A stretch of DNA of 64,000 nucleotides, from the IMG/VR virus record IMGVR_UViG_3300031555_004891; one strand, 5' to 3'. The position numbers and the translations under genes are program-made. This DNA is from a virus. Lineage: Duplodnaviria; Caudoviricetes. How positions within the stretch are numbered: position 1 is the stretch's first letter; every line of letters begins with the position of its first letter. This document shows, piece by piece, positions 1 through 64,000 of this stretch. The notes beneath the pieces were generated by a model. It worked only from the letters and a program-made list of their open reading frames with translations. It ran no database searches and had not been told where the DNA came from.

Positions 1-1146
1 GTTCAAGATGCAATTTTTAATTTAAGTTCCTCATTAGATAAAGAAACATCTGTTGAAATGGAATATACCATACAAAAGTGGTTAGGCTCTTTAAGCTCAG
101 TAGGTGTTTCAGATAATACGATACAACAATTAGCTGCATCTATTAATGCTTTAGGTACTGGCGATGTAGAAACGCTTCAATCTAGCAATATGCAAAACTT
201 GCTAGTTATGGCTTCTAACAAAGCTGGATTATCTTATGCAGAAATGTTAACAAACGGTATAAGCGTAGATAATGTTGATGCTTTAATGAGATCTATTGTT
301 GAGTTTGTTCAAGAAACAGGTAAAAATACAAATAGAGTTTTAAGACAACAATGGTCAAGCATTTTAGGGATTGAGGTAGCAGATTTAGCTGCTGCAGTTA
401 ATTTAAACACAGAAACATTAAACAAAGTATCAGACGCAGACTTGAAATATAATAATATGTTAGCAGAAACTAACGCTCAGTTAGGTTATGTTGCTAAAAG
501 AATGCATATATCAGAACTTCTAGGTAATGTTTATGAGAATTTCATGGATGGTGTTGCTAGTAATATTGCTGGTAATGCTGTCGGATACATGACCTGGATG
601 GCTTTAGATGTAATAGAACAATTAACTGGTGGTATAGCTATTCCAACAATTTCTGTTATGGGTAGTGGTGTTGACCTTGAAACTACAGTCGTTGGTTTAA
701 TGAAATCTACTATAGCAGGTATTTCTATTTTAGCTCAAGGTATAAATGCTTTAAGTACTTTAACTAAAGGTGGAAGCTTAAGTTTAGGTGTTTGGGGTAA
801 TGCTAATGCTGTTATGGAAAGAGGTTCTGGCTTTATGGGGCTTCAAGCTGGTGTAGCACAATCTACATCAGTCAGCTCTTATGTAAGTAATGGTAACGGT
901 GATGAAATGTCTGATTATGCTATTACATCTGCAAAAGAAGATGGTGAGGAACAGATAAAAGGCGCAGAAGAAGATGAAAATTCTACATCTGCTTTGCTTA
1001 AGAAACTAATAAAACTTTTGCAAGGTGATGATCAAGATGGTAACCATGTTAAAGTATGGGTAGATAATACTGATGATATAAAAGTTACTTTAGATGGAGA
1101 AGATGTTAGAATTTCTGGTTTAAATCCATACGCTGTTGGAGGTTAA
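1..1146 (+). CDS. Tail tape measure protein, C-terminal part (5' end outside window)
   Basis: Frame open from base 1 to TAA 1144-1146; Ala/Gly/Leu-rich helical sequence with hydrophobic segments; directly upstream of baseplate module. Confidence 0.6.
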   Translation, partial: VQDAIFNLSSSLDKETSVEMEYTIQKWLGSLSSVGVSDNTIQQLAASINALGTGDVETLQSSNMQNLLVMASNKAGLSYAEMLTNGISVDNVDALMRSIVEFVQETGKNTNRVLRQQWSSILGIEVADLAAAVNLNTETLNKVSDADLKYNNMLAETNAQLGYVAKRMHISELLGNVYENFMDGVASNIAGNAVGYMTWMALDVIEQLTGGIAIPTISVMGSGVDLETTVVGLMKSTIAGISILAQGINALSTLTKGGSLSLGVWGNANAVMERGSGFMGLQAGVAQSTSVSSYVSNGNGDEMSDYAITSAKEDGEEQIKGAEEDENSTSALLKKLIKLLQGDDQDGNHVKVWVDNTDDIKVTLDGEDVRISGLNPYAVGG

Positions 1147-1149
1147 GAA

Positions 1150-2577
1150 GTGCTTTAGAGATTTAATTACAATACATTACAATCAAACTACATAAAATAT
1201 ATCCTCCAGAATACACCTGTACCTATGATACCTTTTGCTAAAAATGTTTATCATTTGACAGCTGGTAATCTTTATATTTATGATAAAGATATTGTATTAA
1301 GCAGAGTAGATGCGCCATTAGATTATGTAGATAAATGTATAAAAGAAAATACTAGATTTTATGAAAATGGTACTTATATAAATGCTTACGATCACTTTTT
1401 TACAATATACCAACCATATGTTTTTGGAAAAGATTATCCAGGAATAACTACTAGATATGTCTCAGATTCTGACACTTATGATTCTAAAACACATACATAT
1501 TTAGGTAAATATATAAGAACATATAAAGCTGTTTATGATATTAATCTAATGCCTTTCTACAATTTATTTTCTAATGAATATATTACAAATTTAGACATAA
1601 AGCATGATTATGGAATAAAGCAAGCACCTTTTCATGATTTAATAAGCAAGACAAATACAAATTACAAATATTTTAGTATTCCTATAAACTTTTGTCAAGA
1701 ATATACAGTAGCTTTAGATTCTTTAACACCAGTTTCTTTAGTACCAGTTTTTATAGGTAAAAAAGGTTGTTTGCAAGAGCCTACTAGGCTTTTGTGGAGA
1801 ATGTTAAACATATTAAATCGTGAAGATTTTGGTATCTATAAAGCAGATCATGATATTTTGATGAGTAGAAATAATTATTACAGGGATGAAACAGCTTTTT
1901 CTAAACCCTTCATTTTTTAGAGTCCATGTATCGTAGGTGCTAAAGAACCAGATGTAGCTTCTGATATGTAGCTAGATCAATCTACGTTACTTAAATATGA
2001 AAAATTTTTAAGACTTATAATAAAAGTACCTATTTCTAACACATCTAGTTTAGTTGTTTTAGAGGGAAATTATAGTAATACATTACCTTTTGCAGATAAA
2101 GTTATTTCTACAAGCGAAAAAGATATAGCTCAATTTCAAAGTTATAGAGAAAGATATTCTAATTTTAACGAATATTTAAACGAAAAGCTAATAAGTAATT
2201 TAAGTTTATTGAAGATAAACGATTCTAATAATTATGCATTTTGCGGAAGATTATTTGAGTATTTAGTAAACAATGTAATTAGTAACGCTGAGCAATTTGA
2301 AAGTAATGTAATGAAAGTTCAGAAATACTTAAATTAGACACAATCAGGTATATGGTAGCCTAGATTGAGAACATATACATATAAGACTGTTAATAATTAC
2401 GCTGATGTTAGAAATTTACAAACAGTGTGGGATGCGAACGGTTTTATAGATAAAGATTCTGAAAAATTACTTGCAAGCTATTATAGAGAATGCGAAAGAC
2501 TTGCCGAGCAAGCAAATAAAACAAAAGATCCAGCTATAATAGATCAATTAAATAAATTGCTTAAATATAAAGAATAA
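1150..2577 (+). CDS. Virion/baseplate-region hypothetical protein (475 aa, code 15)
   Basis: GTG start 6 nt after GGAGGT; joins track ORFs 1225 and 2365 through 5 in-frame TAG with no TAA/TGA until 2575-2577. Confidence 0.7.
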
Positions 2578-2588
2578 GGAAATACTAA

Positions 2589-3221
2589 ATGAGCGCTTAC
2601 TCAGCATATAGTGGACTAGTAAGTTCCAATTCAAAATTTAATATGATTGAGAATTACTTATATCTATATCACATAGGTTAGAGCTCAGATTCTCAGCAAA
2701 CAGGTCAATTTGTTGTTTTACCAACATATCCAGAATCGATTACAGATACTTTAGAAGCTCAATTTGCTAGTAGCACACCTTTGAGCAGATCTGCTCCGAT
2801 ATACTCATATTCCAGTTCTGGACCTAGGAGTTTGACTATAAGATTAAAGTTTCATAGAGAAATGATGACTCAAATAAATTATGGTATAAGTAATCTTGCA
2901 GTAGAGCTTGGTGATGATTATGTTGATACTATAATTAAACAGCTGCAAGCTGTTGCTTTACCTTCTTATAAATCAGCTTCTAAAATGGTTAATCCACCTC
3001 AAGTAGCTGTTAGATTTGGAAATGAAATCTTTATAAAAGGTATAGTAAATGGAAGTGTATCAGTAACATATGAGCTTCCTATTTTATCAGATAATAAGTA
3101 TGCTCAAGTGACTGTTGAGTTTACTGTAACTGAAACCGATCCATATGATGCAGAAACAGTTGCAGCAATGGGAAGTTTTAGAGGTTTAGATAAAACCTTA
3201 GAAAAAAGACTTTATAAATAA
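2589..3221 (+). CDS. Tail tube initiator / baseplate protein (gpU/gp48/gp54-like)
   Basis: ATG 2589, one TAG; LPTYPESITD...LSRSAPIYSYSSSGPRSL pattern; position before LysM-type gene. Confidence 0.6.
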
Positions 3222-3232
3222 GGAAAAATATT

Positions 3233-3556
3233 ATGTCAGAAATTCTTCAAGATAAAACATACTTAGATTATAATTATATATGTAGATATTCTGGCTTTCC
3301 TTATTGGTATCATAGCGAAGATGAAAAATATGTTTATGGAGTAACTAGCCAATTATCGAAAAATGTGAGTTATACTATACACATTGTTAAGAATAATGAA
3401 ACATTTGATAGTATATCACTTTATTATTATAATAGTCCATTATATTTTTGGGTTATAATGGATTTTAATGGATTGCAAGATCCTTTTGAAAAACCTAAAG
3501 TTGGTAGTCAATTAAAAATTCCTACATTAGCTGGTATTTCTTATGTTGAGGTATAA
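3233..3556 (+). CDS. LysM-like baseplate wedge protein (gp53/gpX-like)
   Basis: HIVKNNETFDSISLYYYNSPLYFWVIMDFN...PKVGSQLKIP LysM-like signature. Confidence 0.75.
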   Translation: MSEILQDKTYLDYNYICRYSGFPYWYHSEDEKYVYGVTSQLSKNVSYTIHIVKNNETFDSISLYYYNSPLYFWVIMDFNGLQDPFEKPKVGSQLKIPTLAGISYVEV

Positions 3557-3559
3557 TCA

Positions 3560-4810
3560 ATGTCTATAAAATTATTAGGAAACACAACTAGAGTAGAAGC
3601 GCCTTTTGTATCAGTTAAGATAGGTAATTACACTTTTGGTACCTATAGCAAGGAAAAAGGCGGTGCAGAATATAGTTTTGCAGAAAAATATAGATACCCA
3701 AATTATATTGAGTCTTTAAGTATCGTAAAATTAAATGGTTCAGTAAATACTTACACCTTAAATATGAAATATCAAATAACAGCTGGAGATGACCCTAACT
3801 TTTTAGACAAAGTTTTTAGCTCAGTTTCTGGTTCGCGTAGAATGATTATTAGTTATGGTGATTGCTCAAGTCCAATGTATATGTATAAGGAAGAAGGTGC
3901 AACTATAACTGATGTTAGATAGAATTTAGATTTAAGTAGCTCAAGTATAAGTTATACAATAACAGCTATTAGTGATGCTTTAACTCTGCAAGCTGGTACT
4001 TTTTCATTTGGTTCCAGAACAATGAAACCTAGTGATAAAATAAAAGAATTACTATATAATAATATCTATGGTATTTTAGATGTATTCTATGGGATGAGAG
4101 ATAAAGATTTAGTTATCAGTAATAATTTAATAGCTGGTGATGATAAACCGGTTAAGCTGGAAGCAAAAACTGGTGTAACAATATGGGATTATCTAAATTA
4201 CTTAGTTTTATGTATGCAGCCAAGCAGTGATAATCAAAATTCTAATATTACTGGCGCTCGATATGTTTTAACTGTTAATGATGATTACTCAGGTGTTTTT
4301 GGTGGTCCTTATTTTTAGGTATTTAAATTAGAAACTAGTCAAAAATAGATAAATTCTTTAGATACATATGAAATAGATATAGGTTTCCCATGCATAGATG
4401 CTGTATCTAGCTTTTCTATAGATGATGATTAGACCTATTCTATTCTATATAATTACTCTAAAAAAATGAATCAGTCAGATTATGTCTATAGAATAAACAA
4501 TGATGGTATTATAGAATCTATATATTCCCCTTCTATATCGAATAACTCAAAAGAATTTAAAACAACTCAAGTAGATAAGACATGGTGGACATAGGTAACT
4601 CAATATCCTGTTAAAGCAACTTTAACAGTAAAAGGTTTATTAAGGCCATCAATGCTTATGTCTTACATAAAAATAAACACATATTTTTATGGCTAGAAAC
4701 ATAACAGCAGTGGGTTATATACAATAACAAAATAGACAGATAATATATCAAAAGATGGGTTTAAGACGACCTTATCATTAATAAGAATTGGAAGCGATTC
4801 GGAGGTTTAA
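3560..4810 (+). CDS. Baseplate hub protein (gpD/gp27-like), 416 aa code 15
   Basis: 7 in-frame TAG, ends TAA; C-terminal SGLYTITKQTDNISKDGFKTTLSLIR typical of hub proteins; synteny. Confidence 0.65.
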
Positions 4811-4811
4811 T

Positions 4812-5240
4812 ATGCTAACTAGAGCTATAGTTGAAAGAGTGCTATCTGAGTATACTTATAAAGTTAGAATTCCTATTTTTGATAGGATTTAGGGAGATGC
4901 AGAACACACAGATTTTGCTAACTTAAGAGAAGCTGTAGCTTGCGTCCCTAAAGGGATTAATAATAGCATAAACGAGGGTGATATTGTTTTTGTTATGTTT
5001 GAAAATAATAGTATGACTGACTTAGTAATTATTGGTCAGCTATATAGAGAAGCCATAACAAACATACCTGATAGTGCTATTAATTGTAGAGCACTAAATG
5101 TAAGCGAAAAAGTACAATTACCAAAAGATATTATGATTGGAGAAATCGATTACTCAAAATTATTTATGTTAGCAAACTTAACGTCTGATGTATAGGCTTA
5201 GCTAGATGATCTAGCAGCTAAAATCGATGCTCTAAAATAA
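4812..5240 (+). CDS. Baseplate spike (gp5/gpV OB-fold-like)
   Basis: ATG 4812, 3 TAG, TAA 5238-5240; YKVRIPIFD...EGDIVFVMFENN...IIG pattern; synteny. Confidence 0.6.
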
Positions 5241-5250
5241 GGGGGTATAA

Positions 5251-5625
5251 ATGAACTCAATAGCCTTTCCAGAAATGTTTAGTTCTGCTAGTACAAATCT
5301 GGTATATGATAGAGAAGCTACTGCACAAAATCTGCTATTGCTTTTAAAATCGGATAAGACGAGTTTTTTCGGAGATCCATATTTTGGTACAACATTAAAA
5401 AGATTAATTTTTGAACAAAACAATACTGTGTTGCGAGATTTAGTTATAGATACTGTTTACTCGACTATTGCTACATATATGCCTTAGATAAAAGCAGATA
5501 GAAAAAATATAACAGTTACATCGGATGGAACAACACTTTATTGCAATATAAAAGCTACAAACATGATCGATTTTAATTTAGAAGACATGAATCTAGCTTT
5601 ATTTAATTTAGAGGAATTAGGATGA
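5251..5625 (+). CDS. Baseplate wedge subunit gp25/gpW-like
   Basis: NLLLLLKSDKTSFFGDPYFGTTLKRLIFE motif; reads through TAG 5485 to TGA overlapping next ATG. Confidence 0.75.
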
Positions 5626-8600
5626 AACATACAAATATAAACATCAATTCTTTATCTTACACAAATAAAGATTTTAGAAATGTCATGGAAGAGCTTTTAG
5701 CTCTAGTTCCTGAGCTTACTAGCAGATGGAATCCAAATGACTCTAATGAATCAGACCCTGGTGTAGCATTATTAAAACTTAAAGCATTTATTGCTGATAA
5801 ACTAAACTATAATATAGATAAAAATGTTTTAGAGAATTTTCCTACATCTGTCACTCAGAGAGGTAATGCTCAAAAACTTTATGACCTTTTAGGTTATGAC
5901 ATGCAGTGGTATAGATCAGCCACTGTTCCTGTTGTATTTAAGTATGTGCAAGGTGAAAATCTCGAAGAAATAAAAGAAAATTCGAGTGATATTTTATACA
6001 AAATACCTAGATTTACAACCTTGAAAGATGATACAGGCTCTATAGTCTTTACTCTTCTACAGGATGCTATTATAGAAAGTTCTGGAGAATCCACTACAGA
6101 TATAGAAGTTCTAGCTATGGAAGGACCTATACAATCTTACACAATAAATGGGCAAGAAAAAATTACAATACAGAATTTAGATTCTGATTATAGATTATAT
6201 TTTACAGAATCTATGGTTGCATAGAATGGTATATTTATTTCAAATGATCCTACTATGCAAGATTTATGGACTAGAGTATCAAACTTAGAGACATCAGGTT
6301 TAAATACTAAAATATATAAATTTGGTGTTTTACCTAACTCTAATACTTGCTACGTAGAATTTCCTCAAGACGCTGCTAATATTTTCGGTGGTGGTATTTA
6401 TATCAAATATATATTATCTACTGGTGCAGCTGGTAATATAAGTTTAGGAACACTTACAAAATTACAATATAGCTTGATGGCTAAGGGCGGTATTGATGGT
6501 GTTTATTATCTAAAAAGTGATGGTAGTTACAGTGCAAGTAGTGATGAGATTGATCTATCTTTATTTACTCAAGTCACTAATTATCAAAGCGCTACTAATG
6601 GTTCTAATCCAGAAACTTTAGAAGAAGCATATAGAAATTATAGACGTACTATTGGTACCTTCAATACTTTAGTAACTACAAAAGATTATGAGTCTGCTAT
6701 ATATAATTCTGGAGCAGTATCTAACGTCGTTGTTTCTGACAGAACAGATGATCATGAAAGATCCTATAAAGTAAAAACTTTTGATATTAATGGTAAGAGT
6801 GAGCGTCTAGTTAACGTTAATGTAGAAGATACAAGTAAAGTATTGATGAATGCGTTCAACTTAGTAGTATATGCTTTAGATAATGCTACGTCTGTAAGTA
6901 CTGCTGATAATTATAACACAACATTTAAAACAAAGAATGATACAATGCGTCTAGCTCAAAAATCAATAGATGATTGTAAAGCTATTTAGCATGATTGGAT
7001 AAATAATAGTTAGTAGACAACCTTCCTATATAAAAATCTATATGAATTAAGCGGTAAAATATTAACTTATCAAAAAATATCTTCTATAGAAGCTAAAGAA
7101 ATAGAGCAAAATGTACAAAAAGCTTTATATAAAAAGTATAATAGTAGAAATATAAATTTCGGGGAAGCTTTAGTTTACGAAGAAATAGTTAAAACAGTAA
7201 AATCTGCTGACCAACGTATAAAAGAATTTTTGTTAGATGAACCAACGATAAATACTTATAGCATGACCGCTGTAGAGAATGGTGGTAGCAATGAAGACTT
7301 GCAAGCATCTCCATTGTCAAGAGATCAAAAAATAGATATAATAGCTAAATCTATATTAGCAGGTGTAACACCATATTGTATATTTGACGACTCTGCTTCG
7401 TTAGATTTCTTTATGCAACCAGCTGAGAAGTATGCAGTTAATGCTGGAAAGGTTGAAAAAGTTACAAATACAATGTGTGATGCTGCTTCATCATATATTC
7501 AAAATATAGCTACAGTTACTACTGGTGTTAATATGAATGTAACAACTGGTGATAGAAAGTTGCTTAAAAATGAAACAGTACAGCTTTATGCACCAAATTT
7601 TGTTACTATAAAAACCTTATCCACATATTTATATGTCGCTTTTAAAACGCTTGATTCTAATAAAACAATATTAAAAAATAGCATCTATCAACTCAGAGAT
7701 AATGAATATGTATATGCTGCGGAAAACAAAAATGACCTTTTAAGTATGCTTGGTGTAGCTATAACTAATGGAACAACCGCAGGATTATCTACTTATACAT
7801 TTGGTCCAGGAAAAATAATTAAAACATCTTTTGATCTTCCAGCATATGGTGGAAATGAGTCAAACATAAAAAATCTTGAAACAACAAATACTATAGAAGT
7901 TTAGGAAGAAAATGCTGTTATATTAAACAATAAAGAAAAAGCAATATATGCTTGCTGGTCATTAAATGAGTCTGATAATGAGTTATTTAAATCAGATGAA
8001 ATCAAATATTTTTGTTACTCAGATGAAGAAAAAACTTCTAAGATAGATTTAAGGAAAGATGGTAATTATTATAAACTTGTGAAAGCAGCAAAAATTAATG
8101 GTGAAGATAAAGTTGCAGGATCAGTGATTGATAAATCATCAGTATACTGTTATCTATCTAGAATTTTAAAGAATGGTGAATATTTTATCTACACAGACTT
8201 TGGTAAATCATTCATTGCTCTATTAAGCTCTGGCACTAGATTAAAAATTCAAGGTTTAGTATCTAACTTAGAAAATAAAGACTGGACTTGCAACTTACCT
8301 GATATGTCAGATTTAAATTCTAATGGTGTTGCTGCAGATGTTACATGGAAACCTTTAGGTAAAGGTTATGATTTTTCTGTGCAAGAAATGCAAATAATAA
8401 CATTAGGTCAAGATGCTGTTTTAAGTTTTGATAATAAAGAAATTTTAAATCCAGATTATGATCCTGATGATGAAGATTCAGAGGAATATATTATTGCAGG
8501 GATGACTCTAAGTAATACACCAATAATGTTAACAGCAGATCTTCAAAAGTATTTTAAATATAAAGTAGATCAATTTGAAGATTCTTATTTAAGATTATCA

Positions 8601-9638
8601 ACTATTGATTTAGATAATAGCTCTAGTGTAGATACAGATAATTATTCGTGGTATGCTTTTTGTAGTTTACAATTAATATGTTCGAGTGATTCCCCTCAAA
8701 CCTTACAGAAAGATCAATATGTAATTTTTACATTAAGTGGTAATACCAATTATGCTGCGGGGGCTGGAAACTCAATTAAAACTAATATACCTGTTGCATT
8801 AACTGGCGGTTCGAATCAATCAGCAGAACTTTTACTAAGCGATGGTACGGTATCTAAGTCTTTGTGTGCAAGTATTTATAAAAATCCTTCAGATGATATA
8901 TTTTGGCATAAAGCGAATTCTAGTGATACTTCTACTAATGTAGAATCAGATTCTGTTTCGGAATCATATTCTAATGATACTGTTAGTTTAAGTATGCAAA
9001 ATAAAGCAACAACAGATGTAAAGCATAAATTTTTATATGAAGCATGTGTAAGTCCCACTTTTTGTAAATCATTTCTTCCTGTTTTGATACAGTCAAGTAT
9101 AACAGATTCTGATGCAAAAATTACAATTAAAGTTAAAACAGGTACAGAAACAGGCACATGGTCATTTATTAAAGAGGAGCTTTCTACAAGTGACGCTAAA
9201 GACTTAAAGCATTCTGATAATGTCATTTTTCTTAGGTTACCTGATGAAATTTTTTCAAAGAAAGATCCAGATTACATTTATGCTTAGAAAAATCTACAAA
9301 TATCAGTTACTGATGTAGCTAAAGATGAGATCATTAATGTAACATTATATAATCCAAATAAGTTTATAGATTATAGTGATATAGTAGCTGATTATGAGTT
9401 AGATGGTGGTGCTGGCAATGCGGTTTTAACTAGAATAAAGCAATTGACACAAATAAATAAAGATGATCTACCACCTTTTGATTTTACATATAGAGTAGAT
9501 GAAGGTATCGCTATAAATGATCCAACAGATCCAGAAAGCTTTTTTGATACAAATCACATCAAAAATAAGTTTGTTATATCTCAAATAAACACTTCAACAA
9601 TCTCAAATATAAGTGTAGCTAAACAAAGTAGGAAATAA
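5622..9638 (+). CDS. Large baseplate wedge protein (gp6/gpJ-like N-terminus), 1338 aa code 15
   Basis: YTNKDF...ESDPGVALL...LLGY motifs; five track ORFs in one frame separated only by TAG (6, including tandem TAGTAG 7011-7016). Confidence 0.75.
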
Positions 9639-9643
9639 TAAAA

Positions 9644-10477
9644 ATGTTTAGATTTGAAAATAATCTTCCAAAATGTTTTGTTGATAATTCTAGAGATTTT
9701 TAGCTTATGGCTAGACTAGATGATACTATATTTATGGGTCAACGAGCTGACATAGCTACAATGACTAACTTAAATACATCTAGTAAATGTAAAAATATAT
9801 TTCTTGATCTATTAGCAAAAAAAGTTGGATTTTTCACAAAAGAATATTTAGATGATGATGTTTTGAGAGCTATCATAGGTGCTTTTTAGAGTACACTTAA
9901 ATATAAAGGTACAAAGAAAGGTATTGAAATGGCTGTTAAAACTATCTTAAAATGCGAAAATTCTATAGAAGAGCCTGTTGTAAATATTGTTAGTAGTTTA
10001 GATGAAGCAACTGGACTCGATCATTATGTGTAGATATTAACACCTGTAGATATAGTAAATAAGATTGCATTAAAAGAATTCTTAAGGTATATATTACCAT
10101 TTGGATACATATATATACTGAGAGTATATAAAGAGCCAGAAACAGACTTACTTACAAAAATTAATCCAGCTAATATAGTTACTGTTTATAAATCTAGTAA
10201 TTATAATCTAGGAACAATTAGATCTAGTACAGATAATATGATAGATATCAATCCTGATATCGATTATGATAGCTCATCAGTTGAAGAAGAAACTGGTATC
10301 GAATCACAAGCTAGTCATTTGTTAGGCACTTATGATTTAGGTCTTATTGTAAGTAATGATGACTTAGATGGATCTAATAAAGGCGAAAGCAATAAAATAC
10401 CTGATTTTGATGATTACTTAAATCTTAGTAAAGATGATACTAAAAAGACAGTAGAAAAAGTATATAGTAATGAATAA
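9644..10477 (+). CDS. Baseplate/tail protein (P2 gpI-like)
   Basis: LDLLAKKVGF...KYKGTKKGIE motif; TAG read-through joins 9707 and 10238 fragments. Confidence 0.6.
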
Positions 10478-10481
10478 GGTC

Positions 10482-10514
10482 AAGGAATCTGATATTATTA
10501 CTATCAGATTCCTT
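10482..10514 (+). terminator. Hairpin, possible terminator
   Basis: AAGGAATCTGATA-7nt-TATCAGATTCCTT perfect inverted repeat; short T tail. Confidence 0.5.
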
Positions 10515-10548
10515 TGCTAAATTTAGAGTAGATAATAAAGGAAACAGT

Positions 10549-11073
10549 ATGACTAACTTGAATAATATTGATAATATATCATATCAAGGTATTGTAACTA
10601 TAAAAAAAGTAGATACTAAGTTTAATATCATTAAAGATTCTTTTAGAATTAAAAATAATGGTACAAAGCATCTTTTTAAATACCTATGTGATTGTTTAAT
10701 TTAGAATTATAATCCAAGCAACTCTCCAAGATATCTTGATGCTTCTGCGGAAAAATTAACACTTTCAGATAATGATATAAAAGATTTCACAAGCAATGTA
10801 ACAAATAGAAGCTTATTATCCAATATAGAAGTTAAAGAGAGTTATAATAATTATAATGTAATATTCTCTGGAATAATTCTGTATGATCAATTGAGAGATA
10901 AAACCGCGGGGTTAAAGTCTGTAGTATTGTTTCCTAATAAAAATATTCAAGACATATCTAAACCATTAGCATTTATAAATATAGTGCCTGAAGAAGCAGA
11001 AGATGGAATAACAATATCTGCATCAGAAGTCTTGATCATAGAGTGGGAACTGCAATTTAAAAATGCTTCTTAA
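10549..11073 (+). CDS. Hypothetical virion protein
   Basis: ATG after AAGGA, one TAG, ends TAA; contains track ORF 10891. Confidence 0.6.
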
Positions 11074-11088
11074 TAATAGGGAGAAGAA

Positions 11089-11787
11089 ATGGGTTTTATA
11101 AATAGTGCTAATATAAAAGTATTTCCAACAACATAGAGATAGACTGAAGACGCATCAGCTAGGATGATGACGGAATTTAATCTAACATCCATTATAAATA
11201 GATTAGTAGATAAAAAATGCTTTGTTATTTCTGGTGATAGATTAGATGATAAAGGATATTTTGTAATAGATAGTGGTAGATTTGAATTTAATATGTTTGG
11301 ATATTATTTTTCAATATCAAATATTTATGAAATATTAAACTCAATACCTATTGGTGATACTACTCTTGGAAACATTGCAAAATTAAAATTAGGTACTAAC
11401 GCTATACTTTTTGAAGAAGGTGAGGATAAAATAAACACACCTAATTTACATATTGTGGCTAAGATTTCAATATCAGGTAATGACAAAAGTATAAATAATA
11501 TGTCTTGGCAAAGACTTAATGGTACTGATAAAGATGGTAAATATGAAGGAATAGAATTCGCTCTCGAATCTGCTACTAGATTTAATGAAAATAGCTATTA
11601 TACGGATGACTCAACAAAAGTCTTTTCAATTCTAGAATTGATAGAGAGACCATATACTGGAGAAGATTCTAACAAATAGAATATAACTACAAAATATAAT
11701 TTAAGAATACCTGCAAATAGTAAGGTTAAATTTGCTACTAGCTCACTTAATCAATCAATTAGAATTGATGATGGTAGATTAGATTAA
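11089..11787 (+). CDS. Hypothetical protein (structural module end)
   Basis: ATG after GGGAG; 3 TAG; TAA 11785-11787. Confidence 0.6.
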
Positions 11788-11796
11788 AATAAATAT

Positions 11797-11841
11797 AGAG
11801 AACCATGGAAAAGTTTTAGAAATCCATGGTTCTTTTCTTTT
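11797..11841 (+). terminator. Rho-independent terminator
   Basis: AGAACCATGGA/TCCATGGTTCT stem followed by TTTCTTTT. Confidence 0.7.
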
Positions 11842-11876
11842 ATGACCTGTATAAATATATGTAGGAGATTTTAATT

Positions 11877-12203
11877 ATGAAACATTCGAATAAGAAAGTA
11901 GATTACATAATTTGTCCGCACTGTGGAGCAGAATATTTACCTAGTGAAATATATTATCCAGATAAATTTTTAGGTAAGCCTCATGATATAGATAAAGTAA
12001 ATAGTGGTAAAATAGATAATTTCTTAGGAAAGTCTATGGATTTAGAAGAAAGTTATCAATGTGATTTTTGTGATACAAAATTTAGAGTGACTGCAAAAAT
12101 TCAATTCAAAGTTGAGCAAGTTTCTAAGTATGATATGTCAAAAGCATATGTGACACCATTATTTGAAGAAAAATTGACTCTAGAAGAAGGGATAGCTGAA
12201 TAA
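11877..12203 (+). CDS. Zn-finger hypothetical protein
   Basis: CPHC and CDFC pairs; AGGAG RBS. Confidence 0.65.
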   Translation: MKHSNKKVDYIICPHCGAEYLPSEIYYPDKFLGKPHDIDKVNSGKIDNFLGKSMDLEESYQCDFCDTKFRVTAKIQFKVEQVSKYDMSKAYVTPLFEEKLTLEEGIAE

Positions 12204-14965
12204 TGATAAAAATATCAGAGCAAACAGCTAAAAAAGTTCCTGGACTAACAGCATTAGTAGTAGAAAGTCCATACAACCCACTAGTTGTAGATGTTCTGAA
12301 AAACGCTCAAGGATCAGATTATGATGCTAAAACAAAGTAGTGGGAAGTTCCAATAACTAACCTTTCTTATTTATTAGATCATTTTTCTATAATAGATGAT
12401 ATAGAATTAAATTTACTTGAAGATAAAAAAGCTAAAAATATAATTTTTTCACAAAAACCTGATGAGCCTTTTTAGATGTTTAAGCATCAAGCAGAAGCTG
12501 TAGAGTTTGGATTAAATAATCCTAAATGGTTATTACTTGATGCTCCCGGGCTTGGTAAAGCGCTTCCTTTAGATACACCTGTTTTAACACCTAATGGATT
12601 TAAACCTATCGATGCTATACATGCTGGTGATATAGTTTTCGATGATAAGGGAAACCCATGTAAAGTTATTGAAGAATTTTATCACGAATCTTTAGACATG
12701 TATAAATTAGATTTTACAACAAAAGATTCTATAATTTGCTGCAAAGATCATTTATGGTAGGTTAGATACAATAAAGGTGTCTGGGATAAGTGTGATAGAA
12801 AATATCATCTAACAGAGTTCAATGAAGCTCGACCTACTAGCTGGCTTATTGAAAATGATAATTGGAAAAAGAATTGTCTAAGAATACCATTTTGTGAGCC
12901 TATAAAATTTCCTAAAAATGAATTGCCTATTGATCCATATCTTTTGGGCTGCTTAATTGGGGATGGATCTTTTAGAAAATATATAAGTTTAACTTCGAGC
13001 GATCAGTTTATTATTGATCAATGTATACATAGCTTAGAGCAGCTTGAGGGAGATGCATTAAAAATAAGGCTTGATGGTAAATATAGTTATATATTTTCAA
13101 CAAAATCAAAGAAACCCTCTAAATTAAAGCATGAGTTAGATAAGCTTGGTTTATTAAATCATTTGTCTTACACAAAATTTATTCCTGATATTTATAAACA
13201 TAGTTCTGTAGAAGATCGTATAGCTCTGTTGCAAGGATTAATGGACACTGATGGTACAGTAAGTTCAGTAAAAACTTATAAGGGAAAATTATCTAATAAA
13301 GCATGTTTCGGAACCTCTTCTAAACAATTGCGGTACGATTTTGAATTCTTAATACAATCTTTAGGTGGTTGGTGTTCAACACGAGAGTTTACAGCTTCTT
13401 ATCGAGACGCATCTGGTTAGAAAAAATAGTGTGCTACTCATTATACAATTTCTATACATTTACCTGATAACTCTATCTTATTTAGATTGCCTAGGAAGAA
13501 AAATTTAGTGTCTAAAAGATATAATAAGCCTAGAAGAAAAATAAAGAATATTACATATGTTGGTAAGCAACCTGGAAAATGCATATCTGTAGACAGTCCA
13601 TCACATTGTTATCTAACAAAAAATTGCATTGTTACGCATAACACCTTATCATTGATTCGGCTAGCAGAAGAATTACATAATCAAGGAAAGATAGAGCATT
13701 GCTTAATAGTTTGTGGTATAAATACGCTTAAAAGAAACTGGCAAAAAGAAATATAGAAATTTAGCACATTAAGCTCTAGAATAATTGGTCAATACATAAG
13801 TTCAAAAGGTAAAGTTTATACCAGATCTGTTAAAGATAGGGTCGAAGAGCTAAAAAATCCTTTAGAAGAGTTTTTTATTATTATAAATGTGGAATCACTC
13901 AGAGATGATGATATAGTAAAAGCTATAAATAAAGGTAAGAATAAATTTGATATGATAGTTGTTGATGAGATTCATACCATGAAATCTCCGACCAGCTCTC
14001 AAGGAAAAAATTTACTAAAAATAAATAAAGCTAAGTATCAAGTAGGTGCTACTGGAACATTATTACTTAATGATCCTTTAGATACTTATATGGCTCTAAA
14101 ATGGATAGGTGCAGAACATTCTACATTAACTAAATTTAAGTATTATTACTGCGAATATGGTGGTCCTTTTGGAAATATGCTAGTTGGATTTAAAAATATG
14201 GATCTACTTAAATACCAACTTGAGCAAGTTTCTTTGAGAAGAAAAAAAGATTTACTAAATCTTCCAGATAAGAATATAATAGATGAGTTTGTTGATATGG
14301 AAACAGCTCAAAGTAATTTTTATGAAAATATAAAGAAAGGTATAGTAGATCAAGTAGATAAAGTAAAAATGTCTACAGCTAATTTGCTAGCTATGGTTAT
14401 AAGATTACGTCAAGCAGCAGAATGTCCAAATGTGTTAACTACAGAGAACATACCATCTGCTAAAATTGAACGTTGTATAGATTTAGCTAAACAAATATTA
14501 TCTGATCCAGATGAGAAAGTAGTTATTTTTAGTTGCTTTAAAGAATCAATAAATTTTATATATAAATAGTTAGCAGAGTTTAATCCATTGCTATGCACTG
14601 GAGATATTCCAGATGATATTATATCAAATAATGTCGATATGTTTCAAAATGATTCTGAGCATAGAGTTATAGTATGTACTGGACAAAAAATGGGAACTGG
14701 TATAACTCTAAATAGAGCGCATTATGCTATTTTTATAAATACACCATGGACAGCAGGTGTGCAAGAGCAATGGGAAGATCGTATATATAGAATCGGTACA
14801 AAGCAACCAGTATTTATATATAGATTATGGGTTAAAGACACTATAGATGAGCGAGTTTTAGACATTCTAAATACAAAAGGTGCCTTGAGTGATTATGTCA
14901 TAGATGACGAAATGACAACTCAGCAATTAGCTATATTAAGACAATATATAGAAGAATTAAGATAA
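12203..14965 (+). CDS. SNF2-family helicase containing an intein (920 aa precursor, code 15)
   Basis: Walker A APGLGK|T, DEIH, TGT, QWEDRIYRIG motifs; five track ORFs in one frame separated by TAG only (7 TAG). Confidence 0.9.
12560..13642 (+). mobile_element. Class 3 (Ala1, WCT) intein with LAGLIDADG homing endonuclease, 361 aa
   Basis: Starts ALPLDTPVLTPNG, block B CCKDHLW, block F KCISVD, ends CIVTHN|T; LLGCLIGDG and LLQGLMDTDG motifs; inserted between K and T of Walker A. Confidence 0.9.
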
Positions 14966-14972
14966 AAGTTTT

Positions 14973-15021
14973 AGATCAACTGGTAAAAACAGTTGATCTT
15001 TTCTTTATTTTATTATATAAT
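14973..15021 (+). promoter_or_regulatory. Terminator hairpin fused to sigma70-type promoter
   Basis: AGATCAACTG/CAGTTGATCT stem plus T tract; right arm gives -35 TTGATC (14993), 17 nt, -10 TATAAT (15016). Confidence 0.75.
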
Positions 15022-15054
15022 ATATATGTAAATAGAAATAAAAAGAGGTGCTAT

Positions 15055-15612
15055 ATGTATCAATATTATAATGCTCATCCTAAAGGATTACTCGTTAGAG
15101 ATTGCGTAAAAAGAGCTATATCTAAAGCAGCTGAAATGGACTATCATCAAGTGCAACTTGAGCTTAATAGATATAAGAAAGTTACTGGAGCTAAAGCTTT
15201 CAATTCTGATAGAAATCCGGATAAGTATGTTGTTAATGTATTGAAAGCTGTTAAATTAAGCTTCCCAGCAAAACGTGGTGTTCCTAGAATGAACGGTGAA
15301 CGTTTTTGTAAAGCTTATCCTAAAGGTAATTATATTCTGCAGATGGCTGGACATTGGTCCTGCTGTGTAGATGGTGTTATTTATGACACCTGGGATTGCT
15401 CTGATAAATGCGTTTATACAGCATGGAAGCTTCCAAAGCAAACTGTAGAGATTAGATCTAGCATCAACACTCAACAACACAGTGATGTGCATAGAATAGA
15501 AGGTAAAAACAAAAATCAAGTAATTAAGGAATTAAAGAAAGATTTTGAAAGATTCTTACAAAATATCGATGCGTATGCACCTGGAACTAAATTTGTTGCA
15601 GAAATATTATAA
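15055..15612 (+). CDS. Hypothetical protein, possible papain-like Cys-His-Asp fold
   Basis: RDCVKRAIS...GHWSCCVDGVIYDTWD; GAGGT RBS; no TAG. Confidence 0.55.
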   Translation: MYQYYNAHPKGLLVRDCVKRAISKAAEMDYHQVQLELNRYKKVTGAKAFNSDRNPDKYVVNVLKAVKLSFPAKRGVPRMNGERFCKAYPKGNYILQMAGHWSCCVDGVIYDTWDCSDKCVYTAWKLPKQTVEIRSSINTQQHSDVHRIEGKNKNQVIKELKKDFERFLQNIDAYAPGTKFVAEIL

Positions 15613-15619
15613 AAAACAG

Positions 15620-15648
15620 TTGATTTATTAAAAAATAGCTTTTATAAT
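15620..15648 (+). promoter_or_regulatory. Sigma70-type promoter
   Basis: TTGATT-N17-TATAAT in the same AGTTGA context as other copies. Confidence 0.65.
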
Positions 15649-15681
15649 ATAAACAAAAATAGTTCACATGGGAGATCGTGC

Positions 15682-16506
15682 ATGCTGGATGAGTACAGAC
15701 GTTTATATGAAAACAAAGCAGATAGTATTTTAAAAGAAGATTGGAGGAAAGCTGATAAAAGTTATTTATTTTTTAAACATTTAGAACACGAAAAAGATGA
15801 TGCATTATTATCAGAAGGATATTTAGCTGCAGTTATAGCTAGATACTGGAATTTAATTAACTCATATTATGCTAGAGGAAGAGGGGCTTATGATGCAGAG
15901 ACCTGCTATGAGTGGCTTATACATTGCATCCAATACGCAAAAGATCATAAGCCATGGGCTAAAGGTGGAAATCTAGAAGGTCAACATAATGCTCCCGATA
16001 AATGCATAAATATTTATATGAGTAGTATGAGACAAGGTTTCTATCAATGGAGTAATGCTAAAAAGCGTGCTGATTACTTTACACAAACCACCAGCTTAAA
16101 CAAAATGACAGAAGAAACTGGTGATGCAAATTTACCTATAGTAGATGATACCAAAGCTCTTGATGAGTATTTAGATATTAAGAACTTAGTCGTGAAAGAA
16201 TTTAAGAGTAAAAATTATATGAGCTCATTTCTTATCGATGGTATTGTAAACACTGCTTGCATTGATACGATAAAAGAGAAAAATGATCCATACATATATA
16301 CTCAGTTTAATAGAAAGAAGCTTTCTAGACATATAAGAAGTATGGATGATGATTATTGTAGCAGCTTTTCTAAGCAATATGAGTTACCTAGTGAAGAAGT
16401 TTTGTTAGCTAGAGATGAGTGTAAGAAAGTATCTTCTACAAAAATTTATAATTTGCTTAACAATACTTTAACAAAATTATCAAAAAATTTACTCGTCAAA
16501 AATTGA
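15682..16506 (+). CDS. Hypothetical protein, possible phage sigma factor
   Basis: Helical 274 aa with region-2-like core followed by KKR...TSLN; under a host-type promoter; sigma call is weak. Confidence 0.4.
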   Translation: MLDEYRRLYENKADSILKEDWRKADKSYLFFKHLEHEKDDALLSEGYLAAVIARYWNLINSYYARGRGAYDAETCYEWLIHCIQYAKDHKPWAKGGNLEGQHNAPDKCINIYMSSMRQGFYQWSNAKKRADYFTQTTSLNKMTEETGDANLPIVDDTKALDEYLDIKNLVVKEFKSKNYMSSFLIDGIVNTACIDTIKEKNDPYIYTQFNRKKLSRHIRSMDDDYCSSFSKQYELPSEEVLLARDECKKVSSTKIYNLLNNTLTKLSKNLLVKN

Positions 16507-16551
16507 TTTTTGACGAGTCTGTTCTGTATAAGATGTAAAAGGAGTATTTAG

Positions 16552-17286
16552 ATGCTTATAGATTTGTTATCAACAGATAATCTTGCAAATTATAATGTTA
16601 AGATAGCTCAGGTAATGGGCTTGCATACCGCTATTTATGTTAATGAGCTTATAAATATAAGTAATAAAGCTACGTAGAAAAATAAGCTTATAGTAGATAA
16701 ATTTTTCATTTTAGATCGAAGATACATCACAAAGCGAACAACCTTAGAGTTGGAAGAGCAATTAGCTATAGATAATAAATTAATGAAAGTAGATGTTATG
16801 CAAAAACCTGCTGGTGAGGTAGATAACATCTATATTGATATAGATAAACTTGCTAGTATGATTTCATCAGATGATAAGCAATTTTTAGATTCTGTCACAA
16901 AAAAGACTAAAGTAAAAACAACAGTTTTACCTGGTATGAAACAGACAATAAAACAAAAGCAAGCGTCTGAGATGAAATCTTATATAACAGTTACTTTCCC
17001 AGAATTGAAAGAAGCTTTCGAAAGTTGGGTAGATGGGGTGCTTGCTAATCCGAAAGGTTTCTTATCTAAGAAAGCAGTGAGCTTATTTCAACGAGATGTT
17101 GATACTTTTGCTAATGGTGATTTAGATATAGCGCTTAAAGTTATTGAAATAGCTACAATAAATGGTTATAGAGACGCAAGCTGGGCTATAAATGTTTTTA
17201 ATAGAGATTATGCAAATAATTTCAGAAATAGATTTGTAAGTACAACTACTCAGAGACGAGCAGAAGTAGCTGATGAGGTGTTTTAA
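16552..17286 (+). CDS. Replication initiator / replisome organizer-like protein
   Basis: ATG after AGGAG; N-terminal YNVKIAQVMGLHTAIY wHTH-like; one TAG at 16675; directly precedes DnaC-like loader. Confidence 0.6.
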
Positions 17287-17960
17287 TGATTGAAAGCTGC
17301 TTATTTGCTGATAGATGTAATAAAATAGATTGTGATAAAGATTTTTGTGTTAAAAAGTTTAAGTTAGATTATCTTTTTGATCAAGCTTTATTATCAGAAA
17401 AACATAAGAAAGAGCTAGTTTTAAGAGTAGACGCAGATAAGAGAGATTTAGAAGCATTTAAATACTTAAAATCTATCCAAAATTCTGTAGAAAAATTTGT
17501 TGAAAATGGCGATAATCTATATATCCACTCATTGATAAGTGGTAATGGAAAAACTAGTTTTGCTATTAAAATATTAAAAGAATATTTTTATAGGATTTGG
17601 TCTAAATCAGATTTAAGATGTAGAGGTCTGTATATACATGTACCAAAATATCTTATTTCTTTGAAAGATAATATATCAGAAAAATCTGATTATGTTCAGC
17701 ATATTAAGAAAAATGCTTTAGATGCTGACTTAGTTATATTTGATGAGGTTGGTACAAAAAGCTTAACTTCTTTTGAATTTGAAAACATACTTACTATAAT
17801 AAACGCTAGATTAGATTATGGTAAAGCAAACATTTATACGTCTAACTTGACTAATGAAGAGCTTCTAGATAATTTAGGAAGCAGATTGTATAGTCGTATT
17901 GTGAACAACAGTAATGATGTTGTTTTTGTTGGTCAAGATAAGAGAGGATTATTTCAATGA
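17286..17960 (+). CDS. DnaC/IstB-like helicase loader ATPase
   Basis: SGNGKTS Walker A, LVIFDEVG Walker B, IYTSNL, RLYSRI, GQDKR. Confidence 0.85.
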   Translation: MIESCLFADRCNKIDCDKDFCVKKFKLDYLFDQALLSEKHKKELVLRVDADKRDLEAFKYLKSIQNSVEKFVENGDNLYIHSLISGNGKTSFAIKILKEYFYRIWSKSDLRCRGLYIHVPKYLISLKDNISEKSDYVQHIKKNALDADLVIFDEVGTKSLTSFEFENILTIINARLDYGKANIYTSNLTNEELLDNLGSRLYSRIVNNSNDVVFVGQDKRGLFQ

Positions 17961-19234
17961 TACAATTACAAATGTTAAATTACCTGTTAAAGACCGGTGA
18001 TTCTTCTATTATAGTATTAAATAATTTAGATAAAACATTTTTTTCTGATTATCAGGAACACTTTGATTTTATAAATAACCATTTAAATACATATGGTAAA
18101 ATTCCAGATCAAATAACTTTCTTATCTAGATTTAGTGATTTTGATATAGTTGAAGTAAACGAATCTTCAAAATATTTGTTAGATGAGCTTTATAACGATA
18201 AAAACATGCGCTCTTTAGCAAAAACATTTAATCAGATAAAAGATTTGTTAAATGATAAGAAAGTCGATGAAGCTATGTCTTTATATATGAAAGCATCTGA
18301 AGAAATGACTCAAGGTATTCATCTAGATTCAGTTGATATCTTGAGAGATACATCTAGATATGATGCTTATATAGAGAGATCAGAAGATTTTGCTAAATAC
18401 TATGTTAAAACAGGCTTTAAAGAATTAGATGAAATAATCGGCGGCTGGGATAGACAAGAAGAATTAGCAACTATAATTGCACGTCCAAATGTAGGTAAGA
18501 GCTGGATATTACTTATAGTAGCTATTGCTGCAGCTAAGCAAGGTCTAACAGTAGGTTTATATTCAGGTGAAATGTCTGAAAGAAAAGTTGGCTATCGTGT
18601 AGACACATTAGTTTCACATTTATCAAATACTAAACTTATTCATGGTAATAGAGATATTCAAAATGAGTATAAGAGATTTTTAGATAGTTTATCAGAAGAA
18701 ATTCCTGGTAAAATAAAGGTAGTAACACCAACTATGCTGGGTGGTGCAGCCGGTGTAAATGCCTTAAAAGCTTTTATAGATAAAGAAAAACTTGATATTT
18801 TATGTATTGACCAACACTCATTATTGGAAGATGATAGACACGCAAAAGATCCAGTTACTAAAGCATCTAACATTTCTAGAGATCTCAAAAACTTGCAAGT
18901 CCTTAAGAAGATACCTATTATTGCTGTTTCTCAAGGTAATAGATCTATAAATGAGACTGGTCAACTGGGATTACAAAATATCGCACAATCAGATAGAATC
19001 GGTCAAGACTCAACTGTTGTATTAGGTTTAGATCAAAAAGATGGTGTTTTATCAGTACATTTACTTAAATCCAGAGATAGTGCTAACGGTAAGATTCTTA
19101 AGTATAATGTTAACTTTGATAAAGGTACGTTAGTTTATATTCCTAGCGAAGATGATGCAGCTGGTGGTAAATATTGCGAAGACTTAAATAATAGATACGA
19201 AGAAAGTCATGATATAGGGGAAGATGAGTTTTAA
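17957..19234 (+). CDS. dnaB: Replicative DNA helicase (DnaB-like)
   Basis: ARPNVGKS, SGEMS, IIAVSQ, SDRIGQDS motifs. Confidence 0.9.
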   Translation: MIQLQMLNYLLKTGDSSIIVLNNLDKTFFSDYQEHFDFINNHLNTYGKIPDQITFLSRFSDFDIVEVNESSKYLLDELYNDKNMRSLAKTFNQIKDLLNDKKVDEAMSLYMKASEEMTQGIHLDSVDILRDTSRYDAYIERSEDFAKYYVKTGFKELDEIIGGWDRQEELATIIARPNVGKSWILLIVAIAAAKQGLTVGLYSGEMSERKVGYRVDTLVSHLSNTKLIHGNRDIQNEYKRFLDSLSEEIPGKIKVVTPTMLGGAAGVNALKAFIDKEKLDILCIDQHSLLEDDRHAKDPVTKASNISRDLKNLQVLKKIPIIAVSQGNRSINETGQLGLQNIAQSDRIGQDSTVVLGLDQKDGVLSVHLLKSRDSANGKILKYNVNFDKGTLVYIPSEDDAAGGKYCEDLNNRYEESHDIGEDEF

Positions 19235-20172
19235 TGCAACTTATTATAGGTAACAAAGTAATAAACACACCTATAACAGATATACTTGAAACTTTAAGAA
19301 AGGAAACTGGTTACAGATATTTTCGAGAAATCAAATTAAAAGGAAATAATTATACTGTAACATGTCCTTTTCATAAGATGGGTCAGGAATCACACGCTAG
19401 TTGTCAAGTATTCTGCGACGAAGCTGATCCAAAAGTTGAGTATGGATATTTTCACTGCTTTACCTGCGGTGAGAATGCACATTTATATGATGTTGTAGCA
19501 CACTGCTTTAGTCAAAATGCAGACTTTGGTAAAGAATGGTTACTTGAAAGGTTCGGTAACACATTTATACAGTACGAAGAAACATTGACTGATATTATTC
19601 TTGATAAACCTAAAAAAACATTTTTAGATCCAAATATACTTGAGGAATATAATTATTATCACCCATATATGTGGAAAAGAAATCTTACAAAAGAAGTCGT
19701 AGATAAATTTCAAGTAGGTTTTGATCCAAAGACTCAATCTATAACATTTCCAGTTTGGGATCAGTTTAATAATTTAGTAATGGTGACTAAAAGGTCTGTA
19801 AATACAAAAAATTTCTTTATACCAGAAGATGTAGAGAAACCAGTTTATTTACTTAATTTTTTATTGCAAGAAAAACAAACAACAGCTTATATTTGTGAAA
19901 GTCAAATAAATGCTTTGACGCTTCAAGGTTGGGGGTATCCAGCTGTAGCATTATTTGGTACTGGATCAGAGCAACAAATGAAAATATTAAATAAATCTGG
20001 TATAAGACATTACTACTTATGTTTTGATGGTGATACGCCTGGTAATAAAGCTATAAATAGGTTTAAGAAAAATATAAGAAAAGATGTTTTAGTAGATGTT
20101 GTAAGAATACCTTTTGGAAAAGATGTCAACGATTTAACTGAAAAAGAATTTAAAAATTTAGAAATAATTTGA
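19234..20172 (+). CDS. dnaG: DNA primase (Zn finger plus TOPRIM)
   Basis: CPFH...CFTC Zn finger, CESQINAL, FDGD, KDVND. Confidence 0.9.
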   Translation: MQLIIGNKVINTPITDILETLRKETGYRYFREIKLKGNNYTVTCPFHKMGQESHASCQVFCDEADPKVEYGYFHCFTCGENAHLYDVVAHCFSQNADFGKEWLLERFGNTFIQYEETLTDIILDKPKKTFLDPNILEEYNYYHPYMWKRNLTKEVVDKFQVGFDPKTQSITFPVWDQFNNLVMVTKRSVNTKNFFIPEDVEKPVYLLNFLLQEKQTTAYICESQINALTLQGWGYPAVALFGTGSEQQMKILNKSGIRHYYLCFDGDTPGNKAINRFKKNIRKDVLVDVVRIPFGKDVNDLTEKEFKNLEII

Positions 20173-20196
20173 CAAAAACTTAAATATTGATATAAT
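20169..20196 (+). promoter_or_regulatory. Sigma70 consensus promoter upstream of SSB
   Basis: TTGACA-N16-TATAAT with TG extended -10. Confidence 0.65.
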
Positions 20197-20252
20197 TAAG
20201 TTTGTATAAATAATTGAACTATAAAAAAGATATATAATTGGAGGATATTTTA

Positions 20253-21149
20253 ATGGCAAAAATGGATTGGAATACATACCAACAAAGAGCCGCTGCTATG
20301 GAAGCTGGACAACAAAGTGGTAATGGTCCTAGAGTTGGCTTTTTCGCTCTTAAAAATGATGGCGATAAAGCAGTAGTTAGAATTATGCATGATAGCCCAG
20401 AAGATTTTGATTTGGTAGCAGTGCACTCAGCAAACATTGATGGAAGATACAGAAACGTAAGCTGTCTTAGAGGTCCCAATGATCCTATGGATATGTGTCC
20501 TTTCTGTGATGCAGGTGAAAAGACCTATCTTAAGATTTATATTCACCTTATCGAATATACTAAAGACGAAAATAATCAGATTATTGCTACACCTAAGGTT
20601 TGGGAACGCACTGCATCTTATGCTAAAACTTTAGTTAATTACATGAACGAATATGGTCCCCTCTCTGATGTGATTTTTACAATTACTAGAAGCGGAGCAA
20701 AAGGTTCTAGAGATACTACATACTCTCTCATGTATGCACCTCCTCAAATTTATAGAGAAGATCTTTATGTTAAAGATACTACTCTTTTTGAAGGTTATCA
20801 AGCAACTGGTGCAGCTGTACTTGAAAAATCATATGAAGATATGCTTAAACTTCTTGATTCTCCAGCAGGACAAACTCCAGCTAATAATTATGTAGCTAAA
20901 GCAACAGCACAAGCAGCACCTAGACAAAATTATTCAGCACCGGCACCTGCAGCTAGACCTACTTATAACGAAGTTGTAAATGCAGCACCTGCAGCAGTAC
21001 CTCAATATGAAGCTCCTGCAGCACCTTCTACTCAAGAAGCACCTGCTAGAACTTATAGACAACCTACAGTTCCTGCAGAAACTAGACCTGCTTATAATGC
21101 ACCTGCAGCTGTAGATGGGTATCAAGCACGTCCTCGCAGAGTTTATTAA
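20253..21149 (+). CDS. Single-stranded DNA-binding protein (gp32-like)
   Basis: FFALKNDGDKAVVR, H...C...CPFC Zn site, ITRSGAKGSRDTTY; low-complexity tail; ATG after GGAGG. Confidence 0.75.
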   Translation: MAKMDWNTYQQRAAAMEAGQQSGNGPRVGFFALKNDGDKAVVRIMHDSPEDFDLVAVHSANIDGRYRNVSCLRGPNDPMDMCPFCDAGEKTYLKIYIHLIEYTKDENNQIIATPKVWERTASYAKTLVNYMNEYGPLSDVIFTITRSGAKGSRDTTYSLMYAPPQIYREDLYVKDTTLFEGYQATGAAVLEKSYEDMLKLLDSPAGQTPANNYVAKATAQAAPRQNYSAPAPAARPTYNEVVNAAPAAVPQYEAPAAPSTQEAPARTYRQPTVPAETRPAYNAPAAVDGYQARPRRVY

Positions 21150-21173
21150 TAAATAATTTGAGGAGAAAAATCT

Positions 21174-23924
21174 ATGGTAGATTCATTGTGGGGTGATGAT
21201 TTCATTATAAAGAAAACCCCTAAAGAAGCTAAAAAGATAATTAAAAAAATATCTGAGCCAAAAGATTCTTCTTCTGTTGTAAAAAAAGCCGTAAAGTCCA
21301 AAAAACTATCCGTCCATGAAAAGTTAGCTATTATTACCGAGAATGTTAAAAAGATTCTCGGTAGATACGCTGACAACACTCAAGTGATAAGGACACGGCA
21401 AGAGTTAACTGATTATATCGACATAGCTATAAAAAATAATGTAATTGCGGTCGATACTGAAACGAATAACAGTCTTGACCCCATCACATGTAAATTGATG
21501 GGTCCCTGTTTATATACACCAGGTTTAAAGAATGCTTATGTACCATTAAATCATGTTAACCCAGATACTTTAGAAAGATTTGATTGGCAATTAACGGAAG
21601 AAGATGTAAAAGAAGAATTAAGTAGACTTACAGATACTAAAATAATAATGCACAATGGTAAGTTCGACTATTCTGTAATAAAATGCACCACAGGTGTTGA
21701 GTTAAGCATTTATTGGGATACAATGATTGGTGCAAAAGTTTTAGATGAGAATGAGAGGTCAGCTGGTTTGAAACAGCAGTATATCGAAAAGATAGATCCA
21801 TCTATTGAAAAATACTCTATAGATCACTTATTTGAAGATATAGAGTATGCGATGGTTGACCCAGAAATATTTGCTTTATATGCTGCAACAGACTCTTATA
21901 TGACTTATAAGCTTTATGAGTGGCAAAAAGATAAATTTGAGATACCTGGTCACCAGCGTTTATATAGCCTTTTTAGAAATGTAGAGATTCCTGTAATAAT
22001 TCCTATAGCTGAAATGGAAATGACTGGTGTAGAAGTAGATCAAGAATATGCTGAGTTGTTAAGTAAAAAGTATCATAAGAAATTAGATACAATCGATCTT
22101 AAAATAGCTGCAGAGTTAGCTACATTAAAAGATAAAATAGCTGAGTGGCGTTTAACAGAAGATGCTAATTTCCACCCGATAGCAACAAAACCTAACAAAT
22201 ATGGTGAGTATTTAGAGCAAAAATCTAAATCAGAGCAATTAGAAGATCCTATAAACTTAGCCAGTCCAACACAGTTAGCTATATTATTCTATGATATATT
22301 AAAATGTCCACCTGTAGATAAAAAGAAACCTAGAGGAACAGGTGAAGCAGAATTAAAAGCTATAGAGCAGAAATTAAAACTTCCTATTTGTAGCCTTTTA
22401 GTAGAAAGACGTGAATGGGTAAAATTGATAACTACTTACATAGACGTAATTCCGGAACTAGCAAAAAGATGGCCTGATGGTAGAGTTCGTACTCACTTTA
22501 ACCAATACGGGGCAGCTACGGGTCGTATGAGTTCGAGTGATCCGCTGAACCTGTAGAATATACCATCACATAATAAAGAAATCCGTATGTTATTTAGAGC
22601 TGCTGATAATTGTGTATTAGTTGGTAGCGACTTCAGTTTATAAATCTGTTGGCTGAAGTAAAACTTACTTAAACGGGGAACTCTCATTGAGACAATCCCG
22701 TGCCAAATCAATCTTAAGATTGATAGTGCGTAGAGACTATCGAAAAGGTAGGCGTAAGCTGAGTAACTGAGTAGAGTAGGCTTCAAGCGAAGTCGAAACA
22801 GTAAGCAACTAAAAAGTTGAAGAGTTAGTCCGACACTTCTAGTGATAGAAGAGAGGTGTAGCGAGCCTCAAAACAAGAAGCAACAAGAACCTAGATTACT
22901 CTCACAATACTCAGGTGATGAGAATATGATTAATGCTTATAAAGCAGGTAAAGACCTTTATGCTACTATTGCCTGTGGTGTATATAAAAATACGTATTGG
23001 GATAACATGGAGCATTGGGAAGATGGATCACCTAATCCTGAAGGTAAGAAACGTAGAGGTAATTGTAAGAGCTTACTTTTGGGGATAATGTATGGACGTG
23101 GTGTAGCTTCTATAGCTGAACAAATTAAAGGTACAGTAGAAGAAGCACAAAAAATTATCGATGATTTTTACACTGGATTTCCAAAAGTAAAAGAATGGAC
23201 TGATAAAACTCAAGCAGATGCTAAAAAGACTGGTTATGTAGAAGATTTATGGGGTAGAAGACGTAGACTTACAGATCTTATGCTTCCTAAATATACTATT
23301 AAAGACCTTAATGCTGCTAAACTTGATTTTAATCCTATCTTACACGCAGAAGGAAAGTTCTCGAAAAAAGAAAATCCTTCTATACAGAAATATAAAGCAG
23401 CACTTGAAAAAGTTCGCGGTAGAAAAGAATATGAAAAGCTAAAAGAGCAAGCATTGAAAGAAAATATAGAATTGCATGATAACACAGGTTTTATAGCTCA
23501 GGCTGAGAGACAATGTGTTAATGCTAGAATTCAGGGTGGTGCTGCTTCCATGACTAAAGTAGCTGTTATAAAGCTGTATAATGATAAAATTCTCAGAGAT
23601 TTAGGATTTAAGTTAAATATAGCCGTGCATGATGAGTTAATTGGTGAGTGCCCTAAAGAAAATGCAGATGCAGTAGCTGATAGACTTTGTGCTATAATGA
23701 AAGGTGCTGCTGAAGACGTTTGTGATGTACCATTTAAATGTGACCCTACAGTTGAGCATTGTTGGTATTTCTCAGATTTCTGCGATACTGTTCAAAAAGA
23801 ATTTAAAGAAGTTTTGAAAAAGTATAATAATGATTGGAATTCAGCATTTAATTATATGGTAGAAACTCATGAAGAATCAACAATTGATCAATTACATGAG
23901 CTTTTAGATGAAATAGCTGTATAA
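21174..23924 (+). CDS. polA: Family A DNA polymerase, join(21174..22637,22881..23924); no 5'-3' exonuclease
   Basis: Exo I DTET, HNGKFD, TGRMSSSDPLNL[TAG=Q]NIP, motif A DFS|QQEPR split by intron, motif B KSLLLGIMYG, motif C VHDE. Confidence 0.92.
22638..22880 (+). mobile_element. Group I self-splicing intron (243 nt, no ORF)
   Basis: Exon CTTCAGT pairs with IGS GCTGAAG (22652-22658) with U-G at splice site; TGTTG pairs with 3' exon CAACA; P3 CTTACT/AGTAAG; P7 GACTA/TAGTC; terminal G at 22880; removal restores DFSQQEPR. Confidence 0.92.
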
Positions 23925-23934
23925 ATAAATAACA

Positions 23935-23988
23935 ATGCGAAGTTCACACTCGAATATCCTTCGCATAATAAAATAAAACTTTAAGGAG
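23935..23988 (+). promoter_or_regulatory. Putative preQ1-I-like riboswitch
   Basis: Stem ATGCGAAG/CTTCGCAT, loop TTC...ATC, A-rich tail AATAAAATAAAAC running into SD AAGGAG; upstream of a queuosine-precursor transporter. Confidence 0.55.
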
Positions 23989-23997
23989 ATTTTTAAA

Positions 23998-24777
23998 ATG
24001 AGTAAAGTAAAAAATTGGTTTAAGTAGGAATGGAATGAGATCAAAACACTTTTAAGTAATGTTAACCCTTTAGTTATGACCTTTTTTATTCTAGGTGTTG
24101 TGGCTATGAATTTGCTAGCTAATAAGTCTATTGATTTAAGTTTTCTTCCTGGAAATGATGTTAATAACGGTGAGTTTGGTTGGTTAGCTTTAGATTGTGG
24201 CTTTTTAATCTCATGGTTATGCTTTTTTTCAATGGACAATATAGCTAGACGTTTCGGTCCTAAAGCATCAACCCAAATGACCATTGTTGCTATAGTTGTT
24301 AATTTAATTGTTTGTGGAATATTTCTGCTAGCTGGTATAATTCCTGGAACATGGGGTGAAAGTTATGTAGAAAATGGTGCGATTATAAATACTGCTTTAG
24401 ATAACACAATATCTGGAAGTTGGTATGTATTAATGGGATCAACTGTAGCATTTATTTGCTCAGCAATAGTACATGGGTTAGCTAGTACAGCTATAAGCAA
24501 AATCTTTAAGGATAAAGAGACACTTAAAGCATACGCAGTATGTAGTGCAGTAGGAACTAGCTTAGGCCAATTTGTAGATAATATGATTTTTGCTTTAATT
24601 GTAAGCTTAAACTTTTTTGGTTGGAATATTTTACAATGCATAATGTGTTCAATTACTGGTATGATATTTGAGTTTCTAATGAGTGTAATTTTTGTTCCTA
24701 TTGGTCATAAGATATATAAGAATGATCAAGAGCGAGCAAATAGAAAAGATGAGGTAGGATTCGAATGCGAGTTTTAA
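23998..24777 (+). CDS. yhhQ: VUT/YhhQ-family queuosine precursor (preQ0/preQ1) transporter
   Basis: Multi-TM; MNLLANK, DNIARRFGPKA, GSTVAF, GQFVDNMIF motifs; ATG after AAGGAG, TAG at codon 10. Confidence 0.8.
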
Positions 24778-25424
24778 TTACAGGAACATCTAAAGGAATA
24801 GGAAAAGCTATAGCTGAAAAATTTATTTATGAGCATGCTGATTGGGAAATCATTGGCTTTGATAGACTAGATTCTACTATAGATAAACCTAATTACAAAC
24901 ATTATAAAGTAGATGTTAGAGATGTAGAAAATTACCCAGATATTTCTAATATAAATATTATAATTAACAACGCTGGAACTCAGAATGAAGATGATATTAA
25001 CATTAACTTAAAGGGTGCGATTTCTATTACCGAGCGTTATGGAATCCAACCTGGAATTAAAAGTATCTTAATGATTGGGTCAGCGAGTGCACATACTGGT
25101 GATGAATTCCCTCAATACGTTGCTTCGAAAGGTGGTTTAATAGCTTACACAAAAAATGTAGCTAGAAGAATTGCTAAATATGGGGCAACCTGTAACAGCT
25201 TAGACTTTGGAGGTGTTTTAACCGAGTTAAATAAACCTGTTATGGAAAACAAAGAATGCTGGGATAAGATAATGGAAGTAACAGCATTAAAGCGTTGGAT
25301 GGAACCAGAAGAGACAGCTGATTGGGCTTATTTTGTTACTGTAATCAACAAAGGTATGACTGCGCAAACGCTTCTTATTGATAATGGGGAAGCTTCGATT
25401 GTAAACAATTTCCAATGGTGTTAA
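24765..25424 (+). CDS. SDR family NAD(P)-dependent oxidoreductase
   Basis: TGTSKGIG, NNAG, catalytic S...YVASK; overlaps transporter stop. Confidence 0.9.
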   Translation: MRVLITGTSKGIGKAIAEKFIYEHADWEIIGFDRLDSTIDKPNYKHYKVDVRDVENYPDISNINIIINNAGTQNEDDININLKGAISITERYGIQPGIKSILMIGSASAHTGDEFPQYVASKGGLIAYTKNVARRIAKYGATCNSLDFGGVLTELNKPVMENKECWDKIMEVTALKRWMEPEETADWAYFVTVINKGMTAQTLLIDNGEASIVNNFQWC

Positions 25425-25431
25425 AAAAATT

Positions 25432-25482
25432 AGTCAACTAGGTTAAAATCTAGTTGACTTTTCTTTTCAAATTTATTATAAT
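25432..25482 (+). promoter_or_regulatory. Terminator hairpin fused to sigma70-type promoter
   Basis: AGTCAACTAG/CTAGTTGACT stem plus T tract; TTGACT(25454)-N17-TATAAT(25477). Confidence 0.75.
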
Positions 25483-25513
25483 ATATGTATACTAATAAAA
25501 TGTGAGGTACCGC

Positions 25514-26818
25514 ATGTTTAAAGATTTTGTAGACTTATGCACTAAATTAGCTGGAACAACTAGTCGACTCAAGAAAGAAGAATACTTGAGAGAATATGAA
25601 AATAATGATTATGTAAAGAAATGCTTATATTTTAGATTTAACCCATACATCACTACAGGTATTTCTAAAAAGAAGATTTCTAAATTACAGCAATCATTTG
25701 AAGATAGAATTGTAGACCCTAATTATAATGTTTTAGATCTGCTGGATTATATTAAAGAGCATAATACAGGTAGAGATGTAGATTTGAGCAAGCTTGAGAG
25801 TTATGCTGAGATGAATTCGCCTTACGCTGATATTATTTATGGTTTAGTTTCAAAAGAATTGAATTTAGGTATTCAAGCAATCACACTTAATAAAGTTTAT
25901 GGTGATAATTTTGTTCCAACGTTTGATTTAATGTTAGCTATGAAATATTTCGATGATCCAGATAAATATCTTCCAGATGGTACAGAATTTGACATTACAG
26001 CAAAACTAGATGGCGTAAGATGTGTTTGCTTTTATGATACTGATTCTATTAAATTCTTTAGCCGTCAAGGTCAACCTATTTATGGCTTAAATCAATTGGA
26101 AGAAGCAGTCAGAGAAAACTTAACACCTGGGTATGTTTATGATGGTGAGCTTCTGTTAAATAGATCAGATCTACACAGTAAAGATTTGTATAGAGCAACA
26201 GTAAAAGTAACATCTGCTGATGCTGTAAAAGAAAATATAGTTTTCAATATTTTTGATAGACTTTCAATAGAAGAATTCAAAAGAGGCTATTCGGATAGTA
26301 TTTCTAGAGATAGAAAAGATGCTTTGCATGCAGAATTGCAGCGTAATAAATCAGAATTCTTAAAAGAAGTAGAAATTCTTTATAGAGGAACAGATAAGTC
26401 TAAAATTCAATATTGGTTGGATAAAATTACATCAGAAGGCGGCGAAGGTGTAATGCTCAACTTATGTAATAGTCCATATGAGTGTAAAAGAAGTAAAGTA
26501 ATTCTTAAAGTAAAGAAAATGCAATCCGCAGATTTAAAATGTATTGCAGTAGAAGAAGGTACTGGTCAAAATGTTGGTAGACTAGGTGCAGCTATTGTAC
26601 AACTTCCTGTAGAAGATAAAATCTATGAAGTAAGTGTTGGTTCCGGTTTCACATTCGAAGATCGAGAATACTTCTGGAATAATAGAGAAGAAATTGTCGG
26701 TAAAATTATCGAGGTACAGTATTTCGAGATAACGCAAAACCAGCAAGGCGGATATAGTTTGAGATTCCCTGTATTTAAAGCAGTAAGAAACGATAAAACA
26801 GAAGTATCTATGTTTTAA
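25514..26818 (+). CDS. ATP-dependent DNA ligase
   Basis: TAKLDGVR (KxDG), DGELL, EGVML, LKVK, VGSGF, SLRFPVF; ATG after GAGGT. Confidence 0.92.
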   Translation: MFKDFVDLCTKLAGTTSRLKKEEYLREYENNDYVKKCLYFRFNPYITTGISKKKISKLQQSFEDRIVDPNYNVLDLLDYIKEHNTGRDVDLSKLESYAEMNSPYADIIYGLVSKELNLGIQAITLNKVYGDNFVPTFDLMLAMKYFDDPDKYLPDGTEFDITAKLDGVRCVCFYDTDSIKFFSRQGQPIYGLNQLEEAVRENLTPGYVYDGELLLNRSDLHSKDLYRATVKVTSADAVKENIVFNIFDRLSIEEFKRGYSDSISRDRKDALHAELQRNKSEFLKEVEILYRGTDKSKIQYWLDKITSEGGEGVMLNLCNSPYECKRSKVILKVKKMQSADLKCIAVEEGTGQNVGRLGAAIVQLPVEDKIYEVSVGSGFTFEDREYFWNNREEIVGKIIEVQYFEITQNQQGGYSLRFPVFKAVRNDKTEVSMF

Positions 26819-26829
26819 TTAAAAATAAA

Positions 26830-26882
26830 AAGATCAGCTATAACGTAAAATAGTTGATCTTTTCCCATATTTATTATATAAT
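26830..26882 (+). promoter_or_regulatory. Terminator hairpin fused to sigma70-type promoter
   Basis: AAGATCAGCTAT/ATAGTTGATCTT stem; TTGATC(26854)-N17-TATAAT(26877). Confidence 0.7.
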
Positions 26883-26916
26883 ATATGTGTAAATAAATAG
26901 AAGAGGTATTTTTGTT

Positions 26917-28356
26917 ATGTTGCTAGTAGATTATTATTTTTATATTATTAAAGTATGCTATAAAAATAAGTGTGTATTTAAGTTTGGCGAATCTAAAACT
27001 GATAGACCAAAAAAGCTTTTAAAAGAATATGAAAATAAAAAGAATGTAACTGCAAAACTTCTCTACACAGATACACTTCCAAATAATGGGTATAATAGAT
27101 TATCTGATAAAGTTATTCATAAATATATTTCTAAAATGTATGAAAAAGCTAATAAGTATGAGATTCAAGTAGAGTTGGGTACAACTGATGGAATAACTGA
27201 GTTTTTTATTTGCAAGATTGGAGAATCTGATGATAAACTAGTTGAAAACTTAAAAAATATTGTATATACTATTGATACTAATCATTATAAAATTGCAGTA
27301 GAGTATTTAGATAATATCGAAAAAATACATTTTCCTCAAAACCATCAGGTCTGCTTCTATTATACTGATGCGATGGAAAAATTAGGTAATTTTCAATTAT
27401 GTGATGAGAAAGATAAACTAATAGTACTTATCGGTCAATTTACACCACAATATATAAATAGATTTGCATTCAGAAATAAAATAATAATCTGGCAAGATTC
27501 TGGTGAGACAGAATTTGCTTATGAGGATTCGAGATGTAATCAAAACATCACTTACATTTCAGATTTGGAGACATTAATTAAGATGAATCAAGACAATAAA
27601 TTTAATTATGTTTTAAGCAACCCACCATACGAATTTGCAAGCCAAATAACAAAAGCTATAATTGATAATGTAAACTTTGATACTTTTGTTAATTTAATGC
27701 CATTAAGTGATTATAATAAAGATAGTTTGTATCGATATGTAAGCAAGTTTGAGTTGGTTGACCCTACTAAATTTAAAGATGCGAAAATCACTAAAAATTT
27801 AAACATAGCAGTTATTGAACCAGATATAGTAGATAAATATTCCGATAGAGAATCTTTTGAAATAGAATCTTTTGATCCTAAATTTAAGTTATTTTATCAA
27901 ATTAATACTAATAGAGAGCATTATTGTTTATCTAGCTTTGCTTATGCTTCTAAATTGAAGTTTCAACCTAATCCATATACTGATGTGTATTTAACATTAA
28001 GAACAATCTTTGATGGTGTACATAAAACTAATAACTGCGCTGATTATAAATGGAATATTGAAAAAATTACATCAAATACGTTGTTAATAAAGAATTTTGG
28101 CGGTGAAGATTGTTTGTGGGGTTCTATATTTAGATTTAAAACCGAAATAGAGCATAAAAATTTTTGTACCTGGTGGTATCACGGTAATTTAAGCCACAAG
28201 CTAATAAAAGGATTAAACAAGACTAGTGGCACTCCAAAAATTGCGTTACCTAGAATTGATTGGTCTCGAACAGATGTAGAATATACCGATGAATATGTTT
28301 TAGAACAAATGGGATTAAAATGGAATGAAAATAAAGATGGGGTAGAGAAATTATGA
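26917..28356 (+). CDS. T5orf172/GIY-YIG-like N-domain fused to N6-adenine MTase catalytic/TRD half
   Basis: YFYIIK...FKFGES...VIHKY...TEFF N-terminus; FNYVLSNPPY and LMP motifs; C-terminal LPRIDWS; no intact GxG motif I. Confidence 0.55.
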   Translation: MLLVDYYFYIIKVCYKNKCVFKFGESKTDRPKKLLKEYENKKNVTAKLLYTDTLPNNGYNRLSDKVIHKYISKMYEKANKYEIQVELGTTDGITEFFICKIGESDDKLVENLKNIVYTIDTNHYKIAVEYLDNIEKIHFPQNHQVCFYYTDAMEKLGNFQLCDEKDKLIVLIGQFTPQYINRFAFRNKIIIWQDSGETEFAYEDSRCNQNITYISDLETLIKMNQDNKFNYVLSNPPYEFASQITKAIIDNVNFDTFVNLMPLSDYNKDSLYRYVSKFELVDPTKFKDAKITKNLNIAVIEPDIVDKYSDRESFEIESFDPKFKLFYQINTNREHYCLSSFAYASKLKFQPNPYTDVYLTLRTIFDGVHKTNNCADYKWNIEKITSNTLLIKNFGGEDCLWGSIFRFKTEIEHKNFCTWWYHGNLSHKLIKGLNKTSGTPKIALPRIDWSRTDVEYTDEYVLEQMGLKWNENKDGVEKL

Positions 28357-28622
28357 AAACAAAAATTTGGGAAAAAGATTTTAATGTATGTGGATTTAAA
28401 GCAGAGGATAAAGAACTTCTTCGTAAATATGTACCAAATATGGATACATGCTTATCTATTAAAAAGATAGCAAAAAGCGCTGCTGAGTTATCAATGCTTG
28501 ATGGTACATCTTATTATGTATCCTGCTATATTGGTGGAGTAAATAAAGGTCATATTTGTTGTATACAAACAACAGAAAAAAGATCTGCTGACAGGAAACG
28601 TTTATATCCTATAAAAGAATAA
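28353..28622 (+). CDS. Hypothetical protein
   Basis: ATGA overlap with upstream gene. Confidence 0.5.
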   Translation: MKTKIWEKDFNVCGFKAEDKELLRKYVPNMDTCLSIKKIAKSAAELSMLDGTSYYVSCYIGGVNKGHICCIQTTEKRSADRKRLYPIKE

Positions 28623-28674
28623 TGTGCAGGATATTCAATAATAAAATAAAAAAAAATAGGAAGTATAAACAAAA

Positions 28675-29037
28675 ATGTCTAACTATATAACAATTATTTC
28701 AAAAGAAGATATAAAATATTTACCAGACTGGATAGCATTTGTTATGTTTGCTATTCTAGCAGCTATTGTAATTATTCCAACAGTTATTAGTTGGGCTATA
28801 GTAAAGAAAAAGAATAAACCATGGATTAATATACTTTGTACTGAGGTTATTTCTGGTGCTGTTGCTATTATAGGTGTTATCATTTTTGTTTTTACTGTGC
28901 AACCACATATGTTAGAACCATCAGGAAAATATACATATAAAGCAACTGTTGATAAAAATAAAATTACTGTTTCAGAATATGAAGATTTTATTGAGAAGTA
29001 TAAACCTAAATTTCAAGATGGTTATTATTACTTCTAA
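28675..29037 (+). CDS. Hypothetical membrane protein
   Basis: Two hydrophobic TM segments. Confidence 0.6.
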   Translation: MSNYITIISKEDIKYLPDWIAFVMFAILAAIVIIPTVISWAIVKKKNKPWINILCTEVISGAVAIIGVIIFVFTVQPHMLEPSGKYTYKATVDKNKITVSEYEDFIEKYKPKFQDGYYYF

Positions 29038-29054
29038 GCAGAAGATATAGAGAA

Positions 29055-29270
29055 ATGAAAATATATAATATAGGAAATTATAGAGTACATCTCAGCAATA
29101 AGAAGAAGCCTGAGTCAAATTACAGCAAATTTATTGTTTATAAAAATGGGGTAAAAGGTGACCTAGATGGTGGCTACTTGAGATGGGAAAACGAAGACGT
29201 GATTGTTCCTAGATTAACAAAAGTATTAAAAGAATGGGATAACCTAGATGTTGGAAAAGAAAACATTTGA
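29055..29270 (+). CDS. Hypothetical protein
   Basis: ORF in operon context. Confidence 0.5.
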   Translation: MKIYNIGNYRVHLSNKKKPESNYSKFIVYKNGVKGDLDGGYLRWENEDVIVPRLTKVLKEWDNLDVGKENI

Positions 29271-29982
29271 TTTAATTATAAGCAACCCACCTTATAAATA
29301 TGGGAATGAGGTTATTAAAAATACTTTATAGGTAACCGGAGAAAAAGCCGTTATACTAATGCCTGCTGCTAAATATAAAGCAGATAGGCTTTTCTCCCAT
29401 ATCGAGAATATTGAGTTAGCTGATAAAAATTTCTTTAAAGATAAGAAGCAGGATATTAAACCTGATTTAAGCATAGCTGTATGTGTAGCTGATAGTAATG
29501 ATGAAATAACTTTTGAAAAGGTTATGGATTCTCTATTACCAGAAGATATAGCGCAATTTTTGGACTTAAATAGAAAATTGAGTAAGAAATATGATCGATT
29601 AACTTATATGAAAAGTATGAGAGAAAAAGTTTCTGGAAATAAAGAATATTTTATGGTTCCTTATTGGCAGCATGTTGGTTGTGCTAGATCTGATAAAAGC
29701 GTAACTAGAAAATATAATTTTGGCGATACAGATGCGATAAATAAAATATTAAACAGTGATATGTGCTATAGCGTTTTGAAATTTCCTTCTTCTGCTTATT
29801 GGAATAATTTCTTTAATTGGTATTATAAAAATGATATTCAAGATTATATTTTATTAAACTGCTGTGATTTATTATATCCTAGTTACATATGGTTCCCGCA
29901 GATAGATTTTTCTATAGATAGAGATTATGCAAATTTAACTTTTCTTCAACTTTTAGAAATAATGTTTTCGGAAATAAAGTAA
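29248..29982 (+). CDS. N6-adenine MTase catalytic (NPPY) plus TRD half
   Basis: Code 15: MLEKKTFDLIISNPPY...[TAG 29329]...VILMP; C-terminal FPQIDFS; lacks SAM-binding motif I. Confidence 0.65.
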
Positions 29983-30029
29983 CACAAAATATGATCCTGT
30001 ATAAAGATATAAAGGGGTAATGTACTTTT

Positions 30030-30455
30030 ATGCAATTATCTAATGAAATAAAAGAAAAAATAAAAACAGAATACACAGAGTGGTTTAATTCTCAATATGG
30101 TGATAAAACATTAGAAGAGAGAAGAAAATTAGGTGCTTTTTTCACACCGCCTGAGCTAACCATTAAAATGATAGAGAAATTCGATTCTATAGAAAACAAA
30201 ACTATTCTAGACCCTACATGTGGTACAGGTAATTTATTAGCAGGTTGCATAATAGCAGGTGCTAATCCAGAAATGATTTATGGAAACGAATATGATCCAA
30301 CATTTGTACAGTTATGTAGAGATAGATTGAAAAAATTAGGTGTTCCTGAGTCTAATATACATGAGGGTGATGCACTTAATCCAGAAGCATTAAAGAGAAG
30401 TAATTTCACAGATAACTGGAATAAAGATGTTGGTTGTAAAACAGAATTATGGTAA
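30030..30455 (+). CDS. N6-adenine MTase SAM-binding half (motifs X, I-III)
   Basis: LGAFFTPPEL, ILDPTCGTGNLL, IYGNEYD, GDAL; stops before motif IV; ends KTELW. Confidence 0.75.
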   Translation: MQLSNEIKEKIKTEYTEWFNSQYGDKTLEERRKLGAFFTPPELTIKMIEKFDSIENKTILDPTCGTGNLLAGCIIAGANPEMIYGNEYDPTFVQLCRDRLKKLGVPESNIHEGDALNPEALKRSNFTDNWNKDVGCKTELW

Positions 30456-30464
30456 AAAGATATT

Positions 30465-30623
30465 ATGAAAATTTGGAAAATGAAAGATTGTTTTTATTCA
30501 GATATCATAAAAGAATTAAATAATTTAGAAAAGAAACATGCTGTTGTTAGAGAAATTACAGCTAGTAATGAACACTGGTTTACAATATTTTACACTATAG
30601 AAGATAAGGTAGAAGAAGAATGA
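30465..30623 (+). CDS. Small hypothetical protein (52 aa)
   Basis: ATG 30465, TGA overlapping next ATG. Confidence 0.45.
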   Translation: MKIWKMKDCFYSDIIKELNNLEKKHAVVREITASNEHWFTIFYTIEDKVEEE

Positions 30624-31102
30624 GATTTTGTAATGTATGTGATTGCACAGATGCTAAAAATGATTGCAAGACATGTAAATATAGAGAAGAATGTGATTAT
30701 GTTTGGGTAACAGAAATTTGGAAAAAGAATCAGAAGCTCTTAACGCCATTAAACCCAGGTTGGGTTAAGCCTGATTTTAAAAATAATCACGTAGTAACAG
30801 TTAGTGGTAAATATGATTTTTGTGTTTTTAACGTACCAAAAAAGACTGAGACTATAACTATAAATGACATTTGTGTTGATGAGGCTGGAAGAGGTCAGGG
30901 TTTATCTAAAAAACTTATTTATGGGTTAATGGAAAAATATGATCGAGATATTATAGCTAAATGCGTAAAAGATAGCTCAGCAGAAGATTTTTGGTCTCAT
31001 ATGGGCGAAAAGATAGCAGAAGAGCCTGGTAAGCAACGTCCTTTATCTGTGTATAAGGTACGTAATGAAAAAATGAGTATGAGAAAACAGGAATTATTTT
31101 AA
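30620..31102 (+). CDS. GNAT-family acetyltransferase with Cys-rich N-terminus
   Basis: ICVDEAGRGQGLSKKLI acetyl-CoA motif A, AEDFWSHMG motif B; ends KQELF. Confidence 0.8.
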   Translation: MRFCNVCDCTDAKNDCKTCKYREECDYVWVTEIWKKNQKLLTPLNPGWVKPDFKNNHVVTVSGKYDFCVFNVPKKTETITINDICVDEAGRGQGLSKKLIYGLMEKYDRDIIAKCVKDSSAEDFWSHMGEKIAEEPGKQRPLSVYKVRNEKMSMRKQELF

Positions 31103-31172
31103 TAATTTTATTAAATATGAAAGCACTGTTTTTGTATAAATATAATGAAACATAGACATTTTGGAGGAAGTA

Positions 31173-32234
31173 ATGGAAAAACTAATCAATCAAGATTGGA
31201 CTAATCCTTTTACTAATTGTAAAATAGGTGAAGATTATTATGGAATTATAGCTGCTGGCGAAGGTGTTAAAAATGTAAAAATGCCTGATGGGACTATTCT
31301 TGATGCTAGCGATGTTAAGAGAGATTTGGGTTATCCACAACTTTTTGCTTGGAATTTAGAAGGAAAAGCCTTGTTGGAATGGGTTGAGTATTTAGATAAA
31401 AATCCTGATTGTCCCTGTAAGTTAGTTGTTGACTCAGGTGCGTATTCTATGTGGAGCCGTGGAAAAGAATTTGATATGGATGAGTATATCAATTTCTTAA
31501 ACAGTAATGATGTTATAGAAAAAGCTTTTTGGGTAGCAGAAGCTGACGTTATCCCTGGAAGTATGGGTGTAGATCCAACAGAAGAAGAAAGAGCAGCAGC
31601 ACCTGAAAAAAGCTGGGAAAACTTCTTATATATGGTAGATAGAGTTAAAATTCCTAAGAAAATTGTACCTATTTTCCATCAAGGTGAAGATATCAAGCAT
31701 TTGAGACGAATGTTAGCTTATAGATATCCAGATGGTGATTTCATTCCATATATTGGAATTTCTCCTCGAAATGATGTCCATGTTAATGAAAAATCAAAAT
31801 GGTATGAGTATATTTGGAAAGTTATTTATGAAGATTGTGCAGCTTTAGGTCGGGATATTCCATTGACTCATAACTTTGGTATGACTACTATAGCTCTCAT
31901 GGAGCAGTATCCTAGTTACACATCAGATTCGACTTCATGGATTAGAAGCGCATCTTTTGGTAATATAATGATTATAGTAAATGGTAAAATAAAAACTGTA
32001 TACGTAAGTAATCGAGGATTAGATAGAGATGAGCACATCAATAATCAACCTAAAGCATTAAAAGATGCTGTAGAAGATTGGTGTAAGAAATTAGGCTATG
32101 GCTACACTGTAGAAGCTTTAGTAAATGATGATAATGGAAGCTTGAGAATGATTTGGAATCTTCTAGTTTTAGATCAATGGAGAAAAACCTTCAAATATGA
32201 GGGTACACAATCGTTTAAGACCGAGCTTTGGTAA
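31173..32234 (+). CDS. dpdA: DpdA-type DNA 7-deazaguanine transglycosylase (TGT fold)
   Basis: VVDSGAYS, ADVIPG, VPIFHQGED, HNFGMT, DSTSW motifs; ATG after GGAGG; ends KTELW. Confidence 0.8.
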   Translation: MEKLINQDWTNPFTNCKIGEDYYGIIAAGEGVKNVKMPDGTILDASDVKRDLGYPQLFAWNLEGKALLEWVEYLDKNPDCPCKLVVDSGAYSMWSRGKEFDMDEYINFLNSNDVIEKAFWVAEADVIPGSMGVDPTEEERAAAPEKSWENFLYMVDRVKIPKKIVPIFHQGEDIKHLRRMLAYRYPDGDFIPYIGISPRNDVHVNEKSKWYEYIWKVIYEDCAALGRDIPLTHNFGMTTIALMEQYPSYTSDSTSWIRSASFGNIMIIVNGKIKTVYVSNRGLDRDEHINNQPKALKDAVEDWCKKLGYGYTVEALVNDDNGSLRMIWNLLVLDQWRKTFKYEGTQSFKTELW

Positions 32235-32265
32235 TAAGAAAAAAGACCTGGAGGTATAATATAAA

Positions 32266-33396
32266 ATGATTTTAAGAACAGATGCACTTAAAGATGTATG
32301 TAGTAAGATTTTGAGCGCTGTGGATAGCTCAGAATTATCAGCAGTAACTGAAACGTTAGAATTGAAAGCATTTAATAATGCTTTACATATGCGCGTAACA
32401 AATAAAGAATATTTTGTAGATATTAAGCTTGATGTAGATGGTATTGATAATTTCCACGCTACTGTAAATGCAAATCTTTTCCTTAAGCTTATTTCTCAAA
32501 TTACAACTGAAACTATTGAGCTTAATGTAGTTGATAGAGCTTTAGTCGTAAAAGGAAATGGTGTTTATAAGCTTCCTTTAATTTTTGATGGAGAAGATCT
32601 TCTAGTACTTCCTGAAATTATCATTGAGAATGATACTGTAAACACAAAAATTTCAAGCGAAAATCTTTTGAGTATTTTACAATATAATAGTAAAGAATTG
32701 CTTAAAGGTAATATTGCTAAACCCGTACAAAAATTTTATTATGTAGATGAAAAGGGTGCTATTACTTTCACTACAGGTGCATGTGTAAATAGCTTTAATA
32801 CTGATACACCTTTCACTGTTTTACTTAATAGTAGAATTGTTAAATTATTTAAGTTATTTAAAACTGGTGATGTGCAGTTCACTTTAGGTTATGATGCATT
32901 AAGTGATGATGTTATCCAAACTAAAGTTTGCTTCAAAAATGATAATATAGTATTGACTGCAATTTTGTCCTGTGATGATACTTTGTTAAAGCAAGTTCCT
33001 GTTAATGCTATCAGAGGTAGAGCCGATTTTGTTTACCCTCATTCCATAACTGTTAATAAAGATGCTCTTATCCAAACTATTAGCCGTCTTATGCTTTTTA
33101 GTTCTGGTATTGGTGGTAAAGAAATCGTTAAACCTTACAGTATGTTTGAATTTAAAGAATCTAGTATGATTGTTTGGGATGTTAAGAAAGAGCAAAACGA
33201 AGAAGTTATTTATACTAATTCTGATCCATCACTTTCTACTAAATATACTACTATGTTAGACCTTAATGATTTGAAACTTACTCTCGAGTCTTGCTCAGAA
33301 CAATATGTAACACTTAACTTTGGTAATAAGCAAGCAATGGTGTTAGCTAGAGCAAATGTTAAAACTGTTATACCTGAAATTGTAACCATGGAGTAA
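32266..33396 (+). CDS. dnaN: Sliding clamp (DNA Pol III beta-like)
   Basis: 376 aa three-domain size; N-terminal LKDVCSKILSAV, ATVNANLFLKLISQI pattern; clamp loader genes also present. Confidence 0.75.
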   Translation: MILRTDALKDVCSKILSAVDSSELSAVTETLELKAFNNALHMRVTNKEYFVDIKLDVDGIDNFHATVNANLFLKLISQITTETIELNVVDRALVVKGNGVYKLPLIFDGEDLLVLPEIIIENDTVNTKISSENLLSILQYNSKELLKGNIAKPVQKFYYVDEKGAITFTTGACVNSFNTDTPFTVLLNSRIVKLFKLFKTGDVQFTLGYDALSDDVIQTKVCFKNDNIVLTAILSCDDTLLKQVPVNAIRGRADFVYPHSITVNKDALIQTISRLMLFSSGIGGKEIVKPYSMFEFKESSMIVWDVKKEQNEEVIYTNSDPSLSTKYTTMLDLNDLKLTLESCSEQYVTLNFGNKQAMVLARANVKTVIPEIVTME

Positions 33397-33399
33397 TCC

Positions 33400-33882
33400 A
33401 TGGCTACTAACTATGGGAAACAATTTGAGCAAAAAGTAAGAACAGCATTAGCTAAAATACCTGGTGTATCTGTTGATAGACTTTATGATACTCAAAATGG
33501 GTACAAATCTATAAGTTAGATTTCGGATTGCATAGCATATAAATATCCAGTATTAGTTTACTTAGAGTTGAAAAGTATTCATGGTAATACTTTTCCTCTA
33601 ACTAATTTACATCAATATCCTAAATTACTTACCAAAAAGGGTATTAAAGGCGTAAAAGCTGGTGTTTTAATTTGGTATGTGGATAATGATGTAGAGATTT
33701 TTGTTCCTATAAAATCTTTCGAGAGGATTGTAAAAGAAGGTCATAAATCAATAAATATAAAAACAATTGACCTAGAAGAATATGGAATAACAAAAATTCC
33801 AGCAATAAAGAAGCGAGTTTTTCTAGATTGTGATTATTCTTGCTTATTTGACTTTAATAAGGATGCTAACAATAATGATTGA
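33400..33882 (+). CDS. recU: RecU-like Holliday junction resolvase
   Basis: NYGKQFE...RLYD...[TAG]ISDC...YLELKS...HQ motifs after read-through. Confidence 0.75.
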
Positions 33883-34453
33883 ATTAAAAAATTTTGATAC
33901 TGATAAACTTGAGAATCTTATGACTAATATTGAAACTAATGTAGAATATTTTAATAAAACAGCAGCAGAAGCAGCAGCTAAATACACAGAAGATCTTGAT
34001 GGATTAATGAACGATTTGTATAGCGCTGTAACTCAAGAACATGAAGCAGAAACGCCAACCTTAGAGAGGTATTATCTTGAGCTTACTAATATGCTTTATT
34101 TCATGGCACAAAGAGTCGAGCAGCTTAATGTGTATGCTGATATGGCTAAAGCTCAAGCAAAAGAAGTTTATAATAAATCTTATTTGACAAACAGTGCTGC
34201 TAAGGATGAAAAAGGTAAATCTATGCGAACTGTTGCTGAAAATACAGCTTTAGCAGAAGAAGATTCTAAATATGAGAGTACTCTCGAAACTATTTATAAG
34301 AGCGCATATTCTGTTGCCAAAGCAAAAGTACAGGCTGGCTTTGAGATGGTAAATACGTTGAGAAAAATTCTCACAGTACGTGGCCTTGAAATGCAGTTAG
34401 GTTTGCAAAACACTCGCGGAGAGATGCCTCCAAGATTCGTGGAGGAAGATTGA
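33875..34453 (+). CDS. Hypothetical helical protein
   Basis: ATG 33875 after AAGGA; coiled-coil-like. Confidence 0.55.
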   Translation: MIELKNFDTDKLENLMTNIETNVEYFNKTAAEAAAKYTEDLDGLMNDLYSAVTQEHEAETPTLERYYLELTNMLYFMAQRVEQLNVYADMAKAQAKEVYNKSYLTNSAAKDEKGKSMRTVAENTALAEEDSKYESTLETIYKSAYSVAKAKVQAGFEMVNTLRKILTVRGLEMQLGLQNTRGEMPPRFVEED

Positions 34454-34968
34454 TGAAGTTTGAAAAAGTAAGTTTTAAGCGATTTTTACATGATTATGCT
34501 TATGCTTTAGATCTCGATCCTGATTGCTGCGATTTATCTGAAGAATTTATTGAAACGGCTAGACGCAGATATGATGCTATAAAATTACCAAAAAGAGCAA
34601 CTTCTGGATCTGCTGGTTATGATTTTTTCATTCCATATAAGCAAAAGTTTAATCATAAAATAGCGACTCTAATACCAACTGGAATAAGATTTAAATGTGA
34701 TCCAGATAAATATTTACCTATTTATCCTAGAAGTGGTTTAGGATTTAAATATGGTATGGCTTTAAGAAACACTGTTGGAATTATAGACCATGATTATTAT
34801 TTTTCTGATAATGAAGGTCATATAATGCTAAAAGTTATTTGTGATGAAGATTTTGAGCTTGAAGCTGGAAAGGGTATAGCTCAAGGAATTATATCTAACT
34901 ATTATAAAGTTGAAGATGATAGCACAGATGGAGAAAGAAATGGTGGATTCGGTTCAACAGGGATGTAA
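34450..34968 (+). CDS. dut: Trimeric dUTPase
   Basis: SAGYD, PRSG, GIIDHDY, IAQ, RNGGFGSTG motifs. Confidence 0.95.
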   Translation: MMKFEKVSFKRFLHDYAYALDLDPDCCDLSEEFIETARRRYDAIKLPKRATSGSAGYDFFIPYKQKFNHKIATLIPTGIRFKCDPDKYLPIYPRSGLGFKYGMALRNTVGIIDHDYYFSDNEGHIMLKVICDEDFELEAGKGIAQGIISNYYKVEDDSTDGERNGGFGSTGM

Positions 34969-35188
34969 AAATCCATTTGATTATATAGAGAATATAAAAG
35001 CTCTTGATCCTAATAAAATTTATTTTATAAACATGTCTTTTGAAGATAATCCTGGATTCGAATATAGATGTAAGATGGCTGAAGCTCTTCAAAGAGCTTT
35101 TCATGCATATGATATTGCTGTTATTATTAATCCAGGACCTTATGGTTGTAAAGTAGATTTTGTTCAAGAAAATTCAGAGAATGACTAA
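34940..35188 (+). CDS. Hypothetical protein (start uncertain)
   Basis: ORF overlapping dut end; GGAG before ATG 34940. Confidence 0.4.
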   Translation: MVDSVQQGCKNPFDYIENIKALDPNKIYFINMSFEDNPGFEYRCKMAEALQRAFHAYDIAVIINPGPYGCKVDFVQENSEND

Positions 35189-35205
35189 CTAATGTCATTC
35201 TTTTT
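35176..35205 (+). terminator. Rho-independent terminator
   Basis: AGAATGAC/GTCATTCT stem plus T run. Confidence 0.55.
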
Positions 35206-35228
35206 CTGTATAAAAATGTGGAGGTATA

Positions 35229-36395
35229 ATGACTAAGCTTGAAAAATTAGCATTAGAAATTGATTAGGATTTATTCTCAGATCTTTATTTGAAACAAAAT
35301 AAATCACAGAAGGATTTAGCGCAATATTTTAATGTAACAGTAAGAGATATTGAAGACTTATGTTTTTATTTCCACGCTATTAAGTTAAAGAAAAATTCAA
35401 AATTAGCGAATATTTTAAATAACTTAGATGCTGAAGCATTTATATCTGATAGACAGGTGTTAACATCAGCTGAACTAATAGTAAAATATGACTTAAAAAC
35501 ACATTATTAGTTATAGCGACTTGTTTTATGGACACATTGTTCTCTAACTGTTGAGCAGAAAAATCAAATAACAACACGAAAAATTCGGGAACAAACTGCA
35601 GATAAGAAATTATAGAATGTCTAGAAGTGTAATCAATCAAAAATAGAGCATTATGGATCTCTAGAAGAATGTAACAAACAATCTGTGATTAAAGTTCGAA
35701 AAACAAAACTGGATAGGTACAATGATCCTAAATATAATAATAGAGAAAAATCGAAGCAGACATGTTTTATTAAATATGGCGGACCCTCAAGCATGAATTC
35801 AGCAGAGGTTGTTTAGAAGGGTATGTAGACTAGAGAAAAACATGCTGGATCAATAGCTGCATCATATTCAGCAGGAAAGCTAAAGTAGCAAAAAACACTT
35901 AAAGAAAGATATGATGTAGATTATTTTGTACTACATCCAAAATGTAGATCTAAAATATAGCACACTAAGAATAGTAAACCAAATAAACGGTTCGCTAAAA
36001 TTTTAATAGAAAATAACATTGAGTTTGATCAAGAGTTTTTCCTTGAAAATAAATTTTATGATTTTAAAGTAAAAAATTATTTAATAGAAATAAATCCAGC
36101 GCCTACACATAATAGTTCTATTAATGTATTTGGATCTGATTAGCCTTTAGATAAGTACTATCATAGAAATAAATCTATGTTAGCTTTTAAGAATAATTAT
36201 ATTTGTATTCATGTTTGGGATTGGACAGATATAAATAGCGTATTAAGATTATTATGTACAGATATTTCATTAGATAAAATAATTTTCACAGAACCTTCTG
36301 TATATTATTATAATATAACAAAAAAGAAACTAACAGATATGTCAGATCCCAATGCTGTATAGATTTGGGATGATGGATTAAAAATAATGGAGTAA
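35229..36395 (+). CDS. Free-standing PD-(D/E)xK-type homing endonuclease-like protein (388 aa, code 15)
   Basis: 11 in-frame TAG; KQTCFIKYG / KTLKERY repeats, YDFKVKNYLIEINP..THNS, YHRNKS, CIHVWDW; GGAGG RBS. Confidence 0.7.
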
Positions 36396-36399
36396 TATA

Positions 36400-37575
36400 A
36401 TGGCAAAAGAATTTGAATCAGTGAAAGACGTATTAAAAGCAATAAACAAAAAATTTGGAGAAAATGTAGCTCAAGTTGGTGTACCTAAATTAAATGATTT
36501 TGGAACACTTTCTTTAGGTTCCCCATCATTAGATTTTTGTCTTTATAACAATCTAGTAGAAGGTAAGTTTGTAGAATTGAGCGGATTAGAGTCTTCTGGT
36601 AAGACTACCTTAGCATTCTTGATTGCTGCTAACTTTATAAAATCAGAACTTAGACGTAGACCAGATAACCCTAGAAAAATATTGTTTGTAGATGCAGAAG
36701 CAGCTTGCGATCCAGGTTGGGCGTATCAAGCTACTGGCTATGATATGAATGACACTAGAGTAGAGACTATTTATATACAGGGTGCTGGACAGACTGCAGA
36801 AGAGTATTTTGATATAGTTATGGATTTTGTAAAAACGGGTGAGATTGGGTTAGTTATTTTTGATTCTCTAACTATGTTAGCTAGCCAGCAAGTTGCTGAT
36901 GAATCCCTTGAAAAGAAGCAAATGGGTGGTATAGCATCAGTTTTAGGTGATTTTTGTAAAAGATCAGTTGGATTATTTAATCGTAACAGAACAACATTCA
37001 TTGGTATCAATGGGTTGACTGAAAATATTAGTGGTTATGGAGATCCGTTCCACACACCTGGTGGTAAGACATGGAAGCGTACCTGTATGGTTAGACTTCG
37101 TGTAAAACGAGGAGATTTCTTCGACGATGAAGGAAATGTTCTCATGAAAAAGGATGCGCAATCACCAGCAGGCCATGTCATCGAAATGTATGTTGAAAAA
37201 AGTAAGGTTGCAAAATGGGACAGAAAACTTGGATTTTGTCACTTAAATTATTCTAGAGGTGTTGATCTTATACAGGACACTATTGATGTAGCTATTTATT
37301 TTGGATTAATAGATAATAGCACTCAAGGTAGTTTTAAATTAGTTGATCCTGATACTGGTGAAATCCTTGTAGATGAAAATAATAATGAAATTAAAATTCG
37401 TGGCAAGAAAAATGTCAAACCCTTCTTTGAAGAAAGGCCAGAATTATTCAGAAGTCTTTATAATAAATGTTATGAAATGCTAAGTAGAAAAGAAGATCCA
37501 AACATTGTAGCTTTTGAAAAATTACTCGGTGTAGATGTTAACGAAGTTATTGGTACAGATTCTGATGAGGATTGA
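36400..37575 (+). CDS. recA: RecA-like recombinase
   Basis: GLESSGKTT, FVDAE, VIFDSL, TPGG motifs. Confidence 0.92.
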   Translation: MAKEFESVKDVLKAINKKFGENVAQVGVPKLNDFGTLSLGSPSLDFCLYNNLVEGKFVELSGLESSGKTTLAFLIAANFIKSELRRRPDNPRKILFVDAEAACDPGWAYQATGYDMNDTRVETIYIQGAGQTAEEYFDIVMDFVKTGEIGLVIFDSLTMLASQQVADESLEKKQMGGIASVLGDFCKRSVGLFNRNRTTFIGINGLTENISGYGDPFHTPGGKTWKRTCMVRLRVKRGDFFDDEGNVLMKKDAQSPAGHVIEMYVEKSKVAKWDRKLGFCHLNYSRGVDLIQDTIDVAIYFGLIDNSTQGSFKLVDPDTGEILVDENNNEIKIRGKKNVKPFFEERPELFRSLYNKCYEMLSRKEDPNIVAFEKLLGVDVNEVIGTDSDED

Positions 37576-37578
37576 TTT

Positions 37579-37869
37579 ATGAATACAGTAAACGAAATAG
37601 TTTTTTGCAAATCTGTTTATAATGATGATAGGGATAGGATGTATGATGCTATTAGAGATCAATTAAAAATTCTCATGGAGCAAGAATACATATGTACAGT
37701 TTATGATGACGATATTGATATTGTTGTTATTAAATTTGAACATAATGATAAAAAGGATTATTGGGGTTGTACAAATCCTTATTGGTTAACACCTAAAGAA
37801 GCTGAAGAAGTTGAATGCTACAGGGCCAGACTAGAAGCTGAAAATTCAAATGATTCAAGTGAAAAATAA
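37579..37869 (+). CDS. Hypothetical protein
   Basis: ORF with GAGG RBS. Confidence 0.55.
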   Translation: MNTVNEIVFCKSVYNDDRDRMYDAIRDQLKILMEQEYICTVYDDDIDIVVIKFEHNDKKDYWGCTNPYWLTPKEAEEVECYRARLEAENSNDSSEK

Positions 37870-37874
37870 TTTGT

Positions 37875-37942
37875 AGACGTTGGAAATCTTTTGAAATCCA
37901 ACGTCTTTTTTAGTTGATTTATTAAAAAATTTATATTATAAT
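37875..37942 (+). promoter_or_regulatory. Terminator followed by sigma70-type promoter
   Basis: AGACGTTGGA/TCCAACGTCT plus T run; TTGATT(37914)-N17-TATAAT(37937). Confidence 0.7.
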
Positions 37943-37976
37943 AAATGTATAAGATTATACTAGTGAGGTTTTAATT

Positions 37977-38171
37977 ATGAGAGATCCAAATAGAATTGAA
38001 ATTGTATTAGATCAAATTAAATATATTTGGAAAGAGGTTCCTGATTTAAGGTTGGGGCAACTTATATTAAATGTATTGCAAGATCCAGCATTATATTATG
38101 TAGAAGATGATCAATTAGTTGATTATTTGAAAAAGTTTTATATAAGGGAGGAAGATATAAGTGAAGCATAA
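37977..38171 (+). CDS. Small conserved phage protein (MRDPNRI...PDLRLGQL type)
   Basis: Recognisable MRDPNRI / W..PDLRLGQL / YYVED pattern. Confidence 0.7.
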   Translation: MRDPNRIEIVLDQIKYIWKEVPDLRLGQLILNVLQDPALYYVEDDQLVDYLKKFYIREEDISEA

Positions 38172-38433
38172 GATAATTATACATGTTGTAGAGATGGCTA
38201 CACATTTTACTGATGATGATTCAGATTATGTGAAGATTCCTATTGAAATTTGCGATAATGAAGATTCTGCTAGAGTTGCTTTAAGTACAGCAGTAGCAGC
38301 TTATTGTGAGAAATTTGATAATCCAGAAATAGATAATCATATAGAAGATGATATCATTGTTTATGAAGAGCCTGGTAAGAAATATCCATATGCAGAATTC
38401 TGGAGATATAAAGCAGAAGTGATACCCGAATAA
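38161..38433 (+). CDS. Hypothetical protein
   Basis: GTG start after GGAGG. Confidence 0.55.
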   Translation: MKHKIIIHVVEMATHFTDDDSDYVKIPIEICDNEDSARVALSTAVAAYCEKFDNPEIDNHIEDDIIVYEEPGKKYPYAEFWRYKAEVIPE

Positions 38434-39206
38434 TGGATTTGTTAACATGGTCAAAATTTAATTGCTATACTTTTTTTGAAAAAACACATCAATATTATTA
38501 TTATGATAAACCTGTAAAGACTTCTGTTACACAGTTTGTTAGCACATTCTTTGAGCCTTTCGATAAAGAAGCTGTAAGCTTAAAGTATGCTAAAAAACAC
38601 AAATTAAAGCAAGAAGAAGTTTTAGCTGAGTGGGATAAGCAAGGAAAAATCTCTACAATATCTGGAACTATAATACATGCTTTTCTAGAAGATTACGCTA
38701 GAGGAAAAGTTTTTGAGTTAGATTTTTCAGAAGCTATAGATGCTGGTTTAGAGCAAGAAGTTCGAGAGCGTGTAGACTTATTACTTCCTCAAGCTGAAAA
38801 TTTTCATTTTGAAACCTTAAATAAATTAATTCCTATACAATGCGAGTATACAGTTGGGATAGAAGATATAATTGCGGGAAATATAGATTTGCTTTGTTGG
38901 AACGTAAAAGCAGGTGAGTTTCAGATATGGGATTATAAGAATATAAAAGAAATGCGAGTGCAGAATGACTATAAGCAAAAAGCATTAAAAGAATTTTCTG
39001 CATATGATGATTGCAATTTAATTCATTATTCCATACAACAAAATTTGTATAAAGTTATGCTTCAAAGAAAACTCGGTATAAAAATAGGAAAATGTTATTT
39101 AGTTAAATTTTCACATTTAGCGAAAGACTTTGAGATATATCAATGTATTGATTTAGAAAAAGAATGCAATTTAGCTCTAGATAGGCTTATTATGGAGAAC
39201 AGATGA
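38433..39206 (+). CDS. PD-(D/E)xK exonuclease
   Basis: SVT, GTIIH, CEY, IAGNIDLL, IWDYK, YSIQ motifs. Confidence 0.85.
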   Translation: MDLLTWSKFNCYTFFEKTHQYYYYDKPVKTSVTQFVSTFFEPFDKEAVSLKYAKKHKLKQEEVLAEWDKQGKISTISGTIIHAFLEDYARGKVFELDFSEAIDAGLEQEVRERVDLLLPQAENFHFETLNKLIPIQCEYTVGIEDIIAGNIDLLCWNVKAGEFQIWDYKNIKEMRVQNDYKQKALKEFSAYDDCNLIHYSIQQNLYKVMLQRKLGIKIGKCYLVKFSHLAKDFEIYQCIDLEKECNLALDRLIMENR

Positions 39207-39207
39207 T

Positions 39208-39399
39208 ATGAATTATTTTATAGAAGCACAAAATCTATACACAACGCATCAACCACTAATTAATAAAGTAACAGATAGCATAGGTGATACTATAGCATAT
39301 AGTTTAAAGCATGTCTCATCGAATGCTTTTATAAATTACATAGATGATGAACTAGTAGAAGATGTTAGTTTTAGCAATAAGTGTGAGGTGGTACTTTGA
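39208..39399 (+). CDS. Hypothetical protein
   Basis: Short ORF coupled to neighbours. Confidence 0.45.
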   Translation: MNYFIEAQNLYTTHQPLINKVTDSIGDTIAYSLKHVSSNAFINYIDDELVEDVSFSNKCEVVL

Positions 39400-41249
39400 G
39401 TAAAGAATATGGTGCAGAAAGCATAAGAATACTAGGTGATGTACAGCACATACAACAACGACCTGGTATGTACATAGGGGAAGCAAATGACCCTAGAGCT
39501 TTATTATCTGAGATTTTTGATAACGCTATCGATGAGGTGCAAGCTGGCTTTAGCGATGAGTTAATTGTAGATATAGATACACATGAGAATAAATACACTG
39601 TTAGAGACTTCGGTAGGGGTATTCCTCATGGTAAGAAACTCTTAGAAAATGGTGAGGAAAAAGAAGTACTTGAAGTTCTGCTTACTAAGTCTCATAGCGG
39701 TGGTAAATTTGATAATTCTAGTTATAATTATTCCAGCGGCTTAAATGGTTTAGGTATGACTGTAACTAATGCTTTATCTAATGTTATTGAAATTGTTTCT
39801 CATAGGGATAAGAAATACGTAAAAGCTACATCTCATGGTGGAGCTGATTGTGTATTAGAATATGGGAACTCAGCTGAACGTAGAGGTACTAAAGTTACTT
39901 TTATACCTAATAAGAAGTACTTTCACACGGCTAAAATTCCTGTTGATTTTATAGAGCATAGATGTAAGATAGCAAGCGCTTTAGGTTTCAGAGCTAGATT
40001 AATTATCGATGGAAAAGAAGTTCCAACAGATTCTTCTATGTTTGATTTGATGAAAGAAGATAATGTTTCTACATATGTGCAAGTAACACCTTTTGAGTGC
40101 GTCTCAGAATCTGCTGAGAGAATGAAAGTAGCTATGAAATATGTATCTGAAACAAATGATAGATATTTTGGCTACACTAACTTGCTAAATAACTCATTAG
40201 GTGGAACACATGTTTCAGAATTATCTAAAACAATCATAAGTGCCTGGAAAGATTTTGTTGAAAAACATAAAAAGATAAAACCTGATATTGAGTTACACCC
40301 TTCTGATTATTTAGTTGGCTTGAGAGCCGTTTGTGCTGTTTTTATCAGTAAACCTGAGTTTTCTTCTCAAACAAAAGAAAAATTAGTTGTTAATAGAAAA
40401 TACTTTGAAGAGCTTATGGAATTGTTTAAAAGACAATTTATAAAGTATTTAGAAGAAAATATCGTTTTAGCTCAACAATTACTTAAACGTTTTGAAGAAT
40501 ATCGTATATCTCAGAATAATTTATTATCTAGAAAAGAAATAGGATCATTGATAAAAGTTAACGAAGATTCTAGTGATAATATTCGAAGAAGAAGTGTTGT
40601 AAGTAAATTAGTAGAATGTACATCTAAAAAGCGTTCCGGAACAGAATTATTCTTAGTTGAGGGTAACTCAGCTATGGGACCTTATCTGTTTACTAGAAAT
40701 AAAGAAACTCAAGCTATTCTTCCACTTAGAGGTAAGATACTCAATGTTACGTATAAATCTATAAAAGAAGCTGTACAGAATAAAGAAATTTGTGATATTG
40801 CAAACAGTATTGGCTGCGGTATTGGCGGTGCGTGTGATGCTTCAAAAAGCAGGTATGATCGAATTATAATCAGTGCAGACGCCGATGAAGATGGTAAGCA
40901 AATCGCCTGCTTAGTTTTATCCGTTTTTGTAAATATGTTTCCAGACTTAGTAAAAGCTGGCAGAGTATATGTTTCGTTACCACCTTTATATTGTTGGGGA
41001 AATTCGATAAAAGATTATGGTTGGTGCAATGATATACATGATGTTCCAGCTAATGTTAAAAATATGCATAGATTTAAAGGTCTAGGTGAAATGCAAACAG
41101 ACCAGCTAGAATATTTCTTAGTTAATCCAGAAACTAGAAATGTTATGCAAGTCCAGTACCCATCTGATATCGATAGATTTAACGAAATATTAGGGTCAAG
41201 CGCAGGTAAAAATAGCCTTATGAAAGAATTGGGGGTAATTGTAAGCTAA
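39396..41249 (+). CDS. Type IIA topoisomerase subunit B (GyrB/ParE-like)
   Basis: RPGMYIG, EIFDNAIDE, DFGRGIP, EGNSA, PLRGKILN, DADEDG, RFKGLGEM. Confidence 0.95.
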   Translation: MSKEYGAESIRILGDVQHIQQRPGMYIGEANDPRALLSEIFDNAIDEVQAGFSDELIVDIDTHENKYTVRDFGRGIPHGKKLLENGEEKEVLEVLLTKSHSGGKFDNSSYNYSSGLNGLGMTVTNALSNVIEIVSHRDKKYVKATSHGGADCVLEYGNSAERRGTKVTFIPNKKYFHTAKIPVDFIEHRCKIASALGFRARLIIDGKEVPTDSSMFDLMKEDNVSTYVQVTPFECVSESAERMKVAMKYVSETNDRYFGYTNLLNNSLGGTHVSELSKTIISAWKDFVEKHKKIKPDIELHPSDYLVGLRAVCAVFISKPEFSSQTKEKLVVNRKYFEELMELFKRQFIKYLEENIVLAQQLLKRFEEYRISQNNLLSRKEIGSLIKVNEDSSDNIRRRSVVSKLVECTSKKRSGTELFLVEGNSAMGPYLFTRNKETQAILPLRGKILNVTYKSIKEAVQNKEICDIANSIGCGIGGACDASKSRYDRIIISADADEDGKQIACLVLSVFVNMFPDLVKAGRVYVSLPPLYCWGNSIKDYGWCNDIHDVPANVKNMHRFKGLGEMQTDQLEYFLVNPETRNVMQVQYPSDIDRFNEILGSSAGKNSLMKELGVIVS

Positions 41250-42619
41250 TGAATGAAATCAGAACAATAGATGCTTTAGAGATGGCTCAAAATAATTATA
41301 AAGATTACTCTTTATATGTAGCTCAAGGTAGAGCTTATCCAGCATTAAAAGATGGTTTGAAATCATCTTACAGAAGAGCAATTTACGGTATGTACTTAAA
41401 TAACACGCATAAGACTGTAAAAGTAGCAGAATTAGCTGCTCATGCTCTTCCATATCACCCACATCCCAGCTCAGTTTCAGGTGTAATTGTACAATTAGGT
41501 GAGGGTGGTAATAAACTTAAACTTATGGAAACTCAAGGTAACTGGGGTAATAGTGCTCGAGATATCGAAGCTTCTGCTGATAGATATATTGGTGGTTATT
41601 TATCTACGCTAGCTGAGTCCTTGTTATGTGATTCTGTAGAATATTCTAATTTTATAAAAGGTGAGATAGATAAAGATGAACCAGAAGCCTTACCTGTTTT
41701 ATTACCTACCTGCTTTATAAATGGTATGAAAGGTATTCCATCTGGTCTTCCAACATTAAATATACCAACAATAGATATTTCAGGAATGATAGATTATTAT
41801 TTAGAAATTTTAGCAGCAAAAGATTTAGACTATGCACCTAAAAAATTTCCTAAAGCTAATTATGACTGCGATATTGTATCCACAAAAGATGATTGGAATC
41901 AGGTTATGCTAACTGGAAAAGGTACAATTAGATTTGCACCAAAGATGTCTATCGAGGGTAATGTAATTACTATAACTTGCTTACCTTCTGGTAAAAATAT
42001 AGAGCATGTAAGAAAAATAGTTGAAAAAGAAATCCTTTTGGACAAAATTGATGTCAGAGATGAATCAACAAAAGATATCTGTATTGTAATAGAAAAAGTT
42101 CCGCATAAACAACAAAATATGCAAGAACTTTATAAAAAGCTTTATAATAAACTTCAAACAAATGAAACTTTTAATATGGCTTTTTATGATGAAGATAAAG
42201 TATATGTTCCATGCGGCTTTGATAAGGTAGTAAAAGCAAATTTAAGTTATTTGATAGCTACACACAAAAATAGAATAGCACATCAATTAGAAGATTTGAA
42301 ATTAAAACTTCGAGTTTTAGAGATTATTGAGAGCTTGAAAAAGGGTAATAATATAAAACCTTTAGTTGATATGACTAATAAAGAAGCTATAGAATTCATT
42401 TGTGAAAAATATAAAACAATTGAAGATGTAGCATCTAAAGTTATGCAAAAACCATTATCTTATTTAACTAAAGAACATTTAGTTGAGATAGAAGATTTAA
42501 AGCAAAAGATAAGTGATTTAAATACTGATGATAAAGATATATATGAATTTTTATCTAAAAAATATAAAGCTATTAAAAAAGATATAACAAAAGCTTTGAG
42601 GAAACAAAATGGCGAATAA
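41249..42619 (+). CDS. Type IIA topoisomerase subunit A (GyrA/ParC-like, no C-terminal pinwheel)
   Basis: DGLK..YRR, YHPH, SADRY active-site Tyr; only 456 aa. Confidence 0.9.
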   Translation: MNEIRTIDALEMAQNNYKDYSLYVAQGRAYPALKDGLKSSYRRAIYGMYLNNTHKTVKVAELAAHALPYHPHPSSVSGVIVQLGEGGNKLKLMETQGNWGNSARDIEASADRYIGGYLSTLAESLLCDSVEYSNFIKGEIDKDEPEALPVLLPTCFINGMKGIPSGLPTLNIPTIDISGMIDYYLEILAAKDLDYAPKKFPKANYDCDIVSTKDDWNQVMLTGKGTIRFAPKMSIEGNVITITCLPSGKNIEHVRKIVEKEILLDKIDVRDESTKDICIVIEKVPHKQQNMQELYKKLYNKLQTNETFNMAFYDEDKVYVPCGFDKVVKANLSYLIATHKNRIAHQLEDLKLKLRVLEIIESLKKGNNIKPLVDMTNKEAIEFICEKYKTIEDVASKVMQKPLSYLTKEHLVEIEDLKQKISDLNTDDKDIYEFLSKKYKAIKKDITKALRKQNGE

Positions 42620-42959
42620 GAATGAAAACTCAACTAGATTTTATAGTGATGCTCATGAAAAAAGCGTTTGTAAAGCTTTAGGTGCTAGACAACAGTTAAA
42701 TTCTGGTGCTGGTAAGTTTGGAAAAGGTGATGTTATTACTGATAGCTTTCTTATCGAATGTAAAACTGTTATGAAACCGAAAGATTCTGTATCAATTAAA
42801 AAAGAATGGGTTGAGAAGAATAAGCAAGAAGCATTTAGCATAAGAAGACCGAATCAAGCTATCTGTATAAATTTTGAACCAGGTGGTTCTAACTATTACT
42901 TGATAAATGAGCGCTTGATGAAATTCTTAGTAGAAAAAATTTCTGAAGAAGATAATTAA
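42609..42959 (+). CDS. Holliday junction resolvase-like PD-(D/E)xK nuclease
   Basis: HE...NSGAG...GDV...LIECK. Confidence 0.75.
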   Translation: MANKNENSTRFYSDAHEKSVCKALGARQQLNSGAGKFGKGDVITDSFLIECKTVMKPKDSVSIKKEWVEKNKQEAFSIRRPNQAICINFEPGGSNYYLINERLMKFLVEKISEEDN

Positions 42960-42964
42960 AACAG

Positions 42965-42993
42965 TTGATTTATTTCATAATATATTATATAAT
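42965..42993 (+). promoter_or_regulatory. Sigma70-type promoter
   Basis: TTGATT-N17-TATAAT. Confidence 0.65.
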
Positions 42994-43015
42994 ATTTATA
43001 AGAATGAGGTGTATT

Positions 43016-43273
43016 ATGAAATATTTTAAAGTTAAAGATAAAAAATTAGCTGTTGAAAAATTAGCTCATGCAATGCTTGAGATTCGAGATGCTTCAGGTA
43101 AATATGTGAAAACTATACAACCATATACACCTATGACAAAAATAATTGATGAAATTAAAAATAGTTGGAAAAAAGATTTTAAAGTGCATTTCATAACATA
43201 TGCTTATGGTGATGTTGGAAATGTTTATGAAATTTTTGATGGTAAACAGTCATTATTTGCACCTAATTTGTAA
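43016..43273 (+). CDS. Hypothetical early protein
   Basis: ATG after GAGGT downstream of promoter. Confidence 0.55.
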   Translation: MKYFKVKDKKLAVEKLAHAMLEIRDASGKYVKTIQPYTPMTKIIDEIKNSWKKDFKVHFITYAYGDVGNVYEIFDGKQSLFAPNL

Positions 43274-43302
43274 TTAATATAATACTTGGAGGTATTTTTT
43301 AT

Positions 43303-43686
43303 ATGTGTTTGATTTTTAGCAAGAAAGCGAGAAAAGAATATAAAGCTCGCAAAACGGTCCTTAAGATGGATGATGCAACGATTGATGCGAAGGTTAAGAT
43401 TCAAGGAACGCCTTACGATAGAAAGCGTAAGTATGGTCCAGAAATTCTCAACGCAATTCAATTAGAGTTTAATAACGGCGTAAAAGTAGCAGATATTGCG
43501 AAAAAGTACAACATGAGCTCTACTGTAGTCAGGTACAATGTTGATTCTGAGTTTAAGAAAGCTCATAACGCTAAAAGAAAGAAAGGCGCGCATGGAATTG
43601 GACCTATGGATTTCGACAACAGAGTTACATATAAAAGAAAATTGGTTAAGGATAAGAAAATCAGCGTAGCAGGATTAGTGGAATGA
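43303..43686 (+). CDS. Basic HTH DNA-binding protein
   Basis: VADIAKKYNMSSTVVRY helix-turn-helix. Confidence 0.6.
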   Translation: MCLIFSKKARKEYKARKTVLKMDDATIDAKVKIQGTPYDRKRKYGPEILNAIQLEFNNGVKVADIAKKYNMSSTVVRYNVDSEFKKAHNAKRKKGAHGIGPMDFDNRVTYKRKLVKDKKISVAGLVE

Positions 43687-44327
43687 AAGCATTAAACATT
43701 GAAAATAACAAATATCGATTTATCGAATTGTTAAATAAAATCACACGTGATGGAGCAGATATTTCTGGCTTTATCTATAAGTTAGATCATTCTGACTTTT
43801 TTCAAGCACCATGCTCTACTGTTTATCATCTAAATATAGAAGGTGGATTATGTTTACATTGCTTAAACGTCTATGATCAAATTGTTAAACTTGCAGATAT
43901 GTTTTGTCCAGGTCAATACTCAGAGGAAACCTTAATTATAGTTGCTCTTTGTCATGATATGGATAAAATGAACAAATATGAGCCATATTTCAAAAATGTA
44001 AAAGATTATTGTGAAAATGGGTCTAAAAAAGATGATGCAGGTAGATTTGAGTGGAAAACAGAAAAAGCTTATAAAGTAAAAGATAATGATAATAGATTTG
44101 TTTATGGTCATCATGGACAAAATTCTGAGTACATTACTAGCACATATATTCCACTTAAGTTCGAAGAAAGTGTGGCGATTGTAAATCATTCTGGTGGCGA
44201 TGACCAGTATAAGCCTTATGATATGAGTACAATTTTTAATAAATATGATTTAGCGGTATTACTTCATATGGCTGATTTTATAAGCACATACATTATCGAA
44301 CCTCGATTAGAGAAGGCTGATGAATAA
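43683..44327 (+). CDS. HD-domain phosphohydrolase
   Basis: APCSTVYH...GGLCLH, LCHD, HG..S, LHMAD. Confidence 0.85.
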   Translation: MKALNIENNKYRFIELLNKITRDGADISGFIYKLDHSDFFQAPCSTVYHLNIEGGLCLHCLNVYDQIVKLADMFCPGQYSEETLIIVALCHDMDKMNKYEPYFKNVKDYCENGSKKDDAGRFEWKTEKAYKVKDNDNRFVYGHHGQNSEYITSTYIPLKFEESVAIVNHSGGDDQYKPYDMSTIFNKYDLAVLLHMADFISTYIIEPRLEKADE

Positions 44328-44694
44328 AATTATTTTAGAACAGTTACAAAATTGTAAACATTGTCAATTACCAGCATATGATGATGATACTACGAAGATT
44401 TTTATTCCAAAACATGAGATAAAGAAAGAAATAGTTTTAACAGAAGGTCATTGCTATTTGATTGAGATAGCTGATTATGTATTAAATCCACCAGAAGGAT
44501 TTACTTTATCTAAAAATTGGAATGGCGGAACGAATCCACCAACAAAATATATGAACGTTTCTGTTATAAAATCTATGGGTAAAATGTTTAAAGTGGAAGG
44601 TGTTGGTATAGATATTATGTCCAGATGCACATTAGATTGTTTTTGGACAGGTTGGCTACCTGGAACAGCTGTTGTTATTAAGGAGGAAATTTAA
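44320..44694 (+). CDS. Hypothetical protein
   Basis: Overlapping operon ORF. Confidence 0.55.
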   Translation: MNKIILEQLQNCKHCQLPAYDDDTTKIFIPKHEIKKEIVLTEGHCYLIEIADYVLNPPEGFTLSKNWNGGTNPPTKYMNVSVIKSMGKMFKVEGVGIDIMSRCTLDCFWTGWLPGTAVVIKEEI

Positions 44695-44697
44695 GTT

Positions 44698-45714
44698 ATG
44701 GCGCAAAGCTTAGCAGTCAGATACAGACCAGAAACACTAGAAGAGGTTGTTAGCCAAAAATCAGTTATCAAAATTCTTAATAAGCAGTTGCAGCTTGACC
44801 AATTGAAACATAATTATTTATTCTGTGGTCCTAGCGGCACAGGGAAGACAACTACTGCCCGTGCGTTTGCAAAACTTATAAACGAAGGTGTTGGTGATCC
44901 TATAGAGATTGATGGCGCATCAAACAATGGTGTAGAAAACGTCAGAGCTATTATCAAAAATGCTCAAGAAAGATCTATTGAGGGTAAATATAAGATCTTT
45001 ATTATCGACGAAGCGCATATGATAACAACTGCTGGCTGGAATGCTTTTCTTAAATGCATTGAAGAGCCACCTGCTTTTACCATTTTTATGTTTTGTACTA
45101 CTGACCCCCAAAAAATACCTGCAACAATTATTAATCGTGTTATGAAGTTTCAACTCACAAAGATTGAAACAAATCTTATAGTCGATAGATTGAAATACAT
45201 ATGTAAATGCGAAAATGTTTCATACACAGATGAGGCTATTGAGTTTATCGCAAAAGTTGCTGATGGTGGTATGCGTGATGCTATAGCGAGTATGGAACAG
45301 TGTATTGATTATGGTGAGCTCAATATTGATAATGTTTTAACTGTATTAGGTTCTTACTCATATTCGATGTTTTTCAATCTAGTTAACTACATTATAGATG
45401 GAAAAGACCCAGAAGTGTTACAAACTGTAGAAGATGTGTATAATCAAGGATCTGATTTAAAACTTTTTGTAGAGCAATTTTTGAATTTCTGTTTAGATGT
45501 AGCTAAATATGCTATTTTTAATAATTGTTCGATGGTAAAGATACCTTCAAGCATGGAGCAAGACCTTAAAAATGCTACAAACTTCGAGAACGCTTCTAAA
45601 TATTATATGTATTTGACTGATAAGCTTCTCGATTTAAAAGTTATATTGAAAAATGACACAAATATTAAAGACACTGTAGAAGTTTATTTCTTAAAAATGT
45701 CTAGATGTATGTGA
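44698..45714 (+). CDS. dnaX: Clamp loader ATPase (DnaX gamma/tau-like)
   Basis: YRP, GPSGTGKTT, IDGASN, IIDEAH, EEPP, GGMRDA. Confidence 0.92.
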   Translation: MAQSLAVRYRPETLEEVVSQKSVIKILNKQLQLDQLKHNYLFCGPSGTGKTTTARAFAKLINEGVGDPIEIDGASNNGVENVRAIIKNAQERSIEGKYKIFIIDEAHMITTAGWNAFLKCIEEPPAFTIFMFCTTDPQKIPATIINRVMKFQLTKIETNLIVDRLKYICKCENVSYTDEAIEFIAKVADGGMRDAIASMEQCIDYGELNIDNVLTVLGSYSYSMFFNLVNYIIDGKDPEVLQTVEDVYNQGSDLKLFVEQFLNFCLDVAKYAIFNNCSMVKIPSSMEQDLKNATNFENASKYYMYLTDKLLDLKVILKNDTNIKDTVEVYFLKMSRCM

Positions 45715-45721
45715 GGTTTAT

Positions 45722-46504
45722 ATGGTAGGTCAAGAGCATATAATTAAATATATAGATAATAAGACCAGGGATACTTTCCCTAGGTCTTTAATACTATTAG
45801 GTGAAACAGGTTGCGGTAAACATACTGTTATAGCATACATAAAGGATAAACTTAAACTTGAGGTAATTAATATATCTGATAATCTAAATCTAGAATTTAT
45901 AGAAAATCTTTATAGTAAACCAGAGCCTTATATTTATGTTATAGACGCACCTAAGATAACGATTAAAGAGCAGAATATAATTCTTAAATTTGTAGAAGAG
46001 CCACTTAAAAATTCTTATATAATTATTATTGCTGAAACAAAAAATCAGCTTCTACAAACTGTTTATAATAGATGTCAAGTGTTATCTTTTAATCCATATA
46101 GTAGAGAGCAGTTACAGCAATTCACATCAGATGAGTTGGTTCTCAAAATAGCTAAAACACCAGGTCAAGTAACTGATCTTTTAGCTAGTGATTTGAAAAG
46201 TATGCTTGAGTTAGCTGAAAAGATTGTAAGAAAGATTGGTAACGCAAATTTACCGAATGTTTTAACAATATCAGATAAAATAGCTTATAAGAATGAGAAA
46301 GATAAATTTGATCTAGATATTTTTTCAAGAATTCTGTTATATACTGTAAAGCAGGAAATTATCTGTAATAACACAGACCCTAGATATCTAGCTATGTATG
46401 ATTTAGTACGAGAATGGTTACTAAAGAAAAAAGCACCAACTATAAGTCAAAAATTCTTATTTGAAAATTATCTAGTTAAATTACATGAGCTTATGAGAGG
46501 TTAA
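45722..46504 (+). CDS. holB: Clamp loader delta-prime-like subunit
   Basis: MVGQ, GETGCGK, QNIILKFVEEP, TVYNRC. Confidence 0.8.
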   Translation: MVGQEHIIKYIDNKTRDTFPRSLILLGETGCGKHTVIAYIKDKLKLEVINISDNLNLEFIENLYSKPEPYIYVIDAPKITIKEQNIILKFVEEPLKNSYIIIIAETKNQLLQTVYNRCQVLSFNPYSREQLQQFTSDELVLKIAKTPGQVTDLLASDLKSMLELAEKIVRKIGNANLPNVLTISDKIAYKNEKDKFDLDIFSRILLYTVKQEIICNNTDPRYLAMYDLVREWLLKKKAPTISQKFLFENYLVKLHELMRG

Positions 46505-46505
46505 T

Positions 46506-47426
46506 ATGACTATTGAAAGCTTAAAAGAGTTAATTGAAACAAATGCTGATTTAGATAGTATGTATATTTTTTTGAATTCTGAAAATACTTTTCTATCAAA
46601 TCAATATATAGTAGAGATTTCAAAAAAGAAAAACTTAAAAATAGTTTACGTAGAGGATCTTAAAGCTCTTATTCCAGATAAGAATGATATTTTTGGCGTA
46701 GAAGAAACTATAGATAGCACCTGCTTATATGTTCATCATCAAGAAACATTTGATTTTAAAGATTCTAGTTTGAAAGAATTAAAGAATCTTATCATTGTTT
46801 GCGATAAGATTGATGATGAAACAAAAGAAATTTTTGATCCATATATTATAAAAATGCCAAGACTAGAAGAGTGGATGATAAAAGATTATGTATACACTAT
46901 AGCAGATGGGGTAGATACTGTTAAATTAGATTGGCTTATAAAAGTTGCTAATAATGACATTTATCGCATAGAAAATGAAATAGCAAAAATATCTATATTT
47001 CCTAAAGTTGAAAGAAATTATATTTTTGATCTTCTTATGGAAGAAGATGCTTTTGCTGACTTAAATAACTATCACATATTTGACTTATCTACAGCATTGT
47101 TACAGAAAGACCTGATTAAAATTGCTGAGTTAGTAGAAGATGTTAAAAGTTGGGATTGTGAACCGCTCGGCTTGCAAGTATTAACTTCTCAGAATTTTAG
47201 AAAAGTTTTACAAATTCAGTTATCCCCTAAACCAGATCCAGATAAATTAGGCTTAACTAGTAAACAGATTTGGGCTATACAAAAATATAACTGTGGCTTT
47301 TATTCTAGAGATCAATTAGTAAAGATTTTTGATAAAGTAACCTATGCAGATTATATGATGAAAAATGGTGACTTATCGAATGATAAGCTAGTTGATTATT
47401 TAATTCTTAATATTTTATCGGCATAA
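46506..47426 (+). CDS. holA: Clamp loader delta-like subunit
   Basis: NDIYRIENEIAKI, IFDL, EPL, D..MKNG pattern; synteny with dnaX/holB. Confidence 0.7.
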   Translation: MTIESLKELIETNADLDSMYIFLNSENTFLSNQYIVEISKKKNLKIVYVEDLKALIPDKNDIFGVEETIDSTCLYVHHQETFDFKDSSLKELKNLIIVCDKIDDETKEIFDPYIIKMPRLEEWMIKDYVYTIADGVDTVKLDWLIKVANNDIYRIENEIAKISIFPKVERNYIFDLLMEEDAFADLNNYHIFDLSTALLQKDLIKIAELVEDVKSWDCEPLGLQVLTSQNFRKVLQIQLSPKPDPDKLGLTSKQIWAIQKYNCGFYSRDQLVKIFDKVTYADYMMKNGDLSNDKLVDYLILNILSA

Positions 47427-47439
47427 TGGAGGTAGCTGT

Positions 47440-48477
47440 TTGAAAGTTTTAATTGTAGGTGATGTGCATTGGAGTGAATATGCATCAATTGTCAGAAAGC
47501 GTGGTCCTAAATATTCTAAACGTCTTGAAAATTTAATTAATTCTGTTAATTGGGTAGAAGCAACAGCAGAAGAATATAACTGTGATATGATTATTTTTCT
47601 AGGCGATTTCTTCGATAAGTCTGAACTTAATGCTGCTGAAGTAACAGCTTTGCAAGAAGTTGTTTGGGCTAGAATACCACATATTTATTTAGTTGGTAAT
47701 CATGAAGAAATGCTTCAAGATCTTTCTACTAGCTCAGCTCATTTCTTTAATTCTATCCCTTACGCTAGAGTTATAGATGAGCCTACTTTTGAAGAGTTGC
47801 CTGGCGGGATGTTTGTATACATACCTTATATTTTAGAAGAAGAGCGTAAACCTTTAACTGAGTATATTCCAGATACTATAGCTAACACTTTTGTATTTAG
47901 TCACAATGATATAAAAGGTATAAATTTTGGTCATTTTGAGTCAAAAGAAGGTTTTGAAGTTTCAGAAATAGAAGAACATTGTGATAGATTCTTTAATGGT
48001 CATTTGCATAATGGTACGCAATTCTGTAAGAATGGTTTTAATATAGGTAATTTAACTGGTCAGAATTTCAGTGAAGATGCTTCTAAATATGAGCATAAAG
48101 TTTGCGTATTTGAAACAGAAGATTATCAGCAATTATGGTTAGAAAATCCTTACGCACTAAATTTCTATAAATTCGAAATAAATGATATAAATACGTATTT
48201 ACGTAAAATTAAAGACATAAAAAACAATTCTGTTGTAACTATTAAGGTACCAGAAGATTCTGTAGCAGATGTAAAGAAACTCATAGCAGAAAATGATAAA
48301 ATTATCGAATATAGAATAATTTGTGTACCAAATAAACTTGATAGCAATAATCAAAAAGAAAATGTAGTAATAGAATCTGTTAATCATTTGGACCAGTTTG
48401 TGCAGTATATAAAAGATAATTTAGAAATGACTGATATTATAGTATCAGAGTTATCGGAGGTATGTAAATGCAATTAA
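47440..48477 (+). CDS. sbcD: SbcD/Mre11-like (gp47) nuclease
   Basis: GDVH, GDFFD, GNHE, FSH, GHLH. Confidence 0.85.
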   Translation: MKVLIVGDVHWSEYASIVRKRGPKYSKRLENLINSVNWVEATAEEYNCDMIIFLGDFFDKSELNAAEVTALQEVVWARIPHIYLVGNHEEMLQDLSTSSAHFFNSIPYARVIDEPTFEELPGGMFVYIPYILEEERKPLTEYIPDTIANTFVFSHNDIKGINFGHFESKEGFEVSEIEEHCDRFFNGHLHNGTQFCKNGFNIGNLTGQNFSEDASKYEHKVCVFETEDYQQLWLENPYALNFYKFEINDINTYLRKIKDIKNNSVVTIKVPEDSVADVKKLIAENDKIIEYRIICVPNKLDSNNQKENVVIESVNHLDQFVQYIKDNLEMTDIIVSELSEVCKCN

Positions 48478-50336
48478 GATTTAAACGAGTTATAATTGAA
48501 AATTTCTTATCTATTGGTACTGCTGATATCAATCTTGAGGATAGAGGCTATTGTCAAATTATTGGTGTTAATAATAATCCCGCAGATCTGGCGAAGTCAA
48601 ATGGTAGCGGTAAAAGCAGCCTCATGTCAGCTATTGTTTGGGCTTTAACAGGTGAAACAGCGAGTGGTGTTAAAGATGTAGTTAACATGTTTAATCCAGG
48701 TGGTACATCAGTAGAATTACAGTTCACTGCTGATAATGATTCTTATGTTATTACCAGATATAAAGAGCATAAGAAGTTTAAAACTGACTTGAAAATTTTA
48801 GTTAACAGTGAGGATAAATCAGGAAAAGGTATTCGGGATAGTCAAAAGCTTTTAGAATCATATTTACCAGATTTAACACCATCACTTATTGGCTCTGTAA
48901 TTATTTTAGGTCAAGGCTTACCACAACGTTTTACTAATAACACACCTTCTGGAAGAAAAGAAGTCTTAGAAAAATTATCTAAGTCAGATTTCATGATAGA
49001 GGATTTGAAAAAACGTTTGGTAGAAAGAAAAGCAACCTTAAATAAATTGTTGCGTGAGCAAGAAGACAACATTTTAGCAGCTAACACCCAAAAAACTACC
49101 TTACAAACTCAAATAACGCAATCAGAACAGCGCTTAGCAACTTTAGAAGATCCTGCTATTTATTCTGATCTAATAAAGCGCACAGAAGAAAAGATTTCTT
49201 ATATAGATAATAAAGTTCAAGAATTAAAAACAGATCTTGACTTATATAGAGATACTTATCAAAAAGCTTCTTTGCAGAAAGCTGAAATTGAAAAAGATAT
49301 TGCTGAAAGAAGAAATGCAGTAAATGTAGAGTTCTTAAATGCTAAAAATGAGATAAATATAAGAAAGACTGAATTTCAATCTGCAATCGCAAATCTAACT
49401 AGAGAAATTACAAAAGCAAAATCAATCAAAGATACTTGCCCTACATGCGGTAGAAAATTTGAAAATGTTTATATTCCAGATACTACAGAGCAAGAATGTG
49501 AGGTAGAATCGTTAAGAATTAAAATAGCTGATTTAGATAAAATTTTATCTGAAGTAGTTTCTAGTAATAATGCTGAGATGGATTCTTTTGACGCAGAATT
49601 ATCAGAAAGGACTGAAGCATTAACTAGAGAGCTCTTAGAAACTCAAGCACATATTTCAAGTTTAGAGAAAGCTATAAGCGCACAACAGTATGAGAGAAAT
49701 GTTGAGCAAACATCATTGACTAAATATGAAAATCTTAAATCTACATATTATGCAACAGTAGATGCTATAAGCAGCACTATTGCGAGCAATAAAACCGCAA
49801 TTGCAGAATTAGAGCAAAATCTGGTATATTATATTGATAGTAAGGAAAAGCTAGAAGTCCGTCTAGAAGTAATAAATAAATTTACAACTATTACTACTAG
49901 AGATTTTAGAGGGTACTTGCTTAAAAATGTAATAGAATTTATTGATAAGAAGTCAAAAGATTATTGCAGATTTATTTTCGATACGGATAAGTTAGACTTT
50001 ATTCTTGATGGAAATAATATAGATATCAGATATTGTGATAAGCAGTATGAATCTTTATCAGGTGGTGAGAAACAGAAAGTAGATTTAATTGTACAATTTG
50101 CTATCAGAGATATGCTCTGTCAATTTTTAGGTTTTGCATCAAATATTTTAGTATTAGATGAGATATTTGATAATCTGGATAGTATAGGTTGTGATAGAGT
50201 TATTAATATGTTGTCTCAAAATTTGTCTGATATTGATAGTGTTTTTATTATATCGCATCATCAAGACCTTGCATTACCTTCTGACTCTACTATTACAGTT
50301 ATTAAACAAAATAACGGAGTCAGCACGGTACAATGA
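48468..50336 (+). CDS. sbcC: SbcC/Rad50-like (gp46) ATPase
   Basis: NGSGKS, CPTC hook, LSGGE, LDE. Confidence 0.9.
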   Translation: MQLRFKRVIIENFLSIGTADINLEDRGYCQIIGVNNNPADLAKSNGSGKSSLMSAIVWALTGETASGVKDVVNMFNPGGTSVELQFTADNDSYVITRYKEHKKFKTDLKILVNSEDKSGKGIRDSQKLLESYLPDLTPSLIGSVIILGQGLPQRFTNNTPSGRKEVLEKLSKSDFMIEDLKKRLVERKATLNKLLREQEDNILAANTQKTTLQTQITQSEQRLATLEDPAIYSDLIKRTEEKISYIDNKVQELKTDLDLYRDTYQKASLQKAEIEKDIAERRNAVNVEFLNAKNEINIRKTEFQSAIANLTREITKAKSIKDTCPTCGRKFENVYIPDTTEQECEVESLRIKIADLDKILSEVVSSNNAEMDSFDAELSERTEALTRELLETQAHISSLEKAISAQQYERNVEQTSLTKYENLKSTYYATVDAISSTIASNKTAIAELEQNLVYYIDSKEKLEVRLEVINKFTTITTRDFRGYLLKNVIEFIDKKSKDYCRFIFDTDKLDFILDGNNIDIRYCDKQYESLSGGEKQKVDLIVQFAIRDMLCQFLGFASNILVLDEIFDNLDSIGCDRVINMLSQNLSDIDSVFIISHHQDLALPSDSTITVIKQNNGVSTVQ

Positions 50337-51187
50337 AAGAGTAGTTAAGAAAACGAACAGTAGATTATTGTATATATGTAGATGAGCATATATACACAAA
50401 TAATTTTGATCCAGAATAGATTTTTGATGCTTTATATAATATAGTTTATGTTTTAGCTATTAAGCATAAGCTATTTAAAAGCTGGGAAGATTATGAACCA
50501 TTTGCGATGGATTGTTCCTGTAGATTGTATTAGCGTCTAACTAATCCAAAGCAATTTTTACCAGAAGGTGATCCCAGAAAAATAAAGAAGATAAAATCTA
50601 TTCTAAATTATATTAAGAAAACATTATTCTTAATGAAAATAGATTATCAGAAAGAATTTTTTGGACAATAGTTTGTTCCTGAAATGCATGATCAATCTGT
50701 ATAGGATATCCGTGAGAGACTTGTTGGATCTGCTCACGAGCAAACAAAAAACTTTTTGCATGTAGATTTTGAGCATTATTTGAAAAAAATATCTCGAACA
50801 ATGAAACATTTCTTAAAGTCTACACCATATGCAAATAATCCAGTCATGTTACATAATATTTATTTAAGCTGTCTCATGACTATGCTTAATTAGATTACAT
50901 TAAATAATAATAACAAAAAACGTCTTGAAAATAAGCTTAAAAAAGGTTATGAGACATCGGATTTTATAAATAGAGTTTATATGGAAGAAGCATCTACATC
51001 AACTGTACTTTTTCATTTAGATGATAGTATGTTTAATTATATAAACACTCTAGTTGCTAGAATAAAGAAATTGATTGTTAAAGATTTACGAGATCTTATT
51101 GGTAGTGCAGAACCCACAGATACAGTAGTGCAAGCTATCATAGCATCATCGATGGAGGAATATTCGGATGATCCGGAACAATATTGA
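50333..51187 (+). CDS. Hypothetical protein, possible late sigma factor (284 aa, code 15)
   Basis: ATGA overlap with sbcC; 6 in-frame TAG; ends TGA; adjacent to gp46/47-like genes as T4 gp55 is; function inferred. Confidence 0.5.
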
Positions 51188-51542
51188 GAACTTAAAGCAG
51201 CAAGATTTTTACTCATTGCTTTTATTTGCTCTATATAAATTTAATGACGTTAAAGAATATTCTTCTTTGAGTCAATTAGCATATATTTTAGATAAAGATA
51301 ACTTGCTTAATTTATGTGAGTATTTTGGTGGTCAAACTATTACGGTACCAACATTGCAAGAATTAGAATCTCTCATATATTCGCTTTTATTATATCAATA
51401 TGTTAAGATTGACGGTATGGAATATGATGAAGCACTTAAGCTAATCGGACATGAGTCATGTGAGTTGCGTCAAGTAAAGAAAAGATATAAAGCATTGTGT
51501 GATGTTTTAGAAAATTACTCTTTTAAACCGCAGGAGAATTAA
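51168..51542 (+). CDS. Mor-like transcriptional regulator
   Basis: LCEYFGGQTITVP motif. Confidence 0.55.
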   Translation: MIRNNIENLKQQDFYSLLLFALYKFNDVKEYSSLSQLAYILDKDNLLNLCEYFGGQTITVPTLQELESLIYSLLLYQYVKIDGMEYDEALKLIGHESCELRQVKKRYKALCDVLENYSFKPQEN

Positions 51543-51545
51543 CCT

Positions 51546-51746
51546 ATGGTAGAAGAAATAGCGAAAAGTATGCTAGCGGATGTAAAAAAGCGAAATAGGA
51601 CTAAAGAAGAGCTTTTACCATATTATGTTTAGAAACGGTTAGATAAATCTATAAAAACATATTATAAACAATTGCTTGAAAGCTGTAATTTCTTAAGCAA
51701 TGTTACTGATGAGTCTAAAGTAATAAAAAAGTTAGCTAAATTATAA
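51546..51746 (+). CDS. Hypothetical protein (66 aa, one TAG)
   Basis: ATG after AGGAG; code 15 ORF. Confidence 0.5.
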
Positions 51747-51757
51747 GGAATGTAGAG

Positions 51758-52099
51758 ATGGAAGATAAGAAACCAATAAATATTCTAGATGATATATGTA
51801 AAATAACGACTATTCCTACTGCGTCTATGAATAAGCTTTTTAATAAGATGGAATGGTGTATATGTAATGCAGTAGAAGAGAGTAAAATATCTGGAGAAGC
51901 TATTACAGAAGTAAATATAGGGATTGGTAATTTAATAATTTCTATAGAAAATAATACATTACAATATAAATTTATTCCATCAGCTAAATTAGAAAAAGGT
52001 TTAGTTGAAACCGCTGTATATGGAAAAAATCCACTAGTGGTTAATTTAGAAGAAACTTTTGCTAATCGTATAGTAAAAACATTTAAGGATATGTTCTGA
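51758..52099 (+). CDS. Hypothetical protein
   Basis: Track ORF in operon context. Confidence 0.55.
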   Translation: MEDKKPINILDDICKITTIPTASMNKLFNKMEWCICNAVEESKISGEAITEVNIGIGNLIISIENNTLQYKFIPSAKLEKGLVETAVYGKNPLVVNLEETFANRIVKTFKDMF

Positions 52100-52650
52100 T
52101 GTCAGAAGAAAAAAACTTACCTGAGATAATTGAATAGAAATCCATTTAGACGATGACTCAAGATTTAGCTCAACAAACTGAGCAGATAGTCTCAGATATA
52201 TTAGATCAAGATGACCCTGATAAAATGAAATAGCTTATAGGCTATTTTAATATGGCTCAATCTAAAAAAGATGTTTTGAGAACTTTATCTTATAATCAAC
52301 TTCTGGATGCTGTAACAGAATAGATGAGTGAAAGGGTAACAAAACGTGCAGATCAATTTAGTAATAAAGATTTACTTGATTACATGAACACTATGAACAG
52401 CTCGCTTGAAAGAGCTAGAAAGCAGATAAATAGTGTTGATGAAACACCAATGATTACACTTAATCAGCAAAACAATACAGTGATTCTAGATACGGATTCT
52501 TTAGATAGGGATTCTAAGAAAAGGGTAGCAGACGCAGTTAAATCAATACTTAAAAAATTAGAAGCTCAGAAAAATCTTGATGAAAGTATGGAAATTACAG
52601 AAGAATCACCTGTATTAAATAATGATACATCAGAAGATGACAACATATAA
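52099..52650 (+). CDS. Hypothetical helical protein (possibly terminase small subunit-like)
   Basis: TGATG overlap; 4 TAG; TLNQQNNTV segment; function weak. Confidence 0.45.
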
Positions 52651-52669
52651 AATTTGGAGGAAATTTTAA

Positions 52670-52981
52670 ATGCCAGAAACTAAAAGTAAAGATATCGCTG
52701 CAGAAGAGGTGAAAGAAGAGATTAAAGCAGTTCCCGCTAAATCTGTCAAGCCTATTGTTAAGCCTGCAGCCATGACTAAAGCTAGTGATAATTTAACTAA
52801 AATAAATGCAGATCAAAAGAAAGAGATCGAAGAATTGAAAGCTAAGGTAGCTGAGTATGAGCAAAGAGATGCTCAATTCCAGCAAGCATATGCTCAGCAA
52901 GAAGCTAAATATGAAAAATTATTTAATGCTTACGCAACACTTCTCGATCTTTATCTCGGTAATTTAGATAATAGAAATTAA
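52670..52981 (+). CDS. Coiled-coil hypothetical protein
   Basis: GGAGG RBS. Confidence 0.6.
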   Translation: MPETKSKDIAAEEVKEEIKAVPAKSVKPIVKPAAMTKASDNLTKINADQKKEIEELKAKVAEYEQRDAQFQQAYAQQEAKYEKLFNAYATLLDLYLGNLDNRN

Positions 52982-53072
52982 TAAAATATGAAAAAGAATT
53001 TAGTGGGGATATTTCAAAAGCATATCGGACCACTAACTATTAATAAATTGAGTATTTGTTAACGGGAGGTAT

Positions 53073-53900
53073 ATGAAAATGCAAACTCAAGAAATAACCC
53101 CTATTAAATGTGAGTTACCACAAACATTAGGTAATAATATACAAATCTATGTATTATCAGATGTACATATTGGTGACCCACATTGTGATATGGAAGTGCT
53201 TAAATAGATTGTTGATAAAATTAAAAATACACCTGAAATGTACTGCATTCTTTTAGGTGATATTCTCAATACAGCTCTCAAAACTTCTAAATCAGATATT
53301 TATTCTGAAACTATGAACGTAGCAGAAGCGCAGAAAAGAGCTGTAGAATTGCTTTATCCAATTAAAGATAAGATTCTTGCTATGACGCCAGGCAATCATG
53401 AGCTTCGAGTTTGGAGAGAAGCTGGTGTAGATATCTCATTATGGCTAGCAGAAAAACTTGAAATCACTGATAAATATAGAAATGAAGCTATAGCTCTTAA
53501 CATTAAATTTGGTAAAGATGTAGATGGTAAACCTTTCCATTTAAATATTTTCGGTCAACATGGTCAATATGGCGGTGGTAGAAAATTAGGGTCTGCTATG
53601 AACGCTTTAGAAGATCTTGATGGTATTATGTGTAATGCAGATATTTATATCAGAGCTCATACACATAATGCAGTGCAAGGTAGCAGAAAAGTATATTATT
53701 TCAATCAATATGGTAATGTAGACTGTAAAGTAAAATATTACTATAACAGCCCTAGTGTTTTAACATTTGGTGGATATGCTCTAGAAAAGGGTTATAAACC
53801 TACTAATGATGATCCTGCATATCTTAATATCAGAGCTGTTAGTACTAGAAAAGATAAGAGAACATTAAAAAGCTTTAAGATAGATAAAATCATGCTTTAA
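53073..53900 (+). CDS. Calcineurin-like metallophosphoesterase
   Basis: SDVHIG upstream of a TAG, then LGD, GNHE, HG, AHTH. Confidence 0.85.
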
Positions 53901-54030
53901 TAGCTGATTTTCATAGCTAAATTATATAGATTTCAATAGTTAAGTTCTATAAGAATTATTAAATAAGAGTATCTGTAAGCCCAGAAATGGTAAGTCAGAT
54001 AATAAAGAAATAATTGAGGAGAACATTAAG

Positions 54031-54516
54031 ATGAAAGTATATTCGGAAATTACAAAAGAACTTTATGACACTGTTGATGAGTGTCAAACTGCAGAAGAAA
54101 ATTTTGCAAAAGAAGAAGCAGCTAAGAAAGCTAAAGCAGAAGAAGATTTGAAGCAAGCTGCTGTTGCTGCAACAAATGAAAAAAATGCAGTAAGCAAAAG
54201 AAAAAAAGAGCTTGCTGATGCTGTAGAAGCAGCTGATGAGGTTTATTCTGAAGCTTGCAAGAAATATGACGCAGCAAAAGCTCAAGCTAGAGAAATACTT
54301 GCAGAAGCACAAAAGAAGGCCGATGTAATTATTGGTCAAGCAGCAAAAGAAGTACGTGAAGCTTCCCAGAAGAAATTTAATGCAGTATTACATTTTAACA
54401 ACGAATTTGGTACTTACAGAACAGTTTTAACTGGTAGTAAAGCTCTCGAAGAAGCTAACAGAATGCTAAACAATTTCTGGTCAAATAATCCACTTAGAGA
54501 CTTTTTCGATCTGTAA
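54031..54516 (+). CDS. Ala/Lys/Glu-rich coiled-coil protein
   Basis: GAGGAG RBS; terminator follows. Confidence 0.65.
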   Translation: MKVYSEITKELYDTVDECQTAEENFAKEEAAKKAKAEEDLKQAAVAATNEKNAVSKRKKELADAVEAADEVYSEACKKYDAAKAQAREILAEAQKKADVIIGQAAKEVREASQKKFNAVLHFNNEFGTYRTVLTGSKALEEANRMLNNFWSNNPLRDFFDL

Positions 54517-54552
54517 GATAAAATACACTGAGAACTTAATTATGAAATATAT

Positions 54553-54590
54553 AAAAGCTATCTAGAATCATTTCTAGATAGCTTTCTTTT
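54553..54590 (+). terminator. Rho-independent terminator
   Basis: AAAGCTATCTAGA/TCTAGATAGCTTT plus T tract. Confidence 0.7.
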
Positions 54591-54651
54591 ATGTAAGTAA
54601 TTCCTGTATAAAATAATGTTAAAGTATACGCACAAAGATTTGAGGATTTTT

Positions 54652-55014
54652 ATGGAAAACATTATCCAACCTGAGCTTTTGATAACAGAAACAGCATTAG
54701 CCTGGCTATAGAAAACACATTAGCCATTTTGTTTCACTGATTTTATGGGCTATATTTTTGTTTTAGATGTTAAAAAATCAGTTGCTGCTTCTATAGATGT
54801 ATTTGGTGATATTAAGATATTTTCATGTGATAAAAATAGAATGTTATCAATAAAGAAAGTTCAGAAATACATTAAAAAATTAGTTAAAAGTAATTTTCTA
54901 GAAATAGGCTACGAACCTTTTCCAGAATTTTCAAATAGAAAAAATATAAAAATAAATCCAGCAAAAGTTATTTTTATGGAAGAGCCATTATTTGGTAAAT
55001 TAAATGAGGATTAA
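54652..55014 (+). CDS. Hypothetical protein (2 TAG)
   Basis: ATG after GAGG; code 15 extension of track ORF. Confidence 0.55.
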
Positions 55015-55019
55015 ATAAA

Positions 55020-55445
55020 ATGGGAATGGAAAGCTATTTAAGCATTGTTTAGAAGAAAACTGGTAAAAAATTTATACTAAACTATTACTGCAATTTTATG
55101 TCTTTGCATAATTGGATAAAGCAGGATAAATATTGCGAGAAGTTAATAGATGATGAAAGCTATAAAGTTAGCGAGATTAGTTTACATAAGTTAAAAGATT
55201 ATTTAACACCTATGTATAAAGAAGTGATCGTCTTAGATGAGAATGATTGTTTCTACTGGGATGAAAATTGCTGGCCTAACAAATATCAAGGTAAACCGAT
55301 ATTTAATTGGCACGAATTTAGTCCTATAAAAACTGGTAGCACATATAAATTGATTACTTTATATCACAACATTTGTACGTTAATCAATTTTATATCAAAT
55401 GATTTCGATAATGAGTATGAAATATATTATGAGTGTTCATATTAA
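55020..55445 (+). CDS. Hypothetical protein (1 TAG)
   Basis: ATG after GAGG; code 15 extension. Confidence 0.55.
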
Positions 55446-55471
55446 GTTAATAAATTCTGCGGAGGTAATAA

Positions 55472-55807
55472 ATGAGTAAAAAGCATTTTTAGAAATATTA
55501 CGATCAAGTTTGCGATCAATATCACACATTTATTGAGCAATTAAAAGTATTTGATGAGGAATGTAAAAAAGGTATAGTTCCACCAGAAATTATAGATAAT
55601 GTAAAAGCTACAATTGCTCCATTGAAAAATAATTGGGAAACACTCAATTATGTTATGTATTTATTAAACAAACCAAATAAAAAGTCGAAAGAAAAAAGAT
55701 ATGAAAATCAAAATAAAAATCTTCTAAAAAACTGTAAAACAAAAGAAGCAGTTATAGATGAAAATCAGTCATGTCTTGAAAAAGTTAAAGAAGTAACAAA
55801 AGTTTAA
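55472..55807 (+). CDS. Hypothetical protein (1 TAG)
   Basis: ATG after GGAGGT; code 15 extension. Confidence 0.6.
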
Positions 55808-55863
55808 CCCTTAAATTTTTCAGGGTTAGCTAAATTTATTGTAATAAGGAACAATTAAATAAT

Positions 55864-56151
55864 ATGGAAGAAATGTTACAGGAATTAGGAATATTTGAGC
55901 CTGGTCAAGCAGGTAAAAATAATTCTTATGTAGTAGATTTGGATTCTGATTTAGCATGGGGTAAGATCTATTCTTTGCTTGAAACTAACGAAGATGTAGA
56001 GCAAATGGAAGATAATACATTGTTAACAGTCCATAATGCAAGCGTGATATATGTCTACAAAGATAAATATCAACTAAACCTAAAAGCAGATTTCGATAAT
56101 GAAATTTATTCGCTTATTTGTTCTAAATTATCATCGGAGGAAAAAATTTAA
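55864..56151 (+). CDS. Acidic hypothetical protein
   Basis: Track ORF with AAGGA RBS. Confidence 0.55.
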   Translation: MEEMLQELGIFEPGQAGKNNSYVVDLDSDLAWGKIYSLLETNEDVEQMEDNTLLTVHNASVIYVYKDKYQLNLKADFDNEIYSLICSKLSSEEKI

Positions 56152-56152
56152 T

Positions 56153-56791
56153 ATGGCTATTAAAACAGTAATAACTGATTATGATGTTTTGAGTGAAATT
56201 TCAGAAGAAATTGATCTTAGAAAAGAAAACAATCTCGCTAGAGAAACTACACTTGACTTAAAGCATACTATGCAGAAAAATGAGTATGCAGTTTTAGCAG
56301 CACCACAAATTGGTGTCAAGAAAAGAATGTTTTGTATAAACTTTAATGGTGATATACGTACATTCTGCAACCCCATGTATAAAAATGTAGGTAGATTAGT
56401 GTTAAATAGAGAAAGATGTCCCAGTATTCCTGGAAAAGAGTTTTTCAGATTTAGACACGATGATGTTGAGCTAGTTTATCAAACACCTATGGGTAAAATA
56501 GAATGTAGAAAATTTACAGGTATGGCTGCATATGTAGTGCAATATGCTGTAGATATGCTCGATGGGTTGCTTATATCCGATGTTGGCTTAGAAATTTTAG
56601 ATGGCTGGGAAGAATTATCAGAAGCTGATAAAAATTCAGTAATTGATGATTATATCCAATCTCTAGATTTAACCAGAAAAGAAGTCAAAAAAGAAATAAA
56701 TGAAAACAAAGAGCTTAAACAATTATCAGATGCTATAGATTTCATTGAAAGCGTACAGCGTGGTGAAACTAAATTAGAATCTGATGTTTAA
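56153..56791 (+). CDS. Peptide deformylase-like protein with degenerate active site
   Basis: LAAPQIG, NP, ERCPSIPG; HExDH replaced by YAVDM; ATG after GGAGG. Confidence 0.75.
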   Translation: MAIKTVITDYDVLSEISEEIDLRKENNLARETTLDLKHTMQKNEYAVLAAPQIGVKKRMFCINFNGDIRTFCNPMYKNVGRLVLNRERCPSIPGKEFFRFRHDDVELVYQTPMGKIECRKFTGMAAYVVQYAVDMLDGLLISDVGLEILDGWEELSEADKNSVIDDYIQSLDLTRKEVKKEINENKELKQLSDAIDFIESVQRGETKLESDV

Positions 56792-56806
56792 TAATATATA
56801 AGAAAA

Positions 56807-56850
56807 AGAGCGAGTAGATAGCCTTTAACAGAATTTCTACTCGCTTTCTT
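56807..56850 (+). terminator. Rho-independent terminator
   Basis: AGCGAGTAGA/TCTACTCGCT stem plus TTCTT. Confidence 0.55.
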
Positions 56851-57130
56851 AATAAAAAATAAAAGATACTTCGCGCAAATAATTAACTTTCCGAGGGCTA
56901 ATTACACAAAAGTATCTTTTATGAGATGTAGGTAAGGATCTTTTTACGTATCTCTAAATAAATACCTGCCAAGATTTTTACTCCGGATATGTATTTAGAT
57001 TCTTACTTACTGTATATAAACTACTGACATAAGCAGCAGTTATTTGTTAAATATTATTATTTAATTCTTACCTGTTGTTTATATATAAATTTAGCAAATA
57101 AATATAATATAATTTAAGGGAGAATTAAAA

Positions 57131-57528
57131 ATGGCTGGAAACGGTGCTATTAAATTCTTACGCGGTACAACAACTGCGGTAAGTAACAACAGTTCTGCAA
57201 CTTTACTTGATGGCCAACCTCTCTACATTACCAATCAGAATCAACTTGTGATTGGGGGGGGGGCAATAATGCTTTAACAAAAGCCCCTATTTCATGTAGA
57301 GAATTAATTGGTTACGCAAGTAATACATCAACAACTGAATCATATTCAATTAAATATACAGGGAATGCATTCTAGTTTAAACAGGGATCTTACACTTTAA
57401 GCTTTCCTACTTTGACTGCTAATAAAACTGTTGCATTATCGGATCACACACATAGCGGATATGCATTAAAAACTGAATTACCTGCATTTTCATATAGTGG
57501 AACAACACTCACTATAACTACTTCTTAA
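57131..57528 (+). CDS. Tail-fibre-like protein A1 with -1 frameshift at G10 (57254-57263)
   Basis: N-terminal IKFLRGT...GQPLY matches paralog at 58739; zero frame stops 57277, -1 frame continues to TVALSDHTHSGY...TLTITTS matching the paralog C-terminus. Confidence 0.7.
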
Positions 57529-57551
57529 GAATAAAAAGGAGGAAATTATAG

Positions 57552-58664
57552 ATGAGTAATTTAACTATAGATACAGCAGCAATGCAAGCATGCATGTATA
57601 ATGGTAATAATGTAGAAAAATTAATCATAGATGGTACAACAGTTTGGGAAAAAATTAGTGGTCCTTTTGATATAACATTTCGTAGTTATGATGATCTGTA
57701 TACTTACTTAATTCCATCAGGATCAAATTATGGATATTATGAGTATACAGTATAGACTGACGCTAGAGGTAAGCTTGATATTGAGCAGATTCCAGCTATA
57801 AGTACTATGTGGGCATTAAATGGTGAAAGCTCGCCATACTGGATTCTTGATGGTAATGGTAACCCAGAATATAGTAATTATGAAGTGATGCTTTTATATT
57901 GCGAGGAGTTTTATGGCCCATCTGGTTCTATTGCGCATGCAGATATAGCTGATATGACTTTTTCAGGCAATGAAGACTTTTTTGCGAAACCTACTTGGGG
58001 AGGTTTTTATACCAGCACTGCGTCTGATTTAGAACTATGCACATCACTCACGATATAGAGCGCATGTCTGCTTAGCTGGTGGCCTTTAGAATCAATGTCT
58101 GATGCTATTTGGTTATATATTTACACAGATCCAGGTAGTGCAGAAGATCTATATTCTGAAAACTGGCTTGTGAGAATTAACTTAACTGATTATACGCAGA
58201 TGATGCTTGACAGACTCAATCTTCCATTTATTGATATCAATCGAGATTTAGTTTCTCAAATAATAGAAAATAATATTGGATATTGTCCATGCTATTTACA
58301 TTTTCAAGATATTAACACTAGTGGTGGTGCTGAAATTAATCCTGAGTTGTTGCATGTCTGGTAGGAAATGGAGAGCTCTGTTAATCCAGATAATCCAATA
58401 GAATTAGGTGTACGTTTAATTATTCCAACTGGAACAGCTTTTTTCCCAAGCGTTACGTGCGTCCCTGTTTCTTCAAATATACGATATGCTGTACATGACG
58501 CCGGCTATCTTTGGTTAGACAATATGGATAATGCTGACCTTGTTGATGAGTATATTTGTAGCTGTTCTCACCTTGATGTTGAACCGCTTTATTTCTGTAA
58601 TGCATTAGATTATCGAGATAGTGCTGGTAATGCGATTTGGTCTATAACACCAATAATAAAATAA
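57552..58664 (+). CDS. Acidic fibre-associated/receptor-binding-like protein B1 (370 aa, code 15)
   Basis: Four track ORFs in one frame split by 3 TAG; N-terminal YNGNNVEKLIIDGTTVWEK. Confidence 0.65.
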
Positions 58665-58738
58665 TTTAAGCGATCAATTATTCTCTACATTTTTAACAAA
58701 ATTAATCAAAAAAAAATTAAAAATGGGAGAAATATATT

Positions 58739-59299
58739 ATGTCGATCACAAATCCTTCTATACAATTTTTACGCGGTACATCTACCGCTAAAAGCAACAA
58801 CAGCACAAAAGTTTTAGCTGCTGGTCAACCTTTCTATGATACAACTAATAAAAAGTTATATATTGGCGATGGTTCAACAACTTTAGGCAATTTAACTGCT
58901 ATTGGTGGTGATAATGCTGAATATACTTTAACTAAGTCTGGATCTAACATTTATTTGAAAAAAGATGGAACAACAGTTTCAACTATTACTGATGATGTTG
59001 GATCTAGCACAGATACTAACTATTATCATACACCTAGCTACTCATCAGGTTTACAAATTGCTACAGGTACTGGTGTTAACGCTTTATATGTTCCAACCGG
59101 TACAACTGCTAACACCGTTGCTTTAGGTAACCATACTCATAGTGGCTATGCTGCTTCTTCTCATACACACTCAAGTTTGACAAATGGATCTTATACAGCT
59201 ACTGCGCCTTCTAAAACCGGTACTATTGCTCTTACATCTGATGTTCCTACTATTACTTATGACTCAAGCAGCGGTACCTTAAATATAACAACTGCATAA
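58739..59299 (+). CDS. Tail-fibre-like protein A2
   Basis: IQFLRGT...GQPFYDTTNKKLYIGDG fibre N-terminal motif; HTH tripeptide repeats; Ser/Thr-rich. Confidence 0.7.
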   Translation: MSITNPSIQFLRGTSTAKSNNSTKVLAAGQPFYDTTNKKLYIGDGSTTLGNLTAIGGDNAEYTLTKSGSNIYLKKDGTTVSTITDDVGSSTDTNYYHTPSYSSGLQIATGTGVNALYVPTGTTANTVALGNHTHSGYAASSHTHSSLTNGSYTATAPSKTGTIALTSDVPTITYDSSSGTLNITTA

Positions 59300-59321
59300 T
59301 ATTGAGCGGGAGGAAGTTTTT

Positions 59322-60607
59322 ATGATTTATGAAATACTTACAGGCTCAGATTTGCAGTCATGTTTTTATAATAATTAGGATGTTTCAAAGATAATTTTAG
59401 ATGGAACACTTATCTGGTTAAAGGAAGGCACTGGTGGTTCAGATACACCTACTCCATCTTATAGTACATTAACTATTGATTTGTATTCTGACGATCCTTC
59501 TAACACAGTAGAAGGAAATATTAATGGTTATGTATACGAACTTTGCGCAGAAGGTACATCAGGTTGCTTAAAAGAATCAGATGAGAGTCTAGAAGCTGCC
59601 TTAGCAGACACTTATTGTAAGGTTATTGCTGGTGGTGGATATGCAACTACTCGAATATTTTATTACAACCACTCAGCTTTAGCTATTTATATACCAGCAG
59701 AGTCTTTGGTAGATATTGCTGGATATAACTTATTAGGTGTGCGCTTTGAGTTTGAGAATGAATTTGACTTATCTAATATTGAAACAAGAATTTGTGCAGA
59801 AAACGGTGACACTGTTGCTGTACCAGGTGATTATGCAACAGAAGTTTATAGTGGTTCACCTAGCATAAGTGGCAATAGCTTAGAACTAATTTTTGATACA
59901 GCATATGAATTATATGGAGCTAATCTGAGTCTCGGTTTTACTTTCTCATCATCAAATTGGGCTAGTAATGCAATGTTATATAATAGGATTACCTTACTGC
60001 ATGATGGGGGGGGGCAATAACCCCTGATGAACCTGATGAACCTACTGTAGCAGAGGTGTCTGATTTAACCGAAGTTTCTGCACTTGAGGATGGCACTTCT
60101 TTTATCTTCTCTGGAGAATGCTATGTAGTTGCTGTTAAGGGTAATTATGCATTATTGTGCGATGCTACTGGTTATGCTACAGTTTATATGAATGGTGGGT
60201 TACCAGAAGAGTTTACTACTTAGGGATAGGTTATAACAGATTTTACTGGTACTGTTAAACTATACCATGATGGAGTGCAGTTAACAAACATTAATGATAT
60301 CGGTTATGATGATTATTTAGTTGAAGTAAATCCTTACGAAATAGCTACAATATAGGATGCTCCAGGTTACTATATCGTTAAAGGTATATCAATAGAAGAG
60401 TATGATGATACTTATTACATTGCAAATCTTGATGGTGAGCCACTGCTGTATATTCCTAGAGAGGATAATTATGAGATAGCGCCAGGTCTTACCTATGATA
60501 TTGTTTTCGCTCAAATGTATTATAGTTCTAGATATTCTTATCCACTTAGCATAAACTCGAATCAAATTTATCTAGAGTCTATTACAGAATGTGAAGGGAT
60601 AGAATAA
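59322..60607 (+). CDS. Acidic protein B2 with -1 frameshift at G9 (60006-60014) adding an OB-fold-like C-terminal domain
   Basis: ATG after GGAGG, N-terminal YNN[TAG]DVSKIILDGTLIW paralogous to B1; zero frame stops 60020; -1 frame open (TAG only) to TAA 60605-60607. Confidence 0.65.
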
Positions 60608-60696
60608 AATTGGTGTTTTTTAACGGTATATATAAATGAACAAAGATTGCTTGGCCAAGCAAAATAAAATAATTAGAAATAAGGAAATTTTTATTA

Positions 60697-61572
60697 ATGG
60701 ATACAATTAATACTGAAAATGTTATGGAACTTAATTTTGTAGATGATTCTGTTGAAGTAAGACAAAACTTGCTTTTAACTAACGCTAGAGCTAGATATGC
60801 TAATTATAGAAATTGTAGATGTCAAGGCATTGTTTGGCAACCCAGTGATACAACAGATGATGAGGGAAATGCTCTAGTTCCTGAGTTTGAAAATTGCACC
60901 TTTACAGCATGCTCATTCCTTGAACTTCCTGAAACTGCTGTAATTAGATTCTATGGTGTAAATACTTTCTATAATTGTCATTTTGGTCCTGATCAAACTG
61001 TAGTTATTGATAGCAATTGCGAATTCTATAACTGCCAAAATGTTAATATTAAATTTGCTGAGGCTAAAGCATATAAGCTTAATGTTATCGGTGGTAACAT
61101 CGCATTCCCTCAAATCACTTCTACAGCTGTTGCAGGTACTTATCCTCTCGAACTCCAAATGACTGGAGGTAAGTTAACTCTTCCTTCTGTTGTTGTTTAT
61201 GGTGATTGGGTACTTAATCTTACTAATGTTAATGTTGTAAGCTCAGCAGCTACTTGCGCATTTACTAGCATGACTATGACTGGTTGCAAATTCCAGGGTG
61301 TAGATAACCTTTATGCAGATAGAGTAGTTGGTTCAAGTCTTGCATTTAGCGGAACTTCTGCTTCTAATATTACTTTGCAAGGTGGTTCAGTAATTGGTAA
61401 TACTATTGAAAATAAAACTGCAGATGGCACGATGCTAACAGCAAAAACTGGTGTTACTTTCAATTGCTCAATTGACGTCGCTAACCGCGTAAATATGGCT
61501 AACAGAACTATGACTACAGGCTCAAGCGCTAAAACTGTAGAACATAACTACAATGGAGCTGAAACTCTTTAA
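60697..61572 (+). CDS. Parallel beta-helix-like protein
   Basis: Repeated NCTF/NCHF/NCEF and small-residue beta rungs. Confidence 0.55.
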   Translation: MDTINTENVMELNFVDDSVEVRQNLLLTNARARYANYRNCRCQGIVWQPSDTTDDEGNALVPEFENCTFTACSFLELPETAVIRFYGVNTFYNCHFGPDQTVVIDSNCEFYNCQNVNIKFAEAKAYKLNVIGGNIAFPQITSTAVAGTYPLELQMTGGKLTLPSVVVYGDWVLNLTNVNVVSSAATCAFTSMTMTGCKFQGVDNLYADRVVGSSLAFSGTSASNITLQGGSVIGNTIENKTADGTMLTAKTGVTFNCSIDVANRVNMANRTMTTGSSAKTVEHNYNGAETL

Positions 61573-61609
61573 TTCCCATAACAATTCTTAAAATAAATAA
61601 TTAAAATAG

Positions 61610-61638
61610 TTGATCTTTTCCTTTATTTATATTATAAT
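61610..61638 (+). promoter_or_regulatory. Sigma70-type promoter
   Basis: TTGATC-N17-TATAAT. Confidence 0.7.
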
Positions 61639-61672
61639 ATAATTGTAAATAAAGGAAGAGGTCATTTTTATT

Positions 61673-62827
61673 ATGAAATACACAATCCATAAAGATTTAG
61701 TAGCAATGTTCGAAGAAAAGATGAAAAAATTTGCATCTAAATTCGAAAAATATGGTACCTGCGAATATCTTAAATCTAAGCCTTATGTGTGCTTAAACGA
61801 AAATAGTCCTAGATATCTTTATGAGTTAGTAGATATTGATGTAAATGCTTCTTATAAAGTTGGTGATTATTCTTTTGTAGCATCTCTCGAATGGGTAGAA
61901 GAAGCTCAAGAAAATCTTATTAAGAAAATTTCTGAGGATATTTATGTTCCTGAAATTTATAAGACTCGCAGAGAATGCGATCATTGCAACACTAAGCGCT
62001 ACAGAAAATCTACAATTATTTTGAAAAATAATGAAACCGATGATTATATCCAGGTAGGTAAAAGTTGTGTAAAAGATTACACTGGTGTAGATTTGGGTAG
62101 ATACGCTGCTTATTTGTCTTTCTTCGATGACCTTGAGCAATATTTGCAAGAATGTGAAAAAGACAATATCACCAGAATTAAGCCCATGTATAAGGTGAGC
62201 TATATTTTGGAGCAAGCTGCAGAAGAAGTTAGACATCATGGTTATATCAGCAAGAGCAAGTCCTGGGAATTAGAGACTGATAGCACTTCTAGTAGAGTGT
62301 TTATGATGATTACTAATTATATAGACTACTATACTGGCAAGAAAACTTATGAAACATATAAAGAAATATCTAAAGAAGCAAAAGAAACTGTAGAAAATGT
62401 GTATTCTTTCTATAGAGATCTTGATTCGTCTGATGATTATGTAAATAATATTAAAACTATTCTTAAGACTGATTATGTTGGCGCAGATAAAATTGGGTTA
62501 GTTGTTTCTGCTATTGGTACAAAACTTCGCATTGAAAATCAGAATAAAGAAAAAGAGCAAAAAGCTCAGTCAAATTATGTTGGCGAAGTTGGGCAAAAAA
62601 TCACATTTAAGGCTATACCTGAATGCGTATATTCTGGAAGTAGCCAATTTGGTTGGGTATATATTTATAAAATGAAAGTCGGTAATGATGAGATTGTTTG
62701 GACAACCAGCAAAGATTTAGCTCCAGATACTGAGCTCGAATTTACAGCGACTGTTAAAGCCCATGAGGAATATAGAGGTTGTAAGCAAACAGAAATCACG
62801 AGAGCGAGAACAAAAATTGCTTTATAA
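61673..62827 (+). CDS. Phage early protein with Zn site and C-terminal OB-fold-like domain
   Basis: CDHC..R.R...VGKSC; SNYVGEVG...TVKAHEEYRGCKQT; no TAG. Confidence 0.65.
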   Translation: MKYTIHKDLVAMFEEKMKKFASKFEKYGTCEYLKSKPYVCLNENSPRYLYELVDIDVNASYKVGDYSFVASLEWVEEAQENLIKKISEDIYVPEIYKTRRECDHCNTKRYRKSTIILKNNETDDYIQVGKSCVKDYTGVDLGRYAAYLSFFDDLEQYLQECEKDNITRIKPMYKVSYILEQAAEEVRHHGYISKSKSWELETDSTSSRVFMMITNYIDYYTGKKTYETYKEISKEAKETVENVYSFYRDLDSSDDYVNNIKTILKTDYVGADKIGLVVSAIGTKLRIENQNKEKEQKAQSNYVGEVGQKITFKAIPECVYSGSSQFGWVYIYKMKVGNDEIVWTTSKDLAPDTELEFTATVKAHEEYRGCKQTEITRARTKIAL

Positions 62828-62843
62828 TATAAAATAGTAAATA

Positions 62844-62876
62844 AATAAGCTCAGATAAAATTCTGAGCTTATTTTC
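62844..62876 (+). terminator. Rho-independent terminator
   Basis: AATAAGCTCAGA/TCTGAGCTTATT plus TT. Confidence 0.6.
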
Positions 62877-63098
62877 ATGTATAGATATATAGAGGACAAA
62901 CTTATGGATACACCTTCTATTTCATTTAAAATTGGTGAAAAAATTAAGAATAAAAGTGGCGAAATTATATACATATGCGACATTGTATATTCGATGGTAG
63001 AAAAAGGCTGGTTAGTAATATACTACGAGTTAGATAAGCAAGATAAAATTCAAAAAATGAACACTATGTCTTTAGATCTTTTTAGCATGGGGTTGTGA
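62877..63098 (+). CDS. Hypothetical protein
   Basis: Track ORF; start may be downstream ATG after GAGG. Confidence 0.45.
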   Translation: MYRYIEDKLMDTPSISFKIGEKIKNKSGEIIYICDIVYSMVEKGWLVIYYELDKQDKIQKMNTMSLDLFSMGL

Positions 63099-63101
63099 TA
63101 T

Positions 63102-63647
63102 ATGGATAGTAAGGAATTATGGCACCAGTATAATTTATCTTATGATGACCAACTCAACTTCCTAAAAAATAAATACGGATTACCTCAAGGAAATTATTTT
63201 CTTACTGAGAGTTGCAAATCTACAAATAACAAAATAAAAAGAGCTAAAGAAGGACTTTACGTGCATCATGATTATGAGTGGAATCCAAATGACTGGACAT
63301 GTCATAGCTTAAGCACTCAAGAATTAGCCTTAAAATACCCTTTCGAATATCAATTAAGTGATCATCTAACATACTGTAACATGTTAGAGCATTTAATGTT
63401 GCATATGAAAATTTATAGATTAAGACGCGATTATCTAGGTGGACCAATTTTTACAGATGGGGTACAAAATTTCTTGATACCACAAATAAATGATATTTAT
63501 CAGACTAGAAAATATAAGCAAGAATGGCTTATAGCAACAAAAGAAGCTATAGTAGAAAATTATAATGATTATATTGAGCTGATAAAAATTCATGCAGAAG
63601 ATAGTGATCAAGATGTTGTAGATCTATATGGTTTATCTTTAAGATAA
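63102..63647 (+). CDS. HNH-like hypothetical protein
   Basis: LYVHH...HLTYCNMLEHLMLH. Confidence 0.5.
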   Translation: MDSKELWHQYNLSYDDQLNFLKNKYGLPQGNYFLTESCKSTNNKIKRAKEGLYVHHDYEWNPNDWTCHSLSTQELALKYPFEYQLSDHLTYCNMLEHLMLHMKIYRLRRDYLGGPIFTDGVQNFLIPQINDIYQTRKYKQEWLIATKEAIVENYNDYIELIKIHAEDSDQDVVDLYGLSLR

Positions 63648-63720
63648 TGTATAACAAACTATGTGTGGATAAACTATTTACTTAAGAATAGTTAGTCCTT
63701 TTCCATATAGAGGGAGTAAT

Positions 63721-64000
63721 ATGTTTATAGTAAAAAGAAGCGGTAAGCGTGAAAAATTTGACAAAGAAAAAATAAAAATTGTTTTAGAAAAAGCTAATGA
63801 AACAGTTTTAGAAGAGTATCGAATATCTAAAACTATAATAAACAATATAGCTGAGAAGATCGAGAAGCTAGCAGAAGAAAATGCAACTATGTTTACTATA
63901 GATGATATCCAGGATGCAGTGGAAGATTATCTCATTAAAATAAATAAATATGAGTTAGCTAAATCATATATAAAACATAGATATACGAAAGAATTAGCTA
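63721..64000 (+). CDS. ATP-cone protein, probably ribonucleotide reductase (partial)
   Basis: MFIVKRSGKREKFDKEKI...IQDAVEDYL...AKSYIKHR; GGGAG RBS; runs off window. Confidence 0.75.
   Translation, partial: MFIVKRSGKREKFDKEKIKIVLEKANETVLEEYRISKTIINNIAEKIEKLAEENATMFTIDDIQDAVEDYLIKINKYELAKSYIKHRYTKELA

Follow-up and report, generated by a model that had tools for sequence, protein, structure and literature searches.

On sequence evidence, a transporter-dehydrogenase unit of this phage carries at its 5' end a conserved, dedicated RNA with a covarying 7-8-bp P1 stem. We put the probability at roughly two in three that positions 23935-23988 of the window (the whole 64,000-nt stretch of DNA analyzed) act as a translational riboswitch akin to preQ1-I, aptamer and expression platform together, enlarged and closest to type I. 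By analogy, its ligand is probably preQ1 or preQ0. Judged against the Rfam model, which misses it, this is a new preQ1-I-like variant. An earlier note on this DNA had proposed a preQ1-class-I-like riboswitch for a queuosine-precursor transporter, and conservation, covariation and linkage to Vut_1 genes all support that proposal.

Architecture of the leader

Read from the sequence, the leader runs from an 8-bp stem through a 16-nt loop and an A-rich tail to AAGGAG and ATG 23998 (Table 1). These elements, including the stem at 23935-42/23959-66 and the UUC...AUC ends of the loop, are exactly as the earlier note described them. The strands AUGCGAAG and CUUCGCAU make eight perfect pairs, and the stem forms in RNAfold. 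The 5' part of the loop consists of UUC (23943-45), a variable ACA (23946-48), an invariant CUC (23949-51) and G23952; its 3' half consists of AA (23953-54), an extra U (23955) and AUC (23956-58). Of these, C23958 may be the specificity base, single-base roles being assigned by analogy to the solved preQ1-I structures (PMC11625349, PMC8752633). The A-rich stretch AAUAAAAUAAAA occupies 23967-78, the last base of the tail is C23979, and three U's separate this C from AAGG in the window.

Table 1 Coordinates of the leader, its downstream genes and associated features
Feature	Position	Strand	Basis and remarks
TGTATAAA, extended -10-like promoter motif	23918..23925	+	sequence; overlaps the polA stop, 10 nt 5' of P1
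P1 5' strand AUGCGAAG	23935-23942	+	sequence, RNAfold; G23942 is the closing G
Loop UUCACACUCGAAUAUC, 16 nt, UUC...AUC	23943-23958	+	sequence, alignment A3
P1 3' strand CUUCGCAU	23959-23966	+	sequence, RNAfold, covariation
A-rich tail (candidate L3) AAUAAAAUAAAAC	23967-23979	+	sequence, alignment A3
Shine-Dalgarno (SD) AAGGAG	23983-23988	+	sequence; 9 nt 5' of ATG
Vut_1/YhhQ-family transporter gene, 259 codons	23998..24777	+	Pfam PF02592, E = 9.7e-16
Short-chain dehydrogenase gene	24765..25424	+	Pfam adh_short; 13-nt overlap with the transporter gene
Terminator-like hairpin, end of the two-gene unit	25432..25459	+	terminator scan
DpdA-like DNA transglycosylase gene	31161..32234	+	phrog_887 'queuine tRNA-ribosyltransferase', E = 1.1e-43

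P1 starts 10 nt beyond the stop codon of polA (TAA 23922-23924, within CTGTATAA at 23917-23924). We infer that TGTATAAA functions as a promoter. The core TGTATAA occurs 23 times on the + strand of the window and 10 times on the - strand, against a per-strand expectation of about 17 +/- 4. Some nine of the + copies lie 10-35 nt 5' of SD-bearing gene starts, including that of the DpdA-like gene (copy at 31133), and a similar TGTATAA(T/A) stands upstream of the leaders in L002, L043, L045, L014 and L008. A sigma-70 scan, which requires a -35 box, does not list TGTATAAA.

Downstream, codon 10 of the transporter gene is an in-frame TAG (24025-24027). The N-termini of homologues align across it (the L001 alignment begins one residue past the TAG), and the phage reads TAG as Gln. 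Position 24027, where the earlier note ended the region, is thus inside the transporter gene and does not mark the end of a leader peptide. Since codon 10 is TAG, the importer is completed only after TAG is read as Gln.

Conservation across phages and Bacillota

Alignment A3 comprises 20 distinct leaders, taken from both phage contigs and genomes of Bacillota. Related phage contigs and small-genome Bacillota of the gut and rumen keep the leader upstream of the same transporter-dehydrogenase pair, and a dehydrogenase homologue (47-70% identity) lies 3' of the transporter in every locus bearing it. The common form has a 7-bp P1, a near-invariant loop UUC-RNN-CUC-NAA(U)-AUC, an A-rich tail and an SD. 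The loop has 16 nt in the window, whereas the other variant members have 15, and the eighth, outermost P1 pair is confined to the window's clade. Eleven loop columns are invariant in A3, UUC 23943-45 and AUC 23956-58 are both invariant, and the closing G-C pair is present in 20/20 sequences. Across 56 unique transporter leaders, the closing G-C occurs in 56/56, with U as the first loop base and C as the last in 55/56 each.

P1 covaries in A3. The outer pair is AU, UA or CG, the third CG or AU and the fifth AU or GU, amounting to compensatory changes at two pairs and G.U at a third. P1 cells are paired in 90.6% of cases, compared with 44-50% after the partner strand is shifted 1-3 columns; the top four pairs and the loop are invariant in sequence. 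Stem and whole loop are kept in L043, L044 and L045 (transporters 98-80% identical) while their flanks differ, and an A-to-G change among these loci leaves G.U on the + strand only. A lower stem that covaries and tolerates G.U argues for an RNA element, not a DNA one. In Bacillota the transporter protein falls to 34-40% identity while the RNA core stays fixed.

Bacterial loci retrieved by the loop DNA pattern, independently of protein, gave the same association: all ten complete downstream genes were Pfam Vut_1, and a second leader copy in one genome was again upstream of a transporter and dehydrogenase. A covariance model built from the 20 homologous leaders scores the site at 65.4 bits, with 12.5 bits for the next best position in the 64-kb window. 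The earlier note had looked to loop conservation in homologous leaders; the loop proved near-invariant from phages to Bacillota, over a covarying P1 and tied to Vut_1. The final tail C is absent from three variant members (L002, L360 and L361), and L359, a close homologue, has no leader at all.

Wider searches returned little. An exact-loop scan of IMG/VR gave 45 matches, none with the stem, which are therefore chance matches, and a looser loop pattern added nothing in IMG/VR to two contigs already known. Megablast, tblastn and blastn searches of GenBank phages turned up nothing related to the leader, its transporter or the region. An order-level search with the leader model recovered the seed genome alone among 151, with 38 candidates scored per genome.

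Relationship to known preQ1-I riboswitches

The earlier note had pointed to the Rfam PreQ1 model (RF00522), and here its expectation failed: within 271 nt there was no match at the gathering score (39 bits) or at E<=10. At the gathering score Rfam gave nothing in the window or in 32 related loci, and at E<=10 PreQ1 matched no variant member in stretches of 111-271 nt, which we estimate to mean scores under ~13 bits. Weak PreQ1 matches occur at the same position before homologous transporters (26.8 bits in L104, 25.2 in L121 and 22.3 in L148), and PreQ1 is the best family, at 16.3 bits, at that position before the homologous transporter in L114. The variant's own covariance model matches L121 at the Rfam PreQ1 position with 22.2 bits.

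The leader shares with preQ1-I type I (e.g. Carnobacterium antarcticum; RF00522) a stem closed by G-C, UU(C) immediately 3' of the first P1 strand, UC immediately 5' of the second, an A-rich tail that contains a C, and a 3'-terminal SD, as well as the queuosine-precursor gene downstream and, as predicted from sequence, translational action (PMC11625349, PMC8752633). It differs in having a loop of 15-16 nt with an invariant internal CUC, whereas that of type I has ~12 nt (U6 to C17, Can numbering; PMC8752633). P1 is 7-8 bp long, the Rfam PreQ1 model having 5 bp, and the tail has ~13 nt, with C-C/UUU-AAGG where type I has CUA. Counted up to AAGG, the tail is 15-16 nt in the variant and 9 nt in the class with a 5-bp P1; longer tails accompany longer P1 (rho 0.32, p = 0.018) and longer loops (rho 0.69) among sequences that are non-independent. 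These dimensions match the earlier suggestion that a stem and loop longer than canonical might mark a variant.

The other types are more distant. In preQ1-I the P1 3' strand is preceded by the specificity C, itself preceded by U in type I and by A in types II and III, and UU directly follows the P1 5' strand in types I and III (PMC11625349). The preQ1-I regulon is known to include yhhQ, and the type III leader of E. coli yhhQ shares with ours the transporter family (COG1738/Vut_1) and translational control by SD burial (PMC10622847). Type III, however, has the smallest and most stringent model, carries AC before the P1 3' strand and is nearly restricted to Pseudomonadota (PMC11625349), whereas the window variant has UC, is larger and occurs in Bacillota and their phages. 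Type II-like metagenome leaders (loops UCUCUUGnnAAC and UUnCCUUGCnnAAC) share the position before homologous transporter genes, the G-C closing pair, the final loop C, the A-rich tail and CAAGGAG. In these leaders AC precedes the P1 3' strand, and CUUG:CAAG pairing to the tail is visible; the window variant has no such complementary stretch.

The differences from type I bear on the closest competing interpretation, in which the same fold and logic serve another ligand, the larger loop having reshaped the pocket for a different 7-deazaguanine or related base that the transporter-dehydrogenase pair handles, e.g. queuine, preQ0 alone, or a compound that the dehydrogenase consumes or makes. The failure of the Rfam PreQ1 model would fit this, as would the 3-4 extra conserved loop bases (the invariant CUC included), the tie to the transporter-dehydrogenase cassette and the other loop classes found, in a comparison of leaders and transporter genes, at the same position before homologous transporters elsewhere. 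There is also precedent in guanine-class variant riboswitches with changed ligands (PMC11625349). However, the variant retains the bases that read the guanine-like face in solved preQ1-I structures (the first U of the loop, the G-C floor and the C abutting the P1 3' strand), and preQ1-I types I to III, for all their differing consensus models, share one ligand (PMC11625349). We consider a changed ligand unlikely.

Loop-tail contacts and folding

Because the loop CUC and the GAG of the SD are both invariant, there is no covariation to read for a CUC:GAG pairing. One pair possibly covaries, between loop base 4 and the nucleotide 3' of the tail C (G-C, A-U, G.U), in three clades only. Little covariation is expected in P2, since in the solved type I structure it consists mostly of non-canonical contacts with one hypothesized Watson-Crick pair (PMC8752633). 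A GG:CC loop-tail pairing suits most bacterial members and was rejected, as it fails in the window, L002 and L093. In the nested-structure ensemble AAGGAG is unpaired 84-94% of the time, implying that expression is ON by default. AUAUCCUU with AAGGAGAU is a candidate alternative anti-SD pairing.

A conserved hairpin that senses no ligand, such as a protein-binding site or an mRNA stability or processing element, would be compatible with a pseudoknot known from candidate pairings, and the invariance of the top four P1 pairs and loop is expected of a protein site too. Partial internal pairing of UUCG with CGAA in some members points the same way, but this helix was rejected as a conserved feature, being mismatched in 13/20 sequences without compensation. 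The A-rich tail and the fixed distance to the SD are also conserved, no conserved regulator gene was seen next to the cassette, and the element is common to phages and diverse Bacillota (Erysipelotrichaceae, Acholeplasmatales, Clostridia), which together make a non-sensing hairpin improbable.

Folding energy alone does not exceed chance, as the 111-nt stretch gave z = -1.05 against 200 shuffles, 29 of them equally stable; sequence conservation, unlike energy, does. A chance hairpin or a polA terminator is scarcely credible despite this z-score and the short distance from the polA stop, because the + strand has no U tract 3' of the stem (the earlier note's argument against a + strand terminator), the terminator scan is empty here, the sequence recurs before transporter genes not preceded by polA, a separate true terminator lies upstream of the leader in L044 and L045, and the P1 covariation, model score and 10/10 Vut_1 linkage contradict it.

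Queuosine salvage and a likely DNA modification

The DpdA-like gene lies ~6 kb downstream. The family phrog_887 detects it in 5/5 related phage genomes and in 0/14 control cellular genomes. Pfam TGT did not detect it in the window or in any of the five relatives (0/5); because phrog_887 finds the gene in all of them and in the window, we rejected the reading that the relatives lack DpdA as a false negative. The cellular carriers of the leader are salvagers, with tRNA TGT in 5/5 and true QueC absent. The DpdA-like enzyme is the likely consumer of the imported base, and its gene in the window and the five related phages backs the earlier idea that the base is needed for the phage's own DNA modification. 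Phage YhhQ homologues beside DpdA are known from phages with 7-deazaguanine DNA modification (PMC6884629), a paper in which the word riboswitch is absent. Our literature search found no paper uniting preQ1, riboswitch, bacteriophage and DpdA.

Proposed mechanism and implications

Under the preferred preQ1-I-like reading, transcription would start a few bases past the TGTATAAA motif. With ligand absent, P1 would form and AAGGAG stay free, so that importer and dehydrogenase are made. When a 7-deazaguanine base (preQ1 or preQ0) builds up, it would sit between C23958 and the closing pair G23942-C23959, and the A-rich tail would dock in the minor groove of P1. The last bases of the tail and the first SD bases would be pulled to the loop, perhaps through CUC:GAG pairing, and translation would start less often at ATG 23998. 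TAG decoding would be a second gate on the importer, independent of the switch. As the imported base most likely feeds the phage DpdA-like enzyme, the switch would match import to the pool.

More speculatively, and we hold this as a doubtful extension, the variant may be a subclass unrecognised by libraries, with its pocket rebuilt for a ligand other than preQ1, namely whatever the cassette truly takes as substrate or yields as product; cassette and switch may have been captured together by large TAG-recoded gut phages to meter the base for a DpdA-made modification.

Two questions become testable through the variant: how much enlargement the smallest known riboswitch fold tolerates without losing function, and what the transporter-dehydrogenase cassette imports and converts. 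It recurs in gut and rumen Bacillota living by queuosine salvage, always before the transporter and an uncharacterised dehydrogenase. If our reading is true, this is a virus-borne metabolite-sensing RNA wired to the supply of a DNA-modification pathway, and the phage itself would thereby read the 7-deazaguanine pool of its host.

Layout and folding of the leader

The stem (P1), loop, A-rich tail and Shine-Dalgarno (SD) sequence 5' of the transporter gene were read directly from the sequence of the window. The earlier note had described this layout exactly, and had also stated correctly that no U tract lies 3' of the stem. RNAfold predicted P1, and folding of the leader was no better than that of shuffled sequence (z = -1.05). 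Folding energy alone proves nothing, and therefore the case for the leader rests on comparison. A transcript start at the leader would fit TGTATAAA, located 5' of it, which is one copy of a motif found again at short distances 5' of several genes, among them the DpdA-like gene. As a candidate promoter class, the motif would be common to this gene and the transporter unit.

Features of the leader and of related regions in the window
Feature	Position	Detail
polA stop TAA	23922-23924	within CTGTATAA
P1, 8 bp	23935-23942 with 23959-23966	all paired; begins ten bases 3' of the polA end motif
Loop, 16 nt		UUCACACUCGAAUAUC; enclosed by the 23935-23942:23959-23966 stem
Tail		AAUAAAAUAAAAC, then UUU
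SD, AAGGAG	23983-23988	after UUU
Transporter start ATG	23998	sole start there with a good SD
Transporter gene	23998-24777	Vut_1/YhhQ-type (PF02592)
Transporter TAG	24025-24027	codon 10; frame then open on to 24777
Terminator	25432-25459	closes the two-gene unit of transporter and dehydrogenase
DpdA-like gene	31161-32234	phrog_887 match
PolA frames	21174-22643, 22842-23924	gap of ~200 nt (22644-22841)
SNF2-type helicase gene	12203-14965	internal LAGLIDADG-like domain (residues 340-388); seven TAG codons
In-frame TAG regions	1150-14965, 21174-22643, 23998-24777, 35229-36395, 50333-51187, 57552-58664	at most 11 TAG per gene; one in PolA
(C/T)TGTATAA(A)	11848, 16525, 20203, 23918, 29998, 31133, 35207, 37946, 54605	10-35 nt 5' of gene starts

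Conservation among phages and metagenomes

Three related loci (L043, L044 and L045; transporters 98-80% identical) retained the stem and the complete loop, and their flanks were divergent. The only stem change was A to G, yielding a G.U pair on the + strand. In every more distantly related phage locus where the transporter follows polA, a hairpin, an A-rich tail and an SD occupied the same place, and comparison of two of these loci (L014 and L008) revealed a compensatory stem change. A further 80 metagenome transporter loci shared the architecture, with several loop classes. The closing pair was G-C in 56/56 unique leaders, and the last loop base was C and the first U in 55 each.

We aligned 20 distinct sequences with the common layout of the window's class. 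P1 has 7 bp and encloses the loop UUC-RNN-CUC-NAA(U)-AUC, which is 15 nt long, or 16 nt in the clade of the window. An A-rich tail (~13 nt) comes next, followed in most cases by C before AAGGAG. Compensatory changes occurred at two P1 pairs and G.U at a third. P1 cells were paired in 90.6%, compared to 44-50% with slid partners, and no shuffle reached the observed covariation score. Loop conservation in homologous leaders had been set beforehand as a test, and eleven loop columns were invariant across the 20 sequences. A covariance model of the class found a single copy in the window (65.4 bits; runner-up 12.5 bits). Judged by these comparisons, the leader is a real, conserved cis-regulatory RNA.

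Some transporter homologues had other upstream regions. In L359 (535-547), a close homologue (77% identity) lacks any leader and starts 12 nt past a dCMP deaminase gene. L001 (2870-2980) and L165 carry a different leader, which in L001 comprises a strong SD, an 8-codon mini-ORF with its stop inside an 8-bp hairpin, and a U tract beyond it. This arrangement resembles a leader-peptide attenuator. QueC is encoded 3 kb downstream in L001.

Bacterial carriers

To test the gene association from the RNA side, one genome per prokaryotic species was searched with a degenerate DNA pattern representing the loop. The matches listed that also had the stem and tail were in MAGs of Bacillota with small genomes (Erysipelotrichaceae, Acholeplasmatales, Bacilli, Clostridia), and among these matches the complete downstream genes were Pfam Vut_1 in 10/10 cases. 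A second copy in one bacterial genome again preceded a transporter and a short-chain dehydrogenase. Every locus of the class, in bacteria and phages alike, had a homologue of the window's short-chain dehydrogenase, encoded at 24765-25424, after the transporter. Leader, transporter and dehydrogenase thus form a cassette that bacteria and phages have in common as a whole. The class layout is conserved and the window's transporter is only 34-40% identical to those of bacteria, so the RNA core stays fixed while the adjoining protein drifts. Among five bacterial carriers examined, all had tRNA TGT, none had a true QueC and only one had a QueF match, which was marginal. By gene content, these five are salvagers.

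Relation to preQ1-I riboswitches

The Rfam PreQ1 model (RF00522), proposed in the earlier note as a check, did not match the window, either at the gathering score or with E<=10 over 271 nt, and other members of the class were likewise unmatched. Weak matches occurred at the same position 5' of homologous transporters in L104, L121 and L148 (26.8, 25.2 and 22.3 bits), and in L114 PreQ1 was the top-scoring family there (16.3 bits). The covariance model of the variant also matched L121 at the position of its PreQ1 match.

A review of these riboswitches (PMC11625349) recognises type I by several hallmarks: UU follows the P1 5' strand, UC precedes the P1 3' strand, the tail contains a conserved C, L3 is A-rich, and a G-C closing pair forms the pocket floor. 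All hallmarks named in that review are present in the window. Its loop is 3-4 nt longer than in type I, with an invariant CUC inside, and P1 is 2-3 bp longer, with the tail lengthened in step, bearing out the earlier caveat about a longer stem and loop. The leader is most likely a new preQ1-I variant with type I hallmarks and not an Rfam-defined member, which supports the preQ1-class-I-like reading. A changed ligand for this enlarged-loop variant is unlikely. The variant also differs in that its pseudoknot helix P2 is only putative. In a solved type I structure, the P2 contacts are mostly non-canonical and a single Watson-Crick pair is hypothesised (PMC8752633); weak P2 covariation is therefore expected.

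L044 (60-170) and L045 (2800-2915) carry a second, smaller preQ1-I-like hairpin upstream of the variant leader, with loop UUCGAGAAAUC, an A-rich tail and then a true terminator. Its stem shows a compensatory change (GACGG/CCGUC in L044, GAGGG/CCCUC in L045), and its PreQ1 score is weak (14.7 bits). These may be tandem arrangements in which a transcriptional switch is paired with a translational one. The 15-nt loop of another locus, L360 (UUCGAGCUCGAAAUC), equals the upstream-hairpin loop plus four bases, which suggests a route by which the enlarged form arose.

TAG recoding and phage gene content

Transporter homologues align across the codon-10 TAG, and the alignment of a phage homologue with 42% identity begins at the residue right after it, placing the TAG within the gene. 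Many frames in the window that end in TAG carry on in the same frame, and taking TAG as a residue merges them into long genes (e.g., 5622-9638 and 12203-14965). The PolA TAG occupies the position of Q in the family-A motif NLQNIP. In this phage, TAG encodes Gln. No tRNA genes were detected in the window.

The window corresponds to the part of a large phage genome devoted to replication and DNA metabolism, and encodes an SNF2 helicase, DnaB, primase, PolA, ligase, RecA, type II topoisomerase, clamp loader and Mre11/Rad50. In-frame TAG was absent from DnaB, primase, ligase, RecA, topoisomerase, clamp loader and Mre11/Rad50. Relatives of PolA occur in IMG/VR genomes measuring 130-165 kb, several of them rated as complete, with terminal repeats. 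PolA is unsplit in L045 and L361 (833 and 945 aa), and the gap between the window's PolA frames may be an intron.

Probable DNA modification and proposed mechanism

The DpdA-like gene matches phrog_887, annotated as 'queuine tRNA-ribosyltransferase' (E = 1.1e-43), a family found in 5/5 related phage genomes and 0/14 control cellular genomes. Four of the five phage genomes lack QueC. Phages with DpdA and YhhQ homologues were already known, with no riboswitch mentioned there (PMC6884629), and in the library searched we found no publication linking preQ1, riboswitch, bacteriophage and DpdA. The gene yhhQ is known to be regulated by a preQ1-I riboswitch (PMC10622847).

In the nested-structure ensemble, P1 is formed (-8.9 kcal/mol) and the unpaired fraction of the SD is 84-94%, so the default state would be ON. 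If the leader works like translational preQ1-I switches, the bound ligand would cause the tail to dock, and the first bases of the SD would become hidden. The leader is most likely a translational OFF switch for the predicted ligand preQ1/preQ0.

Follow-up and report, generated by a model that had tools for sequence, protein, structure and literature searches.

A DNA stretch of 64,000 nucleotides (hereafter the window) from a gut phage carries a transporter gene of the VUT/QPTR (YhhQ) family which overlaps a gene encoding a short-chain dehydrogenase/reductase (SDR). Its gene context makes this SDR a strong candidate for a second, hitherto "missing" enzyme of the queuine-to-preQ1 conversion. 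The gene pair is a widespread operon of Clostridia borrowed by phages, and not a phage invention. With modest confidence we lean towards the following reading: a salvage module from gut Clostridia, in which an NAD-dependent SDR would make preQ1 from imported queuine and would, in the phage, thereby feed DpdA.

Queuosine (Q) is a micronutrient-like tRNA modification for whose precursors gut microbes and their host compete. To our knowledge, the radical-SAM enzyme QueL is the only enzyme which converts queuine back to preQ1. Many QueK-positive bacteria lack QueL, and a 2025 preprint states that an undiscovered, non-orthologous replacement may exist (PMC12632869).

The Transporter-SDR Unit of the Phage

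The features of the locus are listed in Table 1. An initial sequence-only reading had described an overlapping VUT/YhhQ and SDR two-gene unit closed by a terminator; this was confirmed by Pfam matches of both products, an overlap of 13 nt (SDR ATG at 24765, VUT stop at 24775-77) and the hairpin with its T-run. The 3' arm of the terminator overlaps the -35 box of the promoter of the ligase gene.

Table 1. Features of the salvage locus and the DpdA region (positions in the window).
Feature	Position	Strand	Basis
Leader RNA, stretched preQ1-I (type I) riboswitch-like	23935..23989	+	Read from sequence; architecture recurs
VUT/QPTR (YhhQ-family) transporter, 259 aa	23998..24777	+	Pfam Vut_1 match, N-terminal homologue alignment
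Classical SDR, 219 aa; putative QueL analogue for the queuine-to-preQ1 step	24765..25424	+	Pfam adh_short
Intrinsic terminator closing the two-gene unit	25432..25469	+	12-bp hairpin and T-run at 25432-25459
Promoter TTGACT-17-TATAAT for the ligase gene, directly after the terminator	25454-25482		
GNAT-like acetyltransferase, immediately before the DpdA-like gene	30620..31102	+	Weak Pfam Acetyltransf_7/_1, E ~2e-3
DpdA-like homologue of DNA/tRNA-guanine transglycosylases; probably uses the salvaged base	31161..32234	+	phrog_887, fold search

The transporter matches Pfam Vut_1 (PF02592; COG1738) with 58.8 bits (cut-off 27.2, E 1.1e-15) and stays below the cut-off of the NCBIfam equivalog TIGR00697, "queuosine precursor transporter" (31.2 vs. 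50.95 bits). The bacterial SDR-linked VUT of locus L058 also lies under this cut-off, with 40.7 bits. Among VUT matches, those linked to the SDR score 81-94 bits and the others, QueL-linked or alone, 130-176 bits. By their sequences, the SDR-linked VUTs are a divergent subgroup of VUT/QPTR. Import of preQ0 and preQ1 is established for the YhhQ family (PMC11130926), and the predicted phage transporter may take up 7-deazaguanines or queuine.

Codon 10 of the VUT ORF (24025-24027) is an in-frame TAG, which had been overlooked in the sequence-only reading. Homologues align from residue 1 across this codon and show K, R or Q in the respective column, and elsewhere the phage clearly recodes TAG. The start at 23998 is thus correct only if TAG is translated; with code 11, the start would lie at 24076. 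Full-length transporter would be made only once the amber suppression of the phage is active.

The leader RNA consists of an 8-bp stem (23935-42 / 23959-66) with a 16-nt loop, which opens with UUC and closes with AUC, followed by an A-rich tail with AAAAC and the Shine-Dalgarno sequence AAGGAGA (23983-89). It carries the signature bases of preQ1-I type I riboswitches, namely UU after P1, UC before the P1 3' strand and the C of the tail (PMC11625349). Like this class (RF00522; PMC11625349), it has a short P1, UU(C)/UC flanks, an A-rich tail with a C and a Shine-Dalgarno sequence in or beside the P2 3' strand. In contrast, the loop of the VUT-SDR leaders comprises 15-21 nt instead of about 12, and the window leader is not matched by the Rfam model: a search of the window with RF00522 gave no match to the leader at the gathering cut-off (39 bits) or at E<=10. 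Likewise, no PreQ1 match to the stretched variants was obtained when 20 and then four bacterial VUT-SDR loci were searched with Rfam. VUT-SDR pairs are usually preceded by such a stretched hairpin, and leaders of this architecture recur at many of their loci in bacteria and phages. With sites anchored on loop and tail only, six of six P1 pairs were formed at 31 of the 153 sites close to VUT starts vs. 23 of 6984 sites elsewhere, and the leader sites near VUT starts contained 13 distinct P1 helices, which means that P1 covaries. The ligand might be preQ1 itself or a related, larger molecule.

The SDR Protein Family

The SDR product matches Pfam adh_short/adh_short_C2 with 56-62 bits (adh_short 56.5, cut-off 26.6). 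Invariant within the family alignment are the cofactor motif TGxxxGxG (T6-G7..G11-I-G13), the NNAG motif (N68-N-A-G71), the catalytic tetrad N81/S106/Y118/K122, one cysteine (C143) and the aspartate D33 at the end of beta-2, which suggests an NAD-type rather than an NADPH-type cofactor site. The motifs QNEDDI, HTGxEFP, CNSLDxGGV and ADWAYF are likewise invariant and specific for the family.

With FabG-like SDRs (4nbt, 6t5x, 4avy) the protein has the Rossmann fold, TGxxxGxG, NNAG and the N-S-Y-K tetrad in common. It differs from them in its low identity (21-28%), in being about 25 residues shorter, in its own motifs and in scoring below the curated cut-offs. The nearest NCBIfam models are those of FabG and sugar dehydrogenases, and the SDR stays under every NCBIfam equivalog cut-off, with the FabG (3-oxoacyl-ACP reductase) models best at 67.6 bits vs. 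222-300 bits. Sequence and fold searches of the PDB yielded only generic FabG-like neighbors and no hint of a substrate. Since the protein has no Pfam Radical_SAM match, and the radical-SAM fold of QueL with its Cys cluster motif is absent, it can at most be a functional analogue of QueL and no member of that family.

Distribution and Conservation of the Gene Pair

SDR homologues are numerous in public genomes and metagenomes; the best 120 (62-82% identity) derive mostly from Clostridia and gut-type samples. VUT-SDR pairs occur, for instance, in Fusicatenibacter and Blautia. GenBank and INPHARED contained no close phage on the DNA level, and on the protein level only distant SDR matches. A scan of IMG/VR with the single SDR protein gave no match; the 38 viral SDR loci considered here were obtained from IMG/VR by an alignment-based scan. 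VUT lies directly upstream of the SDR gene in 33 of these 38 loci and in 56 of 80 bacterial loci, and in both sets the junction is mostly a 4-nt overlap or a gap of less than 20 nt. Three protein clusters contain single-chain Vut_1-SDR fusions of 466-468 aa. Adjacency, overlap and fusion are kept across 47-82% sequence identity, in phages as well as in two bacterial families.

The three fusion clusters could stem from single-base changes within the 4-nt overlap. A seeming QrtT-SDR fusion from one B. wexlerae assembly (P0122) was discounted, since it diverges locally from the two-gene version in a frame-shift-like manner.

Seven viral loci show the order leader-(VUT)-SDR-QueF-QueC-QueD-QueE-FolE. 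As phages with the full de novo preQ1 cluster keep VUT-SDR, the route supplements synthesis and does not replace it. The neighborhoods of the SDR homologues thus bear out a link to Q genes, comprising the riboswitch, the transporters, the queL position described below and the queF-queC-queD-queE-folE cluster. The sequence-only reading had proposed that the SDR belongs to a new 7-deazaguanine salvage route of the phage; all association tests speak for such a route, but it is not phage-specific, since the operon is widespread in Clostridia.

The SDR Gene Takes the Position of queL

According to the accounts given in PMC11477304 and PMC11130926, the C. difficile operon (Yuan et al., 2019) has the order preQ1-I riboswitch-queK-qrtT-queL. 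Six bacterial SDR loci without adjacent VUT showed Rfam PreQ1 matches (42-55 bits, cut-off 39). The riboswitch heads an operon ending in the SDR gene at five of the six; at L103 it precedes a queK-like gene which stands apart, about 7 kb from the SDR gene. The operon of Blautia wexlerae consists of the riboswitch and genes for an IU_nuc_hydro protein (2.5e-88), an ECF S component of the CD3073 family and the SDR, with all genes overlapping. By analogy, the Blautia-type operon is a queK-qrtT-SDR operon, with the SDR gene in place of the queL gene of C. difficile. In three other Lachnospiraceae genomes the riboswitch-queK-qrtT operon ends with a gene for a 229-aa radical-SAM protein; at locus L164 this gene occupies 2676-3365 on the minus strand.

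Blautia-type operons thereby have regulator class, hydrolase, ECF S-component partner and slot in common with the C. difficile operon, as well as the metabolic background of C. difficile queuine salvage (with Tgt, QueA and QueH, without QueCDEF). In contrast, the radical-SAM Fe-S enzyme QueL is swapped for an unrelated SDR of NAD type with 217-219 aa; moreover, the most common SDR architecture pairs with QPTR/VUT instead of QrtT and lacks queK.

Among 151 Lachnospiraceae genomes a QueL-like gene, assigned from synteny, a Pfam Radical_SAM match and a distant match to RaSEA rather than by direct comparison with CD1684, was present in 15 and the SDR gene in six, with no genome carrying both. VUT adjoins the QueL-like gene in 12 of these genomes and the SDR gene in three. 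A sample of 201 genomes from a second family gave the same picture (QueL-like in seven, SDR in six, both in none). Within the sampled Clostridia, QueL-like and SDR genes each pair with the same transporters. For the pooled 352 genomes, 22 with QueL-like gene and 12 with SDR gene, zero co-occurrence alone is not significant (about 0.75 expected); the weight rests on the positional replacement in two operon types.

The SDR genomes have Tgt, QueA and QueH, no QueL-like gene, and only partial sub-threshold matches to QueC and QueF. QueL genomes show the same background of Q genes, with QueF absent too. In some Blautia genomes the SDR gene lies apart from Q genes. A function of the SDR as replacement of QueG/QueH was rejected, as QueH was present in all five SDR genomes tested.

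DpdA and the Phage Context

A dpdA gene had been proposed about 6 kb downstream, and a DpdA-like gene was found 5.7 kb downstream of VUT-SDR. Its product matches phrog_887, "queuine tRNA-ribosyltransferase", at 1.1e-43. The AlphaFold (AF2) model (pLDDT 84.7) retrieved with Foldseek only TGTs among the top 50 PDB neighbors (TM ~0.55, probability 1.0), and the modeled protein accordingly shows the predicted fold of the TGT superfamily; there was no match to Pfam TGT and none in the PDB sequence search. Some DpdAs insert preQ1 (PMC10516641). GNAT homologues are encoded directly upstream of DpdA in L011-13, L022, L047 and L048, and L011 has the VUT, SDR, GNAT and DpdA genes in direct succession.

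All 16 VUT-SDR phage records with DpdA are larger phages, and every larger VUT-SDR phage record which is at least 78% complete has a DpdA-like gene. About 20 complete phages of 42-50 kb carry VUT-SDR inside the replication module and have no DpdA-like/TGT match. Since a group of complete phages of about 44 kb harbors VUT-SDR without a DpdA-like gene, DpdA cannot be the only sink; the earlier proposal that the route supplies DpdA is retained as a probable function in the phage, not as the sole one. The whole window is devoid of folE, queC, queD, queE and queF, as had been noted before. For the genome beyond the window, the closest complete relatives were used as a proxy: G190 (138.9 kb, with terminal repeats), the closest complete relative within the set scanned for QueC, has DpdA and lacks QueC. 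Because QueC is missing, the DpdA of G190 needs an external base supply.

Proposed Reaction and Alternative Explanations

According to the favored reading, the phage would have acquired a queuosine-precursor salvage module from gut Clostridia, in which a leader of the preQ1-riboswitch type controls the QPTR/VUT gene and the translationally coupled SDR gene. From the gut, the transporter would import queuine or a closely related 7-deazaguanine. With NAD+ the SDR may oxidize a hydroxyl of the cyclopentenediol ring, whereupon the C-N bond would break via enamine/imine tautomerization and hydrolysis, or via elimination, and preQ1 would be released. Breaking a C-N bond lies outside the canonical chemistry of SDRs and requires a follow-up step, which may or may not be spontaneous. 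Oxidation of the cyclopentenediol is plausible and fits the cofactor site of NAD type. The overall reaction would be the one accomplished elsewhere by radical-SAM QueL. In bacteria the preQ1 would pass to Tgt, QueA and QueH and yield Q-tRNA; in the phage it would most likely serve the DpdA-like transglycosylase for DNA modification, and the adjacent GNAT perhaps acylates the base before or after the DpdA step. Substrate, reaction and cofactor direction of the SDR, as well as the flow of preQ1 into DpdA, are deduced here from sequence and gene context.

The SDR might also act in the salvage of Q precursors but have another job than the formation of preQ1 from queuine. It might tailor or detoxify another imported 7-deazaguanine, such as epoxy-queuine, a glycosylated or oxidized Q derivative or a 7-formyl/hydroxymethyl base. 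Alternatively, its target might be the ribose or the cyclopentene ring of Q, with another enzyme then releasing preQ1. The association data place the SDR in the pathway without singling out a reaction, the usual chemistry of SDRs is the interconversion of alcohols and ketones and not C-N cleavage, and the SDR-linked VUTs, being a divergent subgroup, could carry a different substrate. On the other hand, mutual exclusion with QueL and replacement in the same slot of two operon architectures point to the same step, the SDR genomes hold no other candidate for making preQ1, and feedback by a preQ1-type riboswitch suits an enzyme upstream of preQ1. We regard another job as unlikely, though worth serious consideration. 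The interconversion of 7-formyl and hydroxymethyl deazaguanines, which the sequence-only reading had offered as an option, found no support in the gene context. That the SDR is a non-orthologous QueF which reduces imported preQ0 to preQ1 seems very improbable, and this function was largely rejected. The known import of preQ0 and preQ1 by the YhhQ family (PMC11130926), the SDR-bearing bacteria without QueF and the invariant C143 would agree with it, but seven phage loci encode QueF beside the SDR, and the excluded partner is QueL and not QueF, which QueL genomes lack as well. Furthermore, the upstream enzyme of queK-qrtT-SDR operons yields queuine and not preQ0, the four-electron reduction of a nitrile is known only for the thioimide mechanism of T-fold QueF (PMC10516641), and the invariant Asp suggests NAD instead of NADPH.

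The phage module could alternatively raise the level of host Q-tRNA for the decoding of NAU/NAC codons, or benefit the lysogen, without any DNA modification. This would suit the role of the bacterial module in tRNA modification and the phages of 42-50 kb without DpdA-like gene; it is at odds with the DpdA-like gene in all sufficiently complete larger phages, with VUT-SDR abutting GNAT-DpdA in relatives of the window and with the external base supply which G190 needs, and we consider it improbable. Hardly credible is an unrelated, FabG-like housekeeping reductase hitch-hiking beside a transporter: the nearest structures and models are FabG and sugar dehydrogenases, but their scores lie far under the cut-offs, adjacency, overlap and fusion are conserved over large sequence distances, and the SDR gene is under riboswitch control and located beside que genes.

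Relation to Phage DNA Modification and Significance

Like the phage 7-deazaguanine systems described so far (CAjan, PMC7544227; Hutinet 2019, PMC6884629; Cui 2023, PMC10516641), the locus combines a YhhQ-family transporter with a transglycosylase of the DpdA family. It differs from the published systems, none of which lists an SDR, by this additional enzyme, by the GNAT beside DpdA, by the riboswitch-like leader and by a transporter gated by a TAG codon. Phage CAjan synthesizes preQ0 de novo and can do without its yhhQ (PMC7544227), whereas the window is free of que genes and QueC is absent from the closest complete relative among those scanned for it.

It is quite possible, if slightly doubtful, that an Fe-S-independent, NAD-dependent queuine-to-preQ1 enzyme, coupled and sometimes fused to its importer, is common in gut Clostridia and has been captured repeatedly by phages, and that the DpdA of the phage clade uses a salvaged base of the preQ1 type, possibly N-acylated by the GNAT. 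The SDR offers a concrete candidate for the replacement of QueL which is small, soluble, free of an Fe-S cluster and expressible. If the assignment is true, the predictions of the Q pathway would change for much of the gut Clostridia and SDR chemistry would gain a new type of reaction. Phages could then build 7-deazaguanine modifications of their DNA from scavenged queuine instead of by de novo synthesis, and in this phage clade the DNA modification would be made wholly from salvage.

Organization of the VUT-SDR unit

The window is a phage segment with 30% GC and every gene on the plus strand. Many long frames are continuous only with TAG as a sense codon, like 5622-9638 (six TAGs) and 12203-14965 (seven TAGs), and the phage therefore recodes TAG; no tRNA genes were found within the window. 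The sequence-only reading had described overlapping genes for a VUT (QPTR/YhhQ-family) transporter and a short-chain dehydrogenase/reductase (SDR), closed by a terminator and followed downstream by dpdA. All of this was borne out, and a TAG codon within the transporter gene was added.

Features of the VUT-SDR region and its surroundings in the window
Feature	Position	Strand	Remarks
polA	stop at 23924	+	upstream of leader
Hairpin leader	23935-23989	+	followed by AAGGAGA and the ATG at 23998
Vut_1 transporter	23998-24777	+	profile match; one TAG, codon 10
SDR	24765-25424	+	ATG at 24765, own GAGGT; overlaps transporter end by 13 nt
Terminator	25432-25459	+	12-bp hairpin and T-run; closes the VUT-SDR unit
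Split methylase			downstream of the VUT-SDR unit
GNAT	30620-31102	+	weak match
DpdA-like protein	31161-32234	+	357 aa; phrog_887 match, 1e-43

The transporter N-terminus MSKVKNWFK-TAG-EW aligns from residue 1 with MLKIKNWFSKEW and MSKLKSWLKKET of bacterial and other phage homologs, which carry K, R or Q in the TAG column. It follows that 23998 is the genuine start and that the TAG has to be decoded. The SDR gene contains no in-frame TAG. For the modeled DpdA-like protein the top structural neighbors were exclusively tRNA-guanine transglycosylases (TGT). The terminator overlaps a near-consensus promoter of the ligase gene; its 3' arm provides the -35 box (TTGACT) of this promoter, and the two form a compact stop-and-restart cassette (25432-25482). 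Single early in-frame TAGs were also present in 16510-17286 (codons 14 and 56), 29248-29982 (codon 28) and 33400-33882 (codon 40), replication-region genes whose neighbors have no TAG. The family-A DNA polymerase (21174-23924) is spread over two frames separated by about 200 nt, 21174-22643, whose only TAG is codon 461, and 22842-23924. In the relative L011, two GIY-YIG/NUMOD3 endonuclease ORFs break up the corresponding gene. This arrangement points to an intron or split gene.

Conservation of the pair and of the SDR

VUT-SDR is a conserved module and not a phage oddity. Among the 38 IMG/VR and 80 bacterial SDR loci obtained by an alignment-based scan, VUT was located directly 5' of the SDR in 33 and 56 loci, respectively (tblastn), mostly with a 4-nt overlap or at most 20 nt between VUT stop and SDR start, and three protein clusters represent single-chain Vut_1-SDR fusions.

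The enzyme is a compact classical SDR, in which the glycine motif, NNAG, the Asn-Ser-Tyr-Lys tetrad and an Asp at the end of beta-2 are invariant in the family alignment. In classical SDRs this Asp favors NAD(H), which would thus be the preferred cofactor. Every cut-off of the curated subfamily models was missed, and the nearest solved structures are generic FabG-like enzymes with 21-28% identity. The family is tightly conserved: the best 120 database matches share 62-82% identity at 215-234 aa, and the named organisms among them are Clostridia. In the SDR tree, the window protein and two other phage copies stand at the base of a Lachnospiraceae clade; an Oscillospiraceae clade is VUT-linked throughout and a separate clade of 32 rows is phage-only. 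Three copies from the genome samples with one internal stop each (G258:C37:15265-15915, TAA; G371:C23:1476-2123, TGA; G155:C164:4617-5264, TAA) may be pseudogenes or sequencing errors.

A preQ1-type leader

One leader architecture is found in front of the majority of bacterial and of many of the phage VUT-SDR pairs: a P1 helix of 5-8 bp, a loop UUC(G)...AUC and an A-rich, AAAAC-containing tail, which continues into the Shine-Dalgarno sequence or, in Oscillospiraceae, into a terminator. For a non-circular test of P1, anchors were defined solely by the loop and the tail; all 6/6 pairs formed at 31 of 153 such anchors close to a VUT start vs. 23 of 6984 elsewhere, with 13 different P1 helices. 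These stretched leaders gave no match to the Rfam PreQ1 model (RF00522) but show the signatures that PMC11625349 gives for type I. True RF00522 matches (42-55 bits) occurred in six bacterial loci without a VUT next to the SDR. The riboswitch is the leader of an operon ending in the SDR in five of these loci; the sixth, L103, has it in front of a separate queK-like gene, with the SDR about 7 kb away.

Clear preQ1-I hairpins 5' of QueT-type genes in Lachnospiraceae (L141-L161) scored 28-36 bits at a gathering score of 39, so the Rfam cut-off misses many true members in this family. In the loci L021/L022, tandem riboswitch-like hairpins lie 5' of VUT (8339-8510), the first (8339) with a loop of 15 nt and the second (8456) with a loop of canonical length, 12 nt.

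The SDR occupies the queL position

In Blautia wexlerae (L122), a preQ1-I riboswitch precedes a run of three overlapping genes for an inosine-uridine nucleoside hydrolase (2.5e-88), an ECF S component of the CD3073 family and, last, the SDR, an order which recurs in eight more loci. The characterized Clostridioides difficile operon reads preQ1-I riboswitch-queK-qrtT-queL, where QueK releases free queuine from queuosine (Q), QueL converts queuine to preQ1 and CD3073 is a QrtT paralog (PMC11477304, PMC11130926); by comparison, the SDR takes the queL slot. Clostridia-type Q-salvage operons, some 83-87% identical to B. wexlerae, in bins of unrelated phyla ("Prevotella sp." L119; Kiritimatiellia L076 and L087) are probably due to binning contamination or recent transfer.

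When 151 Lachnospiraceae genomes were scanned for riboswitches, six riboswitch-queK-qrtT-type operons were recovered. The third gene encodes a 229-aa radical-SAM protein (nearest NCBIfam: archaeosine radical-SAM RaSEA) in three and the SDR in two; in one the SDR lies 7 kb off. QueL-like genes were present in 15 of these genomes and the SDR in six; in a second family sample of 201 genomes the numbers were seven and six. No genome in either sample had both, a zero overlap which is not significant alone, as about 0.75 is expected by chance. VUT adjoins the QueL-like gene in 12 Lachnospiraceae genomes, with a sub-threshold PreQ1 match just 5' in two of them, and the SDR in three. More informative is that either QueL or the SDR serves as the partner in each of two different transporter contexts.

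Five SDR genomes all contain Tgt, QueA and QueH; for QueC and QueF only partial, sub-threshold PP-loop or T-fold-type matches were obtained, and QueG and a QueL-like gene were not found. With this gene content, preQ1 is needed from outside. QueL genomes have the same Q-gene background, and five further VUT-SDR genomes also yielded no QueL-like gene. Among the SDR bacteria, those with queK generate queuine, and the sole unexplained gene under preQ1-type control is the SDR. A QueF-like role is argued against by seven viral loci with the order leader-(VUT)-SDR-QueF-QueC-QueD-QueE-FolE, where the SDR lies inside a preQ1-producing cluster that already has QueF. A literature search found no paper connecting SDRs with the metabolism of queuine or preQ1; according to a 2025 preprint, QueL may have a non-orthologous replacement (PMC12632869).

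Phage contexts and DpdA

Phage yhhQ together with dpdA is already known (PMC6884629, PMC7544227). A DpdA-like gene was detected in 16 of the 38 viral records, all larger phages, and in every 60-165 kb record of at least 78% completeness. The closest relatives of the window have VUT-SDR and then GNAT-DpdA-clamp; in L011 VUT, SDR, GNAT and DpdA are contiguous, and in the complete relative G190 (138.9 kb, terminal repeats) DpdA is present and QueC was not found. About 20 complete phages of 42-50 kb carry VUT-SDR in the replication module with no DpdA-like or TGT match; DNA modification therefore cannot be the sole function that the module has in phages.

Among such small phages (L015, L029-L031, L034, L037-L046, L050; many with terminal repeats), VUT-SDR lies between a Sak4-like annealase and SSB/primase, and DpdA-like, TGT and QueC matches were absent. 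In L029-L031, L034, L039 and L050, VUT is preceded by a GC-rich hairpin of another kind (GCCGGTACCAGAGAACCCGGC), without the preQ1-I-like motif, and L042 has a weak formyltransferase-like ORF near VUT-SDR (16115-16744).

Some DpdAs insert preQ1, and N-methyl and N-formyl tailoring is also known (PMC10516641). A GNAT-like gene lies directly 5' of the DpdA-like gene throughout the window's phage clade (30620-32234; L011 8708-10081); by analogy with the known N-methyl and N-formyl dPreQ1, an N-acyl preQ1 base in DNA is conceivable.

Proposed role of the SDR

Of the earlier proposal of a salvage route supplying DpdA, the gene pair is real and a role in Q-precursor salvage is well supported by context (conserved pair, preQ1-type leader, queL slot, que-cluster position); the specific SDR reaction and the flow into DpdA are what we infer. 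The missing step in SDR genomes would be queuine to preQ1. If queuine were oxidized with NAD+ at either its allylic C4' hydroxyl or its C5' hydroxyl, an enone or alpha-amino ketone would form, and tautomerization to an enamine or imine with hydrolysis would release preQ1 and a cyclopentenone-type product, a route based on general chemistry and on oxidation-assisted eliminations for which NAD-dependent enzymes set a precedent. The riboswitch would turn off the operon once preQ1 is sufficient. The TAG in the phage transporter gene would delay the full-length transporter until amber suppression is on.

Follow-up and report, generated by a model that had tools for sequence, protein, structure and literature searches.

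A predicted split gamma-class N6-adenine methyltransferase with a stand-alone cofactor-binding subunit in a TAG-recoding phage

We propose that two neighbouring genes of a large gut phage, here named A and B, encode the two polypeptides of a single TaqI/Eco57I-type gamma-class N6-adenine DNA methyltransferase (MTase) and that a third protein, C, which is encoded further upstream, is a separate accessory enzyme; we regard this as the probable reading of the locus. Judged from its motifs, the chain is divided in the loop that follows motif III (strand beta3) and precedes motif IV (strand beta4). The motifs of one catalytic fold are thus distributed over neighbouring genes, an arrangement that is conserved in relatives. 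The order X-I-II-III-IV followed by the target-recognition domain (TRD) is not found on one polypeptide, since motif IV and the TRD are encoded upstream of motifs X to III. The features identified in the window, that is, the whole stretch of 64,000 nucleotides analysed here, are listed in Table 1.

Table 1. Positions of the genes and sequence elements discussed in the text
Feature	Position	Strand	Remarks
ATP-dependent DNA ligase	25502..26818	+	Pfam DNA_ligase_A_M and OB_2; ends ...TEVSMF
C, predicted T5orf172/GIY-YIG-like domain (residues 1-130), then complete TaqI-like MTase fold and TRD	26917..28356	+	
B, predicted catalytic half (from NPPY of motif IV to motif VIII) with the target-recognition part	29248..29982	+	244 aa, one in-frame TAG
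In-frame TAG, codon 28 of B	29329..29331	+	also kept in L044 orthologue
A, predicted stand-alone SAM-binding half of a gamma-class N6-adenine MTase	30030..30455	+	141 aa, ends ...CKTELW
A tail, variable linker and conserved C-terminal [DE]LW	30405..30452	+	proposed clamp-docking peptide
GNAT-like protein	30620..31102	+	weak acetyltransferase matches; ends ...RKQELF; L002 orthologue ends ...RKAELF
DpdA-like transglycosylase	31161..32234	+	phrog_887 queuine tRNA-ribosyltransferase, E 1e-43; ends ...FKTELW
Beta-type sliding clamp	32266..33396	+	phrog_947 DNA polymerase processivity factor, full length, E 5e-12

Protein A matches the Pfam family N6_Mtase (PF02384) at positions 20-121 of 311 (37.2 bits, cut-off 20.4) as well as phrog_3820 and phrog_799 (DNA methyltransferase), and contains, of the TaqI/Eco57I-type motifs, only X (GAFFTPPE), I (ILDPTCGTG), II (YGNE) and III (EGDAL). 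A preliminary description had assigned the same motifs but had let the protein end just after GDAL; the assignment stands, and the chain continues for 25 residues beyond this point. We found 211 homologues, and the 120 listed are all stand-alone proteins of 119-158 aa on contigs of up to 238 kb. Mean column identity in the family alignment is 66%, with TPP, DPTCGTG, GNE and GD invariant across the family; the invariant positions, SAM-binding residues among them, are D61, G65, G67, E87, G113 and L140-W141. The dN/dS ratio of 0 to 0.08 indicates purifying selection. A word-indexed search for longer homologues returned no fused or permuted A, which is weak evidence. Scans of IMG/VR with single proteins gave almost nothing and those with B-family alignments were too generic or returned few loci; the loci discussed here were recovered with the A-family alignment. 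Among cultured phages, no relative of the locus was seen except for the ligase and one weak match.

Protein B, whose N-terminus reads MLEKKTFDLIISNPPY, starts where A leaves off, six residues ahead of motif IV (FDLIISNPPY); NPPY is located at residues 13-16. The match of B to Eco57I at the NPPY strand scores 15.5 and lies under the Pfam cut-off of 25.3, and the phrog_799 match is likewise located at this strand. On phrog_799 the matches of the two proteins are collinear, with A at 193-247 and B at 283-318. The gene for B precedes that for A, in a different frame and with 47 nt between the two. The pair is therefore not a frameshifted single gene, in agreement with the preliminary description of two halves in reverse order. 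A 71-aa ORF overlapping the start of B (29055-29270) was considered as a frameshifted relic N-half and rejected, as it resembles neither the N-half profile nor any family member.

Natural fusions illustrate how the halves would fit together. In P0128 (394 aa), residues 1-151 match the A-family HMM (E 1.6e-26) and residues 159-356 correspond to B; P0183 is built likewise, P0128 carries PF02384, and its locus contains no separate A. An exhaustive phmmer search with B found a canonical A-like half fused in only these two of 93 representative B relatives, both in gamma order, and returned no B-then-A fusion. Homologues that are intact single genes, which had been named beforehand as a sign of decay, were looked for, and this outcome did not occur: apart from these two, we found stand-alone relatives of A. 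P0128 was also modelled in place of an A:B complex. The result was discarded; its mean pLDDT was 49, because MAFFT was unable to align A-type with B-type rows and the C-half was left with only two.

The preliminary description had read C as a second NPPY half behind a nuclease-like domain. This reading has to be given up, since the AlphaFold2 model of C (pLDDT 91.9) contains strands beta1-beta3 of its own (168-172, 188-192 and 211-214) ahead of the NPPY strand. NPPY occupies residues 235-238 (27619-27630), and motif I is non-canonical (IGQF). Residues 143-452 superpose on residues 21-413 of M.TaqI (VIA-align; Z 12.0, rmsd 3.7, 261 aligned), and the model also aligns to BseCI and CamA (261-296 residues across the three enzymes). 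According to the model, C is a full MTase fold with its own sequence-divergent N-terminal Rossmann half, and simple fold completion by A would therefore not apply to it. A profile-profile comparison of A with the N-half of C was not significant (probability 2.4%). B is homologous to the C-terminal 256 residues of C (23% identity, E 1e-12); a TaqI-type TRD is seen in the C model, and B is covered by its homology to the same part of C. The N and second P of NPPY never vary in 84 relatives, and the first P and the Y hardly do; 60 of the 84 C relatives have weak Eco57I matches. C itself has no Pfam match; the look-alikes of its N-domain in the Atlas are T5orf172/MUG113 (score 0.82, TM 0.64-0.72), which is to be taken as a lead only.

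In 9 of the 12 lineages examined, A has an NPPY-family gene on its own strand within 2.5 kb. This gene lies directly upstream of A in the window and L044 and in L002 and L003, C-type genes overlap A by stop and start in L004, L007 and L012, and mid-length NPPY genes are located 0.9-1.4 kb from A in L013 and L045. Related phage records that were searched have one clear A each, and most of them have one to three intact NPPY genes. The complete 35-kb genome G008 has one A and two B-type halves beginning MNPPY... and MKLVTNPPF..., the complete 218-kb genome G006 one A and two NPPY genes, the 70%-complete G004 (220 kb) one A and three, and the window one A and the two frames B and C, with no others. 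The preliminary description had suggested counting NPPY-only paralogs per SAM half in related phages; in these four records the ratios are one to two or one to three. Among the viral records found with an NPPY-family gene, every one also contains A. Some records count against the split enzyme: in G005 only a divergent NPPF protein lies near A, in G001 an intact A is accompanied by a 41-aa NPPY-gene remnant alone, and the C-type gene of L046 lacks an A within 5 kb. Within the NPPY family, variability is highest in the TRD region. These comparisons support the view that one SAM half could face several catalytic/specificity partners. A gamma-class enzyme with swappable halves, as envisaged in the preliminary description, is retained as a proposal for A and B, with several partners per A judged from comparative data, but C is no such half. 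Scans for promoters and terminators yielded as many predictions as shuffled sequence did, and no + strand terminator was found between C and A.

C could work alone or could also use A. It may well be, although we would put the chance somewhat below even, that C is autonomous and functionally unrelated to A, its proximity reflecting synteny only; C would then be an MTase whose cofactor pocket is non-canonical, or else a nuclease of the T5orf172 type (GIY-YIG clan) in which an MTase-like module reads the DNA, as in Type IIG enzymes. The complete fold with NPPY speaks for this, as do the T5orf172/MUG113-like N-domain together with the 8 of the 84 relatives that match Pfam GIY-YIG (PF01541), and a patchy distribution: the close relatives L044 and L002 have no C and carry unrelated genes in its place, and in L046 a C-type gene has no A within 5 kb. 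However, C-type genes and A overlap by stop and start in three independent lineages, which points to coupled expression, and A is present in every complete record that carries the NPPY family.

A slightly less probable explanation is that A acts as a general SAM module or activator in trans for the whole NPPY family, with C as a second client and the N-halves of mid-length and C-type proteins as degenerate relics, so that assembly would resemble complementation between overlapping fragments. About 150 mid-length and C-type relatives all lack the canonical GxGxG motif I and have IGQF or INDF instead, and homology between the A family and the C family is not detectable at the profile level. The location of A next to C-type and mid-length genes in the five lineages named above points in the same direction. 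In the complete genome G002, the sole NPPY-family gene is C-type and hence the only possible partner of A; the presence of A directly behind, and overlapping, genes that already encode beta1-beta3 means that fold completion cannot account for everything. In L006, a 60-aa N-half remnant precedes a B-type gene, suggesting that the cis half is dispensable, and the fusions P0128 and P0183 occur only where the cis half is canonical. On the other hand, the high-confidence model of C has its N-half built into the sheet, and we found no direct precedent for the displacement of a folded cis half. An acid at the end of beta2 is the usual ribose ligand, and an acidic residue is present at this position in 86% of the C relatives, meaning that C may bind SAM alone.

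Returning to the two-polypeptide enzyme, we infer that A and B assemble, that adenine in DNA is the substrate, that the complex docks on the sliding clamp and that its synthesis is timed. A would provide the N-terminal helices and beta1-beta3 with all SAM contacts, and B would provide beta4-beta7, together with the NPPY loop for catalysis and the TRD at the C-terminus. In the active enzyme, the beta1 edge of A would pair with the beta4 edge of B, similar to fragment complementation of split MTases. A would be the constant part, present once per genome, and the NPPY/TRD proteins the variable and often multiple part, allowing specificities to be changed or multiplied without duplication of the cofactor half.

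The second part of the model concerns the C-terminus of A. LW forms the exact end in 104 of the 120 listed A homologues and lies within the last four residues in 115 of them, and the linker in front of it is variable and contains indels. Similar tails are found on DpdA, the GNAT-like protein, the ligase (...DEVSLW in the L002 and L003 orthologues) and QueC, here or in relatives. The clamp gene is homologous (E 2e-127) to an L007 gene with a weak DNA_pol3_beta match, and clamp-loader genes are located at 44698-47426. QL[SD]LF is the beta-clamp-binding motif of bacterial clamp clients; like these, the phage tails end with Leu and an aromatic residue and occur on several DNA enzymes encoded beside a clamp and its loader, a likeness that we judged by eye, but Trp is the usual last residue in the phage tails and clamp binding is putative. 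To our knowledge, MTases, DpdA and GNAT-like enzymes are not among the described bacterial beta-clamp clients. As endings of this kind are shared by DpdA, the GNAT-like protein and the ligase, all encoded nearby, and a beta-clamp gene lies alongside, the ELW of A is probably a clamp-docking tail. The free ELW of A would dock the enzyme on the phage beta-clamp, so that new DNA would be methylated in the wake of the fork, close to where DpdA, which bears the same kind of tag, would insert 7-deazaguanine. The split enzyme together with the shared C-terminal tail suggests that methylation, 7-deazaguanine insertion and ligation are assembled on the sliding clamp in these phages. The DpdA-like protein belongs to the context of 7-deazaguanine DNA modification.

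Combining the tail with the trans assembly, one might speculate that the clamp-tethered SAM half-domain is a shared cofactor cartridge that assembles in trans with changing catalytic/specificity subunits, including those with relic N-halves and nuclease-like domains. We consider this bolder version rather unlikely; if true, it would mean combinatorial, replication-coupled adenine methylation in which TAG recoding times each partner.

NPPY amino-methyltransferases include the Trm11, RlmL and HemK types, and an action of the A+B enzyme on RNA or protein instead of DNA would agree with Trm11 being the best solved-structure sequence match of A (E 2e-5) and with the superposition of the catalytic core of C, which is best on KsgA/Dim1(DIMT1)/Erm. 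We hold this to be improbable, as the catalytic-plus-TRD architecture matches the DNA enzymes TaqI, BseCI and CamA over 261-296 residues, the families assigned by Pfam and PHROG are DNA methylases, and the genes are part of a replication/DNA-modification module adjoining the clamp.

Compared with M.TaqI/Eco57I-type enzymes (PF02384, PF07669), the A/B pair has the same motif set in the order X, I, II, III, IV and C-terminal TRD, but the chain is cut between III and IV, the catalytic half is encoded first, and one phage SAM half appears to be common to several catalytic halves. M.AquI and M.EcoHK31I are natural two-polypeptide cytosine-5 MTases, and fragments of M.HhaI, M.BspRI and M.SssI complement each other and assemble in the cell (PMC3404938). 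Like M.AquI and M.EcoHK31I, the phage enzyme would be an MTase whose single fold is put together from the products of two genes. In those C5 enzymes the division falls within or behind the variable region (motifs VIII/IX) and each has one fixed partner, whereas A/B would be an amino-MTase cut inside the Rossmann sheet with one-to-many partners. A constant cofactor-binding subunit with exchangeable specificity subunits is also a property of Type I HsdM/HsdS; however, HsdM contains the whole catalytic domain and HsdS only reads DNA, while in the phage the catalytic loop is located on the specificity part. C resembles Type IIG/IIC enzymes (Eco57I, BpuSI, MmeI) in joining a nuclease-superfamily domain to a gamma-class MTase plus TRD, but its N-domain is T5orf172/GIY-YIG-like and not PD-(D/E)XK, its motif I is non-canonical and the nuclease is putative.

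The split MTases known to us are two rare cytosine-5 cases and laboratory constructs, and we found no description of a natural split N6-adenine MTase of the A/B kind in the literature, where incomplete coverage means that this is not proof of absence. If true, a widespread, selected split of an adenine MTase inside the Rossmann sheet, with one cofactor half and several specificity halves, would be a new modular build. Because the A/B gene order is the beta-class order, the pair could also be an extant case of the gene-fission intermediate that has been invoked for the circular permutation of MTase classes. Such proteins might be used as they occur in nature to build split m6A writers that can be targeted.

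The remaining issue is the TAG codon in B. As stated in the preliminary description, the frame starts near NPPY and is open only when this codon is read as a residue; we translated it as Q, the inserted residue being an assumption. The phage recodes TAG as an amino acid: reading it as Q joins frames elsewhere in the window into proteins of 1338 aa (6 TAG) and 920 aa (7 TAG). No tRNA was found within the window, and the TAG decoder is therefore not encoded there. It is very improbable that B is a pseudogene inactivated by TAG as a nonsense codon and that A is a fragment left behind, as truncation at codon 28 under table 11 and the genome G001, where an intact A stands beside just a 41-aa NPPY-gene remnant, might suggest, given the window-wide recoding, the conserved TAG and dN/dS of 0.16 in the comparison with L044, the L002 orthologue without TAG, and the conservation of A in more than 200 sequences. 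The stand-alone relatives of A, the purifying selection on B, the kept TAG, the rare fusions and the copy numbers together support the view that the halves are held apart by selection rather than by local decay. In the proposed model, the TAG would allow full-length B to be made only during that phase of infection when TAG is decoded. The L044 orthologue of B is 94% identical with the same TAG and differs at 16 other residues, with 24 synonymous and 19 non-synonymous changes, which indicates purifying selection.

The SAM-binding half A and the catalytic and target-recognition (TRD) half B match one PHROG methyltransferase profile collinearly (A at 193-247, B at 283-318). A carries motifs X (GAFFTPPE), I (ILDPTCGTG), II (YGNE) and III (EGDAL) and extends for 25 further residues past motif III, the last ones being CKTELW; B starts with MLEKKTFDLIISNPPY. 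The preliminary description had taken the two as a split enzyme and not a frameshifted single gene, and this reading holds, with B located 47 nt upstream of A and read in another frame. An exhaustive phmmer search against 1.8 billion representatives yielded 93 matches to B, including about 25 halves whose NPPY lies between residues 9 and 18, about 35 of mid-length, in which NPPY comes after 100-160 residues, and about 25 proteins of the C type. Only P0128 and P0183 also carry a canonical A-like N-half on the same polypeptide (A-family HMM, E 1.6e-26 and 6e-5, respectively), and these fusions show A and B to be parts of a single enzyme, in collinear order. Decay would predict homologues that are intact single genes; only 2 of the 93 B relatives are fused, the 120 listed of the 211 A homologues found are 119-158 aa long, with 55-99% identity, and lie on contigs as long as 238 kb, and a search for relatives longer than A returned none, which is weak evidence. 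Judged from these comparisons and from the TAG conservation and dN/dS values given below, the A/B arrangement is not decay.

Genes and frames in the window
Feature	Coordinates	Strand	Remarks
TAG-joined frame	5622-9638	+	1338 aa, 6 TAG
TAG-joined frame	12203-14965	+	920 aa, 7 TAG
PolA, first frame	21174-22556		exonuclease and beginning of polymerase domain; stops at TAG, reaches 22643 with TAG=Q
PolA, second frame	22842-23924		remainder of polymerase domain
Ligase	25502-26818		tail VSMF
C	26917-28356	+	479 aa; NPPY at residues 235-238
Small protein between C and B	28675-29037		120 aa; two predicted membrane helices, weak Pfam matches
B	29248-29982	+	open only if TAG at codon 28 is read as a residue
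A	30030-30455	+	141 aa; Pfam N6_Mtase positions 20-121 of 311, over gathering score

The A family averages 66% column identity and is invariant at its SAM-binding residues and at the LW terminus; dN/dS of A is 0 against the related strain L044 and 0.08 against L002. B of L044 is 94% identical to that of the window and has the TAG at the same codon, although 16 residues differ (24 synonymous and 19 non-synonymous changes, dN/dS 0.16). The L002 orthologue, which lies directly upstream of A, lacks the TAG, as do A and C of the window. In L006 (7983-8813) and L011 (5001-5816), the stop codon of A is itself TAG; if it is decoded there too, A would gain about 130 residues that bury its LW end, and this stop could be a read-through switch.

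We propose that A provides beta1-beta3 with helices and the SAM pocket, that B provides beta4-beta7 with NPPY as well as the TRD, and that both join by sheet completion to form a TaqI-like enzyme. This enzyme would methylate adenine, presumably in phage DNA, and full-length B, with Gln assumed at the TAG, would be confined to the period of TAG decoding. Of the 120 A homologues listed, 104 have LW as their C-terminal end, preceded by a variable linker. Similar tails are present at 25502-33396 of the window on the ligase (VSMF), A (TELW), the DpdA-like protein (KTELW) and the GNAT-like protein (QELF), in relatives such as L002 and L003 on the orthologous ligase (VSLW) and GNAT (AELF), and in L007 on QueC (ELIW) and a DUF5591 protein (SKLF). 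The tailed genes precede the gene for the sliding clamp, which directly follows DpdA, and the clamp loader in the window is of the bacterial type. We infer that the acidic/Leu/aromatic tail is a clamp-docking peptide, which would place the A+B enzyme at the fork.

C had been described as a second NPPY half. Over its C-terminal 256 residues it is homologous to B (E 1e-12), and no further NPPY frames besides B and C are present in the window. However, in an AlphaFold2 model based on an alignment of 84 relatives (pLDDT 91.9), a small alpha/beta domain (residues 1-118) and a helix (147-157) are followed by strands 168-172, 188-192, 211-214, 229-234 (NPPY), 254-262, 275-280 and 295-300, which form a complete seven-stranded methyltransferase sheet, and then by the TRD. 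Structural superposition pairs residues 137-307 with DIMT1/KsgA/Erm (Z 12-13) and residues 143-452 with the whole of M.TaqI 21-413 (Z 12.0, 261 residues aligned); M.BseCI and CamA match in the same way as M.TaqI. With its own beta1-beta3 before NPPY and a whole TaqI-like fold, C is, according to the model, not a half. Its complete fold favours an autonomous C that binds SAM on its own, as does L046, in which no A is found within 5 kb of the C-type gene. Gene linkage favours a tie to A, which C might then borrow for SAM, as C-type genes overlap the start of A in three lineages (L004/L005, L007 and L012) and, in the complete 139-kb record G002, the C-type gene overlapping A is the only NPPY-family gene. 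The N-half of C has no detectable homology to A and lacks GxGxG; after beta1 the family carries IGQF or INDF, and the end of beta2 is acidic in 86% of members. The N-domain resembles T5orf172/MUG113 at lead level. Among the 84 relatives, 8 match Pfam GIY-YIG and 60 weakly match Eco57I. L044 and L002 hold unrelated genes at the position of C, which by gene content is accessory.

Gene context was sampled in about a dozen lineages. A B-type half lies directly upstream of A in the window/L044 and L002/L003 and, in L006, 2 kb upstream of it; L013/L014 and L045 have mid-length genes 0.9-1.4 kb upstream, and L015 has a divergent half 1.3 kb downstream. Each whole viral record searched contains one clear A, and none had an NPPY-family gene without A. 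The partners vary: two tandem halves starting MNPPYSG... and MKLVTNPPFSG... in G008 (complete, 35 kb); two halves and a mid-length gene, all in tandem and 30 kb away from A, in G004 (70% complete); a C-type gene together with a 600-aa protein in G006 (complete, 218 kb); a divergent NPPF protein alone, 2.3 kb upstream, in G005; and a 41-aa NPPY remnant adjoining the retained A in G001 (complete). Conservation across the NPPY family is lowest in the middle (TRD) part. Single A genes, varied NPPY genes and the variable TRD together support a model in which the SAM half is constant and its catalytic/specificity partners are exchangeable. The earlier proposal of one SAM subunit with swappable halves is supported by the numbers of genes, but not for C as a half. 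The 600-aa protein (L056, G006:C1:127778-131554) has one catalytic part followed by two tandem TRD modules, recalling the Type I S subunit with its two TRDs. Just 5' of the B-type half in L006, a 60-aa frame (4924-5103) is similar to the non-canonical N-half profile over beta1-beta2 (E 3e-4), which suggests that this half was derived from a mid-length gene through N-half loss.

The C5 enzymes M.AquI and M.EcoHK31I are natural two-polypeptide methyltransferases, and complementation is seen between fragments of monomeric C5 enzymes (PMC3404938). Adenine methylases in a jumbo-phage survey were only whole or circularly permuted (PMC7824862), and the literature that we searched gave no account of a naturally split adenine methyltransferase whose SAM half is shared. 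A/B, a predicted adenine enzyme with such a half, is therefore judged a variant on a known theme.

The window has a G+C content of 31% and all long frames on the + strand. Many frames are joined when TAG is read as a residue, and the phage is therefore considered TAG-recoded; no tRNA was found in the window. Contigs with the exact protein C reach 262 kb. A, B and C are part of a replication and DNA-modification module, which also includes a DnaB-type helicase, primase and PolA, whose two frames lie about 290 nt apart. C is preceded by a Vut_1 transporter, an SDR and the ligase, and followed by three small ORFs, B, A, a 52-aa ORF, the GNAT-like protein, the DpdA-like transglycosylase (phrog_887, E 1e-43) and the beta-type sliding clamp (phrog_947); dUTPase, RecA, gyrase, clamp loader and SbcCD lie farther along. 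In L007 (1265-6675 and 10704-11534), the C-type/A pair lies within a full 7-deazaguanine set (Vut_1, QueC, QueD, QueE, FolE and two DUF5591 proteins) and also adjoins dCTP and dCMP deaminases and the clamp.

Follow-up and report, generated by a model that had tools for sequence, protein, structure and literature searches.

Leu-aromatic terminal tails suggest docking of a DpdA-type transglycosylase and neighbouring DNA-modifying enzymes on a phage sliding clamp

Introduction

Three adjacent genes in the 64,000-nucleotide stretch of phage DNA analysed here (the window) encode non-homologous proteins whose C-termini are nearly alike, namely KTELW in the SAM-binding subunit of a split adenine methylase, KQELF in a GNAT-fold protein and KTELW in a DpdA-type DNA guanine transglycosylase, and the gene directly downstream (32266-33396) encodes a beta-type sliding clamp. 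The question raised by this locus is what such a shared tail is for. We know of no account of the way in which a single transglycosylase gets to a large fraction of the guanines while the genome is being copied fast, and a clamp tail on DpdA would be a concrete mechanism for reaching them. In bacteria, the beta-clamp motifs QL[SD]LF and QxxLF are carried by Pol III alpha, Pol IV, Pol I, LigA, MutS and Hda, and the T4 and RB69 gp45 clients gp43, gp55 and gp33 possess hydrophobic C-terminal tails. The features of the window that bear on this question are collected in Table 1.

Table 1. Position and main characteristics of the window features discussed in the text.
Feature	Position	Strand	Characteristics
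Uncharacterised protein upstream of helicase loader	16510-17286	+	258 aa; ends ADEVF; possible further clamp client
Family A DNA polymerase (PolA), N-terminal part	21174-22643	+	PHROG DNA polymerase, E 4e-52; one in-frame TAG read as sense
Vut_1/YhhQ-type queuosine-precursor transporter	23998-24777	+	Pfam Vut_1, E 1e-15; untailed
SDR oxidoreductase	24765-25424	+	overlaps transporter gene; adh_short, E 3e-15; untailed
ATP-dependent DNA ligase	25502-26818	+	ends KTEVSMF (tail 26795-26815); phrog_114, E 3e-83
Second NPPY/TRD protein, with extra N-terminal domain	26917-28356	+	contains FNYVLSNPPY; untailed
NPPY/TRD subunit of split methylase	29248-29982	+	begins at FDLIISNPPY; requires TAG as sense; untailed
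SAM-binding subunit, split N6-adenine DNA methylase	30030-30455	+	141 aa; motifs X and I-III, no NPPY; tail KTELW (30438-30452)
GNAT-fold acyltransferase-like protein	30620-31102	+	160 aa; N-terminal Cys cluster; tail KQELF (31085-31099)
DpdA-type DNA guanine transglycosylase	31173-32234	+	353 aa; tail KTELW (32217-32231)
Beta-type sliding clamp, proposed docking partner	32266-33396	+	376 aa; phrog_947, E 5e-12
Three clamp-loader subunits	44698-47426	+	phrog_5846, phrog_168, phrog_20214

Results

The ends of the three open reading frames, which in their fuller form read CKTELW (30030-30455), RKQELF (30620-31102) and FKTELW (31161/31173-32234), bear out a previous, sequence-only reading of this DNA, which had noted that three neighbours finish in K[TQ]EL[WF] just before the clamp gene. 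All three frames are closed by TAA, a point of importance given that TAG is a sense codon in this phage. Between the two KTELW tails the codons differ at four of five positions, and their flanking sequences differ too, so the tails do not represent a DNA repeat, and selection acts at the level of the peptide. The motif K[TQ]EL[WF] occurs three times in the 20,541 residues of the window proteins, in each case at one of these C-termini, while for a motif chosen post hoc the expected number of [DE]L[WF] C-termini among the 81 window proteins is 0.05 against three observed (P for at least three approximately 2e-5). No nucleotide similarity to GenBank phages was found for the region 29000-34000. 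A DNA-level repeat was also considered as the source of the tails and discarded, the best match extending over only 26 nt at 73% identity, with differing codons.

Examination of homologues, which the sequence-only reading had proposed, revealed that the tail is conserved: L[WF] terminates 110 of 120 DpdA homologues (consensus tail [FY]Kx[DES]LW) and 104 of 120 homologues of the methylase subunit, and most of the GNAT representatives keep the tail even where identity has fallen to 25-30%. More distant GNATs end right after the last strand, and one homologue presents the canonical QLSLF at that position. Across seven related loci with 24 protein families, the tail is restricted to DNA-acting enzymes, being found on DpdA (7/7), the GNAT (5/5), the methylase subunit (3/3) and the ligase (2/3); the SDR is tailed in one of five cases, the remaining 19 families in none, and the enzymes of free-base synthesis (QueC, QueD, QueE, FolE and QueF) carry no tail in these loci. 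In other relatives, a DUF6884 protein adjoining DpdA ends in KFELF. A motif of this kind is common to unrelated proteins, located at the C-terminus of DpdA, the GNAT, the methylase subunit, the ligase, the DUF6884 protein and one uncharacterised protein, and at the N-terminus of PolA. The Gln of the bacterial consensus is present in the GNAT tail and in most other DpdA clades (QELF, QRRLF, QGKLF) and is missing from the DpdA and methylase tails of the window (K-T-E-L-W), whose terminal Trp is unusual. The form of the tail varies by lineage ([DE]LW predominates here and QELF or MELF in Queuovirinae, while the L013 lineage has KLF), which suggests that it is matched to each phage's own, very divergent clamp.

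The ligase terminus KTEVSMF and the PolA start MVDSLW, to which the earlier reading had also drawn attention, were both confirmed. Ligase and polymerase are textbook clamp clients, and the ligases of relatives end in EISLF and EISMN; the ligase is likely a clamp client. The DSLW motif of PolA is encoded at 21180-21191, relatives keep M-V/T-(L)-DSLWGD, a distant lineage starts with MDLFK, and G-[FL]-F-W opens the clamp-adjacent polymerases of CAjan, 9g, RHEph06 and Yong-L2-223. The 258-aa product of 16510-17286, for which no Pfam or PHROG match was obtained, is 37.5% identical to a protein of a related locus (L003) that is located after the clamp gene and ends in SDEVF.

Residues 1-374 of the clamp model (AF2, pLDDT 86) align with DnaN structures from bacteria at Z 29-30 (rmsd approximately 3.2 Å over approximately 340 residues) and 10-15% identity, and a profile match to DnaN of H. 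pylori was obtained (E 7e-8). Judged from this predicted structure, the clamp is a DnaN-type three-domain protomer of the bacterial beta type and does not resemble gp45.

When the clamp was modelled together with DpdA residues 326-357, the complex scored 0.74, as against 0.02 for the best of three controls; swapping the clamp for an unrelated protein gave 0.02. By a calibration that is rough only, own alignments having been used, 58 of 80 solved complexes and two of 110 mismatched pairs score this high. The runs share at least 86% of contacts, with a partner pLDDT of at least 49, and only DpdA residues 349-357 touch the clamp, at positions 168-172, 245-252, 289, 291, 330-332, 356-357 and 368-376. 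The modelled site comprises the cleft between clamp domains II and III and the C-terminal strand of the clamp, i.e. the canonical pocket. Modelling of tail peptides on the clamp had been suggested by the sequence-only reading and was performed for the DpdA tail, whose predicted placement is to be read as likeness, since many beta-clamp-peptide complexes have already been solved and the result may reflect memory. According to a permutation test (p 0.66), the modelled interface, with a conservation of 0.71 versus 0.73 for the whole clamp, is not more conserved than the rest of the protein, its mean being low because the last four clamp residues are variable, and conservation is 93% or more at each of F168, G171, A172, P245, R252, D332, A357, V368, P370 and E371. 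From PDB entry titles, even Ac-LF binds the clamp of E. coli.

In eleven GenBank phages DpdA ends in L-[FW], with two further residues in 9g, and a gene for a clamp or 'DNA polymerase III' adjoins or neighbours dpdA in the ten of these phages other than ZHS whose dpdA neighbourhoods were inspected; the DpdAs of CAjan, 9g, NP1, Dp-1 and others have an L-F end with a clamp gene close by. Six DpdAs encoded in five actinophage genomes lack an L-aromatic end, and phrog_947, which detected all five positive controls, found no clamp in those five genomes (PF00712 proved too insensitive, detecting one of five known positives, weakly, and was replaced). The comparison of clamp-encoding with clamp-lacking phages that the earlier reading had called for therefore finds tail-less DpdAs in clamp-less genomes, a contrast confounded by phylogeny because these DpdAs constitute a separate actinophage group.

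The start of DpdA is probably the ATG at 31173, preceded by GGAGG and giving the length of the closest homologues, while the TTG at 31161 would give 357 aa. The protein matches phrog_887 (E 1e-43) and is 34% identical to DpdA of Dp-1, and tblastn also matches the DpdAs of Flasso and of the CAjan type. Aligned homologues share invariant D91-S92 (inside a DSG stretch) and S255-D256-S257, which, going by knowledge of TGTs, we take to be the catalytic Asp motifs. By homology and these conserved motifs the product belongs to DpdA of the TGT superfamily, and its predicted activity is insertion of 7-deazaguanine into DNA.

Of the 311 positions of the Pfam N6_Mtase profile, the 141-aa methylase subunit covers 20-121 (E 2.7e-9); its 120 homologues measure 119-158 aa, most of them 137-148, and NPPY is found in none. 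The product of 29248-29982 is paralogous to that of 26917-28356, aligning with residues 223-479 of the latter (E 1e-12), and motifs X and I-III (SAM binding), motif IV (NPPY) and the target-recognition region of a gamma-class N6-adenine methylase are spread over the three proteins, which by motif content would constitute such an enzyme in split form. The sequence-only reading had placed the tailed subunit as an 'MTase half' in a DNA hypermodification toolkit; with its two NPPY/TRD partners it is instead assigned to a split N6-adenine methylase, probably an m6A enzyme rather than part of deazaguanine chemistry. No DUF3109 or formyltransferase match was detected by Pfam in this subunit or in the GNAT.

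The AF2 model of the GNAT has a pLDDT of 93.7, with residues 148-160 as coil, and its top Foldseek matches are all GNATs (TM approximately 0.6), the closest being protein and small-molecule N-acetyltransferases. Matches to PDB profiles are likewise all GNATs, those to RibT and YpeA having E values of 7.5e-7 to 1.8e-4, while single-sequence Pfam matches, to weak GNAT families, fall below the cut-off. The segment RGQGLS sits at the acyl-CoA motif (R/Q-x-x-G-x-G/A) and R91 is nearly invariant; as modelled, the protein has a GNAT fold with an acyl-CoA-binding motif. The fold search returned generic GNATs only and no specific relative such as Mom, and NCBIfam offers no specific name for the GNAT, DpdA, the DUF6884 protein or the NPPY subunit.

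The GNAT gene is located directly upstream of dpdA in the window and in five related loci, and overlaps queF in another (L011); the transporter-SDR pair also accompanies GNAT-DpdA in five loci. The GNAT is tightly linked to DpdA, the precursor transporter and the SDR. One GNAT homologue, with a KLF end, comes from a small temperate phage, where it adjoins a terminase and neither a clamp nor DpdA is encoded within 12 kb. The transporter also matches TIGR00697 (E 2e-7), under the family cut-off. A tblastn search of the window with QueC, QueD, QueE, QueF and FolE from Dp-1, Flasso and the loci L008 and L011 returned nothing below E 0.19; neither the window nor the complete genome of a relative (G001) contains FolE, QueD, QueE or QueC, both having instead the transporter, the SDR and the GNAT. 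In a riboswitch search, no Rfam family reached its gathering score in the window, and upstream of the transporter (23800-24150) no PreQ1 riboswitch emerged even at E values up to 10, although a variant could escape the model.

Discussion

The conservation, distribution and modelled docking of the tails render it likely that the terminal x-[DE]-L-[WF]-COOH is a clamp-binding motif by which DpdA, the GNAT, the methylase subunit and the ligase are held on the phage clamp, and new DNA would in this way be modified during replication. The earlier notion that these enzymes ride the phage clamp stands in so far as the tails behave as a portable, selected docking peptide, found on DNA-acting enzymes and conserved in hundreds of homologues, while the binding itself is predicted from the model. 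The tail would represent a variant, particular to this lineage, of the bacterial QL[SD]LF/QxxLF motif, its Leu-aromatic end anchored in the hydrophobic cleft where domains II and III of the beta-type clamp meet, and a short flexible linker would hold the tailed enzymes on the clamp. The phage clamp loader would leave the clamp on freshly made duplex, where, behind the fork, DpdA would put a salvaged 7-deazaguanine base in the place of guanine, the GNAT would probably acylate something on or at that new DNA and the methylase would make m6A.

It is unlikely, in our estimation, that the tails dock without a clamp on some other hub of the replisome (the family A polymerase, SSB or the helicase) or bind the modifying enzymes together. 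Acidic tails with a terminal aromatic residue do bind the polymerase in T7-type family A replisomes, the DnaB-like helicase of the window ends in GEDEF and the tails have an acidic residue before L-[WF]; nevertheless, the L-aromatic end, the QLSLF variant of the GNAT and the near-canonical EISLF of the ligase fit clamp motifs, the model locates the tail in the clamp pocket with a score that collapses when an unrelated protein takes the place of the clamp, and dpdA adjoins or neighbours the clamp gene in ten GenBank phages. Binding to the host beta clamp, instead of or besides that of the phage, is a variant of the clamp reading which we judge quite improbable: tails track phage clamps and differ by lineage, and the phage clamp has little identity to DnaN, against which stand the bacterial character of the motif class, the homologue with QLSLF and the KLF-ended GNAT homologue of the small phage in which no clamp gene was seen nearby. 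The tail could also act as a sorting or turnover signal, i.e. a host-protease degron or a capsid-packaging signal that limits the enzymes in time or space, given that tail-specific proteases and ClpXP-type adaptors recognise non-polar C-termini and that the tailed proteins are all early or middle enzymes which might need clearing. This proposal leaves unexplained the N-terminal motif on the polymerase, the tracking with the clamp gene and the confident docking in the pocket, and is very improbable. Coincidence, or a DNA element (repeat, recombination scar or terminator) shared by the three gene ends, might be invoked for a motif of only five residues chosen post hoc, but is refuted by the differing codons and unrelated flanks, the excess over expectation and the hundreds of homologues that conserve the tail.

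Clamp tethering as proposed here resembles the bacterial system in employing a terminal peptide, a flexible linker and a Leu-aromatic anchor by which many unrelated clients would share one three-domain clamp, with an N-terminal version of the motif, as in Hda, on the polymerase. It differs in that the clients modify bases, another residue often stands in for the Gln (K-T-E-L-W), the tail most commonly finishes in Trp and the clamp is phage-encoded; we found no paper on DNA base-modifying enzymes as beta-clamp clients or on clamp tails of DpdA. As in T4 and RB69, a phage-encoded clamp would serve as a tool belt through C-terminal peptides, but here with a dimeric-type beta fold rather than the two-domain protomer of the gp45/PCNA type, and with a family A polymerase. 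In eukaryotes, DNMT1 binds PCNA through a PIP box and nascent DNA is modified at once. The concept of a DNA-modifying enzyme on a clamp is the same, while clamp, motif, chemistry and domain of life differ, and DNMT1 maintains a pattern where modification would here be de novo. If true, base-modifying enzymes would join polymerases, ligase and repair proteins on the beta-clamp tool belt, and clamp-tethered base modification would be for bacterial viruses what DNMT1 on PCNA is for eukaryotes. An uncharacterised phage protein with the clamp tail of its phage is also a good candidate for a DNA-acting enzyme, which here flags the GNAT, the DUF6884 protein and the 258-aa protein, and phage Mu Mom, a GNAT-like adenine modifier, is a precedent for base modification by a GNAT fold, albeit one to which the fold search found no specific similarity in the window GNAT.

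Phage DpdA1 systems have been described for CAjan (dPreQ0), 9g (dG+) and Dp-1 (PMC6884629, PMC10516641). They share with the window a homologous transglycosylase with an L-F end and a dpdA gene that adjoins or neighbours a clamp gene, but unlike the window they carry FolE, QueD, QueE and QueC; neither of the two papers mentions a clamp. The same tail is present in CAjan, 9g, NP1 and Dp-1, which are growable and engineerable. Modification of phage DNA with 7-deazaguanine has been described as post-replicative (PMC10516641), and failures have been reported for DpdA3 and DpdA4 (PMC10516641); some DpdAs alone in E. coli could work poorly because their own clamp is missing.

DpdM, a DUF3109 dPreQ1 methylase, and DpdN, a formyltransferase, are encoded beside dpdA, and their proposed role is decoration of the dPreQ1 aminomethyl group in DNA (PMC10516641), a paper that contains no acetylated dPreQ1 derivative (no match for 'acetyl'). 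The tailed GNAT could be a third decorator near dpdA, although it differs from both in fold and cofactor, while the methylase subunit is a Rossmann N6_Mtase and not a DUF3109 protein. A possible, if doubtful, scenario, in line with the N-acetylation of dPreQ1 put forward by the sequence-only reading, is that the clamp-tethered GNAT would N-acylate, most simply acetylate, the aminomethyl group of 7-aminomethyl-7-deazaguanine already present in nascent DNA, yielding a base not yet described; the precursor base would be salvaged through the phage Vut_1 transporter, with some step in that route falling to the always-linked SDR. The GNAT-SDR-transporter-DpdA cassette may in this manner yield a new base. 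GNAT phages make no preQ1 themselves and the GNAT fold is generic, yet the GNAT gene is linked to that of DpdA and, in one instance, to that of QueF.

Terminal peptides beside the clamp gene

Three neighbouring genes, encoding a methylase subunit, a GNAT-fold protein and DpdA, specify products closing in K[TQ]EL[WF], a peptide confined to these three ends among the 20,541 residues scanned, and the sliding clamp gene starts 31 nt downstream of dpdA. Across the 81 window proteins, [DE]L[WF] C-termini were observed three times against an expectation of 0.05. The codons of the two KTELW tails are unlike at four of five positions, a sign that selection works at the level of the peptide rather than of the nucleotide sequence. 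The shared terminal peptide noticed in the sequence-only reading was thus confirmed by ORF ends, codon comparison and chance analysis. For DpdA, the ATG at 31173, situated behind GGAGG, appears a more likely start than the TTG at 31161.

Coordinates of features in the window and in loci of other phages (L numbers)
Feature	Source	Position	Strand	Remarks
ORF, 1338 aa	window	5622-9638	+	6 TAG read through
Terminase-like protein, 920 aa	window	12203-14965	+	7 TAG read through
258-aa protein	window	16510-17286	+	ends ADEVF; no family match
DnaB-like helicase	window	17957-19234	+	ends GEDEF
Family A polymerase, first ORF	window	21174-22643	+	
Family A polymerase, second ORF	window	22842-23924	+	
Vut_1 transporter and SDR	window	23998-25424	+	
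Second NPPY/target-recognition part	window	26917-28356	+	C-terminal half of product
NPPY/target-recognition protein	window	29248-29982	+	ORF appears only if TAG is read as sense
Methylase subunit, 141 aa	window	30030-30455	+	ends CKTELW
GNAT, 160 aa	window	30620-31102	+	ends RKQELF
DpdA	window	31173-32234	+	ends FKTELW
Sliding clamp	window	32266-33396	+	
ORF	window	35229-36395	+	11 in-frame TAG
Homologue of 258-aa protein	L003	12203-12955		ends SDEVF
Next protein	L003	12955-13530		ends LIELW
125-aa protein	L008	6543-6920		
DUF6884 protein	L008	8478-9032		ends KFELF
Vut_1 transporter and SDR	L013	9385-10745		
Clamp	L013	10745-12085		N-terminal extension of about 85 residues matching DUF3268 (one lineage)
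Vut_1 transporter and SDR	L028	1050-2570		
Polymerase starting G-[FL]-F-W-x-D	L022	3601-		
Polymerase starting G-[FL]-F-W-x-D	L023	3425-		
Polymerase starting G-[FL]-F-W-x-D	L024	3770-		
Polymerase starting G-[FL]-F-W-x-D	L025	3392-		

Distribution of the tail

Comparison with homologues revealed that the motif is conserved. Of 120 DpdA homologues (56-92% identity), 110 have L-[WF] as their last two residues, with the consensus [FY]Kx[DES]LW, and in nearly all the others one or two residues follow L-W; L-[WF] also closes 104 of 120 homologues of the methylase subunit, while most GNAT representatives, down to 25-30% identity, are closed by x-x-L-[FW] after a variable linker and the remoter GNATs end directly after the last strand. 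One GNAT homologue carries at the tail position QLSLF, the canonical bacterial clamp-binding motif.

Clustering of every ORF in seven loci of different phages produced 24 families of three or more members; the tag was found on DpdA (7/7), GNAT (5/5), the methylase subunit (3/3), the ligase (2/3) and the SDR (1/5), and never on the remaining 19 families. QueC, QueD, QueE and FolE are untagged in the relatives that encode them, in which DpdA ends KTELF and a neighbouring DUF6884 protein ends KFELF. On this distribution, the tag marks DNA-acting proteins. Judging by their termini, possible further clamp clients are the 258-aa protein encoded upstream of the helicase loader, its 37.5% identical homologue encoded after the clamp gene in L003, and the next protein of that locus. 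The N-terminal DSLW of the polymerase recurs in every close relative, and a distant lineage has MDLFK at this end.

In many cultured phages dpdA adjoins or lies near the clamp gene and DpdA ends in L-F, as in CAjan (VMELF), 9g (QDLF plus two residues), NP1 (IQELF), MiCath (VQELF), Vibrio phage 033B (QPGLF), Rhizobium phage RHEph06 (EQRLF), Synechococcus phage Yong-L2-223 (DPVLF), Dp-1 (QRRLF), MS1 (QNRLF) and Flasso (QGKLF); for Edwardsiella phage ZHS the tail end only (KQSLW) was considered. Six DpdAs of five actinophages (Qyrzula, Hilltopfarm, Sonali, Finch and Megan) have ends unrelated to the tail, and these five genomes gave no match to the clamp profile phrog_947, which matched 5/5 clamp-bearing control genomes at E 1e-56 or better. 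The presence of the tail in clamp-encoding phages and its absence from clamp-lacking ones favours docking on the clamp; this contrast, called for in the sequence-only reading, is confounded by phylogeny. In CAjan, 9g, RHEph06 and Yong-L2-223, the clamp gene is immediately followed by that of a polymerase with the N-terminal sequence G-[FL]-F-W-x-D, which may be a clamp-binding motif like DSLW in the window.

The clamp as probable partner

The clamp gene product is a three-domain beta-type clamp, residues 1-374 of its model aligning to bacterial DnaN structures (Z 29-30, 10-15% identity). When the clamp was modelled together with the segment 326-357 of DpdA, each entered as an alignment, the complex scored 0.74, the best of three controls scoring 0.02; 58 of 80 solved complexes attained this mark, as did 2 of 110 mismatched pairs, counts that apply only roughly here since the alignments were built for this analysis. 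Model runs shared at least 86% of contacts, with a partner pLDDT of at least 49, and the modelled DpdA contact was limited to residues 349-357. The clamp positions contacted in the model (168-172, 245-252, 289, 291, 330-332, 356-357 and 368-376) would correspond, in the E. coli clamp structures, to the C-terminal strand and to the cleft in which peptides bind between domains II and III. Conservation of the modelled interface does not exceed that elsewhere in the clamp. As PDB titles indicate that many clamp-peptide complexes have been solved, the success of the model may reflect recall; to the predictor the DpdA tail resembles a clamp-binding peptide, which is a likeness and not binding.

Tethering of these enzymes to the phage clamp is well supported by comparison and by one model, and we consider it probable, binding itself being predicted. 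A literature search found no report of a connection between a clamp and either DpdA or the modification of DNA with deazaguanines. The beta-clamp-binding motif itself is already known; what would be new relative to the searchable literature are the client classes and the lineage-specific form of the motif.

Identity of the tagged proteins and the putative modified base

DpdA matches the DpdA profile phrog_887 (E 1e-43) and shares 34-40% identity with its counterparts in Dp-1, MS1 and Flasso. The 141-aa protein spans N6_Mtase motifs X and I-III only, and its 120 closest homologues are all of about equal length and have no NPPY, which argues for a stand-alone SAM-binding subunit. The two NPPY/target-recognition parts are paralogues, and the 141-aa protein together with an NPPY arm probably constitutes an adenine methylase outside deazaguanine chemistry. 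Of the methyltransferase half earlier assigned to a DNA hypermodification toolkit, the methylase piece is upheld by the N6_Mtase match and a part in deazaguanine chemistry is improbable.

The 160-aa protein has a GNAT fold (model pLDDT 93.7; structural neighbours GNAT only), a profile match to RibT (E 7.5e-7), the acyl-CoA motif RGQGLS and a tail in coil. Cys115 is kept almost without exception throughout the family. A cluster of N-terminal cysteines (C4, C7, C9, C16, C19 and C25; window 30620-30700), retained in the large-phage branch and missing from a branch of 136-148 aa, is possibly a metal site.

In the window, L001, L002, L012, L013/14 and L028/29, dpdA is immediately preceded by the GNAT gene; in L006 the two are 4 kb apart. 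The Vut_1 transporter and SDR occur in the same phages wherever flanks extend far enough, the SDR keeping 54-55% identity even in lineages whose clamp shows only 26%. An amidase is added in L028 and L029, together with a second Vut_1 in the latter. QueC, QueD, QueE, QueF and FolE were not found in the window, nor QueC and QueF in the complete 138.9-kb genome behind L001, which suggests that the GNAT cassette salvages its base. Upstream of the transporter (23800-24150) no PreQ1 family of Rfam was matched, even at E up to 10. Relatives with biosynthetic genes have DUF6884 in place of GNAT and SDR; in such relatives, L008 among them, the DUF6884 protein adjoins DpdA and the QueC/D/E and FolE operon also encodes a 125-aa protein weakly similar to xanthine phosphoribosyltransferase, both being candidates for further deazaguanine steps.

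It had been proposed that the GNAT N-acetylates dPreQ1. The gene of one distant homologue overlaps queF, which fits an amine (preQ1) substrate; another homologue neighbours a terminase and its visible surroundings contain no dpdA, and the fold is generic, with protein N-acetyltransferases as best structural neighbours. On gene linkage, the queF overlap and the tag, DNA-level acylation of a deazaguanine is the most economical guess, and the putative formation of N-acetyl-dPreQ1 in particular seems doubtful.

Genome organisation and genetic code

The phage genome to which the window belongs is large and low in GC (about 30%), with every gene on the + strand. The surrounding replication module comprises a DnaC-like loader, DnaB-like helicase, primase, SSB, split family A polymerase, Vut_1/YhhQ-type transporter with SDR, and ATP-dependent ligase, followed downstream of the three genes by the sliding clamp, a RecU-like resolvase, dUTPase, UvsX/RecA-like recombinase, topoisomerase II and three clamp-loader subunits. 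The order DpdA, clamp, RecU, dUTPase, RecA is common to the window, Streptococcus phage Dp-1 and Bacillus phage Flasso, and in Dp-1 also includes the clamp loader.

TAG is a sense codon in this phage, with signs of such use in 1-15000, 50000-60600, 21174-22643, 29248-29982 and 35229-36395; at one TAG position of PolA, three relatives using the standard code have Gln, and TAA is the stop of all three tagged genes. Sense use of TAG also seems to apply in L006 and L008, in L003 TGA encodes Trp, and the standard code holds for L001, L002 and L013.

The two polymerase ORFs are separated by about 200 nt. The polymerase is whole in L008 (834 aa), split in L001 and split with a 317-aa ORF between in L002, forms which suggest a mobile insertion or intron site. 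The helicase has an acidic tail with a final Phe that recalls those of T7 gp4 and gp2.5, which bind family A polymerase.
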